Source of the DNA: a virus
DNA length: 64,000 nt
Direction: 5' to 3' (one strand)
IMG/VR virus record: IMGVR_UViG_3300002307_000050
Shown here: piece after piece, positions 1 to 64,000 of the stretch
Numbering within the stretch: position 1 is the stretch's first letter
How the letters are laid out: the number at the start of each line of letters is the position of its first letter
Program-made: the position numbers and the translations under genes
The notes under the pieces: model-generated
Told to the model about the DNA's origin: nothing
Databases searched by the model: none
What the model saw: only the letters and a program-made list of their open reading frames with translations

Positions 1-231
1 AAGAAGTACGACCTTCGTTGCTTCTATCTTCCCAAGACCAATTCTTTTGTCTTACATAAGGAGGGTCGCGCAGTTCAGCACTTCAACGAAACTCAGTTCT
101 ACCAGAAACCGAAGATGGTTCGTGAGAAGGAGATGACGCCGCTCGTTAAACTTGGCCTCGTTCACAACTTAGATGAGCGAGTGAAGAACCAATTATTTCT
201 CAATCGAAAGCTTGGGAAGCTAATTTATTAA
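1..231 (+). CDS. 3' part of an 89-aa hypothetical protein, truncated by the window start; full copy at 48020..48289
   Basis: Sequence 1..15942 is identical to 48059..64000, so this ORF continues from the GroEL-portal spacer gene. Confidence 0.3.
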   Translation, partial: KKYDLRCFYLPKTNSFVLHKEGRAVQHFNETQFYQKPKMVREKEMTPLVKLGLVHNLDERVKNQLFLNRKLGKLIY

Positions 232-235
232 AGCT

Positions 236-2227
236 ATGGCGACAACAGCAGAGAACAAAGACAAAGTGAAATTGGAAAACGTCCGTCAGCCTCGACACGA
301 GGAACTGGAGGTTGTTGGTGCGATCTTCGATCGTTACTATCGATGGCGATCTCAGCGTGACGGTACGATAGACCAATTCCAAGGGCGCTCACTCGAGCAG
401 TTCCTCACTACGTCTCGCGAGCTCTTCTGGAACTCGACAGTAACTCCAAGCAACGACCTCTCTGCGCTTGATCTCAGCCTATCGATCGGATTCATCCGAA
501 AGGAGGTGTGGGACTTCGCTTCTCGACTCGTCTCTCAGGACTTTCGCGGAAGAATGGATGGAGAAAACCTTGATACCTACGGTGTTAAGGTTCTTCAGGC
601 CATGTACGACAAGTGGCGCTTCAAGTCCAACGACAAGGTTGAGAAATTCTGGCAGATCCTCTACGGAGCGGTGAACGGAACCGTCGTGGAGTTCGTCGGA
701 TACAACGACTCAAAGGTTACCCACCGATATCTTCGCGAGTACGACAAGGCGAAGGGAGGATACCGAATCGAAGAGAAGGATGACTACTACTGGAACGACG
801 TGTGGACTGAAATCGCGCCCGTCGAGGACATATACTTCTCGAAGCTCTGGGAACGCGATGCTCAGAGACAGGGACGTTTGCTGTGGCGCACGCAAGTCGA
901 CTGGAAGGACTTCCAACGCGACTTCCATATGTACGAGAACGCAGAGTACGTATATCCGGGAAACCAGATCAGCGACGACTCGCTCTACTTCCGACTCCTT
1001 CGCGGGTCAGGCGTTACTTCGACAGACAAAGTTGAGATCCTCAAAGAGTACGACGTCGTTCAAGACCGATTCACAATCGTCGCGAACGGAGTATGGCTCA
1101 ACCCACTCAAGGGAAAGCTTGGAATTGCCCCAATGCCTTTCAACCACAAGCTCATGCCTTTCGGCGTGACTCAGTGGAAGGGAATCGACGAGAAGTTCGT
1201 GTACGGAATGTCGATGCCATTTGAATTGAAGGACTATCAGAAGATCCTCAATACCTCGATGACGATGCTCGTCGAGCAGGAGCTCCGCGACATCGACCCG
1301 CCGATCATCTCGAGCGACTTCGAGTCTCCTCAGCTCATCTTCGGTCAGCACAAGGTCATTCCGGTCAACGACGTGAACGCGTACAAGGTCATGGAGACCA
1401 AGCCCGCTTCGAACTCGTTCTTCAACATGGTCAACTCGCTCCAGTCACTCATGTCCGCTCAGGCGAACGGGGGAACTCAGCAGATCGCCCCTTCACGTCA
1501 GCCAAAGTCTGCTCGCGAGGCGATGCAGATGGCTCAGCTCAAGCAGGAGTCTCTCGGAAACGCATTGCTCATGTACTACAACATGCTCCGTCAGGAAATG
1601 ACTCTCATGCTGAAGACCGCAGTCCAGTTCTACCCAACCAACAAGTACGCGAAGATCAACAACCGCATCGTTCGCGCGATCAAGATCCCAGACACGTCTC
1701 TCACCACTGGTGGAGTCGGAAACCTCAACGTTCGATTCGTGCATAAGAAGCAGGACGACCTCATCACGTACTTCGAGTCAGTCGAGAAGTCTCTCCAAGA
1801 TGGACGTCAGACCGAGATCATCGAATGTCCCATCGAAGTGCTTCAGGACCTCGACTTCATAATCCATGAGATCGAGCTCAAGCCCGCGAAGGCTTCTGAG
1901 ATCGAGAAGGCAGCTTGGATGGAGCAGATGTTCACTCCGATGATGCAGTACTTCGTTCCGATGGGAATCGCGGACCCTGCGAAGGTCTACCTTCAGCTCC
2001 TCGAGAAATACGGAGAGCACCCTGCGGACTACACCTCAGACAAGGTTCTACCTCAGCTCATGGCGACATGGGGAAACGAGATGAACTTCCAGATGCCAGA
2101 CCCAAAGAAGCCAGACTCAATGAAGCAAGGCGCTCTCGGACCTCAGACTGGAAACCTTAATCAATCTAATACCGGCACTCGATTCGGAGGTCAGGGAGGA
2201 GCTCCCATCCCCGCACCCGCTGCCTAA
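236..2227 (+). CDS. putative portal protein (663 aa)
   Basis: Large ORF directly after the TerL/GroEL block in the head-morphogenesis position; size typical of portals; Gly/Gln-rich C-terminus. No motif-level proof. Confidence 0.5.
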   Translation: MATTAENKDKVKLENVRQPRHEELEVVGAIFDRYYRWRSQRDGTIDQFQGRSLEQFLTTSRELFWNSTVTPSNDLSALDLSLSIGFIRKEVWDFASRLVSQDFRGRMDGENLDTYGVKVLQAMYDKWRFKSNDKVEKFWQILYGAVNGTVVEFVGYNDSKVTHRYLREYDKAKGGYRIEEKDDYYWNDVWTEIAPVEDIYFSKLWERDAQRQGRLLWRTQVDWKDFQRDFHMYENAEYVYPGNQISDDSLYFRLLRGSGVTSTDKVEILKEYDVVQDRFTIVANGVWLNPLKGKLGIAPMPFNHKLMPFGVTQWKGIDEKFVYGMSMPFELKDYQKILNTSMTMLVEQELRDIDPPIISSDFESPQLIFGQHKVIPVNDVNAYKVMETKPASNSFFNMVNSLQSLMSAQANGGTQQIAPSRQPKSAREAMQMAQLKQESLGNALLMYYNMLRQEMTLMLKTAVQFYPTNKYAKINNRIVRAIKIPDTSLTTGGVGNLNVRFVHKKQDDLITYFESVEKSLQDGRQTEIIECPIEVLQDLDFIIHEIELKPAKASEIEKAAWMEQMFTPMMQYFVPMGIADPAKVYLQLLEKYGEHPADYTSDKVLPQLMATWGNEMNFQMPDPKKPDSMKQGALGPQTGNLNQSNTGTRFGGQGGAPIPAPAA

Positions 2228-2235
2228 ATAAAATC

Positions 2236-2481
2236 ATGATCTCACGAAAGATAAAGAAAGTCGTTCTCAGCATGGACATCTTGAAAGAGATGCTCACTCA
2301 GGGCATGGCAGTGAACTACACTGTCACTCAGGGTATCCCTGAAGATGCCGTGATCATCAGCATGGAGAAGAATCGCGACGAGAAGACATACACGCTCATC
2401 GTCCATAGCGACACCTTCAAAGAGGCTCATGACAGCACGGTGCTCGACACCATGGACATCATCGTTACAAAGATAAACTAA
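2236..2481 (+). CDS. hypothetical protein (81 aa)
   Basis: Tightly packed ORF in the late operon, in frame with its neighbours. Confidence 0.35.
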   Translation: MISRKIKKVVLSMDILKEMLTQGMAVNYTVTQGIPEDAVIISMEKNRDEKTYTLIVHSDTFKEAHDSTVLDTMDIIVTKIN

Positions 2482-2486
2482 ATACC

Positions 2487-3017
2487 ATGAAGTTAAATCC
2501 CAAAATACTCAAGAGAATACTAGAGTCGAACAGAGAGTTCTTCGAGAAGGAGCTTCTGACGAACGAAGAGCTCGAGAAGCAGTTCGACAAGAAGAGAAGT
2601 TTCTTCAACAACCTATTCATCCGAGACATCATCGGGTACATTCCCGCATCGCTCAACGAGCCAGTGCTCAGGATATTCGAAGAGCATGGAGAGCTGCTCG
2701 AGCGTTGGCTCCTCTGGCAGTCATGGTACATCAACCGAAAGATCCTGAAGGATCCGGAGAGGATCCAGTTCTTCGACGGAGTTCTCCTGTATCTCAAGAC
2801 ACTTCACACGATGGCATCGACGAAGAAGCGCATCAAGACGACAGAGGCAATATACTCAGCGCCAAAGCCGGACAAGCCGTGGGTCGATGAAGCATTATCA
2901 GACATAGAATTTTTCACTAAAAATGCAAAAGATCAAATCAATAAGCGCGCCCAAGAGAGTGGCGCCGAAAATGCCGAAAACGATCTCTCAGAAGTCGCCA
3001 AAGTTATCGAAGGCTAA
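2487..3017 (+). CDS. hypothetical head-module protein (176 aa)
   Basis: ORF packed after the portal and followed by an intrinsic terminator. Confidence 0.4.
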   Translation: MKLNPKILKRILESNREFFEKELLTNEELEKQFDKKRSFFNNLFIRDIIGYIPASLNEPVLRIFEEHGELLERWLLWQSWYINRKILKDPERIQFFDGVLLYLKTLHTMASTKKRIKTTEAIYSAPKPDKPWVDEALSDIEFFTKNAKDQINKRAQESGAENAENDLSEVAKVIEG

Positions 3018-3076
3018 GGCATCGAAATCAGTCGGAGTGTCGTTTGGAAAGAGCAAGAAAAGCATGTAATCCACAG

Positions 3077-3105
3077 GAGCGCCCTTTACGGGGCGTTTTT
3101 GTTTT
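3077..3105 (+). terminator. rho-independent terminator (gcgccc-loop-gggcg stem followed by a T-run)
   Basis: GC stem-loop 'gagcgccctttacggggcg' followed by tttttgttttg. Confidence 0.6.
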
Positions 3106-3142
3106 GTGGTACAATTAGGGAAGCAATAAATCTGATACACGA

Positions 3143-3685
3143 ATGAAGAATTTTTATGAAATTTTAGGTGTCGCAAAGACGGCCTCCAAAGAGGAAATCA
3201 AAAAGGCTTTTCACGTGCTCGCTCACAAGCATCACCCAGACAAGCCCGGAGGAAACGAGGCAGAGTTCAAGAAGTGCAACGAGGCGTACCAGACTCTCAG
3301 CGACGACTCGAAGCGATCGCAGTACGACATGACCATCGGTCACGGAAACGGATTTCCATTCACGTCTCACGGCTACTCTCCTCCAAGGAGACAGACTCAC
3401 ACCTACACGACATACACCAACAACTCAGGATTCTACTATCGAGCATCGCAGCAACAGGAGAGTAATGAGGATTTCGCCGATCGAATGCAGAAGATGTCAG
3501 ACATGCTCAAGCAGCAGATGGAAAACATGAGGTATAGTCAGGCTCAGCAACAGAAGACAGCTAATGACTACGCGGACGAAATTCGGAAGAGCACGGAGAG
3601 AACCGAGAAGATGTACAGGGCGAAACGTGCATTCAGTATGGGAGATTTTATTATTTTTGACGATCTAGATATAAACGACTTATGA
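3143..3685 (+). CDS. J-domain (DnaJ-like) co-chaperone, 180 aa
   Basis: N-terminus [10 protein letters not shown]...[15 protein letters not shown] carries the canonical J-domain with the HPD motif. Confidence 0.8.
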
Positions 3686-4074
3686 AAATAGACATAAAGA
3701 CAATTCCGCACAAAGACCAGAGATACCCGACAGTGGGCGACTGGTGGTTCGACGACGAGACCAAGACACTCAACATACGAGTTTCCGACATGGGAGACGT
3801 CGAGATGGAGTACCTCGTGATTGACCACGAGCTTCGCGAGGCGATGATCTGCAACCATCGCGGAATCAGCGAGAAGGCGATCAGCAATTTCGACATCCTC
3901 TTCGAGAAGATCCGCGCAGAGAATCCTGAGATCATCGGAGACATGGAGCCGGGAGACATGATCGGTGCTCCGTATCACATGGCGCATAAATTCGCGACAG
4001 ACGTGGAGAAGGTAACCGCAGCTCAGCTTGAGGTCGACTGGGACAAATATTCAGAGAAGGTAAACTCTCTATGA
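3682..4074 (+). CDS. hypothetical protein (130 aa) in the J-domain cassette
   Basis: ORF whose start overlaps the upstream stop by 4 nt (translational coupling). Confidence 0.4.
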
Positions 4075-4355
4075 TCGGAATCGCCGAGCTCATCAAGAAC
4101 AGGCCAGTAGAATCTGCCGAGGTCATTTCAGCTAGAAAGGAGATCCTCGACAAGTTCATAAAGGTCATCAACGACGGCCGTAGGATGGCGGGTTACAAGC
4201 CGTACCCTGCGAGCTTCGTCGTCATCAAGATGTACAAGGCGGGATACAAGTCAGTTAGTCAGCTCTGGATGTTCTGGGGTTCGTGCAGTGATGCGCAGAA
4301 TTTCAGTTCATACTGGCACTGGAAACTAAAGAAGGAAAACTATGAAAAACAATAA
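4071..4355 (+). CDS. hypothetical protein (94 aa) in the J-domain cassette
   Basis: ORF with a 4-nt overlap to the upstream gene. Confidence 0.4.
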   Translation: MIGIAELIKNRPVESAEVISARKEILDKFIKVINDGRRMAGYKPYPASFVVIKMYKAGYKSVSQLWMFWGSCSDAQNFSSYWHWKLKKENYEKQ

Positions 4356-4521
4356 AGATCATTTATACATCGAGCTCACGGAGGTGAAGTCGTACATGAA
4401 GGGCATTTCGCCAAAAACTTCTACGTACCAAAATCTCGAAAAGCGAAAAAACGAGATCGAAAAATTACTCGAGCAGGACACAAGTCCGGTTCTCAGCATC
4501 AAGTCAAAGGTTTCGGCGTAA
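4342..4521 (+). CDS. small hypothetical protein (~59 aa)
   Basis: ATG overlaps the previous stop and the ORF ends just before a terminator; below the 60-aa ORF-track cutoff. Confidence 0.25.
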   Translation: MKNNKDHLYIELTEVKSYMKGISPKTSTYQNLEKRKNEIEKLLEQDTSPVLSIKSKVSA

Positions 4522-4544
4522 AAATTACCCTATATGCAAGGAAA

Positions 4545-4576
4545 AAGCACTGAGTATCTCTATTCAGTGCTTTTTT
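4545..4576 (+). terminator. rho-independent terminator (agcactga/tcagtgct stem followed by T6)
   Basis: 8-bp perfect stem followed by tttttt. Confidence 0.65.
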
Positions 4577-4579
4577 AGT

Positions 4580-5093
4580 ATTCGTATTTGATTCGTATCG
4601 TATTTTGCCTCTTTATTTCTGGAGTTGTTACGACCCCCCTACCCCCCAAAGACTAAAAAATCTTTTGAAAGCAAGAAGTCGTCACAACAGGCTCTTTATC
4701 CCCGTCGGTGCAATTTATAGGATGCACACCCATGACGTTCGCAGACACGCTTAAAGTCCTCTGCTCTAACCCCGGACTATAAAAACGAAAAAACCCTTTC
4801 ACAAGGGCTTATATGTTCTGACTTTTAAGGTCAGCAAGAGGGACTAGCCCTCCATATAAGCGCCCCATGAAAAGGTTCTTTAAAATCTTTCCGCGTGAGG
4901 TGCTCCTTGTGGCAGGTGACGAATCAACTGCACACAAAGTATAGCACCATCTCTCTACCAGTGTCAGTAGAGTTATCCACAATAGGTAACGCCGTTTGCT
5001 ATTATTTTGTGACAGTCGTATAATGTTTTCGTATAGGACTGCCGCCGAGTCAAGAAATTAGGGCGTGTGCGTTTAATATAACCTCGGGCGTGA
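4580..5093. other. 514-bp non-coding, hairpin-rich region between the J-domain cassette and the capsid module (candidate ncRNA, pac site or late control region)
   Basis: No ORF of 60 aa or more on either strand. Several stable hairpins (ccctt-tcac-aaggg; ctgac..gtcag; ctctac..gtagag) and C-runs (cccccctacccccc). Confidence 0.3.
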
Positions 5094-5123
5094 ATGATGG
5101 GCCGCCGCCATCGGAAAAAATGT

Positions 5124-5753
5124 ATGGATCCAAAAAAGCTTGTAGATGATTTTGTGGAAGGAAAGATTACCGAAGACCAGTTCATCGCGGAAAAAGAAAA
5201 ACTCTCCGCCGAAGATCTTGCGAAGTTGGATGAGGCTGCTAAGTCAGCAATCCCAACTGCTACTCAGAAATTGATTGACGTAAGACGCGGTACAAAAAAG
5301 ATCGAGGAAGCAGCACCGGCTGCACCAGATTTTGGAAAGAAGTTCCGTGAAGAAAATTTAGCTAAAGCCAAGCAACGTATTGCTACTGAAATCGCGTTTG
5401 AAAAGGAAGAGGATCGCATCGCATTCCTTCAGGAGTTCGAGCAGAGAGATCCGGGAAGCGTAGACGTGGAAAATATCGTTCGCGATATGAAGTCTCACTA
5501 TGCAGCCAAGCATCCAGAGGAATTCTTCGACCTCAAGAAGAGATCAGATGAACTCAAGGCAAATGCAGACGAATTCACTAGCATGGGAGCAGGGCCAAAC
5601 GGCACAGGTCAGGGTGGTGGTGACGGTGGTGGAAAAAAGAAGTACTCTCCAGAGGCGATCGCGTTGTATAACGCAGGAAAGGCTCGCGGAAGCACTCTCA
5701 CTATCGATCAATACCAAGCTCAAGTTGAGGCAGAGCGCAACAAGAGCAAGTAA
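5124..5753 (+). CDS. putative scaffolding protein (acidic, helical; ORF opens at 5094, likely start 5124)
   Basis: E/K/A-rich helical composition with a Gly-rich segment, located immediately upstream of the capsid genes. Confidence 0.35.
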   Translation: MDPKKLVDDFVEGKITEDQFIAEKEKLSAEDLAKLDEAAKSAIPTATQKLIDVRRGTKKIEEAAPAAPDFGKKFREENLAKAKQRIATEIAFEKEEDRIAFLQEFEQRDPGSVDVENIVRDMKSHYAAKHPEEFFDLKKRSDELKANADEFTSMGAGPNGTGQGGGDGGGKKKYSPEAIALYNAGKARGSTLTIDQYQAQVEAERNKSK

Positions 5754-5826
5754 AATTTTTCTCTCTAGAAAATTATCTATAAGCGATTCGGGAAATCCAT
5801 GCGGGTTACTGGTCGCTTATTTTTAA

Positions 5827-5844
5827 TTTTATTAGCCTAATTTT
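5827..5844 (+). promoter_or_regulatory. palindromic motif ttttattagcctaatttt, 16 nt upstream of the 5860 ATG; copy 1 of 2
   Basis: Exact 18-19-nt repeat with 6628..6645; imperfect palindrome ATTAG-C-CTAAT; resembles a TAnnTTT -7 element. Confidence 0.3.
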
Positions 5845-5859
5845 TAGAAGAAAAACATT

Positions 5860-6612
5860 ATGTTTATTCCAAGAAAAGAATTACTCGACCAATTTTTGGT
5901 CAAAGCAGTTGTAGGAAACGGTCTCACTATCGCAATCGGCGATGCGATCATCCTCAACCGCGTTGGAACAGGAGTATTCACTGTAACAATCGCCTCACCT
6001 GCTGTGTTCTCACAGACAGCTCACGGCCTCGTTGCGGGAGATGCAGTCCAGTTCCAGACAAGTGGCGCTTTGCCTACAGGTCTCGTAGCAGGTACAACCT
6101 ATTACGTCATCGCGGCAGGTCTCACATCGAACGCGTTCGAAGTCTCAGCTACTCTCGGTGGCTCAGCGGTGAACACATCAGGCTCACAGTCTGGTACTCA
6201 CTCTATGTACACGATTACCCCAACAGTCAAAGGTGCTGCGAACACAACTGCCGAAATTCTCGGTACTGTACGCTCCATCCTTGGTCCAAACGCAAAGCCG
6301 CTCGAAGTTACTTCGTACACGACTGCATTGGATAACACTGTAAACGCACAGGTCATGGTTGAGTTCTTGCCTTCTCAGATGGATACGACTTACCTCGCAG
6401 ACCTCTCAGCAGCAGCGAACACTACTCCGAACTCTAACCTCATGGGTTGGTTCAACCTCTCGACTACCCTCAACGGTACGCTTGACGAGTCTTCATATGT
6501 CGCGACAAACTCTACGACATACAGCTCAACGAAGCAGTTCTTCTCTTACGGAGTGAACCCTTCGAACTCAAGTCAGGTCATTGGTATCTGGGCATCACGC
6601 GCACGCATTTAA
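5860..6612 (+). CDS. virion protein (250 aa) with an ~80-aa domain shared with the 795-aa protein at 18534..20921; possible capsid decoration or Ig-like protein
   Basis: Motif HGLVAGDAVQFQTSGALP...TTYYVIAAGLTSNAFEVS...SGSQSGTH is about 55% identical to residues ~180-250 of the 18534 ORF. Confidence 0.45.
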   Translation: MFIPRKELLDQFLVKAVVGNGLTIAIGDAIILNRVGTGVFTVTIASPAVFSQTAHGLVAGDAVQFQTSGALPTGLVAGTTYYVIAAGLTSNAFEVSATLGGSAVNTSGSQSGTHSMYTITPTVKGAANTTAEILGTVRSILGPNAKPLEVTSYTTALDNTVNAQVMVEFLPSQMDTTYLADLSAAANTTPNSNLMGWFNLSTTLNGTLDESSYVATNSTTYSSTKQFFSYGVNPSNSSQVIGIWASRARI

Positions 6613-6627
6613 TCCCGTCGACTTTTA

Positions 6628-6645
6628 TTTTATTAGCCTAATTTT
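6628..6645 (+). promoter_or_regulatory. palindromic motif ttttattagcctaatttt, 12 nt upstream of the capsid-gene ATG; copy 2 of 2
   Basis: Exact repeat of 5827..5844. Confidence 0.3.
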
Positions 6646-6656
6646 ACTAACAAATT

Positions 6657-7769
6657 ATGGAACCATTTTATCAAGGCCCATTAGACGTATTCCTCGTAGG
6701 ACTTCGCGCTGAATTCAACGCAGTCGAAGATCAGGGAAAACGTTCACTTCAGGCTCTCATCGATTACTCGATGATCGGAACTGAATCAAAGGCAAACGCC
6801 TTGTACCTCAACGTCTCAGGATCAACTCCGGAAGGAATGATCGCTGTATGGCGCCACACTGGAACTACAGGGGTCAACGGACCAGTAGGAAAGCGTGCAG
6901 CAGGTGATCGCTACCCTAACGCTCAGTACCTCCGCACATGGGAGACTACTGTGTACGATCCAGACTCTCAGGATGCCGACCAGATCGTCGTCCCAGAGGA
7001 ACGCCTCGCAAAGGAAGCGACTGTCTACAAGACTTACCTCAACCGCGGTCAGAAGCTCTACGAAAAGTTCGTTCGTCAGAACGTACTCGACACATTCGAG
7101 CTCTTGAACCTCGCTTGGACTCTTCCAACCTCATACCCTTCAGCGAAGTTCTTCGCGAAAGGATCTCAAGGTCTCGATGGAAACTACACTGCTCTCAACG
7201 AGCGTTTGATTTCCACTCAGCACGCCCTTGCGAACGGAGGCACTACTCGAAGCAACGCTGTCCAGACATCTGGAAACGCAGCGCCATTCTCAACGACAAC
7301 TTACTTTGCTGCTAAAGAGCAGGGAGGAGCCACTGTTGACGATGTTGCAGAGCCAATGCCAATGTTCGGAGGAATGCTCGACATCTACGTTCCTAACTAC
7401 AACGGTATGGTGAAGGCAGTGAAGGACATCAACGAATCTATGTGGGAGCCGGGCGGAGCGAACAACGACATCAACGTGTTGAAGTCTGGATTCGAACGCA
7501 TCGTCACTTCTCCATACATCGGTACTTCATACTACATCCCTACGATCTCTAACCTCCGCTCATGGATCTTGGCTGATCGCAGCTCTGTAGACCCACAGAT
7601 CGGTACTGGTTTCGTGCGCGTAGAGTTCTGGCCTATGAGTTCAAAGGTTGAACGTGTAGATCCAAACGATGCTATCGCTTACAAGGTTAAGCAAGAGTAC
7701 TCATACGGATACGTCGACTGGAGAAACTTCCTCGGTTCGAAGGGAGACGGTGCTGCCTACTCAGGCTAA
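6657..7769 (+). CDS. putative major capsid protein (370 aa)
   Basis: Position after the scaffold-like gene, size in the HK97-fold range, and shares the upstream promoter motif; fold not verifiable by eye. Confidence 0.45.
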   Translation: MEPFYQGPLDVFLVGLRAEFNAVEDQGKRSLQALIDYSMIGTESKANALYLNVSGSTPEGMIAVWRHTGTTGVNGPVGKRAAGDRYPNAQYLRTWETTVYDPDSQDADQIVVPEERLAKEATVYKTYLNRGQKLYEKFVRQNVLDTFELLNLAWTLPTSYPSAKFFAKGSQGLDGNYTALNERLISTQHALANGGTTRSNAVQTSGNAAPFSTTTYFAAKEQGGATVDDVAEPMPMFGGMLDIYVPNYNGMVKAVKDINESMWEPGGANNDINVLKSGFERIVTSPYIGTSYYIPTISNLRSWILADRSSVDPQIGTGFVRVEFWPMSSKVERVDPNDAIAYKVKQEYSYGYVDWRNFLGSKGDGAAYSG

Positions 7770-7798
7770 ATTATCAACGATAATATTGAAGATAATTT

Positions 7799-8449
7799 AT
7801 GAACACACCACTACCAAAGAACTACCAGTCTCCGGGCTCCGACTTCTCTGCGAAGTCTGAGATCAACTCAAATGTATTCATTTGGGAAAAGAACGGACGT
7901 GGGTACGCGATGCAGTGCAAGACTACTACTGGCTCGGGAGTGATCCCTCCAACTGACACGAACCTCTTCGGACAGGGTTGTGAAATCATGATCGTTGATA
8001 GCGGCATGAAATTCACAAACTCTGCCCAAGACGGTCTCGCGCCGGTCTGGTCAGGAATTGCGATCACCAAGAAGGTGTCTCTCACTTCAGCACAGATCCT
8101 CGCGCTCAATACCACAGCAGTGGAGCTCGTAGCAGCTCCATCAGCGGGGTATGTCCTCGATATCGTCTCAGTCGTCGGTCGCATGAACTTCCTCACGGCA
8201 GCGTATGCAACAAACACAGAGCTCGACATCATCGACACGACATTGGGTACTGTCTTGTTCAAAGACACTGCCACATTGCTCGCGGCGGCAGCGACGAAAG
8301 TCGTGAAGGTAGAGCCGAACATCGCATCGAACGTTGGCCTCGCGGTCACTTCGGCGGGATCGGTATCTGCCAAGGTTGCGACGGGTAACCCTGCCACTGG
8401 CGCGGGAACCCTCGACATCTACATTACTTACTCGATAATTCCACTCTAA
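7799..8449 (+). CDS. virion structural protein (216 aa, A/T/V-rich)
   Basis: Packed ORF in the structural module. Confidence 0.4.
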   Translation: MNTPLPKNYQSPGSDFSAKSEINSNVFIWEKNGRGYAMQCKTTTGSGVIPPTDTNLFGQGCEIMIVDSGMKFTNSAQDGLAPVWSGIAITKKVSLTSAQILALNTTAVELVAAPSAGYVLDIVSVVGRMNFLTAAYATNTELDIIDTTLGTVLFKDTATLLAAAATKVVKVEPNIASNVGLAVTSAGSVSAKVATGNPATGAGTLDIYITYSIIPL

Positions 8450-8453
8450 TCCC

Positions 8454-8738
8454 ATGAATATCATCACAACGCAAAGTGAACCGATCGAATTCCTTCTCCG
8501 CAGAGGACGAAAGATTTTGATCACTCCTACAGTTCCGGTAACCGTCGACGAAGCAGAATATGTAATCCTCGACTCACGTCTTGGGTCACAGATCAAGCTT
8601 GTTGCCGACGAATCGAAACCTGCGGAAGCCGTTCAGGCTCCAGTCGTCACAGAAGAAGTCACAGCCCCAGTAGTAACTGCCCCAGTGGTAGAAGCTCCGA
8701 AAGTTGAGGCTCCTGCGCAGACGAACGTAGAGGGTTAG
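8454..8738 (+). CDS. small structural protein with a C-terminal (A)PVVT/E low-complexity repeat (94 aa)
   Basis: ORF; C-terminus APVVTEEVTAPVVTAPVVEAPKVEAP. Confidence 0.35.
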   Translation: MNIITTQSEPIEFLLRRGRKILITPTVPVTVDEAEYVILDSRLGSQIKLVADESKPAEAVQAPVVTEEVTAPVVTAPVVEAPKVEAPAQTNVEG

Positions 8739-8746
8739 TCGTTTAC

Positions 8747-8768
8747 TCCCGAGCTTTAGGGCTCGGGG
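8747..8768 (+). promoter_or_regulatory. stable 8-bp hairpin (tcccgagc/gctcgggg) after the 94-aa gene with no U-run; candidate RNA stability or attenuation element
   Basis: Inverted repeat read directly from the sequence. Confidence 0.3.
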
Positions 8769-8810
8769 AATAAGTGCCTAATCCATTATCAACTTAACCA
8801 GTAAAAAATT

Positions 8811-9212
8811 ATGTCTAGAGATAAATCAGGTGTCACAAAAGTTCTCGATGGTGCAAGTGCGCTAGGTATTGGTGCCGCAGTAGACGTCTCCGACTGGAGG
8901 CACGTAGAGATGCAGATATCCTCTTCAGGAAGCGCTGCATTCACGCTCAAATTTCAGATCTCGCAGTCTGCTGACAAGCCAGACTTCAACTCGGCAGCAT
9001 CAGCGACCAATCGATGGACCTATGTCCAAGCGAAAAACCTCGACACTGCAGCGACGATCGACGGTAGCACCGGCGTTGTGTTCGCAGCGGATGCAGTGGT
9101 CAACGTAGAGATCAACACAAACCTTATAAAGTGGATCTGCCCTAAGATTACTGCGTACACGCAAGGAAAGGTCTTCTGCGACCTCTCAGCTTGCAACGAC
9201 AGTCTCCAATAA
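8811..9212 (+). CDS. virion protein (133 aa)
   Basis: Packed ORF. Confidence 0.4.
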   Translation: MSRDKSGVTKVLDGASALGIGAAVDVSDWRHVEMQISSSGSAAFTLKFQISQSADKPDFNSAASATNRWTYVQAKNLDTAATIDGSTGVVFAADAVVNVEINTNLIKWICPKITAYTQGKVFCDLSACNDSLQ

Positions 9213-9213
9213 C

Positions 9214-10089
9214 ATGACTGAGCTAGAAAAGACAAACAAAGAGCTCAAGGAATCGCAAGACAAACTCACCTCAATCATGGGTGCGATCAATCGTGAGACC
9301 GTAGAGCTTCAGAACATATCTGAAAAAAAGTTGGAAGCTGAAAAGGCCTACAACGATTTTGTCTCTACCTCAGAATCAGAAAAGACTCGAATCAACGGAG
9401 ACATCTCTAGCATTACCACCGAATACGAGACAAAGAAATCGGCATTCGAAAAGGACATAGTTTCGATAGAGTCAGATCGAGATACTCGGGTAGAATCAGC
9501 GAAGACTGAGATCGATCAGATCAACACATCAGTGGGAACCGCTCAGACGAACGCTGATGCAAAGATCGCGCTCATCGAGTCGAGCACGAAGGAAATCGAG
9601 GCTTCTCATAAGAAGGACATCGAGATACTCGTCGCGGAAAAGGAATCGCTCACGCTCGCCAATGACACGTTCAAGACTGAAAACACGAAACTCAAAAATG
9701 AAAACAGTGAACTCACTGAGGAAAATAAAAAGCTGCAAACGAACATATCCGACAGCGTTGCGGAGCTCTCTCGACTAGAGACAAAGATTCAGCCTCTCAA
9801 GGATGAAATCGGCGGACTCGAAACGGAGGAATCCACGCTTAGGGGGAACAGAGATGCAGTTGCGACTGACCTTCGCGAGAAAGAGAAGAAGGTCGAAGAG
9901 ATTATCCAACTCACAACAGAATCTAATTCCAAGCTTGCAGAAATCATCGCTAAGATCGACAAGAACTCACCTGAGTACGAAAAGTATGTAAACGACAAAG
10001 CATCTCTTTTCAATCAGACCGAGGCACTCAAAAAGAAAGAGATCTTCATCAGAAACCGATACAAGCAAATTGGAATTGCTTTCGAATAA
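9214..10089 (+). CDS. coiled-coil structural protein (291 aa)
   Basis: Heptad-like E/K/L/T-rich sequence throughout. Confidence 0.45.
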   Translation: MTELEKTNKELKESQDKLTSIMGAINRETVELQNISEKKLEAEKAYNDFVSTSESEKTRINGDISSITTEYETKKSAFEKDIVSIESDRDTRVESAKTEIDQINTSVGTAQTNADAKIALIESSTKEIEASHKKDIEILVAEKESLTLANDTFKTENTKLKNENSELTEENKKLQTNISDSVAELSRLETKIQPLKDEIGGLETEESTLRGNRDAVATDLREKEKKVEEIIQLTTESNSKLAEIIAKIDKNSPEYEKYVNDKASLFNQTEALKKKEIFIRNRYKQIGIAFE

Positions 10090-10095
10090 CAAGCA

Positions 10096-13000
10096 ATGGC
10101 ACGAACAGATGGAATATGGGAAGTTTCCGAGACAGGCGATTACATCAAGATGCCCGGAGACGGATACGATGTCCTCATAAACGGACTCGATAGATATCTT
10201 AACTTCAACGACATGGCGGGATTTCCCGGCTATGGATTTCGCGATAACGGCGGAGTCATGGAGTTCAAGAATGACTTGGGCGTGTGGGCTCCGATCGGAA
10301 CGGGCACTGGAAGCGGAACTGTCACGTCAGTGACCGCAGACGGAAGCCTCGTCGTGACCGTAGACAACACTGACCCTGCAAACCCCGTCGTACAATTCGG
10401 AGGTGTATTCACCGATGGCGTGACAATCACTGGCGATGGTCACGTGTTCAATCCGCTCACTGCCCACTCTGGAGAGGGAACATCTTTTCTCACTTACAAC
10501 CAGATCGCGTTTGGAGATCCTGCGAACATCATGACGAGCACTGTAGACTTTCAGTACAACATTGCAGCCCAACTCTTCGAAGTCGGATTCGGCGGTACTG
10601 GATACCTTCTCGTTAATCCTCTCGCGAGCTTCTATGCGATGGGTAACCCACTCGGAACTCGAATGGAATTGAACGACTCAGGAGCGACATCATTCAGCTC
10701 TTTCTCTAATTTTTTCTATGCGAACGGACTTGCAGGAGAGAGGTACATGCTCCTCGGAGGGGGGTTCTACCAGATTGGAGATCTCTCTGGATCTAATAAT
10801 AAGTCACAGTTTACCATAAACGATGCGGCACAGACATTCACGATGTCTGGAATCAGTAGTAGCAGATACTTTGTAGTGGACCCGAATAGTCAGATGTTCC
10901 AGTTTGGAGACATCGACAATGGCGGGAACGGGGACTTTTTCGAAATAGGCAAGAACAGATTCACCTTCTTCGGCAAGCCAGGAGGCATTAGAAGCCTCAA
11001 CTTCGACCAGAACGCGAACACATACGAGATCGGGGACATAGACTCAAGCAATGTGAATTCCACTCTCCTGATCGACGATGCAGGTAAGACGATCTATGCG
11101 AGGGCTCAGCAGTTTATAACACAGCAACCAACTGGCGAGCAGTTCATCATAGCCACGCTGAGTAGTATTCAGATGGGAGACTTGAGTTTCGTTGGCAACA
11201 ATACGACACTCGGGATATTCGACTCGTCTGAGTTAATGCAGTTCTCCGTGATGGGGAACAGGTACTTAGACATGAACGTTGCAACGCAGACGTATGCGAT
11301 AGGTGACCTTGATGGCGTGGCTGGCAACAACTATTTCACTATCACGGATGGAAGTGGAGACATCCTAGCTCACCCAACATACGGCTTTACCATCACTGAC
11401 GGAACAAACACCCCGTTTGTCGCATACACATTTGCTAACCAAGTGTACCTCTCAGGAAACGCATACCCGAACAACTTCGGAACTACCGGAGACATACTTT
11501 ATACGGACGGAGCGGGCACTAACTTCTGGTCTGCGCCACCTGCCGCTTCTGTCGTTGCGATCGGACTTCCCATAACAGGAACCTCACCGAATCAGGTTCT
11601 GTTCATGGACAGCTCGAACAACCTCGCGCAGACCGCGCAGTTCTACTACAACCCAGACATAGCAGTTGACCATTTCACTATTGGATTTCCAACTTATGGA
11701 GACATTAAGTTTAATATTGATGCGGGAATAGGTTCGTATCAGCTTGGCTCTCTTCCGGGCAACATTGGTGGATTCGGAACATACCTCGACATCGTTGACG
11801 GAAGTCAACATATCGATCACTACTCGAACACTTTCACTGCGAACCAAATCGGAACAGGACTCACCTACATCTACGCGGACTATCAGCCGGGCGGAACTAT
11901 CGACATGAGACTTGGAGATTCAGGGTTCGCCGTGAACGGGACGCAGTTCCTCATTCAGGATGCAATACAGACAATCCAAGCAAACGCCGCGTTCTTCAAG
12001 GTCGCAGATGCTAGTTCTAGTGTCCGCTTCTCGATTGATACAAGTACAGGTGCTCCTACCATCGGGGGATTTGGAGCGTATACTCTCCCTTCGTCTGGCG
12101 GAAGCCTTGGAGATGTTCTAACCGCAGGATTTGCAGGATCTACCTCATGGAGTCCAGTTCCAACTTCGTCAATCGGAATTGGAACGACAATCACCGCATC
12201 TACCCCGTGGGAACTATTGTTTGTTGATGGATCAAACCAACTTGCGCAGGACTCAGGCTTAATTTTCCAACCTGTATCTGGAGGATCGCATCCATTCACA
12301 TTCCACATCTCATTGAATAGCACCAACGTGTTCGATATCAACAACACTTCTGGTCAGGCAAAAATCGGTAACTACGGAGGCGGTGGAGTAGGACCTGCGT
12401 ATGCGACATTCGACTGGGGAACCACCGGAAACACTCAGTTTAGAAATTTCGGAACATTCTCTGTTGCTGATAGCTTGGGTAACCAGTCATTCCGAGTAAC
12501 TCCAACTACCAACACTGTTAGAATCAGTAATGCGTTCGATCTTCCAACTGGCGCGACCCCACTCAACGGAGTCATGACACTTACGAGCTCAGGTGTTGCA
12601 GGATGGCAGTTGATACCTACGGCAAGTCTCGCATCTCATGCAGTGACATACGCTAAAATTCAGCAGGTTAATGCGAACAGAATCCTTGGAAACCCAACGG
12701 GATCACTCGCCGACGTGTCCGAGATATCACTCGGCGCGAGCCTTGGATTCTCAGCAGGATCCCTCAACGCGCTCCTCGGATCTACTCGGGTAGGTTTTGG
12801 AAACGCATCTGGATTCATGACGGACTCATCGAGCTTTATTTACGACGACGTGACTGCGCACAAGTTCAACGTATCGCTTGCAGCGCACCAGTACCTCACT
12901 CTCGACCAACCAAACGGACGAATGCAGATCGGAGACATCACAGCAGCATCAAACAAGGTGTGGCTCGACTTGCGACCTGTGTTCAACAACACAATCCTCT

Positions 13001-13953
13001 ACTCTGGAAACCAGTTCCAAGTTCAGTCTGGGACGAACCAGATGCTCTCGCTCGATAACCAGTTCTGGCAATACTCGATCGGAGACATCTCTGGAGCGAA
13101 CCACAGCACATACATGAACATCAGTGACCTGAACCAACAGCTCAGCATGGCATCAGCAGGTCACCTCATGTTTAGTGCCGATTGGATCAACTCGTTCTAT
13201 AAGTTCGGAGACTCTGCCTCTGGGAACCATGGAGACCGCATTGAAATCGACGATACGACTGCAAACCAGTCAGTCTCACTCTTCGGAGGAAAGAACGTCG
13301 TGATCAAAGACAACGTTGGTCACCAGTTCGGAAACTTCGGGAATGCTTCCGGTACGATCACGCTCGGAGACATCTCGGGAGTATTCAGCGGAAGCCAGAT
13401 ATCGATGGATATGGTCAACAACATGAACACGATGTTCGGCACGTTGCTTCGAAACAGGTGGAGCGGAGTAAACGACTTCTTGATCGATTCTCAAAACTTC
13501 AACTACTATGCGGGAGACTTCGGAGGAAACAACAACCACTCGTACTGGAGATACAACGATGCCACCCAGACGTTCACTCTCAACACTGGAGGTGTCGTGG
13601 TATTCCAAGTCGACAACCAAGTAACAACTCTCAAGCTTGGACGTAACGAACCAAATATCCAATTTGCTGACTATGGAACATCGACTAACCTGCTCTTGAC
13701 TGACTACAACCTTCAGATCGGCGCAGCGGGATCAGGTGCAACATCAGTGACTCTTGATCACACGATTCCAGTGGGAGCGCTTATGATTGTCTCAGACTAT
13801 GGAGCAGCCGCTCTCACGAACAACATCACCATCGATGCCGGAACAGGTCACACTATTCACGGCACGACAATTGCGCAGACCTATGTGATCTCGCTCAACG
13901 GTGGATCTGTACAACTTAGAAAAGTAACATCTACCTCTTGGAAGATAGAATAA
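10096..13953 (+). CDS. large tail fibre or receptor-binding shaft protein (1285 aa)
   Basis: Very long G/S/T/N-rich ORF with repetitive IGD/FGD beta-type motifs, followed by a fibre-tip-like gene. Confidence 0.55.
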   Translation: MARTDGIWEVSETGDYIKMPGDGYDVLINGLDRYLNFNDMAGFPGYGFRDNGGVMEFKNDLGVWAPIGTGTGSGTVTSVTADGSLVVTVDNTDPANPVVQFGGVFTDGVTITGDGHVFNPLTAHSGEGTSFLTYNQIAFGDPANIMTSTVDFQYNIAAQLFEVGFGGTGYLLVNPLASFYAMGNPLGTRMELNDSGATSFSSFSNFFYANGLAGERYMLLGGGFYQIGDLSGSNNKSQFTINDAAQTFTMSGISSSRYFVVDPNSQMFQFGDIDNGGNGDFFEIGKNRFTFFGKPGGIRSLNFDQNANTYEIGDIDSSNVNSTLLIDDAGKTIYARAQQFITQQPTGEQFIIATLSSIQMGDLSFVGNNTTLGIFDSSELMQFSVMGNRYLDMNVATQTYAIGDLDGVAGNNYFTITDGSGDILAHPTYGFTITDGTNTPFVAYTFANQVYLSGNAYPNNFGTTGDILYTDGAGTNFWSAPPAASVVAIGLPITGTSPNQVLFMDSSNNLAQTAQFYYNPDIAVDHFTIGFPTYGDIKFNIDAGIGSYQLGSLPGNIGGFGTYLDIVDGSQHIDHYSNTFTANQIGTGLTYIYADYQPGGTIDMRLGDSGFAVNGTQFLIQDAIQTIQANAAFFKVADASSSVRFSIDTSTGAPTIGGFGAYTLPSSGGSLGDVLTAGFAGSTSWSPVPTSSIGIGTTITASTPWELLFVDGSNQLAQDSGLIFQPVSGGSHPFTFHISLNSTNVFDINNTSGQAKIGNYGGGGVGPAYATFDWGTTGNTQFRNFGTFSVADSLGNQSFRVTPTTNTVRISNAFDLPTGATPLNGVMTLTSSGVAGWQLIPTASLASHAVTYAKIQQVNANRILGNPTGSLADVSEISLGASLGFSAGSLNALLGSTRVGFGNASGFMTDSSSFIYDDVTAHKFNVSLAAHQYLTLDQPNGRMQIGDITAASNKVWLDLRPVFNNTILYSGNQFQVQSGTNQMLSLDNQFWQYSIGDISGANHSTYMNISDLNQQLSMASAGHLMFSADWINSFYKFGDSASGNHGDRIEIDDTTANQSVSLFGGKNVVIKDNVGHQFGNFGNASGTITLGDISGVFSGSQISMDMVNNMNTMFGTLLRNRWSGVNDFLIDSQNFNYYAGDFGGNNNHSYWRYNDATQTFTLNTGGVVVFQVDNQVTTLKLGRNEPNIQFADYGTSTNLLLTDYNLQIGAAGSGATSVTLDHTIPVGALMIVSDYGAAALTNNITIDAGTGHTIHGTTIAQTYVISLNGGSVQLRKVTSTSWKIE

Positions 13954-13959
13954 AAAGCA

Positions 13960-14418
13960 ATGGCATTTAACACAGAAACAAAAAGCGATATTGGTCTCAA
14001 TAACGTAAATAACACTTCTGACATGCAAAAGCCGGTATCAACGGCACAGGCAGCGGCGATCGCTGCGATAGTCACCAGTGTAAACTCGATGTACGTGAAT
14101 GGGACTCTATACACGGGCGTGAAGTCTTGCTCGATGAACAGAAATGTCGCATCGGGCGGATCGGTCGTGTTCTATCTCACAGATGATGGAACGGCTTCAG
14201 GAAACGCGATATTCCAAAACAATGTTTTCAAGTCTACCGCGAACTTCTGGGCCGATGACGTCAGTAACCAGTATCAGATGGGAAGCTACTCATTGTCAGC
14301 AGATAGGAAGGTACTTACCTTAACGGTAAATAGACTCGGAAGCGTGCTTCTGGGTATAATACAGTTCTTGGCAAGTGCTACTGGAACCACGATTTACATG
14401 ACCATAAGAGGAAACTAA
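13960..14418 (+). CDS. tail-fibre tip or assembly protein (152 aa)
   Basis: N-terminal motif IGLNNVNNTSDMQKPVSTAQ matches the conserved 'LGNVDNTSDxDKPVS' motif of phage tail fibres. Confidence 0.5.
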   Translation: MAFNTETKSDIGLNNVNNTSDMQKPVSTAQAAAIAAIVTSVNSMYVNGTLYTGVKSCSMNRNVASGGSVVFYLTDDGTASGNAIFQNNVFKSTANFWADDVSNQYQMGSYSLSADRKVLTLTVNRLGSVLLGIIQFLASATGTTIYMTIRGN

Positions 14419-14440
14419 TTATGAAGAAAAACTATCTAAA

Positions 14441-14599
14441 ACAAAAGAAGAATGGAATGCTCTACTTTCACGTGAGTCCGAAGAACGTGGGGAGCCTACT
14501 TGGTTTATTCATAGCGCTAGTCGTCGGCTACACGCTCATTCATACAGGCGCTGCGAGACAGATTCAACAGGCCTTCTTCGACACATGTCTACCGTAAAA
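14441..14599 (+). CDS. small membrane protein (52 aa, one TM helix), holin-like; overlaps another 42-aa hydrophobic ORF at 14583..14712
   Basis: Hydrophobic segment LLGLFIALVVGYTLI; small overlapping ORFs, below the track cutoff. Confidence 0.3.
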
Positions 14600-14892
14600 A
14601 CACTCATTCAGACAGCCTTCATGATCATACTTTGCTGCTTTCTCTGGAAAATAAGTCGATCATTACAAGTAATAAGCGACGTGTATGCCGACTCAAGCAT
14701 CACGATAAACTAAAATGGTAAACAGACTGGCAAAAGAAATGGCGATCAAGACACCTTCGAAGACAATAACGGTCGCGAAAAAGCCACCTCGCCCTCGTCC
14801 GGGAAATCCCAAACGGATGGCATAGGGACTTTTGAAAAGTGCGTGTTATAATTATTATTATTTAATTAAAAGCCTTCGGGCAAAAAAATCAC

Positions 14893-15135
14893 ATGGAAAC
14901 TCCAATGACAGTTACAAGCGTATCGTTCGTAAACACAACTGAGAACATGGCTCTCGAAAAGACTCAGCGCAAGATGGTTGTCAGCTTCTCTAACAACACT
15001 GACCGCGTTATGACTCATCAGCAAGCTCTCAACATGATCGCAGGATCAACAAAGCAGCAATCTGAGGCAGCTCAGATGACAACTCTCGGAAACGGGATCA
15101 AAGGTGCTATGGACACTCTTATCGCAGCCGAATAA
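14893..15135 (+). CDS. hypothetical protein (80 aa)
   Basis: First ORF after the 14.6-14.9 kb non-coding gap. Confidence 0.35.
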   Translation: METPMTVTSVSFVNTTENMALEKTQRKMVVSFSNNTDRVMTHQQALNMIAGSTKQQSEAAQMTTLGNGIKGAMDTLIAAE

Positions 15136-15150
15136 TAAACTCTTTTTAGT

Positions 15151-15420
15151 ATGGAACAAGCACACACGAAAAGATCAAAAACTAATCTTGTTGACACAAT
15201 GCTAGAAAATTGGTCAATAATCTTGGTGCTTGCTTCCATCATATTCTCATGGGCGAATTTTAAGAGCGACGTCTCAAGCTTGCAAGCTCAGGTAAACAAA
15301 CACGATGTTTCTCTCCAGACGTTGAACGAGAACTATCAATCGACGTCTCAGACCACATCGAACAACATCGCAAGCATAAACACGAAGCTCGACATTATCA
15401 TGAAGCACGATGGTCTCTAA
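15151..15420 (+). CDS. small membrane or coiled-coil protein (89 aa)
   Basis: N-terminal TM segment (WSIILVLASIIFSW) followed by a helical region. Confidence 0.35.
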   Translation: MEQAHTKRSKTNLVDTMLENWSIILVLASIIFSWANFKSDVSSLQAQVNKHDVSLQTLNENYQSTSQTTSNNIASINTKLDIIMKHDGL

Positions 15421-15425
15421 AAAAA

Positions 15426-16616
15426 ATGGATATCACACTACAACCAACTTTGGACATGACGAATGACTACCTCGCGAACTACACCACGGGTAACATCGAC
15501 GTTCCTGCTCGCATCCGCGCAATCAATCGTGCGATCGAGTACGTTGACCGTAGAATGGGCCTCCCATCGAGCGAGAAAATATTTCCCTTTGTTTACGTTC
15601 AAGGCAACATGTTCACGAACCTCCCAGAGGACTTCAACGAGCCGATCACTCTTGTGTATCAGAAGCCACAAGACAACATCCCTTGCAATAACTGGGAATG
15701 GCAGCAGTATCCGTACATCCTCCAGAACAACGAGTTTCGATACGGTCAGAAGAGCTTCGGAACTACTAACATCAACGGTCCAAAGCAGCTCATTCAGCTT
15801 GGACGAAACCTTCGACAGGGTGCGGTGATAAACCCTTTCAATAGCCTCAACCTCGTCACCCTCTCCGGAGATGCGATAGACGGGGCAGTCGACAACAACC
15901 AGTTCGTCTTCGGCGGTGGATCAGTATCGTTCACAATCGATCCGACACTCGGCCACGGGAAGGCGAGCGTTGGAGTCTCTGGATTCGGAATCATGGACTT
16001 CTCTCAGTACCACCTCAACCAGGCGGTCTTTCAGGTTCAGTCGTACCTTCCTAGCACGAACATCTCGAGCATCGACCTCGTGTTCGGATCCTCACCGACT
16101 GACTACTACACTTTCACGGCGACCGCTCAGCCTTCGAGCGCTGCCTTCTCTTTGGATAATTGGAACCCGACTCAGTACATTTTCCAGAATCCTACGATGA
16201 CCGGAAGCCCTAACGATCAGCAGATCAACTTCTACCGATTCGACTACTACGAGAACGGGTCTTTCGGCTCGACTCCGATCCCGTACTTCCGCATCAACGA
16301 CTTCAACGTGTTCTTCCCAGACGACATGAACCTCGTATACTACTCTCAGTACAAGGGAACTGATAGCGCAGGAACATCTCAGAAGATCATGCTTACCGCA
16401 GCAAGCGACAAGCCATACTACATGCAGAATTTCCCAGACCTCTTGAACCCTGTGGCTCTCCGTGCTGCCTACATCCTTGCGCCTCAGATGGCACGAGACA
16501 AGGACTTCTGGGCAATGTATAAGACAGACTGCGAGGAGCAGTTGAAGATGTACGGAAAGATTTACCCGCGCAAGAGGATAGTCAACCTCGGACAGACACA
16601 GTTGCGCCGACCATAG
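15426..16616 (+). CDS. virion structural protein (396 aa)
   Basis: Packed ORF in the late operon. Confidence 0.45.
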   Translation: MDITLQPTLDMTNDYLANYTTGNIDVPARIRAINRAIEYVDRRMGLPSSEKIFPFVYVQGNMFTNLPEDFNEPITLVYQKPQDNIPCNNWEWQQYPYILQNNEFRYGQKSFGTTNINGPKQLIQLGRNLRQGAVINPFNSLNLVTLSGDAIDGAVDNNQFVFGGGSVSFTIDPTLGHGKASVGVSGFGIMDFSQYHLNQAVFQVQSYLPSTNISSIDLVFGSSPTDYYTFTATAQPSSAAFSLDNWNPTQYIFQNPTMTGSPNDQQINFYRFDYYENGSFGSTPIPYFRINDFNVFFPDDMNLVYYSQYKGTDSAGTSQKIMLTAASDKPYYMQNFPDLLNPVALRAAYILAPQMARDKDFWAMYKTDCEEQLKMYGKIYPRKRIVNLGQTQLRRP

Positions 16617-16617
16617 T

Positions 16618-18504
16618 ATGGCTGAAGCAGTACTACTCCCAGACAACGCTCAAATACGTGTGATCAACAAAGTAGGACTCGCGGGTGCTAATACTTTTGA
16701 CGATCCAAAGGACATCGCGGACCAAGAGCTCGCGCTCGTTCGAAACATGATCTACGACAACGGAGTGATCTATCCGCGCATGGGATCGAAGCGAATCCTC
16801 GCGAAGCCTACCGGAGAGACTTCAGATCCTTTTCAGTTGCTCGTCGCAACAACCTCAGACGGCATCGACTATCAGATCGGAGTATACGGAACGAAGTTCT
16901 ACCTCGTCGACACGATAAACAATCAATGGATCAACATCACTGGAACGTATGCTCCTTCGATGTCCAAGTTGCTCTATGGATACACGAACTGGAACAACGG
17001 GATCCCAGATGATCGATTCTACTTATGTAACGGATTTGATAACGTGGGCAAATGGCTCATGGGAGTAAGCACGACCGCCTCTCCAATCGCTCCGGGAGAC
17101 CTCACGATCACGCTCGCTAGCGGGACTCGATTTCCTGCAGTTGGAAACCTCCTCGTAACAACTGGAGGAGTATCTACATCTATTCCATATACCTCAGTAG
17201 CCGGAAACGTCTTTACTCTCGGAGCACCTGCAGGAATAACCGCACTTGCGGGAGATACTGTCACTATGCCAATCATCGATATGGGTAGCACCGTGCCTCC
17301 GGGTCACGTGTTCCTCAAGTCTCTTGGACGTCTCGTCGTGGCAAACGCATACGGGGCAGAGAACACGCTCCACTACTCAGTCTCGGGAGATCCTGAAGAC
17401 TATACGATTTCTAGCGCGGTTACGAGCGGAGGATTCTACACTCTCTACAAGGGAAAGGGTGGAATTTTGGGAATGAGCGATTTCGGTCAGTACTTCATCA
17501 TCGAGAAGCAGGACGTAATCTCAACCTTTGCCTTCCAAATCGCATCAGACAACTCGGGATTCATCGTGAACGTTGAACCAGTCATCTCTGGAGACGGAAT
17601 CGGTCCTGCATCTTCTGCGACAATATTAAATTATATGAACGTGCTCTACTACCCTACGATCGGAGAGGGTATTGTTAGTTTCTCTCCTCAAGCGACTGGA
17701 GGACAGACAACTACTGGAATTCAGCTTCTCTCTCAGAAGATCAATAACTTCGTGACGAAGACACTGGACTTCAGCCTCAGCAGGACATGCGGATCGAACC
17801 AGAAGCTCTATTGGCTCGTTTCTCAGCCGGGAATTGCAGTGCCAACATCGGTCAACAATCTTACCCTCGTGTACGACCTCATTCGCGGAGCATGGAGCGT
17901 TTACGACAACTGGAACGCAGTCGACATCAAACCCGCGAACAACAAAGTCTACTTCTTGAACATAAACGACGGAGCGCTCTATCAGACGGATGTCGGGTAT
18001 CAGGATGCAGTCAACGGAATGGTGTCTCCTTACACTGCTGTCATGCTCTCCAAGCGATTCAACCTCGACAACCCTGAGATGCTCATGCGCGGAATCTATC
18101 TCTATGTCGAGGGCTACATCAGCCTCAACACGACTTTCTACATCACCGTACTCTACAACGAGTCCGGCTCTTTGGGACGTCAGACGTACGCAATCGCGGG
18201 AGACAACTTGAACCTCACCTCTCTCCAAGTCGGAGGAGGTCTCGGATTCTTCCCACTCGCGGTTCCGCTCCTCGGAGGCGTTGACCTTCAGACGATGCAA
18301 GCACTCGGTCAGCCTAAGTTCTTCCGAGCGTATCTCGAGCTCTCACAAGCGTTCAGACCGCACAATATCCAAGTACAAGCGTACTCAGTCGCAGCAGGTT
18401 CTCAGTGGGGACTATCGACAATGGCGCCAATCACAGTGCCTGATCAGTCAATCGAGACGAAGCTAGTAATCGGACCAAGCACGGCTCCTACGATTTTATT
18501 GTAG
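16618..18504 (+). CDS. virion structural protein (628 aa)
   Basis: Packed ORF, beta-rich composition. Confidence 0.45.
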   Translation: MAEAVLLPDNAQIRVINKVGLAGANTFDDPKDIADQELALVRNMIYDNGVIYPRMGSKRILAKPTGETSDPFQLLVATTSDGIDYQIGVYGTKFYLVDTINNQWINITGTYAPSMSKLLYGYTNWNNGIPDDRFYLCNGFDNVGKWLMGVSTTASPIAPGDLTITLASGTRFPAVGNLLVTTGGVSTSIPYTSVAGNVFTLGAPAGITALAGDTVTMPIIDMGSTVPPGHVFLKSLGRLVVANAYGAENTLHYSVSGDPEDYTISSAVTSGGFYTLYKGKGGILGMSDFGQYFIIEKQDVISTFAFQIASDNSGFIVNVEPVISGDGIGPASSATILNYMNVLYYPTIGEGIVSFSPQATGGQTTTGIQLLSQKINNFVTKTLDFSLSRTCGSNQKLYWLVSQPGIAVPTSVNNLTLVYDLIRGAWSVYDNWNAVDIKPANNKVYFLNINDGALYQTDVGYQDAVNGMVSPYTAVMLSKRFNLDNPEMLMRGIYLYVEGYISLNTTFYITVLYNESGSLGRQTYAIAGDNLNLTSLQVGGGLGFFPLAVPLLGGVDLQTMQALGQPKFFRAYLELSQAFRPHNIQVQAYSVAAGSQWGLSTMAPITVPDQSIETKLVIGPSTAPTILL

Positions 18505-18533
18505 ATTATCAATCTAGTGTTATAATAAAAATC

Positions 18534-28038: not shown

Positions 28039-28163
28039 GAGTCTGCCCGTCGTTCTGGACTGTCTTTTCAGCAGTGAAGAAAGTGACGACTTCGCTTGAA
28101 CCTGTGTAATAGAATTTGATGAATTTAAACATATGATTTTTCGAGCACCCTATTTTTATAAAA

Positions 28164-28718
28164 TTACGCGTTGAGATAGTCAGTGACGACTCCGAGAAAC
28201 GTGCTGAGACCGTTAGATCCGCCGTTCACGAGCCTTCGAACCATTGTCCAGTCCTTCATGTCGCAGCAATGACCGATGTTGCGATCCTTGAAATACTGGG
28301 CGAGTATCTTCGCGGACACGTCTAATTGTAACGCAAGCTCTGGGTGGCACACAAGGTCAATGCCGAACTTGTCTCCGTACGCCTTGTAGTTGTTGTACCC
28401 AGTGAGCTGTATGAGGCCTCTGCCCTTGTACTTCACTCCGTCTCCGGGGCGATAGTTACCAAGGTCGAGTCGCTTCTCGTACGCGCTTCCGTCTGATATC
28501 TCCGCGATCGGCAGGAATGCCTTTCCAACCTCTGTTCGAACGGTCGCCATCGCTCCTATGAGGGTCATTGGCGTGTTGATTCCGATCTCAGTGAGTGCCT
28601 TGTTCACCGCATCGAAGCAGTCAGATGCTCCCTTCTCGTAAGGGGTGTTCTTGTAAAATTTCATGAATTGGTCTTTTGTCATATGTTTTATTGTACGATT
28701 AGAATTTTCCCTCGTCAA
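28164..28718 (-). CDS. endolysin, glycoside hydrolase family 19 (chitinase-like lysozyme), 184 aa
   Basis: GH19 signature VKYKGRGLIQLTGYNNYKAYG and surrounding helices. Confidence 0.7.
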   Translation of the reverse strand: MTRENSNRTIKHMTKDQFMKFYKNTPYEKGASDCFDAVNKALTEIGINTPMTLIGAMATVRTEVGKAFLPIAEISDGSAYEKRLDLGNYRPGDGVKYKGRGLIQLTGYNNYKAYGDKFGIDLVCHPELALQLDVSAKILAQYFKDRNIGHCCDMKDWTMVRRLVNGGSNGLSTFLGVVTDYLNA

Positions 28719-29124
28719 CTTGGCATACTTTCAGACCGAGGTGCTTGCGGTACATCTCCACGCAACGGCCACGGTCTTCGAACACGCAAACCACATCGTA
28801 TTTCTCTGCAATGTGCTCGTTATATACTGCGAGCTTTATGTTCGTATCGAGATCTTTGTTTCCTAGAGGTCTCATGTAGAGCGCCTCGTAATTGAATCCA
28901 TGATTCTCTAGCCACTCCTCAGTATCCTTTCTGCATGACTCATCTCTTCCAGTCACGAACACATGAATCGCAGTACTTCCCGCTCGAAGAGCTTGATACA
29001 GATGTCTCATCTTCGGATCAGGAATATCATCCTTGACAGTAGTGTAATCGTATGGCGTTCGATTTGTTCGATGCGCAATAGTGCCATCGATGTCCCAGAT
29101 GTAGCACTTAATTTTTGTGTCCAT
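28699..29124 (-). CDS. HAD-superfamily phosphatase (polynucleotide 3'-phosphatase or nucleotidase-like), 141 aa
   Basis: N-terminal DxDGT motif (IWDIDGTIA), a downstream VTGR motif and an acidic motif. Confidence 0.65.
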   Translation of the reverse strand: MDTKIKCYIWDIDGTIAHRTNRTPYDYTTVKDDIPDPKMRHLYQALRAGSTAIHVFVTGRDESCRKDTEEWLENHGFNYEALYMRPLGNKDLDTNIKLAVYNEHIAEKYDVVCVFEDRGRCVEMYRKHLGLKVCQVDEGKF

Positions 29125-29356
29125 GCTTGCTCATCTTTTTGATTAGTAAGTCAAACTCTGGGTAGAAGAAGTCTCGAACCTCGGTGACTCCGGTCATGTC
29201 GTGGCACACGTCGCACGGTGCATCGTGGAATGTAGATGTCTGCGACTTGAGTTCCTTTGGGCTTCTTCCGAACTTCTTCAGGCACGTAAGAACGTTTGCT
29301 GAGACACCGCACGGCATACAGACTTGTTGTATTTTCATAATTAGTGAATTAGCCAA
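29108..29356 (-). CDS. Cys-rich small protein (82 aa), putative Zn-binding
   Basis: CxxC...C...CDVCHD pattern. Confidence 0.35.
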   Translation of the reverse strand: MANSLIMKIQQVCMPCGVSANVLTCLKKFGRSPKELKSQTSTFHDAPCDVCHDMTGVTEVRDFFYPEFDLLIKKMSKHGHKN

Positions 29357-29450
29357 TAAACGAACGATATCTCAAGCACTAAACAAATGATGACCATCAA
29401 GCATCCGAGTCTGCGACCACCCTTGTCATTGTTATCCTCTAGGTTTCTCA

Positions 29451-29639
29451 TTATATTTTCTTATTGATAGTCTTAGGCTCGTCATCAGCTAACCATCTGA
29501 TAAAACCTGCAAACGACGGAGCGACTAGATCTGGTAAGTTTGAGAAACTGTAACCTTCTCCTGCTCGGTTACTCAGTGATTCATCGTTGAATTTTTTACA
29601 AACCTTCCCGTATTCCCTGAGTTTTTCAACAAGATCCAT
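29451..29639 (-). CDS. hypothetical protein (62 aa)
   Basis: ORF abutting the coiled-coil gene. Confidence 0.3.
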   Translation of the reverse strand: MDLVEKLREYGKVCKKFNDESLSNRAGEGYSFSNLPDLVAPSFAGFIRWLADDEPKTINKKI

Positions 29640-30691
29640 TAGAGATTTTCGATTTCTTTTTTGACCTCTTCCGACAGAGCGATCAATTTTTTAGTTGCTT
29701 CCATTGCGATCTTCTGACCTGAGTCACTGAGCCCGAACGGAGCGATGAGATTGCGGATCTCCTCTGCGAACTTCATGAGCTTCTCCTTGTCTGGAGCGAG
29801 CGCTGCCTGACGGTCAGCCTCTTCCTTTGCCTTCTTTTCGTCGAGCTCTTTCTGGAGGCGATCCTTCTCTGCCTTCTCCTCGGCCTCTTTCTTCTCGCGA
29901 GCCTCGCGTTCGAGCTTCTCGTTCTTCTCTTTCTCGATGCGGATAGCCTCGTCGTGCTGTCGCTGAGTCTCTGCCTTCTCGGCATTCTCCTTTGCGATGC
30001 GCTCGTCGTCAAGCTTCTTCTGATCAGCCTCCTTCTGCTTGGCGATGCGATTCTCCTCGGCGAGTCGATTGTTCTCTTCTCGGAGCTTGCGATCTTCCTC
30101 TTCCTTCTTTTCCTTCTCGATACGTTCCTTTTCGTCTGCCTCTTCCTTCTGCTTTAAGCGGAGGGCGTGAGACTCCATCGATGTCTCGAGGAGCTTCTGG
30201 AAAGCTGATTCCGGCATCTCCTTGAGCCCGAACACGAGGCTAAGGTCGATCACATACGGCTTGAGCTGCGCTATACGGTCCTCTAGGCGCTGTCTCTCTT
30301 CCTTTGCACGTCTTTCTGTGGCAATGCGTAGCGCGGTCTTCTCGAGGCCTTCTAGCATCTCCTCAATCGGTTCTATGGCGCCCTTGACCTTCTTCGCGAT
30401 CTGGTCGATCGCAGTTCCTTTCTTGAGATATTCCTCTTTGAAGCTCTTGCGGTCATTCTCCGCATCGCAACGAATGTCCTTGAGCGCGAGGCGGACGGTA
30501 CGAGCCTTTTCCATGCCCTCCTTGTCGTTCTCGTCTGCGACGGTTATCGTCTTCGCCTCTTCGATGAGGCGTGCTGACTCTGACATGTGGACACTGAAGC
30601 AGTTCACGATAGACTCGGCTTCAGTGAGCACGATTCCGTTTGCTTGGATGATCTCAACCAGAGACATCTCTTTTTTTTCTTGATCTGACAT
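29639..30691 (-). CDS. E/K-rich charged coiled-coil protein (~351 aa; ORF opens at 30808, likely start MSDQEKKEM at 30691)
   Basis: Long KEEAD/EKERIEKEKKEEEDRKLREE charged single-helix or coiled-coil region in the C-terminal half. Confidence 0.45.
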   Translation of the reverse strand: MSDQEKKEMSLVEIIQANGIVLTEAESIVNCFSVHMSESARLIEEAKTITVADENDKEGMEKARTVRLALKDIRCDAENDRKSFKEEYLKKGTAIDQIAKKVKGAIEPIEEMLEGLEKTALRIATERRAKEERQRLEDRIAQLKPYVIDLSLVFGLKEMPESAFQKLLETSMESHALRLKQKEEADEKERIEKEKKEEEDRKLREENNRLAEENRIAKQKEADQKKLDDERIAKENAEKAETQRQHDEAIRIEKEKNEKLEREAREKKEAEEKAEKDRLQKELDEKKAKEEADRQAALAPDKEKLMKFAEEIRNLIAPFGLSDSGQKIAMEATKKLIALSEEVKKEIENL

Positions 30692-30702
30692 AAAATATAT
30701 TT

Positions 30703-31014
30703 TTAATCGAATATTGTTTTTTGGATTGGTTTTACGACATCCCCCTCCGTTGTTGTAACTTTCACGTATTCCACGACTACCTTCTTCTGAGGCTTGTACG
30801 CATACCATGACACCTTCACCCCGTTCTCTCCCTTGCGATGGTCGACATCGAGTATTCCCTCAGCAGTAAGCTCTCGGAGCCGTCTGGCCGCGTTGGAGGA
30901 TTCGTATCCTGCCCTTGCTGCGAGCTTCTGTAGCTCTCCCCCGCACACGAACTGATTTGGGAAGTTCTTCAGATACTTGATGAGACGATCCGAGAGGCTT
31001 AGTTCCTGAGTCAT
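30703..31014 (-). CDS. winged-helix DNA-binding protein (103 aa)
   Basis: wHTH-like segment GELQKLAARAGYESSNAARRLRELTAEGIL. Confidence 0.4.
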   Translation of the reverse strand: MTQELSLSDRLIKYLKNFPNQFVCGGELQKLAARAGYESSNAARRLRELTAEGILDVDHRKGENGVKVSWYAYKPQKKVVVEYVKVTTTEGDVVKPIQKTIFD

Positions 31015-31018
31015 GATG

Positions 31019-31348
31019 CTACTTCTTTTTCTTCGCTACCGGCTTCTTAACTGGAGCCTTTGAGTCTTTTGCCTTTGCTTCTGCAAATTTTTCGTGAGCC
31101 ATCTGGTGCAATAGACTTCCAACCATAACTTTCTTGATTGCTTCGTAGCACAAAGGATGCTCGAGAACTATTTGCATCGCGTGCTGAAGACTCACTCCAT
31201 GATTGAGGAATGTGCCTTGGGCAGTTCCCTTCTCATCCTCAGTGAGGATCAATACAAATGCGTTTCCGTTCTTTACTGATGCCTTTTTAAGCTTCTCGAT
31301 TTCTTTGTCCAATTTTGGACCCCACACTACCTTCTTTTTTGATGACAT
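31019..31348 (-). CDS. small protein with a histone H1-like lysine-rich C-terminal tail (109 aa)
   Basis: C-terminus AKAKDSKAPVKKPVAKKKK. Confidence 0.4.
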   Translation of the reverse strand: MSSKKKVVWGPKLDKEIEKLKKASVKNGNAFVLILTEDEKGTAQGTFLNHGVSLQHAMQIVLEHPLCYEAIKKVMVGSLLHQMAHEKFAEAKAKDSKAPVKKPVAKKKK

Positions 31349-31352
31349 ATGA

Positions 31353-31562
31353 TTATATTATTTTACCGATAATTGAGCCTACGTGCTTCTCGAAGAGATC
31401 TTCCTGCTGAACGAAGTGCTTTCTCTCGAGGTCTTCAACCTCCTTCTTCTGATCCACTTCGACAACCTTGAGTTCGTCGTCGTAGCGTTTCTGGGCGAGT
31501 TTGATTTTCTTGTTGATCGCATCCCAAACGCGACTCTTTATGCTTCTGTTTCCGAATAACAT
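31353..31562 (-). CDS. hypothetical protein (69 aa) upstream of the SPFH gene
   Basis: Packed ORF. Confidence 0.3.
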   Translation of the reverse strand: MLFGNRSIKSRVWDAINKKIKLAQKRYDDELKVVEVDQKKEVEDLERKHFVQQEDLFEKHVGSIIGKII

Positions 31563-31565
31563 AGA

Positions 31566-32429
31566 TTACTTCGCGTTGATTAGGAGGCCATTAGAAGTTT
31601 CGAGACCGCAGTATGACGTGCATCCTGCCCCGTTCCATTTCGCGATAGCCTGTGCCTGAACCTTGATCGCCTCGAGTGCGACGACTTCCTTGCCTCCTGA
31701 TGATTCGAGTGCACGAGCCTTGATCGTCTGAGCCTCTGCTTCTGCCTTTGCTGTTACGACTGTCTGCTCTGCTTCGTACTTGATCTGCTCGAGCTTGTTC
31801 TTGGCCGCTTCTGCGTTCTGAGTCGCAGTCACCTTAGCTTCGATCGCCTTGCTGAAGTCCGGAGAGAATTCAAAGTTCGTGATGCTGAAGTTTTCCATGA
31901 TCGCATCCTTTGCCGAGAACTGCTCTGTGAGGGTCTTCGACACGAGTGTCGCGACTTCCGCGCGCTTCGTCACGAGCTCTTCTGCCGTGTACTGAGCCGA
32001 CGTTGACTTCACTGTCTCGCGGATCATTGGCTCGATCACGTTGAGCTGATAGTTCTCGACTGAGTTGTACTGCTGAAAGATCTTGTCTACCTTGGTCCCA
32101 TCGATGTGGTAGTTCACGACTACTGCGATCGATACGTCCTGAAGGTCCTTTGATGCTGCTGAGAGAGAGCTGTATTCTGAGTTGTCACTAGTTGCTGACT
32201 TGTTGTCGAATGCGACTGTGAGGGTCTTTACGTTCATCTTGTGAACGCTGTCGACAAAAGGGACTTTCATGTAGAGGCCAGTGTCGAGGACTGACTTGAC
32301 CGCTCCGAAGCGAGTCTTCACTCCGCGCTCTCCGGCTGAGATCGTTCCGAATGACAATGAGAGCACGATGATCACGATGAGCACAAGCACGATGCTCTTG
32401 ATGAGCTTTGCGATTTGATTATTTTGCAT
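31566..32429 (-). CDS. SPFH/band-7 (prohibitin/HflC-like) membrane protein, 287 aa
   Basis: N-terminal TM helix followed by ERGVKTRFGAV and the typical SPFH core and C-terminal helical region. Confidence 0.7.
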   Translation of the reverse strand: MQNNQIAKLIKSIVLVLIVIIVLSLSFGTISAGERGVKTRFGAVKSVLDTGLYMKVPFVDSVHKMNVKTLTVAFDNKSATSDNSEYSSLSAASKDLQDVSIAVVVNYHIDGTKVDKIFQQYNSVENYQLNVIEPMIRETVKSTSAQYTAEELVTKRAEVATLVSKTLTEQFSAKDAIMENFSITNFEFSPDFSKAIEAKVTATQNAEAAKNKLEQIKYEAEQTVVTAKAEAEAQTIKARALESSGGKEVVALEAIKVQAQAIAKWNGAGCTSYCGLETSNGLLINAK

Positions 32430-32432
32430 ATT

Positions 32433-32795
32433 TTAATATTTAATGATAATTTCTATTCTTGGTTTTTCCTTGTCCACGTAGAAGTAGTCAGCGAATCCGT
32501 CTATGGCGTTCCAGTTGTCCTGTTGCAGGACCCCCGCGCTCTGTAGGCCGTCTAGGATGAACTTCTTCGCGAATGCGATGTTGTCCTTGTCTATCTTCCT
32601 GTTCTTGCAGTGCCAATAGAACTCTATTATGCACGGTGCGTATACGGGTTGGAGCCTTTGGCTCTTCGCCGAGTACATCACGATCTCACTGTCCTCCTTC
32701 TTGATCGATGCGGCTGCGAATCTGTTCGTTCGCGCTGCCTTGTCGTACCTGTTGAAGTCCGTGAGCGAGCCTTCGATGATCAGTTTCTGTTGCAT
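32433..32795 (-). CDS. rusA: RusA-like Holliday-junction resolvase (120 aa)
   Basis: RKIDKDNIAFAKKFILDGLQSAGVLQQDNWNAI matches the RusA catalytic motif RRRDLDNLxKAxxDALxxAGxxxDDxQV. Confidence 0.6.
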   Translation of the reverse strand: MQQKLIIEGSLTDFNRYDKAARTNRFAAASIKKEDSEIVMYSAKSQRLQPVYAPCIIEFYWHCKNRKIDKDNIAFAKKFILDGLQSAGVLQQDNWNAIDGFADYFYVDKEKPRIEIIIKY

Positions 32796-33061
32796 TAGTA
32801 GTACTTCCGCTCACCCGTGTCCTCATACATTGTTGAGTTGACGATGTTCTCGACTGCCTCTATCTGCTTGTCAGTGATGATCTCCTTGGTCTCGATGTAG
32901 GTCATGACAGACTGTAGGAACTCTGAGCAGTACTCGTACATCGAACTGTCCAACATCTTCCCTACTTTCTCGTAGTACTCTAAAGTCAACAAAGACCTAT
33001 CCTTTATTTTCTTGTCATCGAGCGACTTCTTAATTTCGAAAAAATGTTGTAGTTCGTTCAT
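32795..33061 (-). CDS. hypothetical protein (88 aa)
   Basis: ORF. Confidence 0.35.
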   Translation of the reverse strand: MNELQHFFEIKKSLDDKKIKDRSLLTLEYYEKVGKMLDSSMYEYCSEFLQSVMTYIETKEIITDKQIEAVENIVNSTMYEDTGERKYY

Positions 33062-33065
33062 AGGA

Positions 33066-33392
33066 TTATGCCTGAGCTGTTACCTGACCCTGATTGAGTT
33101 CCGCACCTGCGACAGACGAGTCTGCCACTACTTCTGCGTTTGCAGTTGTTGCACCTACTACTGGGACAATAAACCAGTCGTCAGCGAACATGCTTTCGCA
33201 CGAGAGATCGAGGGGGAACTTGTCGTCGCCCTTGATCATGTAGAGGTAAGGCTTCGTCATCTTGCTGTTTTCGTCTGGGTACTGTGCCTTCATTGAGATG
33301 TGCACTGCACTTTTCCAAGCGAGACGAGAAACTTCTGCACCGCCCTTGCAAGATTCGAGAGCTTCACCGAATGTCATTGTGTTTTCATTCAT
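33066..33392 (-). CDS. DUF2829/Tad2-like protein (candidate anti-Thoeris signal sponge), 108 aa
   Basis: MTFGEALESCKGGAEVSRLAWKS...YLYMIKG...DDWFIV matches the DUF2829 pattern (MxFxEALxxxKxGKKVxRxxW...DDWxIV). Confidence 0.5.
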   Translation of the reverse strand: MNENTMTFGEALESCKGGAEVSRLAWKSAVHISMKAQYPDENSKMTKPYLYMIKGDDKFPLDLSCESMFADDWFIVPVVGATTANAEVVADSSVAGAELNQGQVTAQA

Positions 33393-33406
33393 ACGATTTG
33401 TTTTGT

Positions 33407-33578
33407 TGAGAGTGGTGATGAGGGAGAGGGTAGCTTTGCACGATCGCTATTCTGCGTAAGGTATGACCTTTTCCCCTTGTTTCGGTACGCTTTACGAATA
33501 GCCACCCATCACTTTATTTTACCCTTTGAATGATGATCGCTTAGTACACGTCTGCACCTCCCTCTCACCACCACCCTC
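33407..33578 (-). promoter_or_regulatory. long-range RNA stem (~22 bp, including G-U pairs only possible in the minus-strand transcript) enclosing ~125 nt and sequestering the region just upstream of the Tad2-like start; candidate RNase III processing or translational control structure
   Basis: Plus-strand gagagtggtgatgagggagaggg (33407..33429) against cctccctctcaccaccaccctc (33557..33578): 21 of 22 positions pair in the minus-strand RNA. Confidence 0.35.
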
Positions 33579-33596
33579 GATTAAGAACTTAATAAA

Positions 33597-34031
33597 TTAC
33601 GCTGTTGGTCCGGCTGCGTTTTCCGTCACAGCCTGAGCAGTAGTAGCACCTTCCTTAACCTTGTTCACAACATCAGTGACTTCGTATGTAGTGCTGAAAC
33701 TCTCTCCATGCTTGGTGAGGGTGAAAGAACTACCGATGTCAATTTTGTTTTCGACGAAGAGTTGGATGAGCTTCGATGAGCTTGTGTTCAACTTCTTCAC
33801 CTTCAAACCTTCTTCAGTCATTACGTCAACATCGAAGGACATTACCGCACTTGTGACACCTGTTTTATCGTCGGTCTTTGTGTCAGCTTTCATCGCACGC
33901 AAGCTTTCAATGTGGACTGATTCTCCGGACTCGATTGAGAGCCATGGTGAGTTTGCCTTTTTGAGCGCTTCGAACTTGTTAGCCTGATTTTCTAGAATTG
34001 ACATTTTTTTATGTGTTGGGGCGTACCCCAA
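33597..34031 (-). CDS. hypothetical protein (144 aa)
   Basis: ORF. Confidence 0.4.
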   Translation of the reverse strand: MGYAPTHKKMSILENQANKFEALKKANSPWLSIESGESVHIESLRAMKADTKTDDKTGVTSAVMSFDVDVMTEEGLKVKKLNTSSSKLIQLFVENKIDIGSSFTLTKHGESFSTTYEVTDVVNKVKEGATTAQAVTENAAGPTA

Positions 34032-34036
34032 TTAAA

Positions 34037-34270
34037 TTAACTTGTAACATCTAACGGTGTATGAGGTTCAGACTGCTTCGGTTGCTCGATCTTTCGCATT
34101 CCCCGATGCTCCAGAAACTGATTTACTTCAGCCATGGAGATTCGGATTGCGCGAAGTCCGACCTTTCGAGACTTCAGCTTTCCTTGTTTCAAATAATTGT
34201 AGACTGTCTGTCTACTTATTCCCAGATACGATGCGACGTCATCTGGAGATAACAATTTTTCTTCATTCAT
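34037..34270 (-). CDS. HTH DNA-binding protein, excisionase/AlpA/MerR-type (77 aa)
   Basis: LSPDDVASYLGISRQTVYNYLKQGKLKSRKVGLRAIRI matches the Xis-type HTH_17 pattern. Confidence 0.6.
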   Translation of the reverse strand: MNEEKLLSPDDVASYLGISRQTVYNYLKQGKLKSRKVGLRAIRISMAEVNQFLEHRGMRKIEQPKQSEPHTPLDVTS

Positions 34271-34319
34271 ACTCTTGAATTATAGCACCTTATTTATGAC
34301 TATTGTATACTGTTGATAA

Positions 34320-34730
34320 CTATACACCATCTTTTTTATCATTTGGCAAGGTCTTACTGAGGTGATCTTGCATGGCTTTTTCCCTTACCTCTCGAAACTT
34401 GTGAAGCGTGTATATCTTTGTCGCGAGTATTCCTATCATGTTTTTCGTCTGAGGATCGACGTTCCCCATCGGGTTGTTCAGCGCGGGTTCCATGTGCTTG
34501 AGCCCCTCGAGCATCCCGAGCTCGTACGCGTACATGGCATCGCCGGTGAGCGGTATACCGAGATCCTTGAGGTAGTTCGTCATCTTCTCCTGAATGTTCG
34601 GATCCATGAGATGAGTCATGTTGAGCTGATGCGCGTTGTGCTTCTCGAAGTCGTCGCACCACAATTTCAAAACTTTCTCTCTTTTTCTTTCTGCCATAAA
34701 ATTAAACTTGATAAGACTCGATTTCACCAT
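34320..34730 (-). CDS. hypothetical protein (136 aa; alternative start MAERKREK at 34697)
   Basis: ORF. Confidence 0.4.
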   Translation of the reverse strand: MVKSSLIKFNFMAERKREKVLKLWCDDFEKHNAHQLNMTHLMDPNIQEKMTNYLKDLGIPLTGDAMYAYELGMLEGLKHMEPALNNPMGNVDPQTKNMIGILATKIYTLHKFREVREKAMQDHLSKTLPNDKKDGV

Positions 34731-35460
34731 CGATATACTTTGCGACGTTCAAAGCGCTGTCTCTTATTTTTAACATTTTCTCATGAGCTTTTGTGTGCTT
34801 TCCATCCATGACTTCTTTGACGGCCTTTCCAATGTTTTCTCCGTGCCATGTATCAATCTGGAATCCGGCTTCTTTCTCAAATTTCTTAACTCGATCAAAA
34901 AGTTCGTTATAGTTTTTCTGAGCGGATTCACCATCTCGCTTTGAAGACTCTTTGCCCCTTTTATATTCAGCATCAAGTTCTCCTTTAATGAGATCGCGTG
35001 CAATACTTCGCTCCACCATGTTTCTCATGATCGCTCCGAGAAACAGTTTATCGATTGCTACAGGCTCAAGTCTGGTTGCCTCTTTCACTATCTTCATTCC
35101 TCCCTTGTCGTTTGGAACCATGAGACCCCACGTGAGTGGAAGCTCTCCATCCTTAACGATGTCAGGATCTCCTACTGCAAGATACCAGTAGTCGCAATAC
35201 TTAGCGAGATCTTCTGCCTTCTGCGGATCCTTGAGCTCTTTGAGCCAGTCAGTGCGGGAGACTTTTACTTCTATTCCCGCGAGATAGATCCCGCGACTAG
35301 GCCAGAGACTCATGAACATTGCATCTGCAGTTCGAGCACTCTTTTCGTAACCCGTTCCATTTCTAACTTGGGTGAGCATCGCATACGCGGGAGCGCACCA
35401 TACTTTTCCGAGAGCTGATATCACTTCGTCAGTGTTCAATGTTTTCTTTTTTTCTGACAT
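34702..35460 (-). CDS. MmcB-like (DUF1052) PD-(D/E)XK-family nuclease or DNA-repair protein (~252 aa; ORF opens at 35679, likely start MSEKKK at 35460)
   Basis: GIYLAGIEVKVSRTDWLKELKD...YCDYWYLAVGDPDIV...LPLTWGLMV matches the MmcB signature GEIxxVExKxSRxDF...D.KW...YCD.fyfAV; D...E-V-K resembles a PD-(D/E)XK core. Confidence 0.45.
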   Translation of the reverse strand: MSEKKKTLNTDEVISALGKVWCAPAYAMLTQVRNGTGYEKSARTADAMFMSLWPSRGIYLAGIEVKVSRTDWLKELKDPQKAEDLAKYCDYWYLAVGDPDIVKDGELPLTWGLMVPNDKGGMKIVKEATRLEPVAIDKLFLGAIMRNMVERSIARDLIKGELDAEYKRGKESSKRDGESAQKNYNELFDRVKKFEKEAGFQIDTWHGENIGKAVKEVMDGKHTKAHEKMLKIRDSALNVAKYIDGEIESYQV

Positions 35461-35462
35461 AA

Positions 35463-35819
35463 CTACTTCACTCCTACGAGTATCCAAGGTGGTAATGGCA
35501 TCTCCTGAGTCTGAGACTTCCAGAGGTGCAGACAGAACGGGTGGTTGTTGATGTACTCGCTTTCCGGCGGGTGGTACTGAACCACGCACGCATCCTTGCC
35601 CCAGAACATCTCTTTGATGAAGCACATCTCGCGCCAGTTGGGCGTTCGATTCTTGAGGGACACTGAGACGTGATCCCATCCCTCTCCGTCGCTCACGATG
35701 ACCTGCATCACGAAGCTCTCGAATGGAACGATGAACACTCCGTTGTTGCCGTACGACATGTCAGAAGACAGGTAGTGACCGAGCTGTTGAAAGCGATATT
35801 TTTCTGGTACTTGAAACAT
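35463..35819 (-). CDS. conserved phage hypothetical protein (118 aa)
   Basis: ORF; abuts the downstream gene at 35460. Confidence 0.4.
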   Translation of the reverse strand: MFQVPEKYRFQQLGHYLSSDMSYGNNGVFIVPFESFVMQVIVSDGEGWDHVSVSLKNRTPNWREMCFIKEMFWGKDACVVQYHPPESEYINNHPFCLHLWKSQTQEMPLPPWILVGVK

Positions 35820-35847
35820 AAATTTTATTATTAAAGCACTCTAATAA

Positions 35848-36375
35848 TTACCAACCGTAGTAGACCAACACATCATTTTCCCAATCGAAACTTTTCAGTA
35901 TTCTAATGAGATCAAAGATGGCATAGTCTCTCTTCCAACTTCTCACGAGATTTGGCTTTGTGAGGTCAAGATCATAAGGACAACATCCGAAGTCTCCTCT
36001 CCATTCCGAAGCACGACTCTCAGCCTGAGAAATAAGCTCTTCATGAGTCTTTGTTTTACATTCCTCAAACCATTCTGCCATCTCTTTACGCTCCTTCTCT
36101 ATAATCCCCAAGAGAAATTCCTTATCTACTACCCAAAAATCATGATCTCCAGAAAAATGTGCCATTATATTTGCGTTGGCAAAAAATGGATTATATTTTT
36201 CTGTGTCAACATCATAATATTTTCCAAATTCATGAATTTCTTTGACGAGCTTGTATACACTCACCCAATCTTGATCTTTGTCCCCGTATTTTTCACACAA
36301 ATATGGATACGACATTTTCTGCATTTTGTCATGCTCTTCTTTTGAAACTTTTCCCAAATATAATCTGTATCCCAT
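35848..36375 (-). CDS. hypothetical protein (175 aa)
   Basis: ORF. Confidence 0.4.
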   Translation of the reverse strand: MGYRLYLGKVSKEEHDKMQKMSYPYLCEKYGDKDQDWVSVYKLVKEIHEFGKYYDVDTEKYNPFFANANIMAHFSGDHDFWVVDKEFLLGIIEKERKEMAEWFEECKTKTHEELISQAESRASEWRGDFGCCPYDLDLTKPNLVRSWKRDYAIFDLIRILKSFDWENDVLVYYGW

Positions 36376-36379
36376 ATAT

Positions 36380-36790
36380 TTACATAACTGTTATGAGAAC
36401 TTTCTGTTCCCCCTCTCTGTTAAATACGAACACGATCCCTTGCCATTCCTTCCTGAGCTCCTCATCCGAGTGACGGCTCTTGCTCACGTCAGTTCCCTGC
36501 TCGTACGCCTCGAGTGCGAGCTCGGCGATGAAGCTTGCGATTCCCATCTGAGGATTCGAAACCTGCCAGAGCTTTATGTGGCGTAGGCTGAAGCTATCGA
36601 TGGCGTGTCGCGTGCACTCGATGAGCACCTTGCTCGACTGGTTGTGCGATAGCTTCTCTCTGACGTGCACCATGATCTCTTCCGGAAACTTGTGCGAGAG
36701 CATCCATCTGCAGTAGGACATGGGAAGCTGATCCACTCGAACGCCCTTGTACTTCCCAAAGGCCATGTAGGGTATTTTTTTATCAGGCAT
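36380..36790 (-). CDS. DUF3820-like protein (136 aa)
   Basis: N-terminus MAFGKYKGVRVDQLPMSYCRWML matches the DUF3820 signature MPFGKYKGxxLxxLPxxYLxWL. Confidence 0.45.
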   Translation of the reverse strand: MPDKKIPYMAFGKYKGVRVDQLPMSYCRWMLSHKFPEEIMVHVREKLSHNQSSKVLIECTRHAIDSFSLRHIKLWQVSNPQMGIASFIAELALEAYEQGTDVSKSRHSDEELRKEWQGIVFVFNREGEQKVLITVM

Positions 36791-37112
36791 TTTGTTTTCG
36801 ATATTCTTCTATTGCTTTTTTTCGACCTTCTTCGTCACGTCTTTCCTCTGCCCCACAATCCTTGCAGTCAAATCTGCCGAAATGGAATGGGTTTGGATAA
36901 CCAGACTGAGGCTCCCAGTTGTGTGGAGACCCATTCAAGCAATCAGCCTTCTGTCCCGTAAAACTCCAGTCTTGCTGACTGTACACAAGGAAATTCTTCT
37001 CACACTTCGGGCACTCGCATTCTTCAGGTTTGTCCTCTTCGTTGTAATACGCACCATCATCGTGACAAAGGTCAAAACCGTGTTCACAATAAGGGCATTC
37101 GATTTCATCCAT
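36783..37112 (-). CDS. Cys-rich Zn-finger protein (109 aa)
   Basis: CPYCEH...CECPKCEK...CKDCG pairs. Confidence 0.4.
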   Translation of the reverse strand: MDEIECPYCEHGFDLCHDDGAYYNEEDKPEECECPKCEKNFLVYSQQDWSFTGQKADCLNGSPHNWEPQSGYPNPFHFGRFDCKDCGAEERRDEEGRKKAIEEYRKQNA

Positions 37113-37281
37113 AAATTATATGTTGTACTTATCTTTTAAATATTTATCGAGCTCAGGATCTCTTTCGATGGTGGATCCCGCGGGCGCAACGCTCTCTGCC
37201 CATTCCAGAAAATTAAGATACCTGCAAACTTTGCACTCTCCGCATCCTTCTTGACCGCAGTCTTTTCGTCGTCTTCCCATG

Positions 37282-37647
37282 TTAGAATCGTGGCTTCATG
37301 CCTTCTCTCATAAATTCCTCTTGAGCTCGACATAGCTCTTTGAGGGCTGATTCGAAATTCTCCTGCTTCGTTTGGTCAGTCAGATCCTCTCGCAACGAGA
37401 GTAGGTATACTAGATAATTGTTGAAGAGGGATTCGATCTTGAACATCAATTCCGTGTAGCGGTCCAACTGGAACTCTGCCTCGTTGGGCAACGTCACTTC
37501 TGGAACCGCCTGAATCGCTCGCACGGCACTTGGGAACGGCACGCTGACCTCTGCCTCGAACTCCTTCTTTCGTGCCTCGATCTTCGCTCTGAGCGTGTTC
37601 AGGGCGTTGTCTTGTGCATCGTTGATCTCGTCTACTCGTGCATTCAT
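37282..37647 (-). CDS. hypothetical protein (121 aa)
   Basis: ORF. Confidence 0.35.
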   Translation of the reverse strand: MNARVDEINDAQDNALNTLRAKIEARKKEFEAEVSVPFPSAVRAIQAVPEVTLPNEAEFQLDRYTELMFKIESLFNNYLVYLLSLREDLTDQTKQENFESALKELCRAQEEFMREGMKPRF

Positions 37648-37841
37648 ACTGGTTCAATTTCTTTTATGTAATGATCAGGGACTAGACCAAGTTCCCTGAT
37701 AAGCTCCTGATGATTAACCGTCTCTTGAAGATCAGCTTTGCACCCACTGCATATGCCGTGCTTATTGTATGTCTTCACGTGGCAATCTTTCCTAGGTCTC
37801 ATGCGACAATACACAAGAGTTCCCCTTTCTTTGCTACTCAT
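37644..37841 (-). CDS. small Zn-ribbon protein (65 aa)
   Basis: C..C...CSGC pattern. Confidence 0.35.
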   Translation of the reverse strand: MSSKERGTLVYCRMRPRKDCHVKTYNKHGICSGCKADLQETVNHQELIRELGLVPDHYIKEIEPV

Positions 37842-38058
37842 TTGTTTCGACTTCGACTAGGAAATAATGCCACACATACCAACATGGAACGAACCCTGTC
37901 TCTGGAGCGTTCGAGCACTTTGGATCTCCATGACAGATACAAGGTATCAGTCCTCTTTTGCTAACCTCGATTTGCTCTTGCTTCACTGTAGAGAGATAGA
38001 TCGCACCTTCTGGAATTGGATGACCAGTTCCGTATTTGAATACTTTTTTAACCTTCAT
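37834..38058 (-). CDS. hypothetical protein (74 aa), Cys/His-containing
   Basis: ORF. Confidence 0.3.
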   Translation of the reverse strand: MKVKKVFKYGTGHPIPEGAIYLSTVKQEQIEVSKRGLIPCICHGDPKCSNAPETGFVPCWYVWHYFLVEVETNE

Positions 38059-38242
38059 ATACTTTTATAAGACGTTGCAAGTCTTCCTTAATGCCCCTGA
38101 TAAGATCGCCCTGCTTCATTGTCGCCTTCTTGAACTCTGGAATGTTGATTCTCGATGCGGTAGACATTGCATCTCCGATCTTGATCAGCTCCATTGGCTT
38201 CGTTGCGGGGAACGTCGCCTCAAATTGATGGTTCGTGTTCAT
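38048..38242 (-). CDS. hypothetical protein (64 aa)
   Basis: ORF. Confidence 0.3.
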   Translation of the reverse strand: MNTNHQFEATFPATKPMELIKIGDAMSTASRINIPEFKKATMKQGDLIRGIKEDLQRLIKVYEG

Positions 38243-38247
38243 GTGAT

Positions 38248-38667
38248 TTATTTATCATCGCCAATAAAATCGTCCTCTCCGAGAATGTCATCGTCTGACT
38301 CCTCATCGCCCTTGTCCATGTCCTCGCCCACCATATCGATGCACTTCGAGACGAGATTGCGGAACTTGACCTCAGTCATGTAACGCTTCGTCTTCGAGCT
38401 GTTGTATCCGTGACCCGCCTTCACGAGCAAGCGGACAGTGAAGAGCAAGTGCGTGTCTGTCATGTCCTTGATGAACATTACCGCACCATCGCGTGTCATG
38501 TGCAGGTTCTTAGACTGCTCCTTGATCTCGTCCGCATAGATCTGCTCGAACTTCCCGATTGAGGTTAGAGCCTTCTTGAGGTTCTGCTTCGTGATAATGA
38601 GTGCCTTCACGTTGTCCTGCACCGTCAATTCCTTGTTGAACTCGAACACTTCCATTGTCTTTGTCAT
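38248..38667 (-). CDS. hypothetical protein with an acidic C-terminal tail (139 aa); candidate ssDNA-binding or protein-interaction tail
   Basis: C-terminus DKGDEESDDDILGEDDFIGDDK. Confidence 0.4.
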   Translation of the reverse strand: MTKTMEVFEFNKELTVQDNVKALIITKQNLKKALTSIGKFEQIYADEIKEQSKNLHMTRDGAVMFIKDMTDTHLLFTVRLLVKAGHGYNSSKTKRYMTEVKFRNLVSKCIDMVGEDMDKGDEESDDDILGEDDFIGDDK

Positions 38668-38852
38668 AAAATTTATTTGAAAAAAATGTGAATAATAATC
38701 TTAACTAGCATGTCCACCCAGTCCTCATCCTTTCTCTTTGCCATAGATCTAGTCTTTGCAAATAATGTGTAGGATAAGCCATACCACCGCCCATTTAACG
38801 CTTCCAAAGATCATCGCGATAATCGCAAATACTAGAAACATGTTGTACTTCT

Positions 38853-39290
38853 TTAAGTTAGCTGACAAACGCACGTCTTCTTATCGACCACGCCCCATTC
38901 ATCCGCATCGCTCCCGCCATAGATCTCAACGTATCCCTTGTCCTCGCAGATATCGCAGACTCTCTTCGCGTGGAACACGCAGTTGTCGCCCTCGCACTCG
39001 TCGTATCCGTGTGCCTCCTGAGTCATCGAGCAGAAGTGCTCCGAGTCGCACGGGCAGTCGCGATCATTACCGCAACGGCTCGAGCACTCGTGACCGAACT
39101 CGCACTCCTTCACCCGATTCTCGTACATGTGATCTAGCATCTTCCCGATCTCCTCGCTCTCGAACTGGCACGCCGAGCAGTTGGGATATACTTTGTCCTT
39201 GTGCTGAGAATGCTCCCACGATAGATCCTCGTTCATGGCTCGCTCCCTCTGGTACTGACCTTCGAGTATCGCCTCCTTTATTTTAGACAT
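38853..39290 (-). CDS. Cys/His-rich metal-binding protein (145 aa)
   Basis: More than 15 Cys in CxxC, CxC and CDICED arrangements. Confidence 0.4.
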   Translation of the reverse strand: MSKIKEAILEGQYQRERAMNEDLSWEHSQHKDKVYPNCSACQFESEEIGKMLDHMYENRVKECEFGHECSSRCGNDRDCPCDSEHFCSMTQEAHGYDECEGDNCVFHAKRVCDICEDKGYVEIYGGSDADEWGVVDKKTCVCQLT

Positions 39291-39526
39291 TTTAGTTTCC
39301 GCTATGCAGTGCTAATGCTCGCACGTGTTGTGCGATATCGACCAATGTGTCACGGATGTCTACCTGCACCTCGATTTCCAATGCCTCTTCATAGGATACA
39401 GTGAAGCCCTCCGCATCCTTCATGATCTCTTCTTTTGTTCTCATAGGTATACAATATAATTACGCACGTTTAATAATCGCACAGTGACATTATATCACTT
39501 TCGAACGGTTAAGTTTTCAACAAATG

Positions 39527-39727
39527 CTAGTGGTTGTTAGCCTCCTTTTTTGCCTTACGCTTCGCACGGCAGTCTGGACAGTACTTCGGATTCGAGAGCT
39601 CTTGGATCTTCCCGTCACGCTTCAAGTCCTCATAGAACTCTTGCTCTCCGATTGTGAAGGTGAATGAGTTCCCGCACCCGTCATTGTACTTACCGCCCAC
39701 GCACTTCAACTCGAGATCTTGTTTCAT
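39527..39727 (-). CDS. Zn-ribbon nucleic-acid-binding protein (66 aa) with a basic tail
   Basis: CVGG...C..........CPDCRAKRKAKK. Confidence 0.4.
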   Translation of the reverse strand: MKQDLELKCVGGKYNDGCGNSFTFTIGEQEFYEDLKRDGKIQELSNPKYCPDCRAKRKAKKEANNH

Positions 39728-39764
39728 ATATTTTTTGTGTTATTTAATTTCCGTAATGCAATCA

Positions 39765-39965
39765 TTATATGATTTTCTCAAAGTTAGTCAAAACCTCGCG
39801 GATCGCCTTCATGTTCTTTGCCGTCTCTCTGAGGTACTTTCGAGCCCTCTCGATGTCTTCCGCACGCATTCGCTTAGTGCCTCCCGCCCAATCCTCCGAC
39901 ACGCTCGAGTTAACTCGCTTGAGGCACTCGTTCCCCGTGTCTAGGTCTCCGTATATGCTTGCCAT
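39765..39965 (-). CDS. hypothetical protein (~66 aa; ORF opens at 40007, MASIYG start chosen); preceded by a 47-aa ORF at 39970..40113
   Basis: Gene-packing logic: TAA, then 4 nt, then ATG. Confidence 0.3.
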   Translation of the reverse strand: MASIYGDLDTGNECLKRVNSSVSEDWAGGTKRMRAEDIERARKYLRETAKNMKAIREVLTNFEKII

Positions 39966-40117
39966 ATGTTTAGTCTGACTCTTCTGACGGGATAACGTGA
40001 ACGTCAATCCACTCTCCCTTTTCAGTTGGGAAACTCCAATCGAACTCCTCTCCGTTCAAAAGATCCTGTAGATCCTCCTCCGACAACGGCACTGTGATTT
40101 TCTGGTTTGCCATAGTA

Positions 40118-40318
40118 TTACTTCGACTTTTTAATTTCTACTAATCGCACCTTTACGCACTTGATCCCTGACTTTCGAAACATGTCCCAATTTCCCTTTG
40201 TGATCTTCACTCCTTGCCCGTGCAAGAACTGAGTTATCGTGACAGGTCTAATAGGGGAAATGTAGGCGTAAAATCTGTCCTTGTCGTCTTTGATCGCCCA
40301 AAATATAGCATCTTCCAT
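40118..40318 (-). CDS. hypothetical protein (~66 aa; ORF opens at 40357)
   Basis: ORF; internal start avoids a 38-nt overlap. Confidence 0.3.
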   Translation of the reverse strand: MEDAIFWAIKDDKDRFYAYISPIRPVTITQFLHGQGVKITKGNWDMFRKSGIKCVKVRLVEIKKSK

Positions 40319-40319
40319 A

Positions 40320-40559
40320 TTAAGCTTTATAGCTCGCTCCGTTTCCAAAGCTCGCATTATTCAACGCATCGACAATTTCGTTGATCTTTTTAATGACTGG
40401 ATCTGGATGGCGTGGTTTCATCTTCACCTTGCTTCTGATCTCTGAATCTCCCGCCCCGCAGTCTCCGCACCCAAACAGTCCGCCAATGTGCATCAAGTTT
40501 CGATGGATGCAATATTTCTCTTCGAGCTTCTTTATCTTCTTTGCCATAGAATTACGCAT
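40320..40559 (-). CDS. small Cys-containing protein (79 aa)
   Basis: CIHRN...CGDCGAG. Confidence 0.3.
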   Translation of the reverse strand: MRNSMAKKIKKLEEKYCIHRNLMHIGGLFGCGDCGAGDSEIRSKVKMKPRHPDPVIKKINEIVDALNNASFGNGASYKA

Positions 40560-41145
40560 CGTGCTCTATTTCCAGTGTGTCCATGTTGAAATAGGTCTCG
40601 TTATTGCTAAAGTAGTCCTCGAGCTCTTCATCGCTCGTGATCCCGTCATACCATTCTTGCAAGTCCTTGTAGATCTGCTTGCATAGGTTCTGCCTTACCT
40701 TCTCGCCGTTCATTCGGATCATCTCCAAAAACTCCGCGTCCTTGGTCTTCAAAGATCTCTCAGCCTCGACCTCAAAGCTCTTCGTCATCTCGTGCACATA
40801 ATGGGATGGCTTGTCGTTGATGATCGCCGTGACCTCGTATTCGCCGATGATTCTCTTTAGCGTTGCGATCATGGCAACGTCATAGACGAACGTGCTCGCA
40901 AATCTGAATAGGTCAATGTTCTCAGCAGTGAAGCAAGCACCGTCTCCCTGTGATCCAAAGCCGTTGAAAAATATTTCTGGCTCTTCAAATCCCATAGCCT
41001 TTAGCTTCTCCTCCCATGGTTGTGTCACGTTGTCCGTGTACCAATCGCCTTCCGCGTTGTATTCGCGATGCTTGTCCAGTACTTTTTTCTTTGTCTCTGC
41101 ATCGATCTCATCAATGGTTTTCAATTCAATTGTTTTTGTCTTCAT
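40552..41145 (-). CDS. hypothetical acidic protein (197 aa)
   Basis: ORF. Confidence 0.4.
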   Translation of the reverse strand: MKTKTIELKTIDEIDAETKKKVLDKHREYNAEGDWYTDNVTQPWEEKLKAMGFEEPEIFFNGFGSQGDGACFTAENIDLFRFASTFVYDVAMIATLKRIIGEYEVTAIINDKPSHYVHEMTKSFEVEAERSLKTKDAEFLEMIRMNGEKVRQNLCKQIYKDLQEWYDGITSDEELEDYFSNNETYFNMDTLEIEHDA

Positions 41146-41149
41146 ATAA

Positions 41150-41638
41150 TTATTTTAGTACTGGCATTATTACTCCTTTAATGTTTGCACCCTTCTTGTC
41201 TGTCGTAATGAGTACGGGCTTTGTCTGGTTCTCTTGCACGTGGAAAGTCACATAATCGCATTTTTGCTCCTTGAAAGCCTCGAGCATCGCCTGTAGATAT
41301 TTGACTGAAAGCTTGAGCTCCGTGCGGTATTCCGTGCCGTCCTCTGGAATTATTGCCTTGTACTTTGGGAACTCTCCAACGTTCATAGGCTCGAACTTGC
41401 TCGATGTCTGATCCTTGTATAGGACTACCCCGCTATCGATTGTCATGATCTCCTTTTTGAAAAGGTTCACGTTGTAAACGCCCTCCTTCAGTCCTTCAAT
41501 CTCCATTGGGTTCTTGTACTCAACGAGACAAAAGCTATTTGTCGCGACTATCGCATCTTTCGAAACGTACACGTTCGCTATTTCTGGTCTGTAGTCCTCT
41601 TTCGCACACACGCCCGCAATCTTTGTGATTTTCATCAT
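41150..41638 (-). CDS. hypothetical protein (162 aa)
   Basis: ORF. Confidence 0.4.
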   Translation of the reverse strand: MMKITKIAGVCAKEDYRPEIANVYVSKDAIVATNSFCLVEYKNPMEIEGLKEGVYNVNLFKKEIMTIDSGVVLYKDQTSSKFEPMNVGEFPKYKAIIPEDGTEYRTELKLSVKYLQAMLEAFKEQKCDYVTFHVQENQTKPVLITTDKKGANIKGVIMPVLK

Positions 41639-41708
41639 AGGTATAAAATATAAGTTTTTGTAATGCTAGCAGTCCTCCACGTTCTCGTCTTCAAATGGGT
41701 TGTTCATG

Positions 41709-41948
41709 TTACCACTCCTGTTGATCTATCTTTTCTAAAGCGACCTTGTACGCCTCTCTCAAAGCCTTCTTGAGCCCTTCCTTGTTGTGGCTCGCCACTA
41801 CTTCGCCCTCGTCCACATAATCAGTATCGATTGATTCCGTTATGTTCTGAACGTCAAACTCGTACACGTAAAACATAAAACTAGGCTCGTCCGTGTCATA
41901 GTTTGGATAGATTCTGATCGTGATCTCGCCCTCCTCTCTCATTGACAT
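41709..41948 (-). CDS. hypothetical protein (79 aa)
   Basis: ORF. Confidence 0.35.
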   Translation of the reverse strand: MSMREEGEITIRIYPNYDTDEPSFMFYVYEFDVQNITESIDTDYVDEGEVVASHNKEGLKKALREAYKVALEKIDQQEW

Positions 41949-41951
41949 ATG

Positions 41952-42200
41952 TTATTTGTTACCGTTAAGGTAGTTAAGCTCTGCTAAAAATATCTTTGCC
42001 AGCTCCTCCGTCTCGTCTCCGTCCATTGGCTCGCCTTCTCTCATGTCTATGAGCTCCGTGAACACTTGGCTCGCGTGTGTCTCCGCGATATAGCACACGT
42101 CACAGATCCCGTTTTCGAACTCGCCCATAGTTGATGCACCGCACCCCTTCCCCGAGTTCTTGCAGTATGTAGCCATATTATCGCAAGTATCTAATGCCAT
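41952..42200 (-). CDS. Cys-rich small protein (82 aa)
   Basis: CDNMATYCKNSGKGCG...CDVC. Confidence 0.35.
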   Translation of the reverse strand: MALDTCDNMATYCKNSGKGCGASTMGEFENGICDVCYIAETHASQVFTELIDMREGEPMDGDETEELAKIFLAELNYLNGNK

Positions 42201-42543
42201 ACTCTGATAATGCTTCCGCTCCGTTCTGCTCGCTGTTGATGTTTCCGCGTGCGTGCTTTGCGGGAGCGTTCCAACTCGCGGGCTTGAATACGTCCCCGCT
42301 CTCGCGGTTCACAAACGAGTGAACGGAACGCTGACCATATACGGTCTCGACAAGCTTCCAGTTGACCTTTCCCTCCGTGATCTCGACGGAAGGGCAAGCT
42401 GAAGGGCTGTTCTTGTACGTCAACGCTAGACGTTCCTCGACCCTCTTCTTGTAGCATCTGAGGTTGCAAAGCTTTGTGCCCTCGCACGTGTTGCCCCTGT
42501 TCTCGCTCGCTCCGCACTTCGTGCATGTCTTTTGCGTGTCCAT
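42178..42543 (-). CDS. Cys-rich protein (121 aa)
   Basis: CTKCGASENRGNTCEGTKLCNLRC. Confidence 0.35.
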   Translation of the reverse strand: MDTQKTCTKCGASENRGNTCEGTKLCNLRCYKKRVEERLALTYKNSPSACPSVEITEGKVNWKLVETVYGQRSVHSFVNRESGDVFKPASWNAPAKHARGNINSEQNGAEALSEYGIRYLR

Positions 42544-42544
42544 G

Positions 42545-42889
42545 TTATTTAATGAGGTCTGAAATAGTAACGTCTTCGATTGTCAAATCTGGGTAGAACT
42601 GGCGTTCATAGTTCAAATACTGCTCTAGCGTTTCGTACTTGTGCGTGTGCTTGATCATTCGATTATCTGCCCAATTTGGAACGACCACATGCAAGCAGTT
42701 CTGTATCACTTCGCGTGTCAATTCAATGCCTTGGTGGAGCATGTAGCCCGTCCCCACTTCACGCGATGGCTTATGCACTGAGGATATATTCACCCCGCCG
42801 TACTTCTGAGGCTCGACATATATTATGTTCTTGCCGTCTGTTAGGTGGTAAAAGGTATACTCTGGCTTTTGTTTGATGATCTTTAACAT
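42545..42889 (-). CDS. hypothetical protein (114 aa)
   Basis: ORF. Confidence 0.4.
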   Translation of the reverse strand: MLKIIKQKPEYTFYHLTDGKNIIYVEPQKYGGVNISSVHKPSREVGTGYMLHQGIELTREVIQNCLHVVVPNWADNRMIKHTHKYETLEQYLNYERQFYPDLTIEDVTISDLIK

Positions 42890-43039
42890 GTGATTAAAAG
42901 AATCTAGCGATGATAATTGACTCGACTATGAGCAACGCACCAGACACGAGAGCACCCATGCAAAAGCCCCGAGTGTAAGCACTGACTCTGATCTTCTTTA
43001 GCTCCACGAACGTCACAACGCACGCACTTGTCTTGTCCT

Positions 43040-43834
43040 TCATATTAAGTTTTGGTATAAAATATAATTTATAAGCAACGACTAATCACTTACACATAGA
43101 GTATATGCTTTTCATATACTATTGTCAACTAATTATGACTGTTAATAACTATATAACATATATATTATAATATGTAAAGCTTAGCTAATGCACACTATCC
43201 ACATATATATACACATGACCCACATGCGAAGATCAATGTCACCGACACTAGCCTTTGACTTGCGGTAACAGATCAAGCAACGTAGCGGATACATAACAAT
43301 CATAATTGACACATGATACTATTATGTTATTGCGGGGGCGGTCAATCGATGGTCACTGAAACAATATATGAAAGCATTTGAACATCATTTGACAATACAT
43401 TGCGTTGTGTTGTTGTGATTGCCAAGGGAAGCCCCCACCATGTTCTGGGGTTTTTTGTTTTTTTTGCGACTAACCCCCGGATTCTGATGCCGCCGATTTA
43501 CGATACTATTGACAAAAGGAAAAGATGTGATTATATATTATTATATATATAGGAGAAGGAGAGATTGAATTTGAGAGTTGACGTGAAGAAGCCTACTTCC
43601 CATTTTAATGTTTTTTACGAGAAAGTAAATCGAAATATTGTGCTGCGATACAGATCGGGTGCTTCTGTGAAGGGGTGATTCGCATCCGAGTTGTGCTTGT
43701 TGGGTATTTGGTTGTATACTTTCACTGCCACCTCTGCATGATTGTCCATGGTTACGGTGGCCCTGACGATTTCGTCTAATTGGTAGGACGCCCGCTGAAA
43801 CGGGAAATGGAGGTTCGACTCCTCACGTCGTCAT
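43040..43834. promoter_or_regulatory. AT-rich divergent control region between the leftward and rightward operons (candidate origin, early and late promoters)
   Basis: Strand switch of all genes here; no ORFs; (at)n and 'atatatatac' repeats; G/C-rich islands (gcgggggcggtcaatcgatggtcac). Confidence 0.45.
43428..43468 (+). terminator. orphan plus-strand intrinsic terminator (ccccca/tgggg stem followed by T6GT8) inside the control region
   Basis: gaagcccccaccatgttctggggttttttgttttttttg; no upstream plus-strand CDS. Confidence 0.4.
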
Positions 43835-43836
43835 AT
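43764..43836 (+). tRNA. tRNA-like element or pseudo-tRNA (GAA/Phe-like anticodon loop, non-canonical anticodon arm); its 3' end overlaps the ATG of the first rightward gene
   Basis: Acceptor pairs ugacgau/gucguca; D-arm cguc-uaauugguag-gacg; T-arm ggagg-UUCGACU-ccuca with the GGTTCGACTCC box. The anticodon arm is only cccg-cugaaa-cggg (4-bp stem, 6-nt loop) and there is an extra nucleotide before the acceptor. Confidence 0.3.
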
Positions 43837-44608
43837 GAAAGAGGGACTCAAAGATCACGCAAACAAATACCGTGCCGTGGAATCGACAGACAAGATGTCG
43901 GTGATTTCGTCTGCGGAGGTGGCGAAGTGGGACTCGGCGAAGCTGCTCAACTTCTACCAGTTCGTGATGCTCTTCTGGGAGGAGGGCAAGTTCAGGTGCA
44001 ACTCCGGCACGATGCACAACGTCTACTACGCCTACGAGACGTATCCCGAGTGGCCGTACAAGGAGTACCTGCATCGCATCAACGTCTGGTTCTCTCCGGA
44101 GGACGGGTACAAGTGGGCTTCGTTCAACTCGCGCTTCATCACGCTCACTCGCGTGGTCAACACGTACGTCAAGAAGCACCCGTCACTCGTGACTCCCGAG
44201 ATAACGGACCTGCTCAAGGACATTCCCGCCTACTCGTGGGTACTCGAGTCCTATAAGACCGTCACGACGAAGATCGGAGCGACGGTCGTCGAAAGGGACA
44301 CGATGTTTCACGACGAACGCAACAACCACATACCGGACAACGATCTCGTGGGATCTCCAGAGAAGAACCTAGTCGAGGCGATGCTGAAGGTCACGGACAT
44401 CTACAGGACCGTGGCTAACTCCATAAAGAAGGAGGACCTCGAGAAGATGACCGTCGCCCAGAAGCTCTCAACGCTGCAGCGACTGTCGTTCATCATCAAG
44501 GAGGTGAAGGGATTCAAGCCAAACCCCGCGGTGTTTCAGCAGATCAACATTTATAAGGACGGTCGAGAGGAGCTTGAGAAGGCGATCCTCGACTTTGGAG
44601 CGGAGTAA
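43835..44608 (+). CDS. hypothetical protein (257 aa); candidate small terminase subunit by position only
   Basis: First gene of the rightward block, immediately upstream of TerL, sharing its elevated GC. Confidence 0.35.
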   Translation: MKEGLKDHANKYRAVESTDKMSVISSAEVAKWDSAKLLNFYQFVMLFWEEGKFRCNSGTMHNVYYAYETYPEWPYKEYLHRINVWFSPEDGYKWASFNSRFITLTRVVNTYVKKHPSLVTPEITDLLKDIPAYSWVLESYKTVTTKIGATVVERDTMFHDERNNHIPDNDLVGSPEKNLVEAMLKVTDIYRTVANSIKKEDLEKMTVAQKLSTLQRLSFIIKEVKGFKPNPAVFQQINIYKDGREELEKAILDFGAE

Positions 44609-44611
44609 CAC

Positions 44612-44779
44612 ATGAAAAAAGAGAACTTCGAGAAGGAAAAGTCGGATCGGCACGTTCAGGTACGCGAGTACGAGTGCCTTTTCTGCGACAAGCGCACGCA
44701 CATCATCTATGACGGGCGCTGCTACGGGTGCGAGCGAGACCGTCGGATATTAGAGGCGAATAAGATCATGAAAAAATAG
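44612..44779 (+). CDS. small Zn-ribbon protein (~55 aa) whose stop abuts the TerL start
   Basis: Manual ORF: MKKENFEKEK...YECLFCDKRTHIIYDGRCYGCERDRR (CxxC..CxxC). Confidence 0.3.
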   Translation: MKKENFEKEKSDRHVQVREYECLFCDKRTHIIYDGRCYGCERDRRILEANKIMKK

Positions 44780-46384
44780 ATGAACATCAAGCGAATGCGC
44801 GAATACTACGAGAATCCCGACGGAGAGTACATGAAGAAGCTACGTCAGCGGGCTCAGAACGTGAAAACGATGTCGAACGACCCGCTCGCACGAGCGAGAA
44901 TGGTGCTCGACGTGTATTCGGTGGACTTCGAGAGGTTCTGCGAGGACTTCCTCTTCCTCATCATCCCTGAATACGGTGATGCCATCAAGCCCTTCTTCAT
45001 GTTCGAGTACCAGAAGAGGATCGTGCGGAAGATCGCGGATGCCGAGATGAGCGGAGAGGACATGGAGCTGCTCTGCGACAAGCCCCGAGGCATGGGACTG
45101 ACTTGGCTCATCGTCGCGTACTTCTACTGGCGATGGCTCTACACCCCGAACTGGTCAGCGTTCGTACTGTCGCGCACCGAGACCGAGGTCGACGACGGAT
45201 CCGCGATCCCGAACAACTCGATCTTCGGAAAGCTCCGATGGCTCATCGCCCACACCCCGAAGTGGATGCTTCCGGACGGGTTCGAGGCGAAGGGAAAGAA
45301 GGGAAACTCGACTGACTCCACGCTTCGACTCATCAACCCGGCCATGAACTCATCGATCGTGGGATCTTCAACGAACTCGAACGCGGGTCGCTCTCGCCGA
45401 TACTCGATCATCCTCATCGACGAGTGCTTCTCGATCGAGCACTTCAACGACGTGTACCGAGCGCTTCAGTCCGTTTCACGTGTAAAGCTGTTCATCTCGA
45501 CCACCAAGGCGGGCGCCGTCTATCGCGGGTTCAAGGACCTCTGCGAGAAGGCCGGAAACTATATCTCGCTCGTCTGGAAGGACCATCCGTGGAAGGATCA
45601 GGAGTGGTACGAGGAGCAGCTCGTGAAGGCCGAGTTCGATCCCGAGGTCATGAAGGAAATCGACGTGTCATACGCAGTGAACCCGAAGATGCAGTACTAT
45701 CCGCAGGTGTCCATGGCGAAGATCGAGTCCATCGAGTACGATCCGCAGAAGCCGATCTATACGGGCCTCGACTTCGGATCCGGAGACGTCACCGTAATCG
45801 TATACGCGCAGTTCACCGGCAACTCGCTCAACATAATCGACGTCTACCACAACAGCGGAAAGGGAGACTGCAAATGGTACGCCCCGTTCCTCAACCCGGA
45901 GATCAAGGACTCGGACTTCCTATACAGCTACAACCCAGTTCAGCTCGACTTCATCGCGAAGGTCCGCAGATGGCGCAAGGCGACTGCCAACTTTGGCGAA
46001 GTCGCGCATACGATCAAGTCGATGGCCGACAATCGATCGATCTCCGACGTGCTCGGAAAGCTCGGCATCAGAATCATGGTCAACACGTACGCGATCGAGT
46101 ACGAGCCTCGAAGACTAGCCACTTCCCAGATGCTTCCGAAGACCGTCTTCAACAAGGACTCTGCCGGTGCGATGGAGCTGTACGATGCGATCACTAACTC
46201 TCGAAAGATGTCAGTCGACAACGGAAACCCGAAGCACGACGGAGAGGTCGGAGACTACCGCTCGGCGTTCGAGAACCTCTGCGCGAACATCGGTAGAATC
46301 TTCAAGAACCAGAGAGGCGACATCGGAGGAGGACTCAACGACGGCGGATTCGTCAGTGCGCTTATTAGGAATCTCAAAGTGTGA
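44780..46384 (+). CDS. terminase large subunit (534 aa)
   Basis: Walker-A-like KPRGMGLT, Walker B YSIILIDECF, and RNaseH-like nuclease motifs (TGLDFGSGDVTVIVYAQ). Confidence 0.7.
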   Translation: MNIKRMREYYENPDGEYMKKLRQRAQNVKTMSNDPLARARMVLDVYSVDFERFCEDFLFLIIPEYGDAIKPFFMFEYQKRIVRKIADAEMSGEDMELLCDKPRGMGLTWLIVAYFYWRWLYTPNWSAFVLSRTETEVDDGSAIPNNSIFGKLRWLIAHTPKWMLPDGFEAKGKKGNSTDSTLRLINPAMNSSIVGSSTNSNAGRSRRYSIILIDECFSIEHFNDVYRALQSVSRVKLFISTTKAGAVYRGFKDLCEKAGNYISLVWKDHPWKDQEWYEEQLVKAEFDPEVMKEIDVSYAVNPKMQYYPQVSMAKIESIEYDPQKPIYTGLDFGSGDVTVIVYAQFTGNSLNIIDVYHNSGKGDCKWYAPFLNPEIKDSDFLYSYNPVQLDFIAKVRRWRKATANFGEVAHTIKSMADNRSISDVLGKLGIRIMVNTYAIEYEPRRLATSQMLPKTVFNKDSAGAMELYDAITNSRKMSVDNGNPKHDGEVGDYRSAFENLCANIGRIFKNQRGDIGGGLNDGGFVSALIRNLKV

Positions 46385-46423
46385 TAGAATTATTTCATTA
46401 TAAAAATATTAAATACCAAATCC

Positions 46424-48001
46424 ATGGAAAAAAATAAAACGTATTTCGGTTCTGATGCACGCAACAAGCTCAAGGTCGGTGTCGACACAATTTTCAACTC
46501 AACAGCGCCGACTCTCAGCGCGAACGGACGAAACGTCTGCTACATGAAATGGGGGATGATCCCGTACATCTCGAACGACGGAGTATCGATCGCCCGAAAG
46601 GTGAACCCAGAGAACTTCGTAGAGCGAATGGGAGCCGACCTCATCAAGCAAGTCTCAGAGCAGACCAACGCGGATGCAGGAGACGGAACAACGACATCAA
46701 TCATCCTCGCGCACTCTATGATCGAGGAAGGAATGAAGCTCATCGATGCAGAGGGATCGAAGGTCAACCCAATGCAGCTCCGTCGCGAGATGGAAGCAGC
46801 ATCAATCAAAGTCATCGATGCACTCAAGGATCGAGCAACGAAAGTGACGAGCCTCGAAGACCTCATCAAGATCGCGACTATCTCAGTCGAGGATCCAGCG
46901 ATCGGAAAGCTCATCGCAACTGCTATCGAGGAAGCGGGCGCCAACGGATCCGTCTACGTTGAGGAATCAACGAAGCCGGGAATCACAGTCGAGAAGATCG
47001 AAGGATACGACTTCCCACAGGGAGCGATCTCTCCGGGAATGATCACGAACTTCGACAAGCTCGAGACAGTGATGGAAAACCCAGTTATCCTCGTGACCGA
47101 GAGACCACTCTTCTGGAACACTGCGCTTCAGCAATTCTTCGACACGGTTCTCCAGATGGGAAAGCGAAACATCCTCATCATCGCCGACGAAGTTCACGAA
47201 GACGTGATTCGATTCGCAGCGACTAACACCCAGAACAAGAAGTTCACATGTGTCATCGTGAAGAAGCCGATGCAAGCCGAGTTCATCGAAGACATCGCGA
47301 AGATCACGGGCGCGACTGCAATCACGAAGGAAAAGAACTTCATCAACCCAAAGCCTGAGTATCTCGGTACTGCTCGAAAGGTTGTAGTGAAGCGCGACAA
47401 GTCTACGACAATCATCGGTGGCGCGATCTCTCCAGAGGCGCTCGCAGAATATGTCGAGGCACTCAAGACTCAGGTGAAAGATGCTGAGCCTGAAGATCCT
47501 GCAGTTGGAAAGATGACAGAACGCATCGCAAAGATCACAGGAGGAATCCAGATGCTCAATGTCGGATCTGCAATCGAATCAGAACTCAAGTATCTCAAGA
47601 TGAAAGTCGAAGATGCGATCAATGCGACAAAGGCAGCAAAGGAAGAAGGATTCGTAGCGGGAGGAGGTTCTGCACTCATGCACATCGCGTATGAAGTTTT
47701 CGGAGGAGTAGAGAAGAATGACGGTGAAAAGGTTGTCGTCGCCGCATGTTCAGCGCCATATTCTCAGATTCTCTACAACAGTGGGGAAAAAGGCGACACG
47801 ATGTTTGATGTCAGCCAGAAAAACTCAGGATACGATGCCCTCAAGCATGAATTCGTGAGCGATGTCATCGAACGCGGCATCATCGACCCAGTTAAAGTGA
47901 CTCGATCAGCGTTCAAAAACGCATCGAAGCTCGCAGGTCTCTTCCTCACGACAGAGTGCGTTGTGGAAGATCTCCCAGAAAAAGGTGCATTTGACAGATA
48001 A
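46424..48001 (+). CDS. groL: GroEL/Cpn60 chaperonin (525 aa)
   Basis: GDGTTTSIILAHSMIEEG ATP-binding motif, equatorial, apical and intermediate domain patterns (AVKAPGFGDRRK-like region), and GGGSAL..A motif. Confidence 0.85.
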   Translation: MEKNKTYFGSDARNKLKVGVDTIFNSTAPTLSANGRNVCYMKWGMIPYISNDGVSIARKVNPENFVERMGADLIKQVSEQTNADAGDGTTTSIILAHSMIEEGMKLIDAEGSKVNPMQLRREMEAASIKVIDALKDRATKVTSLEDLIKIATISVEDPAIGKLIATAIEEAGANGSVYVEESTKPGITVEKIEGYDFPQGAISPGMITNFDKLETVMENPVILVTERPLFWNTALQQFFDTVLQMGKRNILIIADEVHEDVIRFAATNTQNKKFTCVIVKKPMQAEFIEDIAKITGATAITKEKNFINPKPEYLGTARKVVVKRDKSTTIIGGAISPEALAEYVEALKTQVKDAEPEDPAVGKMTERIAKITGGIQMLNVGSAIESELKYLKMKVEDAINATKAAKEEGFVAGGGSALMHIAYEVFGGVEKNDGEKVVVAACSAPYSQILYNSGEKGDTMFDVSQKNSGYDALKHEFVSDVIERGIIDPVKVTRSAFKNASKLAGLFLTTECVVEDLPEKGAFDR

Positions 48002-48019
48002 TTAGTTTATAATTTTCGT

Positions 48020-48289
48020 ATGAATATCGACATAAAGAATTGGTGTGTGAAGATTTGCAAGAAGTACGACCTTCGTTGCTTCTATCTTCCCAAGACCAAT
48101 TCTTTTGTCTTACATAAGGAGGGTCGCGCAGTTCAGCACTTCAACGAAACTCAGTTCTACCAGAAACCGAAGATGGTTCGTGAGAAGGAGATGACGCCGC
48201 TCGTTAAACTTGGCCTCGTTCACAACTTAGATGAGCGAGTGAAGAACCAATTATTTCTCAATCGAAAGCTTGGGAAGCTAATTTATTAA
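48020..48289 (+). CDS. hypothetical protein (89 aa) between GroEL and the portal
   Basis: ORF. Confidence 0.35.
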   Translation: MNIDIKNWCVKICKKYDLRCFYLPKTNSFVLHKEGRAVQHFNETQFYQKPKMVREKEMTPLVKLGLVHNLDERVKNQLFLNRKLGKLIY

Positions 48290-48293
48290 AGCT

Positions 48294-50285
48294 ATGGCGA
48301 CAACAGCAGAGAACAAAGACAAAGTGAAATTGGAAAACGTCCGTCAGCCTCGACACGAGGAACTGGAGGTTGTTGGTGCGATCTTCGATCGTTACTATCG
48401 ATGGCGATCTCAGCGTGACGGTACGATAGACCAATTCCAAGGGCGCTCACTCGAGCAGTTCCTCACTACGTCTCGCGAGCTCTTCTGGAACTCGACAGTA
48501 ACTCCAAGCAACGACCTCTCTGCGCTTGATCTCAGCCTATCGATCGGATTCATCCGAAAGGAGGTGTGGGACTTCGCTTCTCGACTCGTCTCTCAGGACT
48601 TTCGCGGAAGAATGGATGGAGAAAACCTTGATACCTACGGTGTTAAGGTTCTTCAGGCCATGTACGACAAGTGGCGCTTCAAGTCCAACGACAAGGTTGA
48701 GAAATTCTGGCAGATCCTCTACGGAGCGGTGAACGGAACCGTCGTGGAGTTCGTCGGATACAACGACTCAAAGGTTACCCACCGATATCTTCGCGAGTAC
48801 GACAAGGCGAAGGGAGGATACCGAATCGAAGAGAAGGATGACTACTACTGGAACGACGTGTGGACTGAAATCGCGCCCGTCGAGGACATATACTTCTCGA
48901 AGCTCTGGGAACGCGATGCTCAGAGACAGGGACGTTTGCTGTGGCGCACGCAAGTCGACTGGAAGGACTTCCAACGCGACTTCCATATGTACGAGAACGC
49001 AGAGTACGTATATCCGGGAAACCAGATCAGCGACGACTCGCTCTACTTCCGACTCCTTCGCGGGTCAGGCGTTACTTCGACAGACAAAGTTGAGATCCTC
49101 AAAGAGTACGACGTCGTTCAAGACCGATTCACAATCGTCGCGAACGGAGTATGGCTCAACCCACTCAAGGGAAAGCTTGGAATTGCCCCAATGCCTTTCA
49201 ACCACAAGCTCATGCCTTTCGGCGTGACTCAGTGGAAGGGAATCGACGAGAAGTTCGTGTACGGAATGTCGATGCCATTTGAATTGAAGGACTATCAGAA
49301 GATCCTCAATACCTCGATGACGATGCTCGTCGAGCAGGAGCTCCGCGACATCGACCCGCCGATCATCTCGAGCGACTTCGAGTCTCCTCAGCTCATCTTC
49401 GGTCAGCACAAGGTCATTCCGGTCAACGACGTGAACGCGTACAAGGTCATGGAGACCAAGCCCGCTTCGAACTCGTTCTTCAACATGGTCAACTCGCTCC
49501 AGTCACTCATGTCCGCTCAGGCGAACGGGGGAACTCAGCAGATCGCCCCTTCACGTCAGCCAAAGTCTGCTCGCGAGGCGATGCAGATGGCTCAGCTCAA
49601 GCAGGAGTCTCTCGGAAACGCATTGCTCATGTACTACAACATGCTCCGTCAGGAAATGACTCTCATGCTGAAGACCGCAGTCCAGTTCTACCCAACCAAC
49701 AAGTACGCGAAGATCAACAACCGCATCGTTCGCGCGATCAAGATCCCAGACACGTCTCTCACCACTGGTGGAGTCGGAAACCTCAACGTTCGATTCGTGC
49801 ATAAGAAGCAGGACGACCTCATCACGTACTTCGAGTCAGTCGAGAAGTCTCTCCAAGATGGACGTCAGACCGAGATCATCGAATGTCCCATCGAAGTGCT
49901 TCAGGACCTCGACTTCATAATCCATGAGATCGAGCTCAAGCCCGCGAAGGCTTCTGAGATCGAGAAGGCAGCTTGGATGGAGCAGATGTTCACTCCGATG
50001 ATGCAGTACTTCGTTCCGATGGGAATCGCGGACCCTGCGAAGGTCTACCTTCAGCTCCTCGAGAAATACGGAGAGCACCCTGCGGACTACACCTCAGACA
50101 AGGTTCTACCTCAGCTCATGGCGACATGGGGAAACGAGATGAACTTCCAGATGCCAGACCCAAAGAAGCCAGACTCAATGAAGCAAGGCGCTCTCGGACC
50201 TCAGACTGGAAACCTTAATCAATCTAATACCGGCACTCGATTCGGAGGTCAGGGAGGAGCTCCCATCCCCGCACCCGCTGCCTAA
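48294..50285 (+). CDS. putative portal protein (duplicate of 236..2227)
   Basis: Exact duplicate at offset +48058. Confidence 0.5.
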   Translation: MATTAENKDKVKLENVRQPRHEELEVVGAIFDRYYRWRSQRDGTIDQFQGRSLEQFLTTSRELFWNSTVTPSNDLSALDLSLSIGFIRKEVWDFASRLVSQDFRGRMDGENLDTYGVKVLQAMYDKWRFKSNDKVEKFWQILYGAVNGTVVEFVGYNDSKVTHRYLREYDKAKGGYRIEEKDDYYWNDVWTEIAPVEDIYFSKLWERDAQRQGRLLWRTQVDWKDFQRDFHMYENAEYVYPGNQISDDSLYFRLLRGSGVTSTDKVEILKEYDVVQDRFTIVANGVWLNPLKGKLGIAPMPFNHKLMPFGVTQWKGIDEKFVYGMSMPFELKDYQKILNTSMTMLVEQELRDIDPPIISSDFESPQLIFGQHKVIPVNDVNAYKVMETKPASNSFFNMVNSLQSLMSAQANGGTQQIAPSRQPKSAREAMQMAQLKQESLGNALLMYYNMLRQEMTLMLKTAVQFYPTNKYAKINNRIVRAIKIPDTSLTTGGVGNLNVRFVHKKQDDLITYFESVEKSLQDGRQTEIIECPIEVLQDLDFIIHEIELKPAKASEIEKAAWMEQMFTPMMQYFVPMGIADPAKVYLQLLEKYGEHPADYTSDKVLPQLMATWGNEMNFQMPDPKKPDSMKQGALGPQTGNLNQSNTGTRFGGQGGAPIPAPAA

Positions 50286-50293
50286 ATAAAATC

Positions 50294-50539
50294 ATGATCT
50301 CACGAAAGATAAAGAAAGTCGTTCTCAGCATGGACATCTTGAAAGAGATGCTCACTCAGGGCATGGCAGTGAACTACACTGTCACTCAGGGTATCCCTGA
50401 AGATGCCGTGATCATCAGCATGGAGAAGAATCGCGACGAGAAGACATACACGCTCATCGTCCATAGCGACACCTTCAAAGAGGCTCATGACAGCACGGTG
50501 CTCGACACCATGGACATCATCGTTACAAAGATAAACTAA
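50294..50539 (+). CDS. hypothetical protein (duplicate of 2236..2481)
   Basis: Exact duplicate. Confidence 0.35.
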   Translation: MISRKIKKVVLSMDILKEMLTQGMAVNYTVTQGIPEDAVIISMEKNRDEKTYTLIVHSDTFKEAHDSTVLDTMDIIVTKIN

Positions 50540-50544
50540 ATACC

Positions 50545-51075
50545 ATGAAGTTAAATCCCAAAATACTCAAGAGAATACTAGAGTCGAACAGAGAGTTCTT
50601 CGAGAAGGAGCTTCTGACGAACGAAGAGCTCGAGAAGCAGTTCGACAAGAAGAGAAGTTTCTTCAACAACCTATTCATCCGAGACATCATCGGGTACATT
50701 CCCGCATCGCTCAACGAGCCAGTGCTCAGGATATTCGAAGAGCATGGAGAGCTGCTCGAGCGTTGGCTCCTCTGGCAGTCATGGTACATCAACCGAAAGA
50801 TCCTGAAGGATCCGGAGAGGATCCAGTTCTTCGACGGAGTTCTCCTGTATCTCAAGACACTTCACACGATGGCATCGACGAAGAAGCGCATCAAGACGAC
50901 AGAGGCAATATACTCAGCGCCAAAGCCGGACAAGCCGTGGGTCGATGAAGCATTATCAGACATAGAATTTTTCACTAAAAATGCAAAAGATCAAATCAAT
51001 AAGCGCGCCCAAGAGAGTGGCGCCGAAAATGCCGAAAACGATCTCTCAGAAGTCGCCAAAGTTATCGAAGGCTAA
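50545..51075 (+). CDS. hypothetical head-module protein (duplicate of 2487..3017)
   Basis: Exact duplicate. Confidence 0.4.
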   Translation: MKLNPKILKRILESNREFFEKELLTNEELEKQFDKKRSFFNNLFIRDIIGYIPASLNEPVLRIFEEHGELLERWLLWQSWYINRKILKDPERIQFFDGVLLYLKTLHTMASTKKRIKTTEAIYSAPKPDKPWVDEALSDIEFFTKNAKDQINKRAQESGAENAENDLSEVAKVIEG

Positions 51076-51134
51076 GGCATCGAAATCAGTCGGAGTGTCG
51101 TTTGGAAAGAGCAAGAAAAGCATGTAATCCACAG

Positions 51135-51163
51135 GAGCGCCCTTTACGGGGCGTTTTTGTTTT
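51135..51163 (+). terminator. rho-independent terminator (duplicate of 3077..3105)
   Basis: Exact duplicate. Confidence 0.6.
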
Positions 51164-51200
51164 GTGGTACAATTAGGGAAGCAATAAATCTGATACACGA

Positions 51201-51743
51201 ATGAAGAATTTTTATGAAATTTTAGGTGTCGCAAAGACGGCCTCCAAAGAGGAAATCAAAAAGGCTTTTCACGTGCTCGCTCACAAGCATCACCCAGACA
51301 AGCCCGGAGGAAACGAGGCAGAGTTCAAGAAGTGCAACGAGGCGTACCAGACTCTCAGCGACGACTCGAAGCGATCGCAGTACGACATGACCATCGGTCA
51401 CGGAAACGGATTTCCATTCACGTCTCACGGCTACTCTCCTCCAAGGAGACAGACTCACACCTACACGACATACACCAACAACTCAGGATTCTACTATCGA
51501 GCATCGCAGCAACAGGAGAGTAATGAGGATTTCGCCGATCGAATGCAGAAGATGTCAGACATGCTCAAGCAGCAGATGGAAAACATGAGGTATAGTCAGG
51601 CTCAGCAACAGAAGACAGCTAATGACTACGCGGACGAAATTCGGAAGAGCACGGAGAGAACCGAGAAGATGTACAGGGCGAAACGTGCATTCAGTATGGG
51701 AGATTTTATTATTTTTGACGATCTAGATATAAACGACTTATGA
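51201..51743 (+). CDS. J-domain co-chaperone (duplicate of 3143..3685)
   Basis: Exact duplicate; HPD motif. Confidence 0.8.
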
Positions 51744-52132
51744 AAATAGACATAAAGACAATTCCGCACAAAGACCAGAGATACCCGACAGTGGGCGACT
51801 GGTGGTTCGACGACGAGACCAAGACACTCAACATACGAGTTTCCGACATGGGAGACGTCGAGATGGAGTACCTCGTGATTGACCACGAGCTTCGCGAGGC
51901 GATGATCTGCAACCATCGCGGAATCAGCGAGAAGGCGATCAGCAATTTCGACATCCTCTTCGAGAAGATCCGCGCAGAGAATCCTGAGATCATCGGAGAC
52001 ATGGAGCCGGGAGACATGATCGGTGCTCCGTATCACATGGCGCATAAATTCGCGACAGACGTGGAGAAGGTAACCGCAGCTCAGCTTGAGGTCGACTGGG
52101 ACAAATATTCAGAGAAGGTAAACTCTCTATGA
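51740..52132 (+). CDS. hypothetical protein (duplicate of 3682..4074)
   Basis: Exact duplicate. Confidence 0.4.
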
Positions 52133-52413
52133 TCGGAATCGCCGAGCTCATCAAGAACAGGCCAGTAGAATCTGCCGAGGTCATTTCAGCTAGAAAGGAG
52201 ATCCTCGACAAGTTCATAAAGGTCATCAACGACGGCCGTAGGATGGCGGGTTACAAGCCGTACCCTGCGAGCTTCGTCGTCATCAAGATGTACAAGGCGG
52301 GATACAAGTCAGTTAGTCAGCTCTGGATGTTCTGGGGTTCGTGCAGTGATGCGCAGAATTTCAGTTCATACTGGCACTGGAAACTAAAGAAGGAAAACTA
52401 TGAAAAACAATAA
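52129..52413 (+). CDS. hypothetical protein (duplicate of 4071..4355)
   Basis: Exact duplicate. Confidence 0.4.
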   Translation: MIGIAELIKNRPVESAEVISARKEILDKFIKVINDGRRMAGYKPYPASFVVIKMYKAGYKSVSQLWMFWGSCSDAQNFSSYWHWKLKKENYEKQ

Positions 52414-52602
52414 AGATCATTTATACATCGAGCTCACGGAGGTGAAGTCGTACATGAAGGGCATTTCGCCAAAAACTTCTACGTACCAAAATCTCGAAAA
52501 GCGAAAAAACGAGATCGAAAAATTACTCGAGCAGGACACAAGTCCGGTTCTCAGCATCAAGTCAAAGGTTTCGGCGTAAAAATTACCCTATATGCAAGGA
52601 AA

Positions 52603-52634
52603 AAGCACTGAGTATCTCTATTCAGTGCTTTTTT
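52603..52634 (+). terminator. rho-independent terminator (duplicate of 4545..4576)
   Basis: Exact duplicate. Confidence 0.65.
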
Positions 52635-53181
52635 AGTATTCGTATTTGATTCGTATCGTATTTTGCCTCTTTATTTCTGGAGTTGTTACGACCCCCCTAC
52701 CCCCCAAAGACTAAAAAATCTTTTGAAAGCAAGAAGTCGTCACAACAGGCTCTTTATCCCCGTCGGTGCAATTTATAGGATGCACACCCATGACGTTCGC
52801 AGACACGCTTAAAGTCCTCTGCTCTAACCCCGGACTATAAAAACGAAAAAACCCTTTCACAAGGGCTTATATGTTCTGACTTTTAAGGTCAGCAAGAGGG
52901 ACTAGCCCTCCATATAAGCGCCCCATGAAAAGGTTCTTTAAAATCTTTCCGCGTGAGGTGCTCCTTGTGGCAGGTGACGAATCAACTGCACACAAAGTAT
53001 AGCACCATCTCTCTACCAGTGTCAGTAGAGTTATCCACAATAGGTAACGCCGTTTGCTATTATTTTGTGACAGTCGTATAATGTTTTCGTATAGGACTGC
53101 CGCCGAGTCAAGAAATTAGGGCGTGTGCGTTTAATATAACCTCGGGCGTGAATGATGGGCCGCCGCCATCGGAAAAAATGT

Positions 53182-53811
53182 ATGGATCCAAAAAAGCTTG
53201 TAGATGATTTTGTGGAAGGAAAGATTACCGAAGACCAGTTCATCGCGGAAAAAGAAAAACTCTCCGCCGAAGATCTTGCGAAGTTGGATGAGGCTGCTAA
53301 GTCAGCAATCCCAACTGCTACTCAGAAATTGATTGACGTAAGACGCGGTACAAAAAAGATCGAGGAAGCAGCACCGGCTGCACCAGATTTTGGAAAGAAG
53401 TTCCGTGAAGAAAATTTAGCTAAAGCCAAGCAACGTATTGCTACTGAAATCGCGTTTGAAAAGGAAGAGGATCGCATCGCATTCCTTCAGGAGTTCGAGC
53501 AGAGAGATCCGGGAAGCGTAGACGTGGAAAATATCGTTCGCGATATGAAGTCTCACTATGCAGCCAAGCATCCAGAGGAATTCTTCGACCTCAAGAAGAG
53601 ATCAGATGAACTCAAGGCAAATGCAGACGAATTCACTAGCATGGGAGCAGGGCCAAACGGCACAGGTCAGGGTGGTGGTGACGGTGGTGGAAAAAAGAAG
53701 TACTCTCCAGAGGCGATCGCGTTGTATAACGCAGGAAAGGCTCGCGGAAGCACTCTCACTATCGATCAATACCAAGCTCAAGTTGAGGCAGAGCGCAACA
53801 AGAGCAAGTAA
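53182..53811 (+). CDS. putative scaffolding protein (duplicate of 5124..5753)
   Basis: Exact duplicate. Confidence 0.35.
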   Translation: MDPKKLVDDFVEGKITEDQFIAEKEKLSAEDLAKLDEAAKSAIPTATQKLIDVRRGTKKIEEAAPAAPDFGKKFREENLAKAKQRIATEIAFEKEEDRIAFLQEFEQRDPGSVDVENIVRDMKSHYAAKHPEEFFDLKKRSDELKANADEFTSMGAGPNGTGQGGGDGGGKKKYSPEAIALYNAGKARGSTLTIDQYQAQVEAERNKSK

Positions 53812-53917
53812 AATTTTTCTCTCTAGAAAATTATCTATAAGCGATTCGGGAAATCCATGCGGGTTACTGGTCGCTTATTTTTAATTTTATTAGCCTAATT
53901 TTTAGAAGAAAAACATT

Positions 53918-54670
53918 ATGTTTATTCCAAGAAAAGAATTACTCGACCAATTTTTGGTCAAAGCAGTTGTAGGAAACGGTCTCACTATCGCAATCGGCGA
54001 TGCGATCATCCTCAACCGCGTTGGAACAGGAGTATTCACTGTAACAATCGCCTCACCTGCTGTGTTCTCACAGACAGCTCACGGCCTCGTTGCGGGAGAT
54101 GCAGTCCAGTTCCAGACAAGTGGCGCTTTGCCTACAGGTCTCGTAGCAGGTACAACCTATTACGTCATCGCGGCAGGTCTCACATCGAACGCGTTCGAAG
54201 TCTCAGCTACTCTCGGTGGCTCAGCGGTGAACACATCAGGCTCACAGTCTGGTACTCACTCTATGTACACGATTACCCCAACAGTCAAAGGTGCTGCGAA
54301 CACAACTGCCGAAATTCTCGGTACTGTACGCTCCATCCTTGGTCCAAACGCAAAGCCGCTCGAAGTTACTTCGTACACGACTGCATTGGATAACACTGTA
54401 AACGCACAGGTCATGGTTGAGTTCTTGCCTTCTCAGATGGATACGACTTACCTCGCAGACCTCTCAGCAGCAGCGAACACTACTCCGAACTCTAACCTCA
54501 TGGGTTGGTTCAACCTCTCGACTACCCTCAACGGTACGCTTGACGAGTCTTCATATGTCGCGACAAACTCTACGACATACAGCTCAACGAAGCAGTTCTT
54601 CTCTTACGGAGTGAACCCTTCGAACTCAAGTCAGGTCATTGGTATCTGGGCATCACGCGCACGCATTTAA
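53918..54670 (+). CDS. virion protein with the shared 80-aa domain (duplicate of 5860..6612)
   Basis: Exact duplicate. Confidence 0.45.
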   Translation: MFIPRKELLDQFLVKAVVGNGLTIAIGDAIILNRVGTGVFTVTIASPAVFSQTAHGLVAGDAVQFQTSGALPTGLVAGTTYYVIAAGLTSNAFEVSATLGGSAVNTSGSQSGTHSMYTITPTVKGAANTTAEILGTVRSILGPNAKPLEVTSYTTALDNTVNAQVMVEFLPSQMDTTYLADLSAAANTTPNSNLMGWFNLSTTLNGTLDESSYVATNSTTYSSTKQFFSYGVNPSNSSQVIGIWASRARI

Positions 54671-54714
54671 TCCCGTCGACTTTTATTTTATTAGCCTAAT
54701 TTTACTAACAAATT

Positions 54715-55827
54715 ATGGAACCATTTTATCAAGGCCCATTAGACGTATTCCTCGTAGGACTTCGCGCTGAATTCAACGCAGTCGAAGATCAGGGAAAACG
54801 TTCACTTCAGGCTCTCATCGATTACTCGATGATCGGAACTGAATCAAAGGCAAACGCCTTGTACCTCAACGTCTCAGGATCAACTCCGGAAGGAATGATC
54901 GCTGTATGGCGCCACACTGGAACTACAGGGGTCAACGGACCAGTAGGAAAGCGTGCAGCAGGTGATCGCTACCCTAACGCTCAGTACCTCCGCACATGGG
55001 AGACTACTGTGTACGATCCAGACTCTCAGGATGCCGACCAGATCGTCGTCCCAGAGGAACGCCTCGCAAAGGAAGCGACTGTCTACAAGACTTACCTCAA
55101 CCGCGGTCAGAAGCTCTACGAAAAGTTCGTTCGTCAGAACGTACTCGACACATTCGAGCTCTTGAACCTCGCTTGGACTCTTCCAACCTCATACCCTTCA
55201 GCGAAGTTCTTCGCGAAAGGATCTCAAGGTCTCGATGGAAACTACACTGCTCTCAACGAGCGTTTGATTTCCACTCAGCACGCCCTTGCGAACGGAGGCA
55301 CTACTCGAAGCAACGCTGTCCAGACATCTGGAAACGCAGCGCCATTCTCAACGACAACTTACTTTGCTGCTAAAGAGCAGGGAGGAGCCACTGTTGACGA
55401 TGTTGCAGAGCCAATGCCAATGTTCGGAGGAATGCTCGACATCTACGTTCCTAACTACAACGGTATGGTGAAGGCAGTGAAGGACATCAACGAATCTATG
55501 TGGGAGCCGGGCGGAGCGAACAACGACATCAACGTGTTGAAGTCTGGATTCGAACGCATCGTCACTTCTCCATACATCGGTACTTCATACTACATCCCTA
55601 CGATCTCTAACCTCCGCTCATGGATCTTGGCTGATCGCAGCTCTGTAGACCCACAGATCGGTACTGGTTTCGTGCGCGTAGAGTTCTGGCCTATGAGTTC
55701 AAAGGTTGAACGTGTAGATCCAAACGATGCTATCGCTTACAAGGTTAAGCAAGAGTACTCATACGGATACGTCGACTGGAGAAACTTCCTCGGTTCGAAG
55801 GGAGACGGTGCTGCCTACTCAGGCTAA
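54715..55827 (+). CDS. putative major capsid protein (duplicate of 6657..7769)
   Basis: Exact duplicate. Confidence 0.45.
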   Translation: MEPFYQGPLDVFLVGLRAEFNAVEDQGKRSLQALIDYSMIGTESKANALYLNVSGSTPEGMIAVWRHTGTTGVNGPVGKRAAGDRYPNAQYLRTWETTVYDPDSQDADQIVVPEERLAKEATVYKTYLNRGQKLYEKFVRQNVLDTFELLNLAWTLPTSYPSAKFFAKGSQGLDGNYTALNERLISTQHALANGGTTRSNAVQTSGNAAPFSTTTYFAAKEQGGATVDDVAEPMPMFGGMLDIYVPNYNGMVKAVKDINESMWEPGGANNDINVLKSGFERIVTSPYIGTSYYIPTISNLRSWILADRSSVDPQIGTGFVRVEFWPMSSKVERVDPNDAIAYKVKQEYSYGYVDWRNFLGSKGDGAAYSG

Positions 55828-55856
55828 ATTATCAACGATAATATTGAAGATAATTT

Positions 55857-56507
55857 ATGAACACACCACTACCAAAGAACTACCAGTCTCCGGGCTCCGA
55901 CTTCTCTGCGAAGTCTGAGATCAACTCAAATGTATTCATTTGGGAAAAGAACGGACGTGGGTACGCGATGCAGTGCAAGACTACTACTGGCTCGGGAGTG
56001 ATCCCTCCAACTGACACGAACCTCTTCGGACAGGGTTGTGAAATCATGATCGTTGATAGCGGCATGAAATTCACAAACTCTGCCCAAGACGGTCTCGCGC
56101 CGGTCTGGTCAGGAATTGCGATCACCAAGAAGGTGTCTCTCACTTCAGCACAGATCCTCGCGCTCAATACCACAGCAGTGGAGCTCGTAGCAGCTCCATC
56201 AGCGGGGTATGTCCTCGATATCGTCTCAGTCGTCGGTCGCATGAACTTCCTCACGGCAGCGTATGCAACAAACACAGAGCTCGACATCATCGACACGACA
56301 TTGGGTACTGTCTTGTTCAAAGACACTGCCACATTGCTCGCGGCGGCAGCGACGAAAGTCGTGAAGGTAGAGCCGAACATCGCATCGAACGTTGGCCTCG
56401 CGGTCACTTCGGCGGGATCGGTATCTGCCAAGGTTGCGACGGGTAACCCTGCCACTGGCGCGGGAACCCTCGACATCTACATTACTTACTCGATAATTCC
56501 ACTCTAA
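55857..56507 (+). CDS. virion structural protein (duplicate of 7799..8449)
   Basis: Exact duplicate. Confidence 0.4.
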   Translation: MNTPLPKNYQSPGSDFSAKSEINSNVFIWEKNGRGYAMQCKTTTGSGVIPPTDTNLFGQGCEIMIVDSGMKFTNSAQDGLAPVWSGIAITKKVSLTSAQILALNTTAVELVAAPSAGYVLDIVSVVGRMNFLTAAYATNTELDIIDTTLGTVLFKDTATLLAAAATKVVKVEPNIASNVGLAVTSAGSVSAKVATGNPATGAGTLDIYITYSIIPL

Positions 56508-56511
56508 TCCC

Positions 56512-56796
56512 ATGAATATCATCACAACGCAAAGTGAACCGATCGAATTCCTTCTCCGCAGAGGACGAAAGATTTTGATCACTCCTACAGTTCCGGTAAC
56601 CGTCGACGAAGCAGAATATGTAATCCTCGACTCACGTCTTGGGTCACAGATCAAGCTTGTTGCCGACGAATCGAAACCTGCGGAAGCCGTTCAGGCTCCA
56701 GTCGTCACAGAAGAAGTCACAGCCCCAGTAGTAACTGCCCCAGTGGTAGAAGCTCCGAAAGTTGAGGCTCCTGCGCAGACGAACGTAGAGGGTTAG
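56512..56796 (+). CDS. small structural protein (duplicate of 8454..8738)
   Basis: Exact duplicate. Confidence 0.35.
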   Translation: MNIITTQSEPIEFLLRRGRKILITPTVPVTVDEAEYVILDSRLGSQIKLVADESKPAEAVQAPVVTEEVTAPVVTAPVVEAPKVEAPAQTNVEG

Positions 56797-56868
56797 TCGT
56801 TTACTCCCGAGCTTTAGGGCTCGGGGAATAAGTGCCTAATCCATTATCAACTTAACCAGTAAAAAATT

Positions 56869-57270
56869 ATGTCTAGAGATAAATCAGGTGTCACAAAAGT
56901 TCTCGATGGTGCAAGTGCGCTAGGTATTGGTGCCGCAGTAGACGTCTCCGACTGGAGGCACGTAGAGATGCAGATATCCTCTTCAGGAAGCGCTGCATTC
57001 ACGCTCAAATTTCAGATCTCGCAGTCTGCTGACAAGCCAGACTTCAACTCGGCAGCATCAGCGACCAATCGATGGACCTATGTCCAAGCGAAAAACCTCG
57101 ACACTGCAGCGACGATCGACGGTAGCACCGGCGTTGTGTTCGCAGCGGATGCAGTGGTCAACGTAGAGATCAACACAAACCTTATAAAGTGGATCTGCCC
57201 TAAGATTACTGCGTACACGCAAGGAAAGGTCTTCTGCGACCTCTCAGCTTGCAACGACAGTCTCCAATAA
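56869..57270 (+). CDS. virion protein (duplicate of 8811..9212)
   Basis: Exact duplicate. Confidence 0.4.
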   Translation: MSRDKSGVTKVLDGASALGIGAAVDVSDWRHVEMQISSSGSAAFTLKFQISQSADKPDFNSAASATNRWTYVQAKNLDTAATIDGSTGVVFAADAVVNVEINTNLIKWICPKITAYTQGKVFCDLSACNDSLQ

Positions 57271-57271
57271 C

Positions 57272-58147
57272 ATGACTGAGCTAGAAAAGACAAACAAAGA
57301 GCTCAAGGAATCGCAAGACAAACTCACCTCAATCATGGGTGCGATCAATCGTGAGACCGTAGAGCTTCAGAACATATCTGAAAAAAAGTTGGAAGCTGAA
57401 AAGGCCTACAACGATTTTGTCTCTACCTCAGAATCAGAAAAGACTCGAATCAACGGAGACATCTCTAGCATTACCACCGAATACGAGACAAAGAAATCGG
57501 CATTCGAAAAGGACATAGTTTCGATAGAGTCAGATCGAGATACTCGGGTAGAATCAGCGAAGACTGAGATCGATCAGATCAACACATCAGTGGGAACCGC
57601 TCAGACGAACGCTGATGCAAAGATCGCGCTCATCGAGTCGAGCACGAAGGAAATCGAGGCTTCTCATAAGAAGGACATCGAGATACTCGTCGCGGAAAAG
57701 GAATCGCTCACGCTCGCCAATGACACGTTCAAGACTGAAAACACGAAACTCAAAAATGAAAACAGTGAACTCACTGAGGAAAATAAAAAGCTGCAAACGA
57801 ACATATCCGACAGCGTTGCGGAGCTCTCTCGACTAGAGACAAAGATTCAGCCTCTCAAGGATGAAATCGGCGGACTCGAAACGGAGGAATCCACGCTTAG
57901 GGGGAACAGAGATGCAGTTGCGACTGACCTTCGCGAGAAAGAGAAGAAGGTCGAAGAGATTATCCAACTCACAACAGAATCTAATTCCAAGCTTGCAGAA
58001 ATCATCGCTAAGATCGACAAGAACTCACCTGAGTACGAAAAGTATGTAAACGACAAAGCATCTCTTTTCAATCAGACCGAGGCACTCAAAAAGAAAGAGA
58101 TCTTCATCAGAAACCGATACAAGCAAATTGGAATTGCTTTCGAATAA
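57272..58147 (+). CDS. coiled-coil structural protein (duplicate of 9214..10089)
   Basis: Exact duplicate. Confidence 0.45.
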   Translation: MTELEKTNKELKESQDKLTSIMGAINRETVELQNISEKKLEAEKAYNDFVSTSESEKTRINGDISSITTEYETKKSAFEKDIVSIESDRDTRVESAKTEIDQINTSVGTAQTNADAKIALIESSTKEIEASHKKDIEILVAEKESLTLANDTFKTENTKLKNENSELTEENKKLQTNISDSVAELSRLETKIQPLKDEIGGLETEESTLRGNRDAVATDLREKEKKVEEIIQLTTESNSKLAEIIAKIDKNSPEYEKYVNDKASLFNQTEALKKKEIFIRNRYKQIGIAFE

Positions 58148-58153
58148 CAAGCA

Positions 58154-61100
58154 ATGGCACGAACAGATGGAATATGGGAAGTTTCCGAGACAGGCGATTA
58201 CATCAAGATGCCCGGAGACGGATACGATGTCCTCATAAACGGACTCGATAGATATCTTAACTTCAACGACATGGCGGGATTTCCCGGCTATGGATTTCGC
58301 GATAACGGCGGAGTCATGGAGTTCAAGAATGACTTGGGCGTGTGGGCTCCGATCGGAACGGGCACTGGAAGCGGAACTGTCACGTCAGTGACCGCAGACG
58401 GAAGCCTCGTCGTGACCGTAGACAACACTGACCCTGCAAACCCCGTCGTACAATTCGGAGGTGTATTCACCGATGGCGTGACAATCACTGGCGATGGTCA
58501 CGTGTTCAATCCGCTCACTGCCCACTCTGGAGAGGGAACATCTTTTCTCACTTACAACCAGATCGCGTTTGGAGATCCTGCGAACATCATGACGAGCACT
58601 GTAGACTTTCAGTACAACATTGCAGCCCAACTCTTCGAAGTCGGATTCGGCGGTACTGGATACCTTCTCGTTAATCCTCTCGCGAGCTTCTATGCGATGG
58701 GTAACCCACTCGGAACTCGAATGGAATTGAACGACTCAGGAGCGACATCATTCAGCTCTTTCTCTAATTTTTTCTATGCGAACGGACTTGCAGGAGAGAG
58801 GTACATGCTCCTCGGAGGGGGGTTCTACCAGATTGGAGATCTCTCTGGATCTAATAATAAGTCACAGTTTACCATAAACGATGCGGCACAGACATTCACG
58901 ATGTCTGGAATCAGTAGTAGCAGATACTTTGTAGTGGACCCGAATAGTCAGATGTTCCAGTTTGGAGACATCGACAATGGCGGGAACGGGGACTTTTTCG
59001 AAATAGGCAAGAACAGATTCACCTTCTTCGGCAAGCCAGGAGGCATTAGAAGCCTCAACTTCGACCAGAACGCGAACACATACGAGATCGGGGACATAGA
59101 CTCAAGCAATGTGAATTCCACTCTCCTGATCGACGATGCAGGTAAGACGATCTATGCGAGGGCTCAGCAGTTTATAACACAGCAACCAACTGGCGAGCAG
59201 TTCATCATAGCCACGCTGAGTAGTATTCAGATGGGAGACTTGAGTTTCGTTGGCAACAATACGACACTCGGGATATTCGACTCGTCTGAGTTAATGCAGT
59301 TCTCCGTGATGGGGAACAGGTACTTAGACATGAACGTTGCAACGCAGACGTATGCGATAGGTGACCTTGATGGCGTGGCTGGCAACAACTATTTCACTAT
59401 CACGGATGGAAGTGGAGACATCCTAGCTCACCCAACATACGGCTTTACCATCACTGACGGAACAAACACCCCGTTTGTCGCATACACATTTGCTAACCAA
59501 GTGTACCTCTCAGGAAACGCATACCCGAACAACTTCGGAACTACCGGAGACATACTTTATACGGACGGAGCGGGCACTAACTTCTGGTCTGCGCCACCTG
59601 CCGCTTCTGTCGTTGCGATCGGACTTCCCATAACAGGAACCTCACCGAATCAGGTTCTGTTCATGGACAGCTCGAACAACCTCGCGCAGACCGCGCAGTT
59701 CTACTACAACCCAGACATAGCAGTTGACCATTTCACTATTGGATTTCCAACTTATGGAGACATTAAGTTTAATATTGATGCGGGAATAGGTTCGTATCAG
59801 CTTGGCTCTCTTCCGGGCAACATTGGTGGATTCGGAACATACCTCGACATCGTTGACGGAAGTCAACATATCGATCACTACTCGAACACTTTCACTGCGA
59901 ACCAAATCGGAACAGGACTCACCTACATCTACGCGGACTATCAGCCGGGCGGAACTATCGACATGAGACTTGGAGATTCAGGGTTCGCCGTGAACGGGAC
60001 GCAGTTCCTCATTCAGGATGCAATACAGACAATCCAAGCAAACGCCGCGTTCTTCAAGGTCGCAGATGCTAGTTCTAGTGTCCGCTTCTCGATTGATACA
60101 AGTACAGGTGCTCCTACCATCGGGGGATTTGGAGCGTATACTCTCCCTTCGTCTGGCGGAAGCCTTGGAGATGTTCTAACCGCAGGATTTGCAGGATCTA
60201 CCTCATGGAGTCCAGTTCCAACTTCGTCAATCGGAATTGGAACGACAATCACCGCATCTACCCCGTGGGAACTATTGTTTGTTGATGGATCAAACCAACT
60301 TGCGCAGGACTCAGGCTTAATTTTCCAACCTGTATCTGGAGGATCGCATCCATTCACATTCCACATCTCATTGAATAGCACCAACGTGTTCGATATCAAC
60401 AACACTTCTGGTCAGGCAAAAATCGGTAACTACGGAGGCGGTGGAGTAGGACCTGCGTATGCGACATTCGACTGGGGAACCACCGGAAACACTCAGTTTA
60501 GAAATTTCGGAACATTCTCTGTTGCTGATAGCTTGGGTAACCAGTCATTCCGAGTAACTCCAACTACCAACACTGTTAGAATCAGTAATGCGTTCGATCT
60601 TCCAACTGGCGCGACCCCACTCAACGGAGTCATGACACTTACGAGCTCAGGTGTTGCAGGATGGCAGTTGATACCTACGGCAAGTCTCGCATCTCATGCA
60701 GTGACATACGCTAAAATTCAGCAGGTTAATGCGAACAGAATCCTTGGAAACCCAACGGGATCACTCGCCGACGTGTCCGAGATATCACTCGGCGCGAGCC
60801 TTGGATTCTCAGCAGGATCCCTCAACGCGCTCCTCGGATCTACTCGGGTAGGTTTTGGAAACGCATCTGGATTCATGACGGACTCATCGAGCTTTATTTA
60901 CGACGACGTGACTGCGCACAAGTTCAACGTATCGCTTGCAGCGCACCAGTACCTCACTCTCGACCAACCAAACGGACGAATGCAGATCGGAGACATCACA
61001 GCAGCATCAAACAAGGTGTGGCTCGACTTGCGACCTGTGTTCAACAACACAATCCTCTACTCTGGAAACCAGTTCCAAGTTCAGTCTGGGACGAACCAGA

Positions 61101-62011
61101 TGCTCTCGCTCGATAACCAGTTCTGGCAATACTCGATCGGAGACATCTCTGGAGCGAACCACAGCACATACATGAACATCAGTGACCTGAACCAACAGCT
61201 CAGCATGGCATCAGCAGGTCACCTCATGTTTAGTGCCGATTGGATCAACTCGTTCTATAAGTTCGGAGACTCTGCCTCTGGGAACCATGGAGACCGCATT
61301 GAAATCGACGATACGACTGCAAACCAGTCAGTCTCACTCTTCGGAGGAAAGAACGTCGTGATCAAAGACAACGTTGGTCACCAGTTCGGAAACTTCGGGA
61401 ATGCTTCCGGTACGATCACGCTCGGAGACATCTCGGGAGTATTCAGCGGAAGCCAGATATCGATGGATATGGTCAACAACATGAACACGATGTTCGGCAC
61501 GTTGCTTCGAAACAGGTGGAGCGGAGTAAACGACTTCTTGATCGATTCTCAAAACTTCAACTACTATGCGGGAGACTTCGGAGGAAACAACAACCACTCG
61601 TACTGGAGATACAACGATGCCACCCAGACGTTCACTCTCAACACTGGAGGTGTCGTGGTATTCCAAGTCGACAACCAAGTAACAACTCTCAAGCTTGGAC
61701 GTAACGAACCAAATATCCAATTTGCTGACTATGGAACATCGACTAACCTGCTCTTGACTGACTACAACCTTCAGATCGGCGCAGCGGGATCAGGTGCAAC
61801 ATCAGTGACTCTTGATCACACGATTCCAGTGGGAGCGCTTATGATTGTCTCAGACTATGGAGCAGCCGCTCTCACGAACAACATCACCATCGATGCCGGA
61901 ACAGGTCACACTATTCACGGCACGACAATTGCGCAGACCTATGTGATCTCGCTCAACGGTGGATCTGTACAACTTAGAAAAGTAACATCTACCTCTTGGA
62001 AGATAGAATAA
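58154..62011 (+). CDS. tail fibre or receptor-binding protein (duplicate of 10096..13953)
   Basis: Exact duplicate. Confidence 0.55.
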   Translation: MARTDGIWEVSETGDYIKMPGDGYDVLINGLDRYLNFNDMAGFPGYGFRDNGGVMEFKNDLGVWAPIGTGTGSGTVTSVTADGSLVVTVDNTDPANPVVQFGGVFTDGVTITGDGHVFNPLTAHSGEGTSFLTYNQIAFGDPANIMTSTVDFQYNIAAQLFEVGFGGTGYLLVNPLASFYAMGNPLGTRMELNDSGATSFSSFSNFFYANGLAGERYMLLGGGFYQIGDLSGSNNKSQFTINDAAQTFTMSGISSSRYFVVDPNSQMFQFGDIDNGGNGDFFEIGKNRFTFFGKPGGIRSLNFDQNANTYEIGDIDSSNVNSTLLIDDAGKTIYARAQQFITQQPTGEQFIIATLSSIQMGDLSFVGNNTTLGIFDSSELMQFSVMGNRYLDMNVATQTYAIGDLDGVAGNNYFTITDGSGDILAHPTYGFTITDGTNTPFVAYTFANQVYLSGNAYPNNFGTTGDILYTDGAGTNFWSAPPAASVVAIGLPITGTSPNQVLFMDSSNNLAQTAQFYYNPDIAVDHFTIGFPTYGDIKFNIDAGIGSYQLGSLPGNIGGFGTYLDIVDGSQHIDHYSNTFTANQIGTGLTYIYADYQPGGTIDMRLGDSGFAVNGTQFLIQDAIQTIQANAAFFKVADASSSVRFSIDTSTGAPTIGGFGAYTLPSSGGSLGDVLTAGFAGSTSWSPVPTSSIGIGTTITASTPWELLFVDGSNQLAQDSGLIFQPVSGGSHPFTFHISLNSTNVFDINNTSGQAKIGNYGGGGVGPAYATFDWGTTGNTQFRNFGTFSVADSLGNQSFRVTPTTNTVRISNAFDLPTGATPLNGVMTLTSSGVAGWQLIPTASLASHAVTYAKIQQVNANRILGNPTGSLADVSEISLGASLGFSAGSLNALLGSTRVGFGNASGFMTDSSSFIYDDVTAHKFNVSLAAHQYLTLDQPNGRMQIGDITAASNKVWLDLRPVFNNTILYSGNQFQVQSGTNQMLSLDNQFWQYSIGDISGANHSTYMNISDLNQQLSMASAGHLMFSADWINSFYKFGDSASGNHGDRIEIDDTTANQSVSLFGGKNVVIKDNVGHQFGNFGNASGTITLGDISGVFSGSQISMDMVNNMNTMFGTLLRNRWSGVNDFLIDSQNFNYYAGDFGGNNNHSYWRYNDATQTFTLNTGGVVVFQVDNQVTTLKLGRNEPNIQFADYGTSTNLLLTDYNLQIGAAGSGATSVTLDHTIPVGALMIVSDYGAAALTNNITIDAGTGHTIHGTTIAQTYVISLNGGSVQLRKVTSTSWKIE

Positions 62012-62017
62012 AAAGCA

Positions 62018-62476
62018 ATGGCATTTAACACAGAAACAAAAAGCGATATTGGTCTCAATAACGTAAATAACACTTCTGACATGCAAAAGCCGGTATCAAC
62101 GGCACAGGCAGCGGCGATCGCTGCGATAGTCACCAGTGTAAACTCGATGTACGTGAATGGGACTCTATACACGGGCGTGAAGTCTTGCTCGATGAACAGA
62201 AATGTCGCATCGGGCGGATCGGTCGTGTTCTATCTCACAGATGATGGAACGGCTTCAGGAAACGCGATATTCCAAAACAATGTTTTCAAGTCTACCGCGA
62301 ACTTCTGGGCCGATGACGTCAGTAACCAGTATCAGATGGGAAGCTACTCATTGTCAGCAGATAGGAAGGTACTTACCTTAACGGTAAATAGACTCGGAAG
62401 CGTGCTTCTGGGTATAATACAGTTCTTGGCAAGTGCTACTGGAACCACGATTTACATGACCATAAGAGGAAACTAA
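62018..62476 (+). CDS. tail-fibre tip protein (duplicate of 13960..14418)
   Basis: Exact duplicate. Confidence 0.5.
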   Translation: MAFNTETKSDIGLNNVNNTSDMQKPVSTAQAAAIAAIVTSVNSMYVNGTLYTGVKSCSMNRNVASGGSVVFYLTDDGTASGNAIFQNNVFKSTANFWADDVSNQYQMGSYSLSADRKVLTLTVNRLGSVLLGIIQFLASATGTTIYMTIRGN

Positions 62477-62950
62477 TTATGAAGAAAAACTATCTAAAAC
62501 AAAAGAAGAATGGAATGCTCTACTTTCACGTGAGTCCGAAGAACGTGGGGAGCCTACTTGGTTTATTCATAGCGCTAGTCGTCGGCTACACGCTCATTCA
62601 TACAGGCGCTGCGAGACAGATTCAACAGGCCTTCTTCGACACATGTCTACCGTAAAAACACTCATTCAGACAGCCTTCATGATCATACTTTGCTGCTTTC
62701 TCTGGAAAATAAGTCGATCATTACAAGTAATAAGCGACGTGTATGCCGACTCAAGCATCACGATAAACTAAAATGGTAAACAGACTGGCAAAAGAAATGG
62801 CGATCAAGACACCTTCGAAGACAATAACGGTCGCGAAAAAGCCACCTCGCCCTCGTCCGGGAAATCCCAAACGGATGGCATAGGGACTTTTGAAAAGTGC
62901 GTGTTATAATTATTATTATTTAATTAAAAGCCTTCGGGCAAAAAAATCAC

Positions 62951-63193
62951 ATGGAAACTCCAATGACAGTTACAAGCGTATCGTTCGTAAACACAACTGA
63001 GAACATGGCTCTCGAAAAGACTCAGCGCAAGATGGTTGTCAGCTTCTCTAACAACACTGACCGCGTTATGACTCATCAGCAAGCTCTCAACATGATCGCA
63101 GGATCAACAAAGCAGCAATCTGAGGCAGCTCAGATGACAACTCTCGGAAACGGGATCAAAGGTGCTATGGACACTCTTATCGCAGCCGAATAA
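62951..63193 (+). CDS. hypothetical protein (duplicate of 14893..15135)
   Basis: Exact duplicate. Confidence 0.35.
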   Translation: METPMTVTSVSFVNTTENMALEKTQRKMVVSFSNNTDRVMTHQQALNMIAGSTKQQSEAAQMTTLGNGIKGAMDTLIAAE

Positions 63194-63208
63194 TAAACTC
63201 TTTTTAGT

Positions 63209-63478
63209 ATGGAACAAGCACACACGAAAAGATCAAAAACTAATCTTGTTGACACAATGCTAGAAAATTGGTCAATAATCTTGGTGCTTGCTTCCATCAT
63301 ATTCTCATGGGCGAATTTTAAGAGCGACGTCTCAAGCTTGCAAGCTCAGGTAAACAAACACGATGTTTCTCTCCAGACGTTGAACGAGAACTATCAATCG
63401 ACGTCTCAGACCACATCGAACAACATCGCAAGCATAAACACGAAGCTCGACATTATCATGAAGCACGATGGTCTCTAA
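63209..63478 (+). CDS. small membrane or coiled-coil protein (duplicate of 15151..15420)
   Basis: Exact duplicate. Confidence 0.35.
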   Translation: MEQAHTKRSKTNLVDTMLENWSIILVLASIIFSWANFKSDVSSLQAQVNKHDVSLQTLNENYQSTSQTTSNNIASINTKLDIIMKHDGL

Positions 63479-63483
63479 AAAAA

Positions 63484-64000
63484 ATGGATATCACACTACA
63501 ACCAACTTTGGACATGACGAATGACTACCTCGCGAACTACACCACGGGTAACATCGACGTTCCTGCTCGCATCCGCGCAATCAATCGTGCGATCGAGTAC
63601 GTTGACCGTAGAATGGGCCTCCCATCGAGCGAGAAAATATTTCCCTTTGTTTACGTTCAAGGCAACATGTTCACGAACCTCCCAGAGGACTTCAACGAGC
63701 CGATCACTCTTGTGTATCAGAAGCCACAAGACAACATCCCTTGCAATAACTGGGAATGGCAGCAGTATCCGTACATCCTCCAGAACAACGAGTTTCGATA
63801 CGGTCAGAAGAGCTTCGGAACTACTAACATCAACGGTCCAAAGCAGCTCATTCAGCTTGGACGAAACCTTCGACAGGGTGCGGTGATAAACCCTTTCAAT
63901 AGCCTCAACCTCGTCACCCTCTCCGGAGATGCGATAGACGGGGCAGTCGACAACAACCAGTTCGTCTTCGGCGGTGGATCAGTATCGTTCACAATCGATC
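63484..64000 (+). CDS. virion structural protein, 5' part truncated by the window end (duplicate of 15426..16616)
   Basis: Exact duplicate, partial. Confidence 0.4.
   Translation, partial: MDITLQPTLDMTNDYLANYTTGNIDVPARIRAINRAIEYVDRRMGLPSSEKIFPFVYVQGNMFTNLPEDFNEPITLVYQKPQDNIPCNNWEWQQYPYILQNNEFRYGQKSFGTTNINGPKQLIQLGRNLRQGAVINPFNSLNLVTLSGDAIDGAVDNNQFVFGGGSVSFTID

Follow-up and report, generated by a model that had tools for sequence, protein, structure and literature searches.

In animal mitochondria, excision of tRNAs by RNase P and RNase Z releases leaderless mRNAs. Those are functional tRNAs found genome-wide, unlike the single non-decoding element preceding one operon that is described here. 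In Haloferax, a tRNA-like structure upstream of the 5S rRNA is cut by tRNase Z. Like the arrangement proposed below, this system is prokaryotic, and the RNA downstream of the structure obtains its 5' end from the cut at the 3' side, but it is archaeal and that RNA is an rRNA and not a translated message. In the mascRNA/MALAT1 and MEN-beta elements, a tRNA-like fold within a long transcript also recruits RNase P and RNase Z, although in these eukaryotic nuclear lncRNAs the fold sets the 3' end of the upstream RNA and not the 5' end of a coding RNA. Finally, the closest analogues described so far, plant mitochondrial t-elements, define both 5' and 3' mRNA ends through RNase Z and RNase P, and one of them lies at a start codon, with the 5' end of rps4 located at +2 (Forner et al., 2007; PMC1920247). 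In our full-text literature searches, we came across no bacteriophage described as carrying an element of this kind, nor any bacterial start codon to which one is fused.

The DNA analyzed here (the window, 64,000 nucleotides) corresponds to a 48,058-bp phage genome, circular or circularly permuted, that is read 1.33 times (1-15942 equals 48059-64000); features before 15942 are therefore present twice. A long plus-strand block extends from 43835 through the wrap point to about 27283, and the minus-strand early genes occupy 27664 to about 43043. The plus-strand block opens with a 257-amino-acid ORF, followed by the large terminase (TerL; 44780-46384), a GroEL-like chaperonin (46424-48001), and a series of large ORFs presumed to be structural genes. 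The element described below lies at the right-hand end of a divergent intergenic region of ~790 bp, directly 5' of the first plus-strand gene. Among cultured phages, neither the element region nor the 257-amino-acid protein has close DNA or protein relatives, and TerL has only distant matches (about 25% identity). Shine-Dalgarno motifs were found upstream of just 2 of 42 ORFs, and upstream regions are A/T-rich. Such SD-poor, A/T-rich upstream regions are typical of Bacteroidota phages.

At the 5' edge of the late block we found a tRNA-like element consisting of a cloverleaf and a 1-nt spacer, U43834 (43764-43834, +), which is detected by ARAGORN and Rfam, is the minimum free energy (MFE) fold, and has homologues in three related contigs (L001, L002, and L058). 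ARAGORN called 43764-43834 (+) as 'tRNA-??? anticodon (ga)', with a 2-base "anticodon". The Rfam tRNA model (RF00005) matched 43765-43833 with 33.9 bits, above its gathering score of 29 (E = 0.0027, whole 64-kb window), and in RNAfold the minimum-energy structure of the element alone is the cloverleaf (-24.1 kcal/mol, z = -1.8). These results bear out the tRNA-like cloverleaf with a T-box, a GG-containing D arm, and a 7-bp acceptor that had been described in the initial annotation, which had also named a covariance model as a check.

The acceptor helix is formed by UGACGAU (43764-43770, +) and GUCGUCA (43827-43833, +), the latter ending 1 nt 5' of the ATG. One of its seven pairs is U.G, and five of the seven show double-sided changes relative to L001, L002, and L058. 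The D arm, CGUCU-AAUUGGUA-GGACG with GG in its loop (43773-43790, +), is followed by a truncated equivalent of the anticodon arm (43791-43804, +) recognized by ARAGORN, Rfam, and the fold, with a 4-bp stem (CCCG/CGGG) and a 6-nt loop (CUGAAA), 14 nt in all instead of the 17 nt standard in tRNA. The T arm, GAGG-UUCGACU-CCUC (43810-43824, +), is followed by an unpaired AC at 43825-43826, one base above the canonical count. In canonical numbering this yields mismatches at 49:65 and 7:66; in the equivalent view, there is one extra base and a perfect 7-bp acceptor helix. Both the non-canonical anticodon arm and the extra base before the 3' acceptor strand had been noted before and are read directly from the sequence. 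The T-loop motif GGTTCGANTCC occurs twice in the window, in the element and in a phage tRNA-Gln, compared to 0.15 occurrences expected by chance.

In terms of known RNA classes, the window element has the 7-bp acceptor, the D arm with G18G19, and the T arm of the GTTCRANYC type found in RF00005 members, and lacks the 5-bp anticodon stem, the 7-nt loop with U33, and an anticodon conserved among orthologues. As these are the defining anticodon features of a tRNA, annotation as a tRNA gene or as a simple pseudogene is unsuitable. ARAGORN in tmRNA mode made no call in any of the four elements, nor was there an Rfam tmRNA match. The viral tRNA-like structures of plant RNA viruses are 3'-terminal and have a CCA end open to aminoacylation; the element instead precedes an ORF of a DNA phage, and its discriminator is followed by UAUG and not by CCA.

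Relatives were collected through the 257-amino-acid protein, which has only three other clusters among 5.8 billion, and through TerL, which has many relatives; the genomic context of ten relatives was fetched. A homologous element is present at the same place in three of them, L001 (4932-5027), L002 (733-824), and L058 (2518-2609). TerL of L001 and L058 is 81-82% identical to that of the window, and L002 is a 1.7-kb contig without TerL whose first-gene protein is 68% identical to its window counterpart. These elements are 92-96 nt long and escape both standard ARAGORN and Rfam, RF00005 giving no hit even at E<=1-5. The L001 and L002 elements fold on their own into an acceptor, a D arm, an "anticodon" stem, and a T arm, and the fold of the window, L001, and L002 elements persists in longer sequence context. 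In L058, the acceptor has one C.A mismatch and one G.U pair, and the MFE fold lacks the acceptor helix.

A covariance model built from the window element alone (R1) could not align the acceptor stems of the homologues, and for that reason we used a hand-made helix-only alignment; MAFFT on the full elements misaligned the 5' halves. In this alignment, where helices were picked from each sequence's own fold, a choice that favors pairing, 97.5% of the cells of the four elements are paired by standard pairs, and double-sided changes are present in 10 of 20 pairs (acceptor 5/7, D stem 2/4, anticodon stem 3/5). None of 500 shuffles reached the observed pairing and covariation values, and slid controls were 36-57% paired. 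The D stem, for example, covaries between GUCU/RGAC and GCUU/AAGC. The T arm GAGGTTCGA(C/G)TCCTC, in turn, is invariant across the four sequences bar one loop base. Also kept are U8/A14/A21, G18G19 (L002 has a single G in its D loop, unlike the GG of the window), and the U at -1, which is invariant.

The distal anticodon domain behaves differently. Where the window has its 6-nt loop, L001 carries an insert of 27 nt, and L002 and L058 have a hairpin of 22 nt that differs from it; these central inserts (22-27 nt) are unrelated to the window loop, and the anticodon stem is kept. ARAGORN with relaxed settings assigned inconsistent anticodons (Lys, Gly, Gln), reporting three different "anticodons with introns". 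L001 and L058 provide a further contrast: their TerL and first-gene proteins are 96% identical, whereas their elements diverge in acceptor and D stem as well as throughout the central domain, and both still fold; their leaders, too, are partly different. It follows that the element was exchanged or remodelled with its fold retained. The L058 element resembles that of L002, even though the first-gene proteins of these two are just 79% identical, and such sequence comparisons point to mosaic exchange within the leader of the L001, L002, and L058 phages. Judging from the pattern of substitutions, selection on the element acts on structure and not on sequence. The known carriers amount to four sequences of three structural types in one sub-lineage with shared ancestry. 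We conclude that a small clade of uncultured phages has, joined to its first late gene, a genuine RNA structure that derives from a tRNA and is maintained by selection.

The element is joined to the first late-block ORF (43835-44608, +; 257 amino acids) by a single base, U43834, which separates the end of the acceptor helix (43833) from ATG 43835. The 3' end had been placed over this ATG in the initial annotation; instead, the helix abuts it with the 1-nt spacer, and only a hypothetical CCA tail would overlap. The helix ends exactly 1 nt before the ATG in all four element-bearing sequences, the N-terminus of the protein is conserved from this ATG, and in the window an in-frame stop is located upstream (43796-43798) with no upstream in-frame start. 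Given this junction, the conserved N-terminus, and the missing upstream start, there is no room for a promoter or for ribosome loading between element and gene, and the element would have to be co-transcribed with the gene, a conclusion forced by the geometry. The constant 1-nt junction could nevertheless reflect inheritance instead of selection, since the four carriers share ancestry. The 20 nt preceding ATG 43835 have an A content of 0.15, the lowest among the 42 ORFs, and the accessibility of this start by a crude measure (0.56) is about the median and not an outlier. The 257-amino-acid protein has no Pfam, PHROG, or PDB match; by position only, it may be the small terminase.

Upstream of the element lies a structured leader. 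A hairpin, GCCACC...GGUGGC (43727-43761, +), directly precedes the element, and relatives have GGGGGA...UCCCC at the same spot. Further upstream, the box GTATACTTT (43714-43722, +) is conserved in all four element-bearing sequences, and a conserved TTGACA followed by an AT-rich stretch (43509-43514, +) is a candidate promoter, from which a leader of ~320 nt would be transcribed. A long-range pairing of the GTATACTTT box with the start region, predicted in the window, is absent from the relatives and was discarded. Just upstream of TTGACA 43509, a terminator-like hairpin, CCCCACCATGTTCTGGGG, followed by a T run (43433-43460, +) may insulate the late leader from upstream transcription. In addition, the large divergent intergenic region of the window and of L001-L003 contains a conserved DnaA-box-like motif, (C/T)TATCCACA followed by TATATA (window 43195-43212; L001 ~4320-4340, in opposite orientation; L002 ~112-130; L003 ~702-720), which may correspond to a replication origin or a regulatory site; the number of DnaA-like boxes in the window, one, is not above chance.

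The conserved part of the element is thus its upper half, that is, the acceptor/T-arm stack, the elbow formed by the D and T loops, and the U at -1, and the decoding end has been lost. The acceptor/T-arm stack, the elbow, and the U at -1 are what RNase P, RNase Z, and the CCA-adding enzyme read. From this conserved half and the fixed junction we infer, as a plausible reading just short of an even chance, that the element is a t-element within the late-operon leader, and that cleavage by host RNase P and a 3'-acting tRNA endonuclease releases an essentially leaderless late mRNA. According to this model, the leader and the late genes would be transcribed as one RNA, and the element would fold at the 3' end of the long structured leader. 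Host RNase P would cut on its 5' side, and a 3' tRNA endonuclease of the RNase Z type would cut after the discriminator. The resulting late mRNA would start at AUG 43835 or one base earlier (UAUG, in the canonical register), carrying a 5' phosphate, essentially leaderless, and detached from the structured leader, and its translation would be leaderless as well. As for the host machinery, the phage tRNA-Gln has no encoded CCA, and therefore the host must trim the 3' ends of CCA-less precursors and add CCA. How this arrangement arose is a more tentative matter: possibly, the phage lineage domesticated a tRNA copy into a non-decoding t-element that is excised by host RNase P and RNase Z to give a leaderless late mRNA.

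The comparison with plant mitochondrial t-elements extends to several features. Both are tRNA-derived, non-canonical cloverleafs with a conserved T arm of the GGTTCRANYCC type and a degenerate anticodon region. Plant t-elements are embedded in mRNA precursors and one adjoins a start codon; on the phage side, a location within an mRNA precursor would follow from the 1-nt junction. The plant elements belong to an organelle, and their ends coincide with mRNA ends made by RNase Z and RNase P; the phage element lies in a bacteriophage late operon, and in three of its four versions 22-27 nt are inserted into the anticodon domain. Of the explanations offered initially, a tRNA-like 5' leader that serves in processing, a step that would still be putative, best fits the comparative data.

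A different use of the same excision is conceivable. The element could be a stand-alone small RNA acting in trans, excised like a tRNA, with the excised RNA and not the mRNA end as the functional product and its contact to the ATG reflecting genome compaction, a reading that we consider unlikely. Such an RNA could possibly sequester, as a decoy or sponge, a host factor that binds tRNA, a nuclease of a defence system, or an enzyme of modification. Many tRNA-binding proteins recognize the L-shape elbow and the acceptor, both of which are conserved here, phage genes are tightly packed, and the presence of a phage tRNA-Gln together with a phosphatase of the polynucleotide kinase-phosphatase (PNKP) type hints at a tRNA-related conflict. 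However, tRNA-directed nucleases usually target the anticodon domain, which is the unconserved part here, and each of the four sequences has the element at the same position, where a conserved structured leader ends. A trans-acting role is compatible with the processing model, as an excised element would leave an identical mRNA end behind.

Alternatively, the element could remain on the mRNA as a cis-acting 5' structure, with an RNase P cut upstream or no cut at all, which we regard as rather improbable. Its job in that case, put forward with the same reserve, would be to protect the 5' end from decay, or to occlude or present the AUG, possibly through a tRNA-binding protein. The location of the element, bordering the ORF on its 5' side and preceded by a conserved hairpin, agrees with a cis-acting role, as does the presence of another conserved structured leader at the same place in relatives that lack the element, which implies that the region is regulatory across the family. 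Against this, with a 7-bp helix only 1 nt away from the AUG, a 30S subunit would find no single-stranded RNA on which to land, and the pairing of the upstream box with the start region predicted in the window is not conserved. At the level of sequence, the processing, trans-acting, and cis-acting (stabilizing or regulatory) readings are inseparable.

The origin of the element bears on two of the remaining explanations. The phage encodes a genuine tRNA-Gln(UUG) without an encoded CCA (27578-27649, -), a likely source or relative of the D arm of the element. The D arm of the element, UUUCGUCUAAU(U)GG(U/C)AGGAC, is near-identical to that of this tRNA, and model R1 scores the tRNA-Gln with 24.2 bits (E about 3e-4), which makes a duplicated phage tRNA a likelier ancestor than a host tRNA-Phe. 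The two share the overall fold and a canonical T loop; unlike the tRNA-Gln, the element has no 7-nt anticodon loop or conserved anticodon, is mismatched at 7:66 and 49:65, and is fused to a start codon. The kinship with tRNA-Phe that had been suggested earlier is not supported, the nearest tRNA being the phage's own tRNA-Gln; since the loop varies among the homologues, its GAA is uninformative. A 141-amino-acid stand-alone phosphatase domain of the PNKP type (PF25109, 3e-38), encoded at 28699-29124 (-) some 1 kb from the gene for tRNA-Gln, hints at RNA or tRNA repair.

With such an ancestor, the element might be a non-functional, decaying pseudogene of a duplicated Gln-like phage tRNA, consistent with the near-identical D arm, the damaged anticodon arm, and the lack of the element in more distant relatives. 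We find this improbable: pairing in the acceptor, D, and anticodon stems has survived 10 double-sided changes, and the T arm has not varied although the flanking proteins are only 68-82% identical, whereas neutral decay would have abolished pairing. Covariation of the stems across relatives thus argues against the pseudo-tRNA of the initial annotation, which had linked it, as it had an att-site remnant, to a host tRNA-Phe gene.

An attP site, or an att-site remnant from integration into a host tRNA gene, is very improbable. The 3' part of a tRNA gene is common in phage att sites; here, in contrast, the 5' half is there in full, with covariation between the two halves, and the element sits between the early and late operons beside the terminase genes, not in a recombination module. 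No integrase or recombinase family was detected among the ~30 ORFs scanned (small ORFs in part). The 24-nt T arm plus 3' acceptor, GAGGTTCGACTCCTCNCGTCGTCA, from the 3' half that the initial annotation had proposed to compare with bacterial tRNA genes, had no exact match in 185,579 species-representative genomes; as only exact matching was used, a diverged or unsampled host tRNA match is compatible with this result. No bacterial tRNA gene was found that equals 43790-43833 over its 3' 25-45 nt, nor were prophage forms of this phage with that sequence at their flanks.

Least credible of all is a real decoding tRNA, be it an indel-spoiled tRNA-Phe or tRNA-Gln or an unusual tRNA with a 6-nt anticodon loop: the Rfam tRNA threshold is passed and the loop contains GAA and CUG, but the arm is 3 nt short and not 1, positions 7:66 and 49:65 are mismatched, the sequencing indel once suspected is contradicted by an identical element in an independent Logan assembly (SRR6220867; L004, a 48,080-bp contig), and the homologues, with large unrelated inserts and no common anticodon, have an anticodon domain even less tRNA-like than that of the window.

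Outside this sub-lineage, the element is absent from all seven examined relatives with TerL at most 69% identical to the window (L003, L005, L059, L060, and L062-L064), and is therefore dispensable for the phage family. In IMG/VR, we found no relative of the 257-amino-acid protein, neither the exact element nor a less strict version of the junction had a match, and the IMG/VR TerL relative (L005) lacks the element. The TerL search of JGI metagenomes yielded two distant loci, both without the element, and GTDB genomes gave no match. A generic pattern in IMG/VR, a tRNA T arm followed by ATG at +2, occurred at 43 distinct sites, compared to 28, 15, and 29 sites for the control triplets GTA, AGT, and GAT. 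An open frame of at least 60 codons followed in 7 of 43 ATG cases and 10 of 72 controls, with no enrichment. The ATG excess is at most weak (<=1.8-fold over the control triplets), and so no general phage rule is claimed.

If our reading of the element is true, no mRNA maturation of the tRNA-punctuation type would have been described before for a bacterial virus, and nature would provide an example of a leaderless mRNA made by enzymes in a bacterium whose translation dispenses with Shine-Dalgarno sequences. Should the cleavages occur, the organelle logic of punctuation would also be at work in bacterial viruses, providing a compact way to free a late mRNA from a long regulatory leader with a translation start that needs no RBS, and the element could serve as it stands as a natural part for processing RNA scarlessly in bacteria. 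Whether or not this mechanism is correct, the element clearly exemplifies a tRNA fold that selection has kept after the loss of its anticodon.

The element also matters for annotation. Finders of tRNA genes list the copy in the window as a pseudogene or an odd tRNA and overlook its longer homologues, and gene callers extend the first late ORF from a GTG through the T arm. This GTG lies inside the T arm in L001 (5001-5027), L002 (798-824), and L058 (2583-2609), and is preceded by GGAGGA or AGAGGA from the 3' strand of the anticodon stem. As a result, the Logan calls P0002 and P0003 begin with M(DV)RF(D/E)SSPDG, a spurious stretch N-terminal to the residue encoded by the conserved ATG. The window has TGG at the equivalent position, plus the in-frame stop upstream.

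Several observations concern loci other than the element. In unrelated IMG/VR viral contigs, we noted minihelix elements that end 2-3 nt before an ATG and consist of just a T arm on an acceptor of 5-6 bp, the D and anticodon arms being absent (L035 ~4820-4895; L023 ~6430-6500; L014 ~5800-5870; L040 ~5650-5717), the one in L035 being followed by an 888-amino-acid ORF. As the search pattern itself required the ATG, no enrichment is claimed for them.

In L003, L059, and L060, the element is replaced by a different conserved structured leader (L003 ~1495-1650; L059 ~2585-2730; L060 ~2450-2615) with the box AAAAATCCTTTCAC. It contains covarying long-range pairs, CACAGGCATA...TATGCCTGTG in L059 and CACTGGAA...TTCCAGTG in L003, which interleave with TCCTTTCA...TGAAAGGA in a pseudoknot-like order, and the motif CGTCAAGC(A/G)TGG about 25 nt before the ATG. 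This leader may represent an unnamed leader RNA family. In L060 (2614-2751) and L062 (2505-2678), both without the element, a small basic ORF of 45-57 amino acids (e.g., MSTNKRKSMRQVRFLFSKGSPL...) precedes the first late gene.

Finally, the GroEL-like chaperonin of the window (46424-48001) is full-length (Pfam Cpn60_TCP1, 2e-40; PHROG 5725, 3e-109), and its gene lies directly 3' of the large terminase in all relatives fetched, an unusual placement for a 48-kb phage. The terminase itself varies within the family: a 934-amino-acid TerL homologue (P0098) harbors intein/Hint domains (PF14528 and PF14890), and hence an intein-containing terminase exists in this phage family.

Follow-up and report, generated by a model that had tools for sequence, protein, structure and literature searches.

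A divergent transcription-control region in an uncultured phage genome, with a tRNA-derived cloverleaf before the first packaging-module gene

We have analysed a window of 64,000 nucleotides, the whole stretch of DNA available to us, which is a circularly permuted genome of an uncultured phage with a unit of 48,058 bp. The interval 43,044-43,834 of this window appears to be the central divergent transcription-control region of the genome. From this interval, the early operon would be transcribed leftward and the packaging and structural operon rightward. The rightward leader would end in a conserved cloverleaf of tRNA origin, whose discriminator base lies directly before the AUG of the first late gene. 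We give this full explanation, which includes a putative processing of the leader, a probability of roughly one half.

The minus-strand genes stop at 43,043 and the plus-strand genes begin at 43,835. The junction between them is the sole divergent gene junction of the genome, and the gene blocks converge at about 27.3-27.7 kb. The region has a GC content of 38% versus 48.7% for the genome, and it carries short G/C runs (GGGGG at 43,335, CCCCC at 43,433, GGGG at 43,447 and CCCCC at 43,474). Sigma-70-type promoter matches are enriched, with 10 in the region versus 3.7 +/- 2.0 expected, and promoter sites are common to related loci. A first-pass annotation had described the interval as a divergent control region with G/C islands in which all genes switch strand, and this description is borne out in each of its parts. 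Nucleotide searches of known phages gave no match. The related loci, given here by their locus numbers, belong to a large uncultured clade of 45-52 kb phages that have a GroEL-like gene of their own and no recognisable replication proteins. A divergent promoter region by itself is ordinary phage architecture. Beyond it stand two features: a compensatorily conserved, non-decoding tRNA shape that sits against the start codon of the first gene in the packaging module, and a module of DnaA boxes and a conserved G/T motif that the clade shares.

The features of the region that concern transcription initiation and the upstream part of the rightward leader are as follows.

43100..43128, minus strand: predicted leftward (early operon) promoter, TTGACA at 43128-43123, 17-nt spacer, TATACT at 43105-43100.
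43142..43171, plus strand: rightward promoter-like site TTAATA-18-TATAAT, from the promoter scan and aligned with relatives.
43509..43545, plus strand: predicted rightward promoter, TTGACA at 43509-14, AT-rich -10 region, spacer of 17-19.
43581..43607, plus strand: 27-nt block ACGTGAAGAAGCCTACTTCCCATTTTA, identical in L002 and L032 and absent from L004.
43715..43720, plus strand: GTATACTTT / TATACT box, possible -10 of a proximal rightward promoter.

The leftward promoter matches the consensus at 11 of 12 positions and is the joint best within 20 kb. A leftward TTGAC(A/T)-17-TATACT match (10-11/12) was called in the window, in L002 and in L032, and L002 retains the -10 of the window at the aligned position. 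The rightward promoter at 43,509 was not called by the tool in the window; it aligns with a TTGACA-18-TAATAT called in L032 and L002, and the position of its TTGACA is kept in both loci. The box at 43715..43720 is invariant across four close loci and is called as TGTACA-17-TATACT in L032. Promoters of the Bacteroidota type (TAnnTTTG) were found neither in the window nor in L002 or L032. We consider that a host sigma-70-type RNA polymerase may start the early operon leftward from TTGACA-17-TATACT (43,128-43,100), and that the packaging/structural operon may be started rightward from the TTGACA at 43,509, with the TATACT box at 43,715 as a possible second site.

The 27-nt block coincides with the start of a GTG micro-ORF (43,565/43,583-43,678) behind aggagaaggagag, which we regard as doubtful. 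It is absent from L004, and from 43,583 it would start with GTG, whereas all 39 phage genes examined use ATG. L002 and L032 have the same first 8 codons, but this identity is at the nucleotide level.

At the downstream end, the rightward leader contains the following features.

43727..43761, plus strand: leader hairpin GCCACC...GGTGGC, just 5' of the tRNA-like element.
43764..43834, plus strand: tRNA-derived cloverleaf, ending one base before the ATG at 43,835.
43835..44608, plus strand: first rightward gene, 257 aa, of unknown family, at the small-terminase position.

The cloverleaf fills the last 71 nt of the interval covered by the first-pass annotation, in which it was overlooked. Its acceptor, D and T arms are canonical: like a tRNA, it has a 7-bp acceptor stem, a D arm with G18-G19 and a T arm of the GTTCRA type, and no CCA is encoded. 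A decoding tRNA has a 5-bp anticodon stem, a 7-nt loop and a 3-nt anticodon, whereas the anticodon arm in the window has a 4-bp stem and a 6-nt loop, CUGAAA, in which ARAGORN gives a 2-nt anticodon, and the output of that program is 'tRNA-???'. The Rfam tRNA score is 33.9 bits, above the gathering score of 29. As the MFE fold, the cloverleaf accounts for 42% of the ensemble (z = -2.24). Its T-arm motif is GGTTCGACTCC in the window and GGTTCGA(C/G)TCC in the relatives.

In the related loci L002, L032 and L004, a stem of about 40 nt takes the place of the anticodon arm, and the conserved role is therefore not decoding. The elements of these three loci are called as tRNA neither by ARAGORN nor by Rfam. 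G18-G19, the UUCGA(C/G)U T-loop and the G53-C61 pair are retained. A covariance model built from L032 and L004 alone finds L002 at 52 bits and matches the window exactly at 43,764-43,834, the latter weakly (16.3 bits, E = 0.17); the same model found no match in the 26 other loci searched. Paired cells amount to 96.9% versus 38-55% with slid partners, and there are 10 double-sided pair changes versus 0-2 in the controls, in an alignment fitted to the covariance model and covering four genomes, two of them near-identical, which gives an effective sample of three lineages. This model-based alignment replaced a MAFFT alignment that had misaligned the 5' half of the window and the D arm of L002. 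RNAalifold independently recovers the four arms. The leader hairpin is shared with the relatives in its position, and its stem sequence differs there. An attP site within a tRNA gene, which would have an integrase gene beside it and require conservation of the 3' part of the tRNA only, was also considered and rejected, as Pfam and PHROGs revealed no integrase and the 5' strands of the element co-vary with the 3' strands.

A single base separates the acceptor stem from the ATG in each of the four loci. In the window, no other start codon occurs in frame after the TGA at 43796 and before the ATG at 43835. The gene callers start the proteins of L002, L004 and L032 at a GTG or an ATG that lies within the T arm and is preceded by a GGAGG-like motif, so that the element could be partly coding in these three loci. 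The 257-aa gene always lies directly upstream of the large terminase; its protein had no matches in the IMG/VR and JGI scans, and a PDB search with the family was likewise without a match. A Shine-Dalgarno sequence was found in none of the 39 phage genes (0/39). The tRNA-Gln gene of the phage encodes no CCA, and its product must therefore pass through an endonucleolytic 3' pathway; its D arm is nearly the same as that of the cloverleaf, which also speaks for a link to tRNA processing. During maturation of the late transcript, RNase P could cut at the 5' end of the cloverleaf, at 43,763/4, and the tRNA 3'-end pathway, of the RNase Z type, could cut at 43,833/4. These cuts would release a tRNA-like RNA of about 70 nt and an mRNA beginning with (U)AUG, that is, a leaderless one. 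We tentatively propose, while holding it to be somewhat doubtful, that a copy of a tRNA gene has been turned into a 'punctuation' signal with which host RNase P and RNase Z-type enzymes make the leaderless late mRNA.

The element could instead be a decaying copy of a phage tRNA, probably a paralogue of tRNA-Gln, which is functionless and lies beside the ATG by accident. The 6-nt anticodon loop and the short anticodon stem agree with decay, as do mismatches at the base of the T stem in the window, a C-A mismatch in the acceptor stem of L032, a D arm almost identical to that of the tRNA-Gln of the phage, and the occurrence of the element in four known genomes only. However, the four helices have been kept by the 10 double compensatory changes although the surrounding non-coding DNA is strongly diverged (about 52% mean column identity), the nucleotides of the tRNA elbow are retained, and the one-base gap between acceptor and ATG is the same in 4/4 loci with unrelated acceptor sequences. 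We consider decay unlikely. A cloverleaf that acts in cis without being cut seems to us rather unlikely; it would stabilise the late mRNA, or it would limit or time how the first late gene is translated, perhaps through a bound protein that recognises tRNAs. The whole-leader MFE fold of the window pairs CUUUCA (43,719-24) with UGAAAG (43,836-41) in a helix around both the hairpin and the cloverleaf, in which the start codon is buried. In addition, the upstream 80-nt segment is the second most stable among the 39 genes, and the leaders of L003, L033 and L034 are different yet also highly structured. On the other hand, the closing helix is predicted in the window alone and not in L002, L032 or L004, and we rejected it as a means of burying the start codon. 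The start codon is also no outlier for local structure (5th-7th of the 39 genes), and its accessibility is as unexceptional for a cis role as for obligatory processing, for which we discarded it as an argument. The kept elbow and the exact spacing between discriminator and ATG point to tRNA-processing enzymes rather than to generic structure.

Processing of this kind would have counterparts in known systems. The mRNAs of animal mitochondria are leaderless, and their transcripts are punctuated by tRNAs. In the thrU-tyrU-glyT-thrT-tufB unit of E. coli, tRNAs are co-transcribed with a protein gene, and the phage element resembles this type in that a tRNA-shaped RNA lies upstream of an ORF on one transcript. 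In the E. coli type, tRNA-processing nucleases separate the tRNA from the ORF, which for the phage element is a proposal. In the E. coli type, the tRNAs truly decode, and the gene is preceded by a spacer and a ribosome-binding site, whereas the phage element cannot decode and no leader would remain. The t-elements of plant mitochondria form non-canonical cloverleaves whose T arm carries the motif GGTTCRANYCC, and they are cut by RNase Z and RNase P to give mRNA ends, including the rps4 end at +2 (PMC1920247). The RNase Z cut falls at the discriminator or one base downstream, and the mRNA may start at or next to the AUG (PMC1920247). The phage element is likewise a non-canonical cloverleaf with a conserved GGTTCRANYCC T arm beside an mRNA. 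Unlike the t-elements, it belongs to a bacteriophage and sits directly on the first packaging-module start codon, its cleavage is putative, and the anticodon arm of its relatives is expanded to a long stem rather than lost.

Between the promoters, the region contains a further set of features around the structure that the first-pass annotation had taken for a strong plus-strand terminator.

43423..43492, plus strand: G/T-rich non-coding motif, clade-wide, core ACCATGTTCTGGGGTTT...TTTTT...CTAACCCCC, containing the 'terminator' of the first pass.
43433..43467, plus strand: weak terminator-like hairpin and T-run, phage-specific, 5-bp stem, 8-nt loop.
43446..43479, plus strand: alternative, stabler hairpin, GGGG at 43447-50 pairing with CCCC at 43474-78, with the T-run enclosed.

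A nhmmer profile made from 10 instances of the G/T motif additionally matches L018, L012 and L005, and the motif is always on the strand of the packaging genes. A micro-ORF from the ATG at 43,440 within the motif (MFWGFLFFLRLTPGF) was rejected as a conserved gene. Its frame is kept in several loci but is broken by a TGA at codon 3 in L002 and by a TAG at codon 9 in L004, and ATCGGT replaces the ATG in L025 and L014. The weak hairpin, CCCCA-N8-TGGGG at 43,433-43,450 (+), is directly followed by TTTTTTGTTTTTTTT at 43,451-43,465, and this U-run is what an intrinsic terminator has after its stem. The stem of an intrinsic terminator typically has at least 6-8 bp, is G+C-rich and is more stable than -8 kcal/mol; here it has 5 bp and -7.7 kcal/mol (z = -0.64 versus shuffles). 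Terminator-like sites occur in this genome at 18 per 20 kb versus 17.3 +/- 4.2 by chance, none was called at the equivalent place in L002 or L032, and the 5' arm of the hairpin corresponds to G-runs in the aligned L002, L032 and L004. The T-run is part of the clade-conserved G/T motif. The alternative hairpin has -15.1 kcal/mol (z = -3.9), and a G-run and a C-run also flank the T-rich stretch in L002, L032 and L004. A hairpin with a T-run is thus present as claimed, with no credible plus-strand gene upstream of it, but it is not strong. The 'orphan terminator' is probably a weak hairpin that arose in this lineage within the conserved G/T motif, and it would define no small RNA.

The remaining features lie in the left part of the region and concern its possible use in replication.

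43039..43190, no strand: AT-richest tract of the genome, about 21% GC, by sliding-window GC over the 48,058-bp unit.
43186..43224, plus strand: four degenerate DnaA-box-like 9-mers in one orientation, TAATGCACA, CTATCCACA, ATATACACA and TGACCCACA.

The AT-rich tract overlaps promoters and is a possible DNA-unwinding region next to the DnaA-like boxes, as a DnaA-dependent origin would have. The AT-richness had been noted in the first pass as 'AT-rich iterons and repeats', of which the iterons do not hold. No repeat family in the region exceeds two copies, the tandem-repeat scores are marginal, and the AT strings quoted as iterons correspond to -10 elements and spacers within promoter-like sites. 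An iteron-type origin has at least 3 direct repeats with 17-22-bp sites; the region shows two-copy repeats only, and no initiator gene was found. As to DnaA boxes and their periodicity, the four 9-mers are spaced by 9, 12 and 9 nt, roughly in helical phase. One of them has 1 mismatch and three have 2 mismatches, and CTATCCACATATATA matches TTATCCACATATATA, the perfect box of L003. A perfect or consensus TT(A/T)TNCACA box was not found in the window. Upstream of the packaging genes, 12/14 related loci have perfect boxes, with arrays at 11-bp spacing in L025 (three boxes) and L014 (two), and most relatives have a single box. Across the clade, there are 31 boxes in 352 kb, about tenfold above the random expectation. 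The position of the promoter-like site at 43142..43171 overlaps a perfect DnaA box in L002 and L032, and since boxes overlap promoter elements, they could act as transcriptional operators. The clade shares DnaA boxes beside the conserved G/T motif, upstream of the packaging genes.

The cumulative GC skew has its minimum at 43,253-43,312 and its maximum at the other strand switch, and the plus strand shows one uniform C>G offset over both gene blocks. Accordingly, gene orientation alone would suffice to explain the V shape of the skew: the minimum does fall in the region, as an origin would predict, but the test has little power. Pfam and PHROGs revealed no phage initiator, helicase, primase or polymerase, and the phage must therefore recruit the host replisome.

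These observations bear on several readings of the region between the promoters. The AT tract, the phased degenerate DnaA boxes and the G/T motif may form one module, which would bind host DnaA and is the best candidate for a replication origin. In this scheme, about 43,040-43,490 would be the origin, DnaA on the phased boxes would open the AT tract, and the G/T motif would serve helicase loading or priming. We regard an origin here as plausible but unproven, and this specific scheme as a serious possibility that we do not favour outright. The AT-richest tract of the genome, the single orientation and near-helical spacing of the 9-mers, the perfect boxes in the equivalent region of relatives, their excess across the clade, the missing phage replication proteins and the position of the skew minimum support it. 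It is weakened by the degenerate state of the window's boxes, the single box of most relatives, the lack of iterons and of any GATC clustering or enrichment, and skew extremes that mark both strand switches as gene orientation alone predicts. DnaA-dependent origins are known from the oriC type and from P1 oriR with its flanking DnaA boxes. Like these, the phage has DnaA-like boxes in helical phase beside an AT-rich tract, in intergenic DNA from which transcription diverges, and it lacks recognisable replication proteins of its own; unlike these, its boxes in the window are degenerate only, with no 13-mer or iteron repeats and no GATC clustering. Clusters of DnaA boxes in non-coding phage DNA need not be origins: the injection-stop region of T5 has a conserved cluster within a large phage non-coding region (bioRxiv 10.1101/866236). 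The likeness to T5 lies in a conserved set of boxes in phage non-coding DNA, whereas T5 has eight boxes, paired in inverted repeats within the terminal repeat, a layout absent here. The origin scheme is compatible with a promoter function of the region.

The G/T motif may also be the site at which the terminase of the clade recognises or cuts DNA (cos or pac), which we consider quite unlikely. Across loci with a TerL identity of 48-82%, it always precedes the packaging genes, shares their strand and is usually single-copy, and in the four close loci the G-run and the C-run flank a T-rich spacer, giving partial symmetry. However, the motif is not a point where the contig ends of public assemblies accumulate, it lies anywhere from some 390 to some 1,250 nt from the packaging gene, and its constant place beside DnaA boxes fits an origin equally well. 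The first-pass annotation had proposed a small RNA, which here would be a non-coding transcript of about 290 nt from near 43,178 to the terminator at 43,433-43,467, acting as an sRNA or an antisense regulator of the early operon. The TTAATA-18-TATAAT site at 43,142-43,171 does lie about 260 nt upstream of the hairpin, no plus-strand gene intervenes, and the T-tail is very good. Against this, the stem is minimal, terminator-like patterns occur at chance frequency and this one is unconserved, the 291-nt candidate (43,178-43,468) is no better folded than shuffles (z = +0.59), and it matches no Rfam family. It overlaps no leftward gene and is therefore not antisense to the early operon. We find such an RNA improbable, and the claim of a small regulatory RNA ending at the hairpin is unsupported. 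Rho-independent terminators and the PR'-tR' 6S RNA unit of lambda are the systems to compare. Here too, a hairpin and a U-run stand upstream of late genes with no preceding gene, and promoter-like sites lie before them, as if short transcripts from a constitutive promoter ended at the hairpin except where a Q-type antiterminator carried polymerase on into the late genes. Such lambda-like late control is highly improbable, considering that the stem has just 5 bp and is unconserved in relatives, that no Q-like protein or antiterminator gene was found, and that another conserved promoter, at 43,509, lies downstream of the hairpin.

In summary, of the earlier interpretation the control region stands, the origin is plausible but unproven, and the small RNA lacks support. 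The module of DnaA boxes and G/T motif provides a concrete and testable candidate for an origin or packaging site of the whole clade. If the cloverleaf is cleaved, phages would be making leaderless mRNAs by means of tRNA-processing enzymes, a mechanism so far known from organelles. If this proposal is true, the translation of the late genes would depend on the tRNA-maturation machinery of the host, and the element would be the first counterpart in a bacterial virus of mitochondrial tRNA punctuation and of t-elements.

The window comprises 1.33 copies of a circularly permuted genome of 48,058 bp, as its positions 1-15,942 are identical to 48,059-64,000, and run SRR6220867 contains the same sequence as a contig of 48,080 bp. 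No known phage matched the window at the nucleotide level, and the phage functions encoded are a large terminase, an endolysin, RusA-like resolvases and a full-length GroEL-like chaperonin. Genes on the plus strand extend from 43,835 round to ~27,283 and those on the minus strand from 43,043 down to ~27,664, and the region under study (43,044-43,834) is the sole divergent junction in the genome. Its GC content is 38% vs. 48.7% for the genome, and the AT-richest 100-150 nt genome-wide are located at ~43,039-43,190 (21% GC). The features discussed below are as follows.

43,128-43,100 (-): leftward promoter-like site, TTGACA-17-TATACT
43,186, 43,195, 43,207 and 43,216: four degenerate DnaA-like boxes in one orientation
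43,423-43,492 (+): conserved noncoding G/T-rich motif
43,433-43,450 (+): hairpin CCCCA-N8-TGGGG, followed by TTTTTTGTTTTTTTT
43,714-43,722: invariant box GTATACTTT, possible -10 of a proximal rightward promoter
43,764-43,834 (+): tRNA-like element
43,835 (+): ATG of the gene for a 257-aa protein
27578-27649 (-): genuine tRNA-Gln (UUG) at the convergent gene junction, without encoded CCA

The large terminase has hundreds of homologues, and these delimit an uncultured clade of phages, 45-52 kb in size, in which a GroEL-like gene comes after the terminase. The chaperonin gene of the window (46424-48001, +) lies directly 3' of the large terminase, a position kept across the clade, and in the PDB it is best matched by a reconstructed ancestral chaperonin of Fibrobacteres-Chlorobi-Bacteroidetes (E = 2e-95). 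The 257-aa protein showed just three homologues besides itself among 5.8 billion proteins, and family searches gave no assignment. Across the clade, weak homologues of this protein are encoded directly upstream of the terminase, and because they always abut it, we call the gene the 'small-terminase position' gene. We compared L002, L004 and L032, which have the window's architecture, and the more distant loci L003, L033 and L034; about 20 IMG/VR loci were added. A DnaJ-domain gene is located a few kb downstream of the chaperonin in L032, and P0098, a relative of 44780-46384, is a 934-aa large terminase with intein and homing-endonuclease domains (PF14528, PF14890). The sole match among species-representative genomes is L035 (JAYSNU010000027.1; 49% terminase identity), a contig of 5 kb that had been assigned to a 'Candidatus Nomurabacteria' MAG, and this binning could be a host hint or an artefact.

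The small-terminase position gene directly follows the tRNA-like element, and no in-frame start exists between TGA at 43,796 and its ATG. ARAGORN called the element as a tRNA whose 2-nt anticodon is undefined, and the Rfam tRNA model scored it at 33.9 bits vs. a gathering score of 29. For these 71 nt, the cloverleaf is the MFE structure, accounting for 42% of the ensemble (z = -2.24). The acceptor stem is canonical, as are the D arm, which includes G18-G19, and the T arm, which reads GG-UUCGACU-CC. In the anticodon arm, 4 bp close a 6-nt loop, CUGAAA, and the element does not encode CCA. The D arm is identical at 22 of 24 nt to that of the phage tRNA-Gln, and the element probably originated as a copy of that gene. 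A separate stand-alone gene at 28699-29124 (-) corresponds to the phosphatase domain of polynucleotide kinase-phosphatase (PF25109, E = 3e-38); the T4 polynucleotide kinase-phosphatase repairs cleaved tRNA.

In the three close loci, the acceptor stem, D arm and T arm match at the same place, a stem of ~40 nt stands instead of the anticodon arm, and the discriminator base is again directly before ATG. ARAGORN and Rfam called no tRNA for these three elements. A covariance model built from L032 and L004 only recovered L002 at 52 bits and the window at exactly 43,764-43,834 (16.3 bits, E = 0.17), and found nothing in 26 other loci searched. In the model-based alignment, which represents three independent lineages only, is fitted to the model and contains one C-A mismatch in L032, 96.9% of cells were paired vs. 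38-55% with the partners slid, and double-sided pair changes numbered 10 vs. 0-2 in controls. RNAalifold independently predicted the same four arms. We consider that a conserved structured RNA very probably exists at this position (probability of about 0.85). Gene callers start the homologue 9-11 codons upstream in L002 (5001-5030), L004 (792-827) and L032 (4077-4112), at an ATG or GTG inside the T arm behind a GGAGG-like motif, and the window has no corresponding in-frame start.

What is conserved in the element is what tRNA-processing enzymes read, namely the acceptor-T-arm stack and the elbow, and the decoding part is free to vary. Accordingly, we propose tRNA-type processing, in which RNase P would cut at the 5' end of the element and an RNase Z-type activity would cut at the discriminator or one base after, giving a free tRNA-like RNA and an mRNA starting at (U)AUG. 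Among known systems, the plant mitochondrial t-element comes closest (PMC1920247). All of these cleavage steps are inferred, and we regard this specific mechanism as less likely than not. Alternatively, the element may be a neutral tRNA remnant, or a cis-acting fold for stability or translation control. Pairing of the leader CUUUCA with UGAAAG at the start codon is predicted in the window only, and the start-site accessibility of the first late gene is not exceptional. No Shine-Dalgarno sequence was found in the 39 genes examined (0/39), whose upstream regions are A/T-rich, and the first late gene is the exception to this pattern in that a G+C-rich folded RNA precedes its start. A different conserved leader, starting AAAAA(T/G)TCCTTTCAC, precedes the same gene in L003 (~1497-1590), L033 (~4087-4170) and L034 (~3945-4025), and inspection by eye points to two interleaved helices in it (UCCUUUCA/UGAAAGGA plus a second stem that co-varies), suggestive of a pseudoknot.

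The first-pass annotation had described a divergent control region with G and C runs. The runs are present, the strand switch was confirmed, and the label is well supported by sigma-70-type matches, which are enriched in the region (10 vs. 3.7 +/- 2.0 expected) and were called in L002 and L032 as well. The leftward site agrees with the consensus at 11 of 12 positions, a score equalled but not exceeded within 20 kb, and TTGAC(A/T)-17-TATACT was called in both relatives; in L002, the window's -10 is kept at the aligned position and the called leftward site lies ~50 nt further right. The distal rightward site of L032 and L002, TTGACA-18-TAATAT, aligns with the window TTGACA at 43,509, and the window sequence opposite TAATAT is AT-rich and off-consensus. 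The invariant box may be the -10 of a proximal rightward promoter. The promoters look sigma-70-like although the 39 gene starts lack Shine-Dalgarno sequences, and no Bacteroidota-type TAnnTTTG boxes were found in the control region. A 27-nt block at 43581-43607, ACGTGAAGAAGCCTACTTCCCATTTTA, is identical in L002 (~4741-4767) and L032 (~3835-3861) with diverged flanks and absent from L004; within it lie a small GAAG...CTTC hairpin and the beginning of a GTG micro-ORF of doubtful status.

A replication origin with iterons had also been suggested for this region. The supposed iterons are not meaningful repeats: no family exceeds two copies, and the two best pairs, ATACTATTG(T/A)CAA and TATATATTAT..., fall at promoter-like sites. 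The expected cumulative GC-skew minimum does lie in the region (raw 43,312; detrended 43,253), with the maximum at 28,416, the other strand switch. However, plus-strand G-C skew is -0.114 in the block of minus-strand genes and -0.029 in the block of plus-strand genes, a pattern that is a gene-orientation effect plus a uniform offset, and the minimum carries little weight since orientation alone predicts a V shape. Comparison across the clade is more informative. The 352 kb of clade loci contain 31 perfect DnaA boxes (TTATCCACA), ~10x the random expectation; the seven control regions of the close loci have 5 vs. 0.5 expected (P ~2e-4), and 12 of 14 loci carry at least one box upstream of their packaging genes. 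L025 (1316-1346) and L014 (3032-3051) carry three and two perfect DnaA boxes, respectively, spaced by exactly 11 bp in the same intergenic region; the G/T motif follows within 40-150 nt, and the conserved sequence GCGACCATCGGT(A/T)GGGGTTT comes after the boxes. No initiator, helicase, primase, polymerase or integrase was detectable in the genome, and reliance on host DnaA would make sense. On the other hand, most loci carry just one box, promoter hexamers and boxes overlap, and DnaA boxes can be conserved in phage noncoding DNA without marking an origin, an example being the T5 injection-stop region (bioRxiv 10.1101/866236). The window itself has no consensus box; one of its degenerate boxes is homologous to the perfect box of L003. 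We regard an origin here, which would be compatible with promoter function, as plausible but somewhat doubtful. In L033, 3 nt separate a perfect DnaA box TTATCCACA (4219-4227) from the downstream ATG of the small-terminase position gene. Between the area of the DnaA boxes and the G/T motif there is a C+A-rich tract, nearly T-free on the plus strand (window ~43,205-43,330; L002 4380-4470; L032 3470-3550), which is strongest in the relatives.

The strong terminator ascribed to the plus strand exists as a hairpin with a T-run, but it is not strong: it has 5 bp, an 8-nt loop and -7.7 kcal/mol, no better than shuffled sequence, and the scan that called it gave 18 sites in 20 kb vs. 17.3 expected by chance. 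In the alignment with L002, L032 and L004, the T-run and the preceding GGGG are conserved and the 5' arm is not; G-runs replace the window's CCCCC, and the relatives therefore cannot form the hairpin. No terminator-like site was called at its position in L032 or L002. The conserved sequence is instead the G/T-rich motif. In every case it lies upstream of the packaging genes and on their strand, and a profile from ten instances also recovered it in L018, L012 and L005. The window GGGG pairs more stably with a downstream CCCC (-15.1 kcal/mol, z = -3.9). An ATG-led micro-ORF in the motif was rejected, as it is not conserved in the relatives. A putative 291-nt RNA from the promoter-like site at 43,142-43,171 to the T-run has z = +0.59, no Rfam match and no overlap with a leftward gene, and a small regulatory RNA ending at the hairpin is very unlikely.

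In summary, the earlier observation was partly confirmed and its interpretation partly supported: the control region is confirmed, an origin is plausible, and a small RNA is not supported. The main interest of the region lies in the overlooked, probably tRNA-derived element on the start codon, and in the clade-wide module of DnaA boxes and G/T motif.
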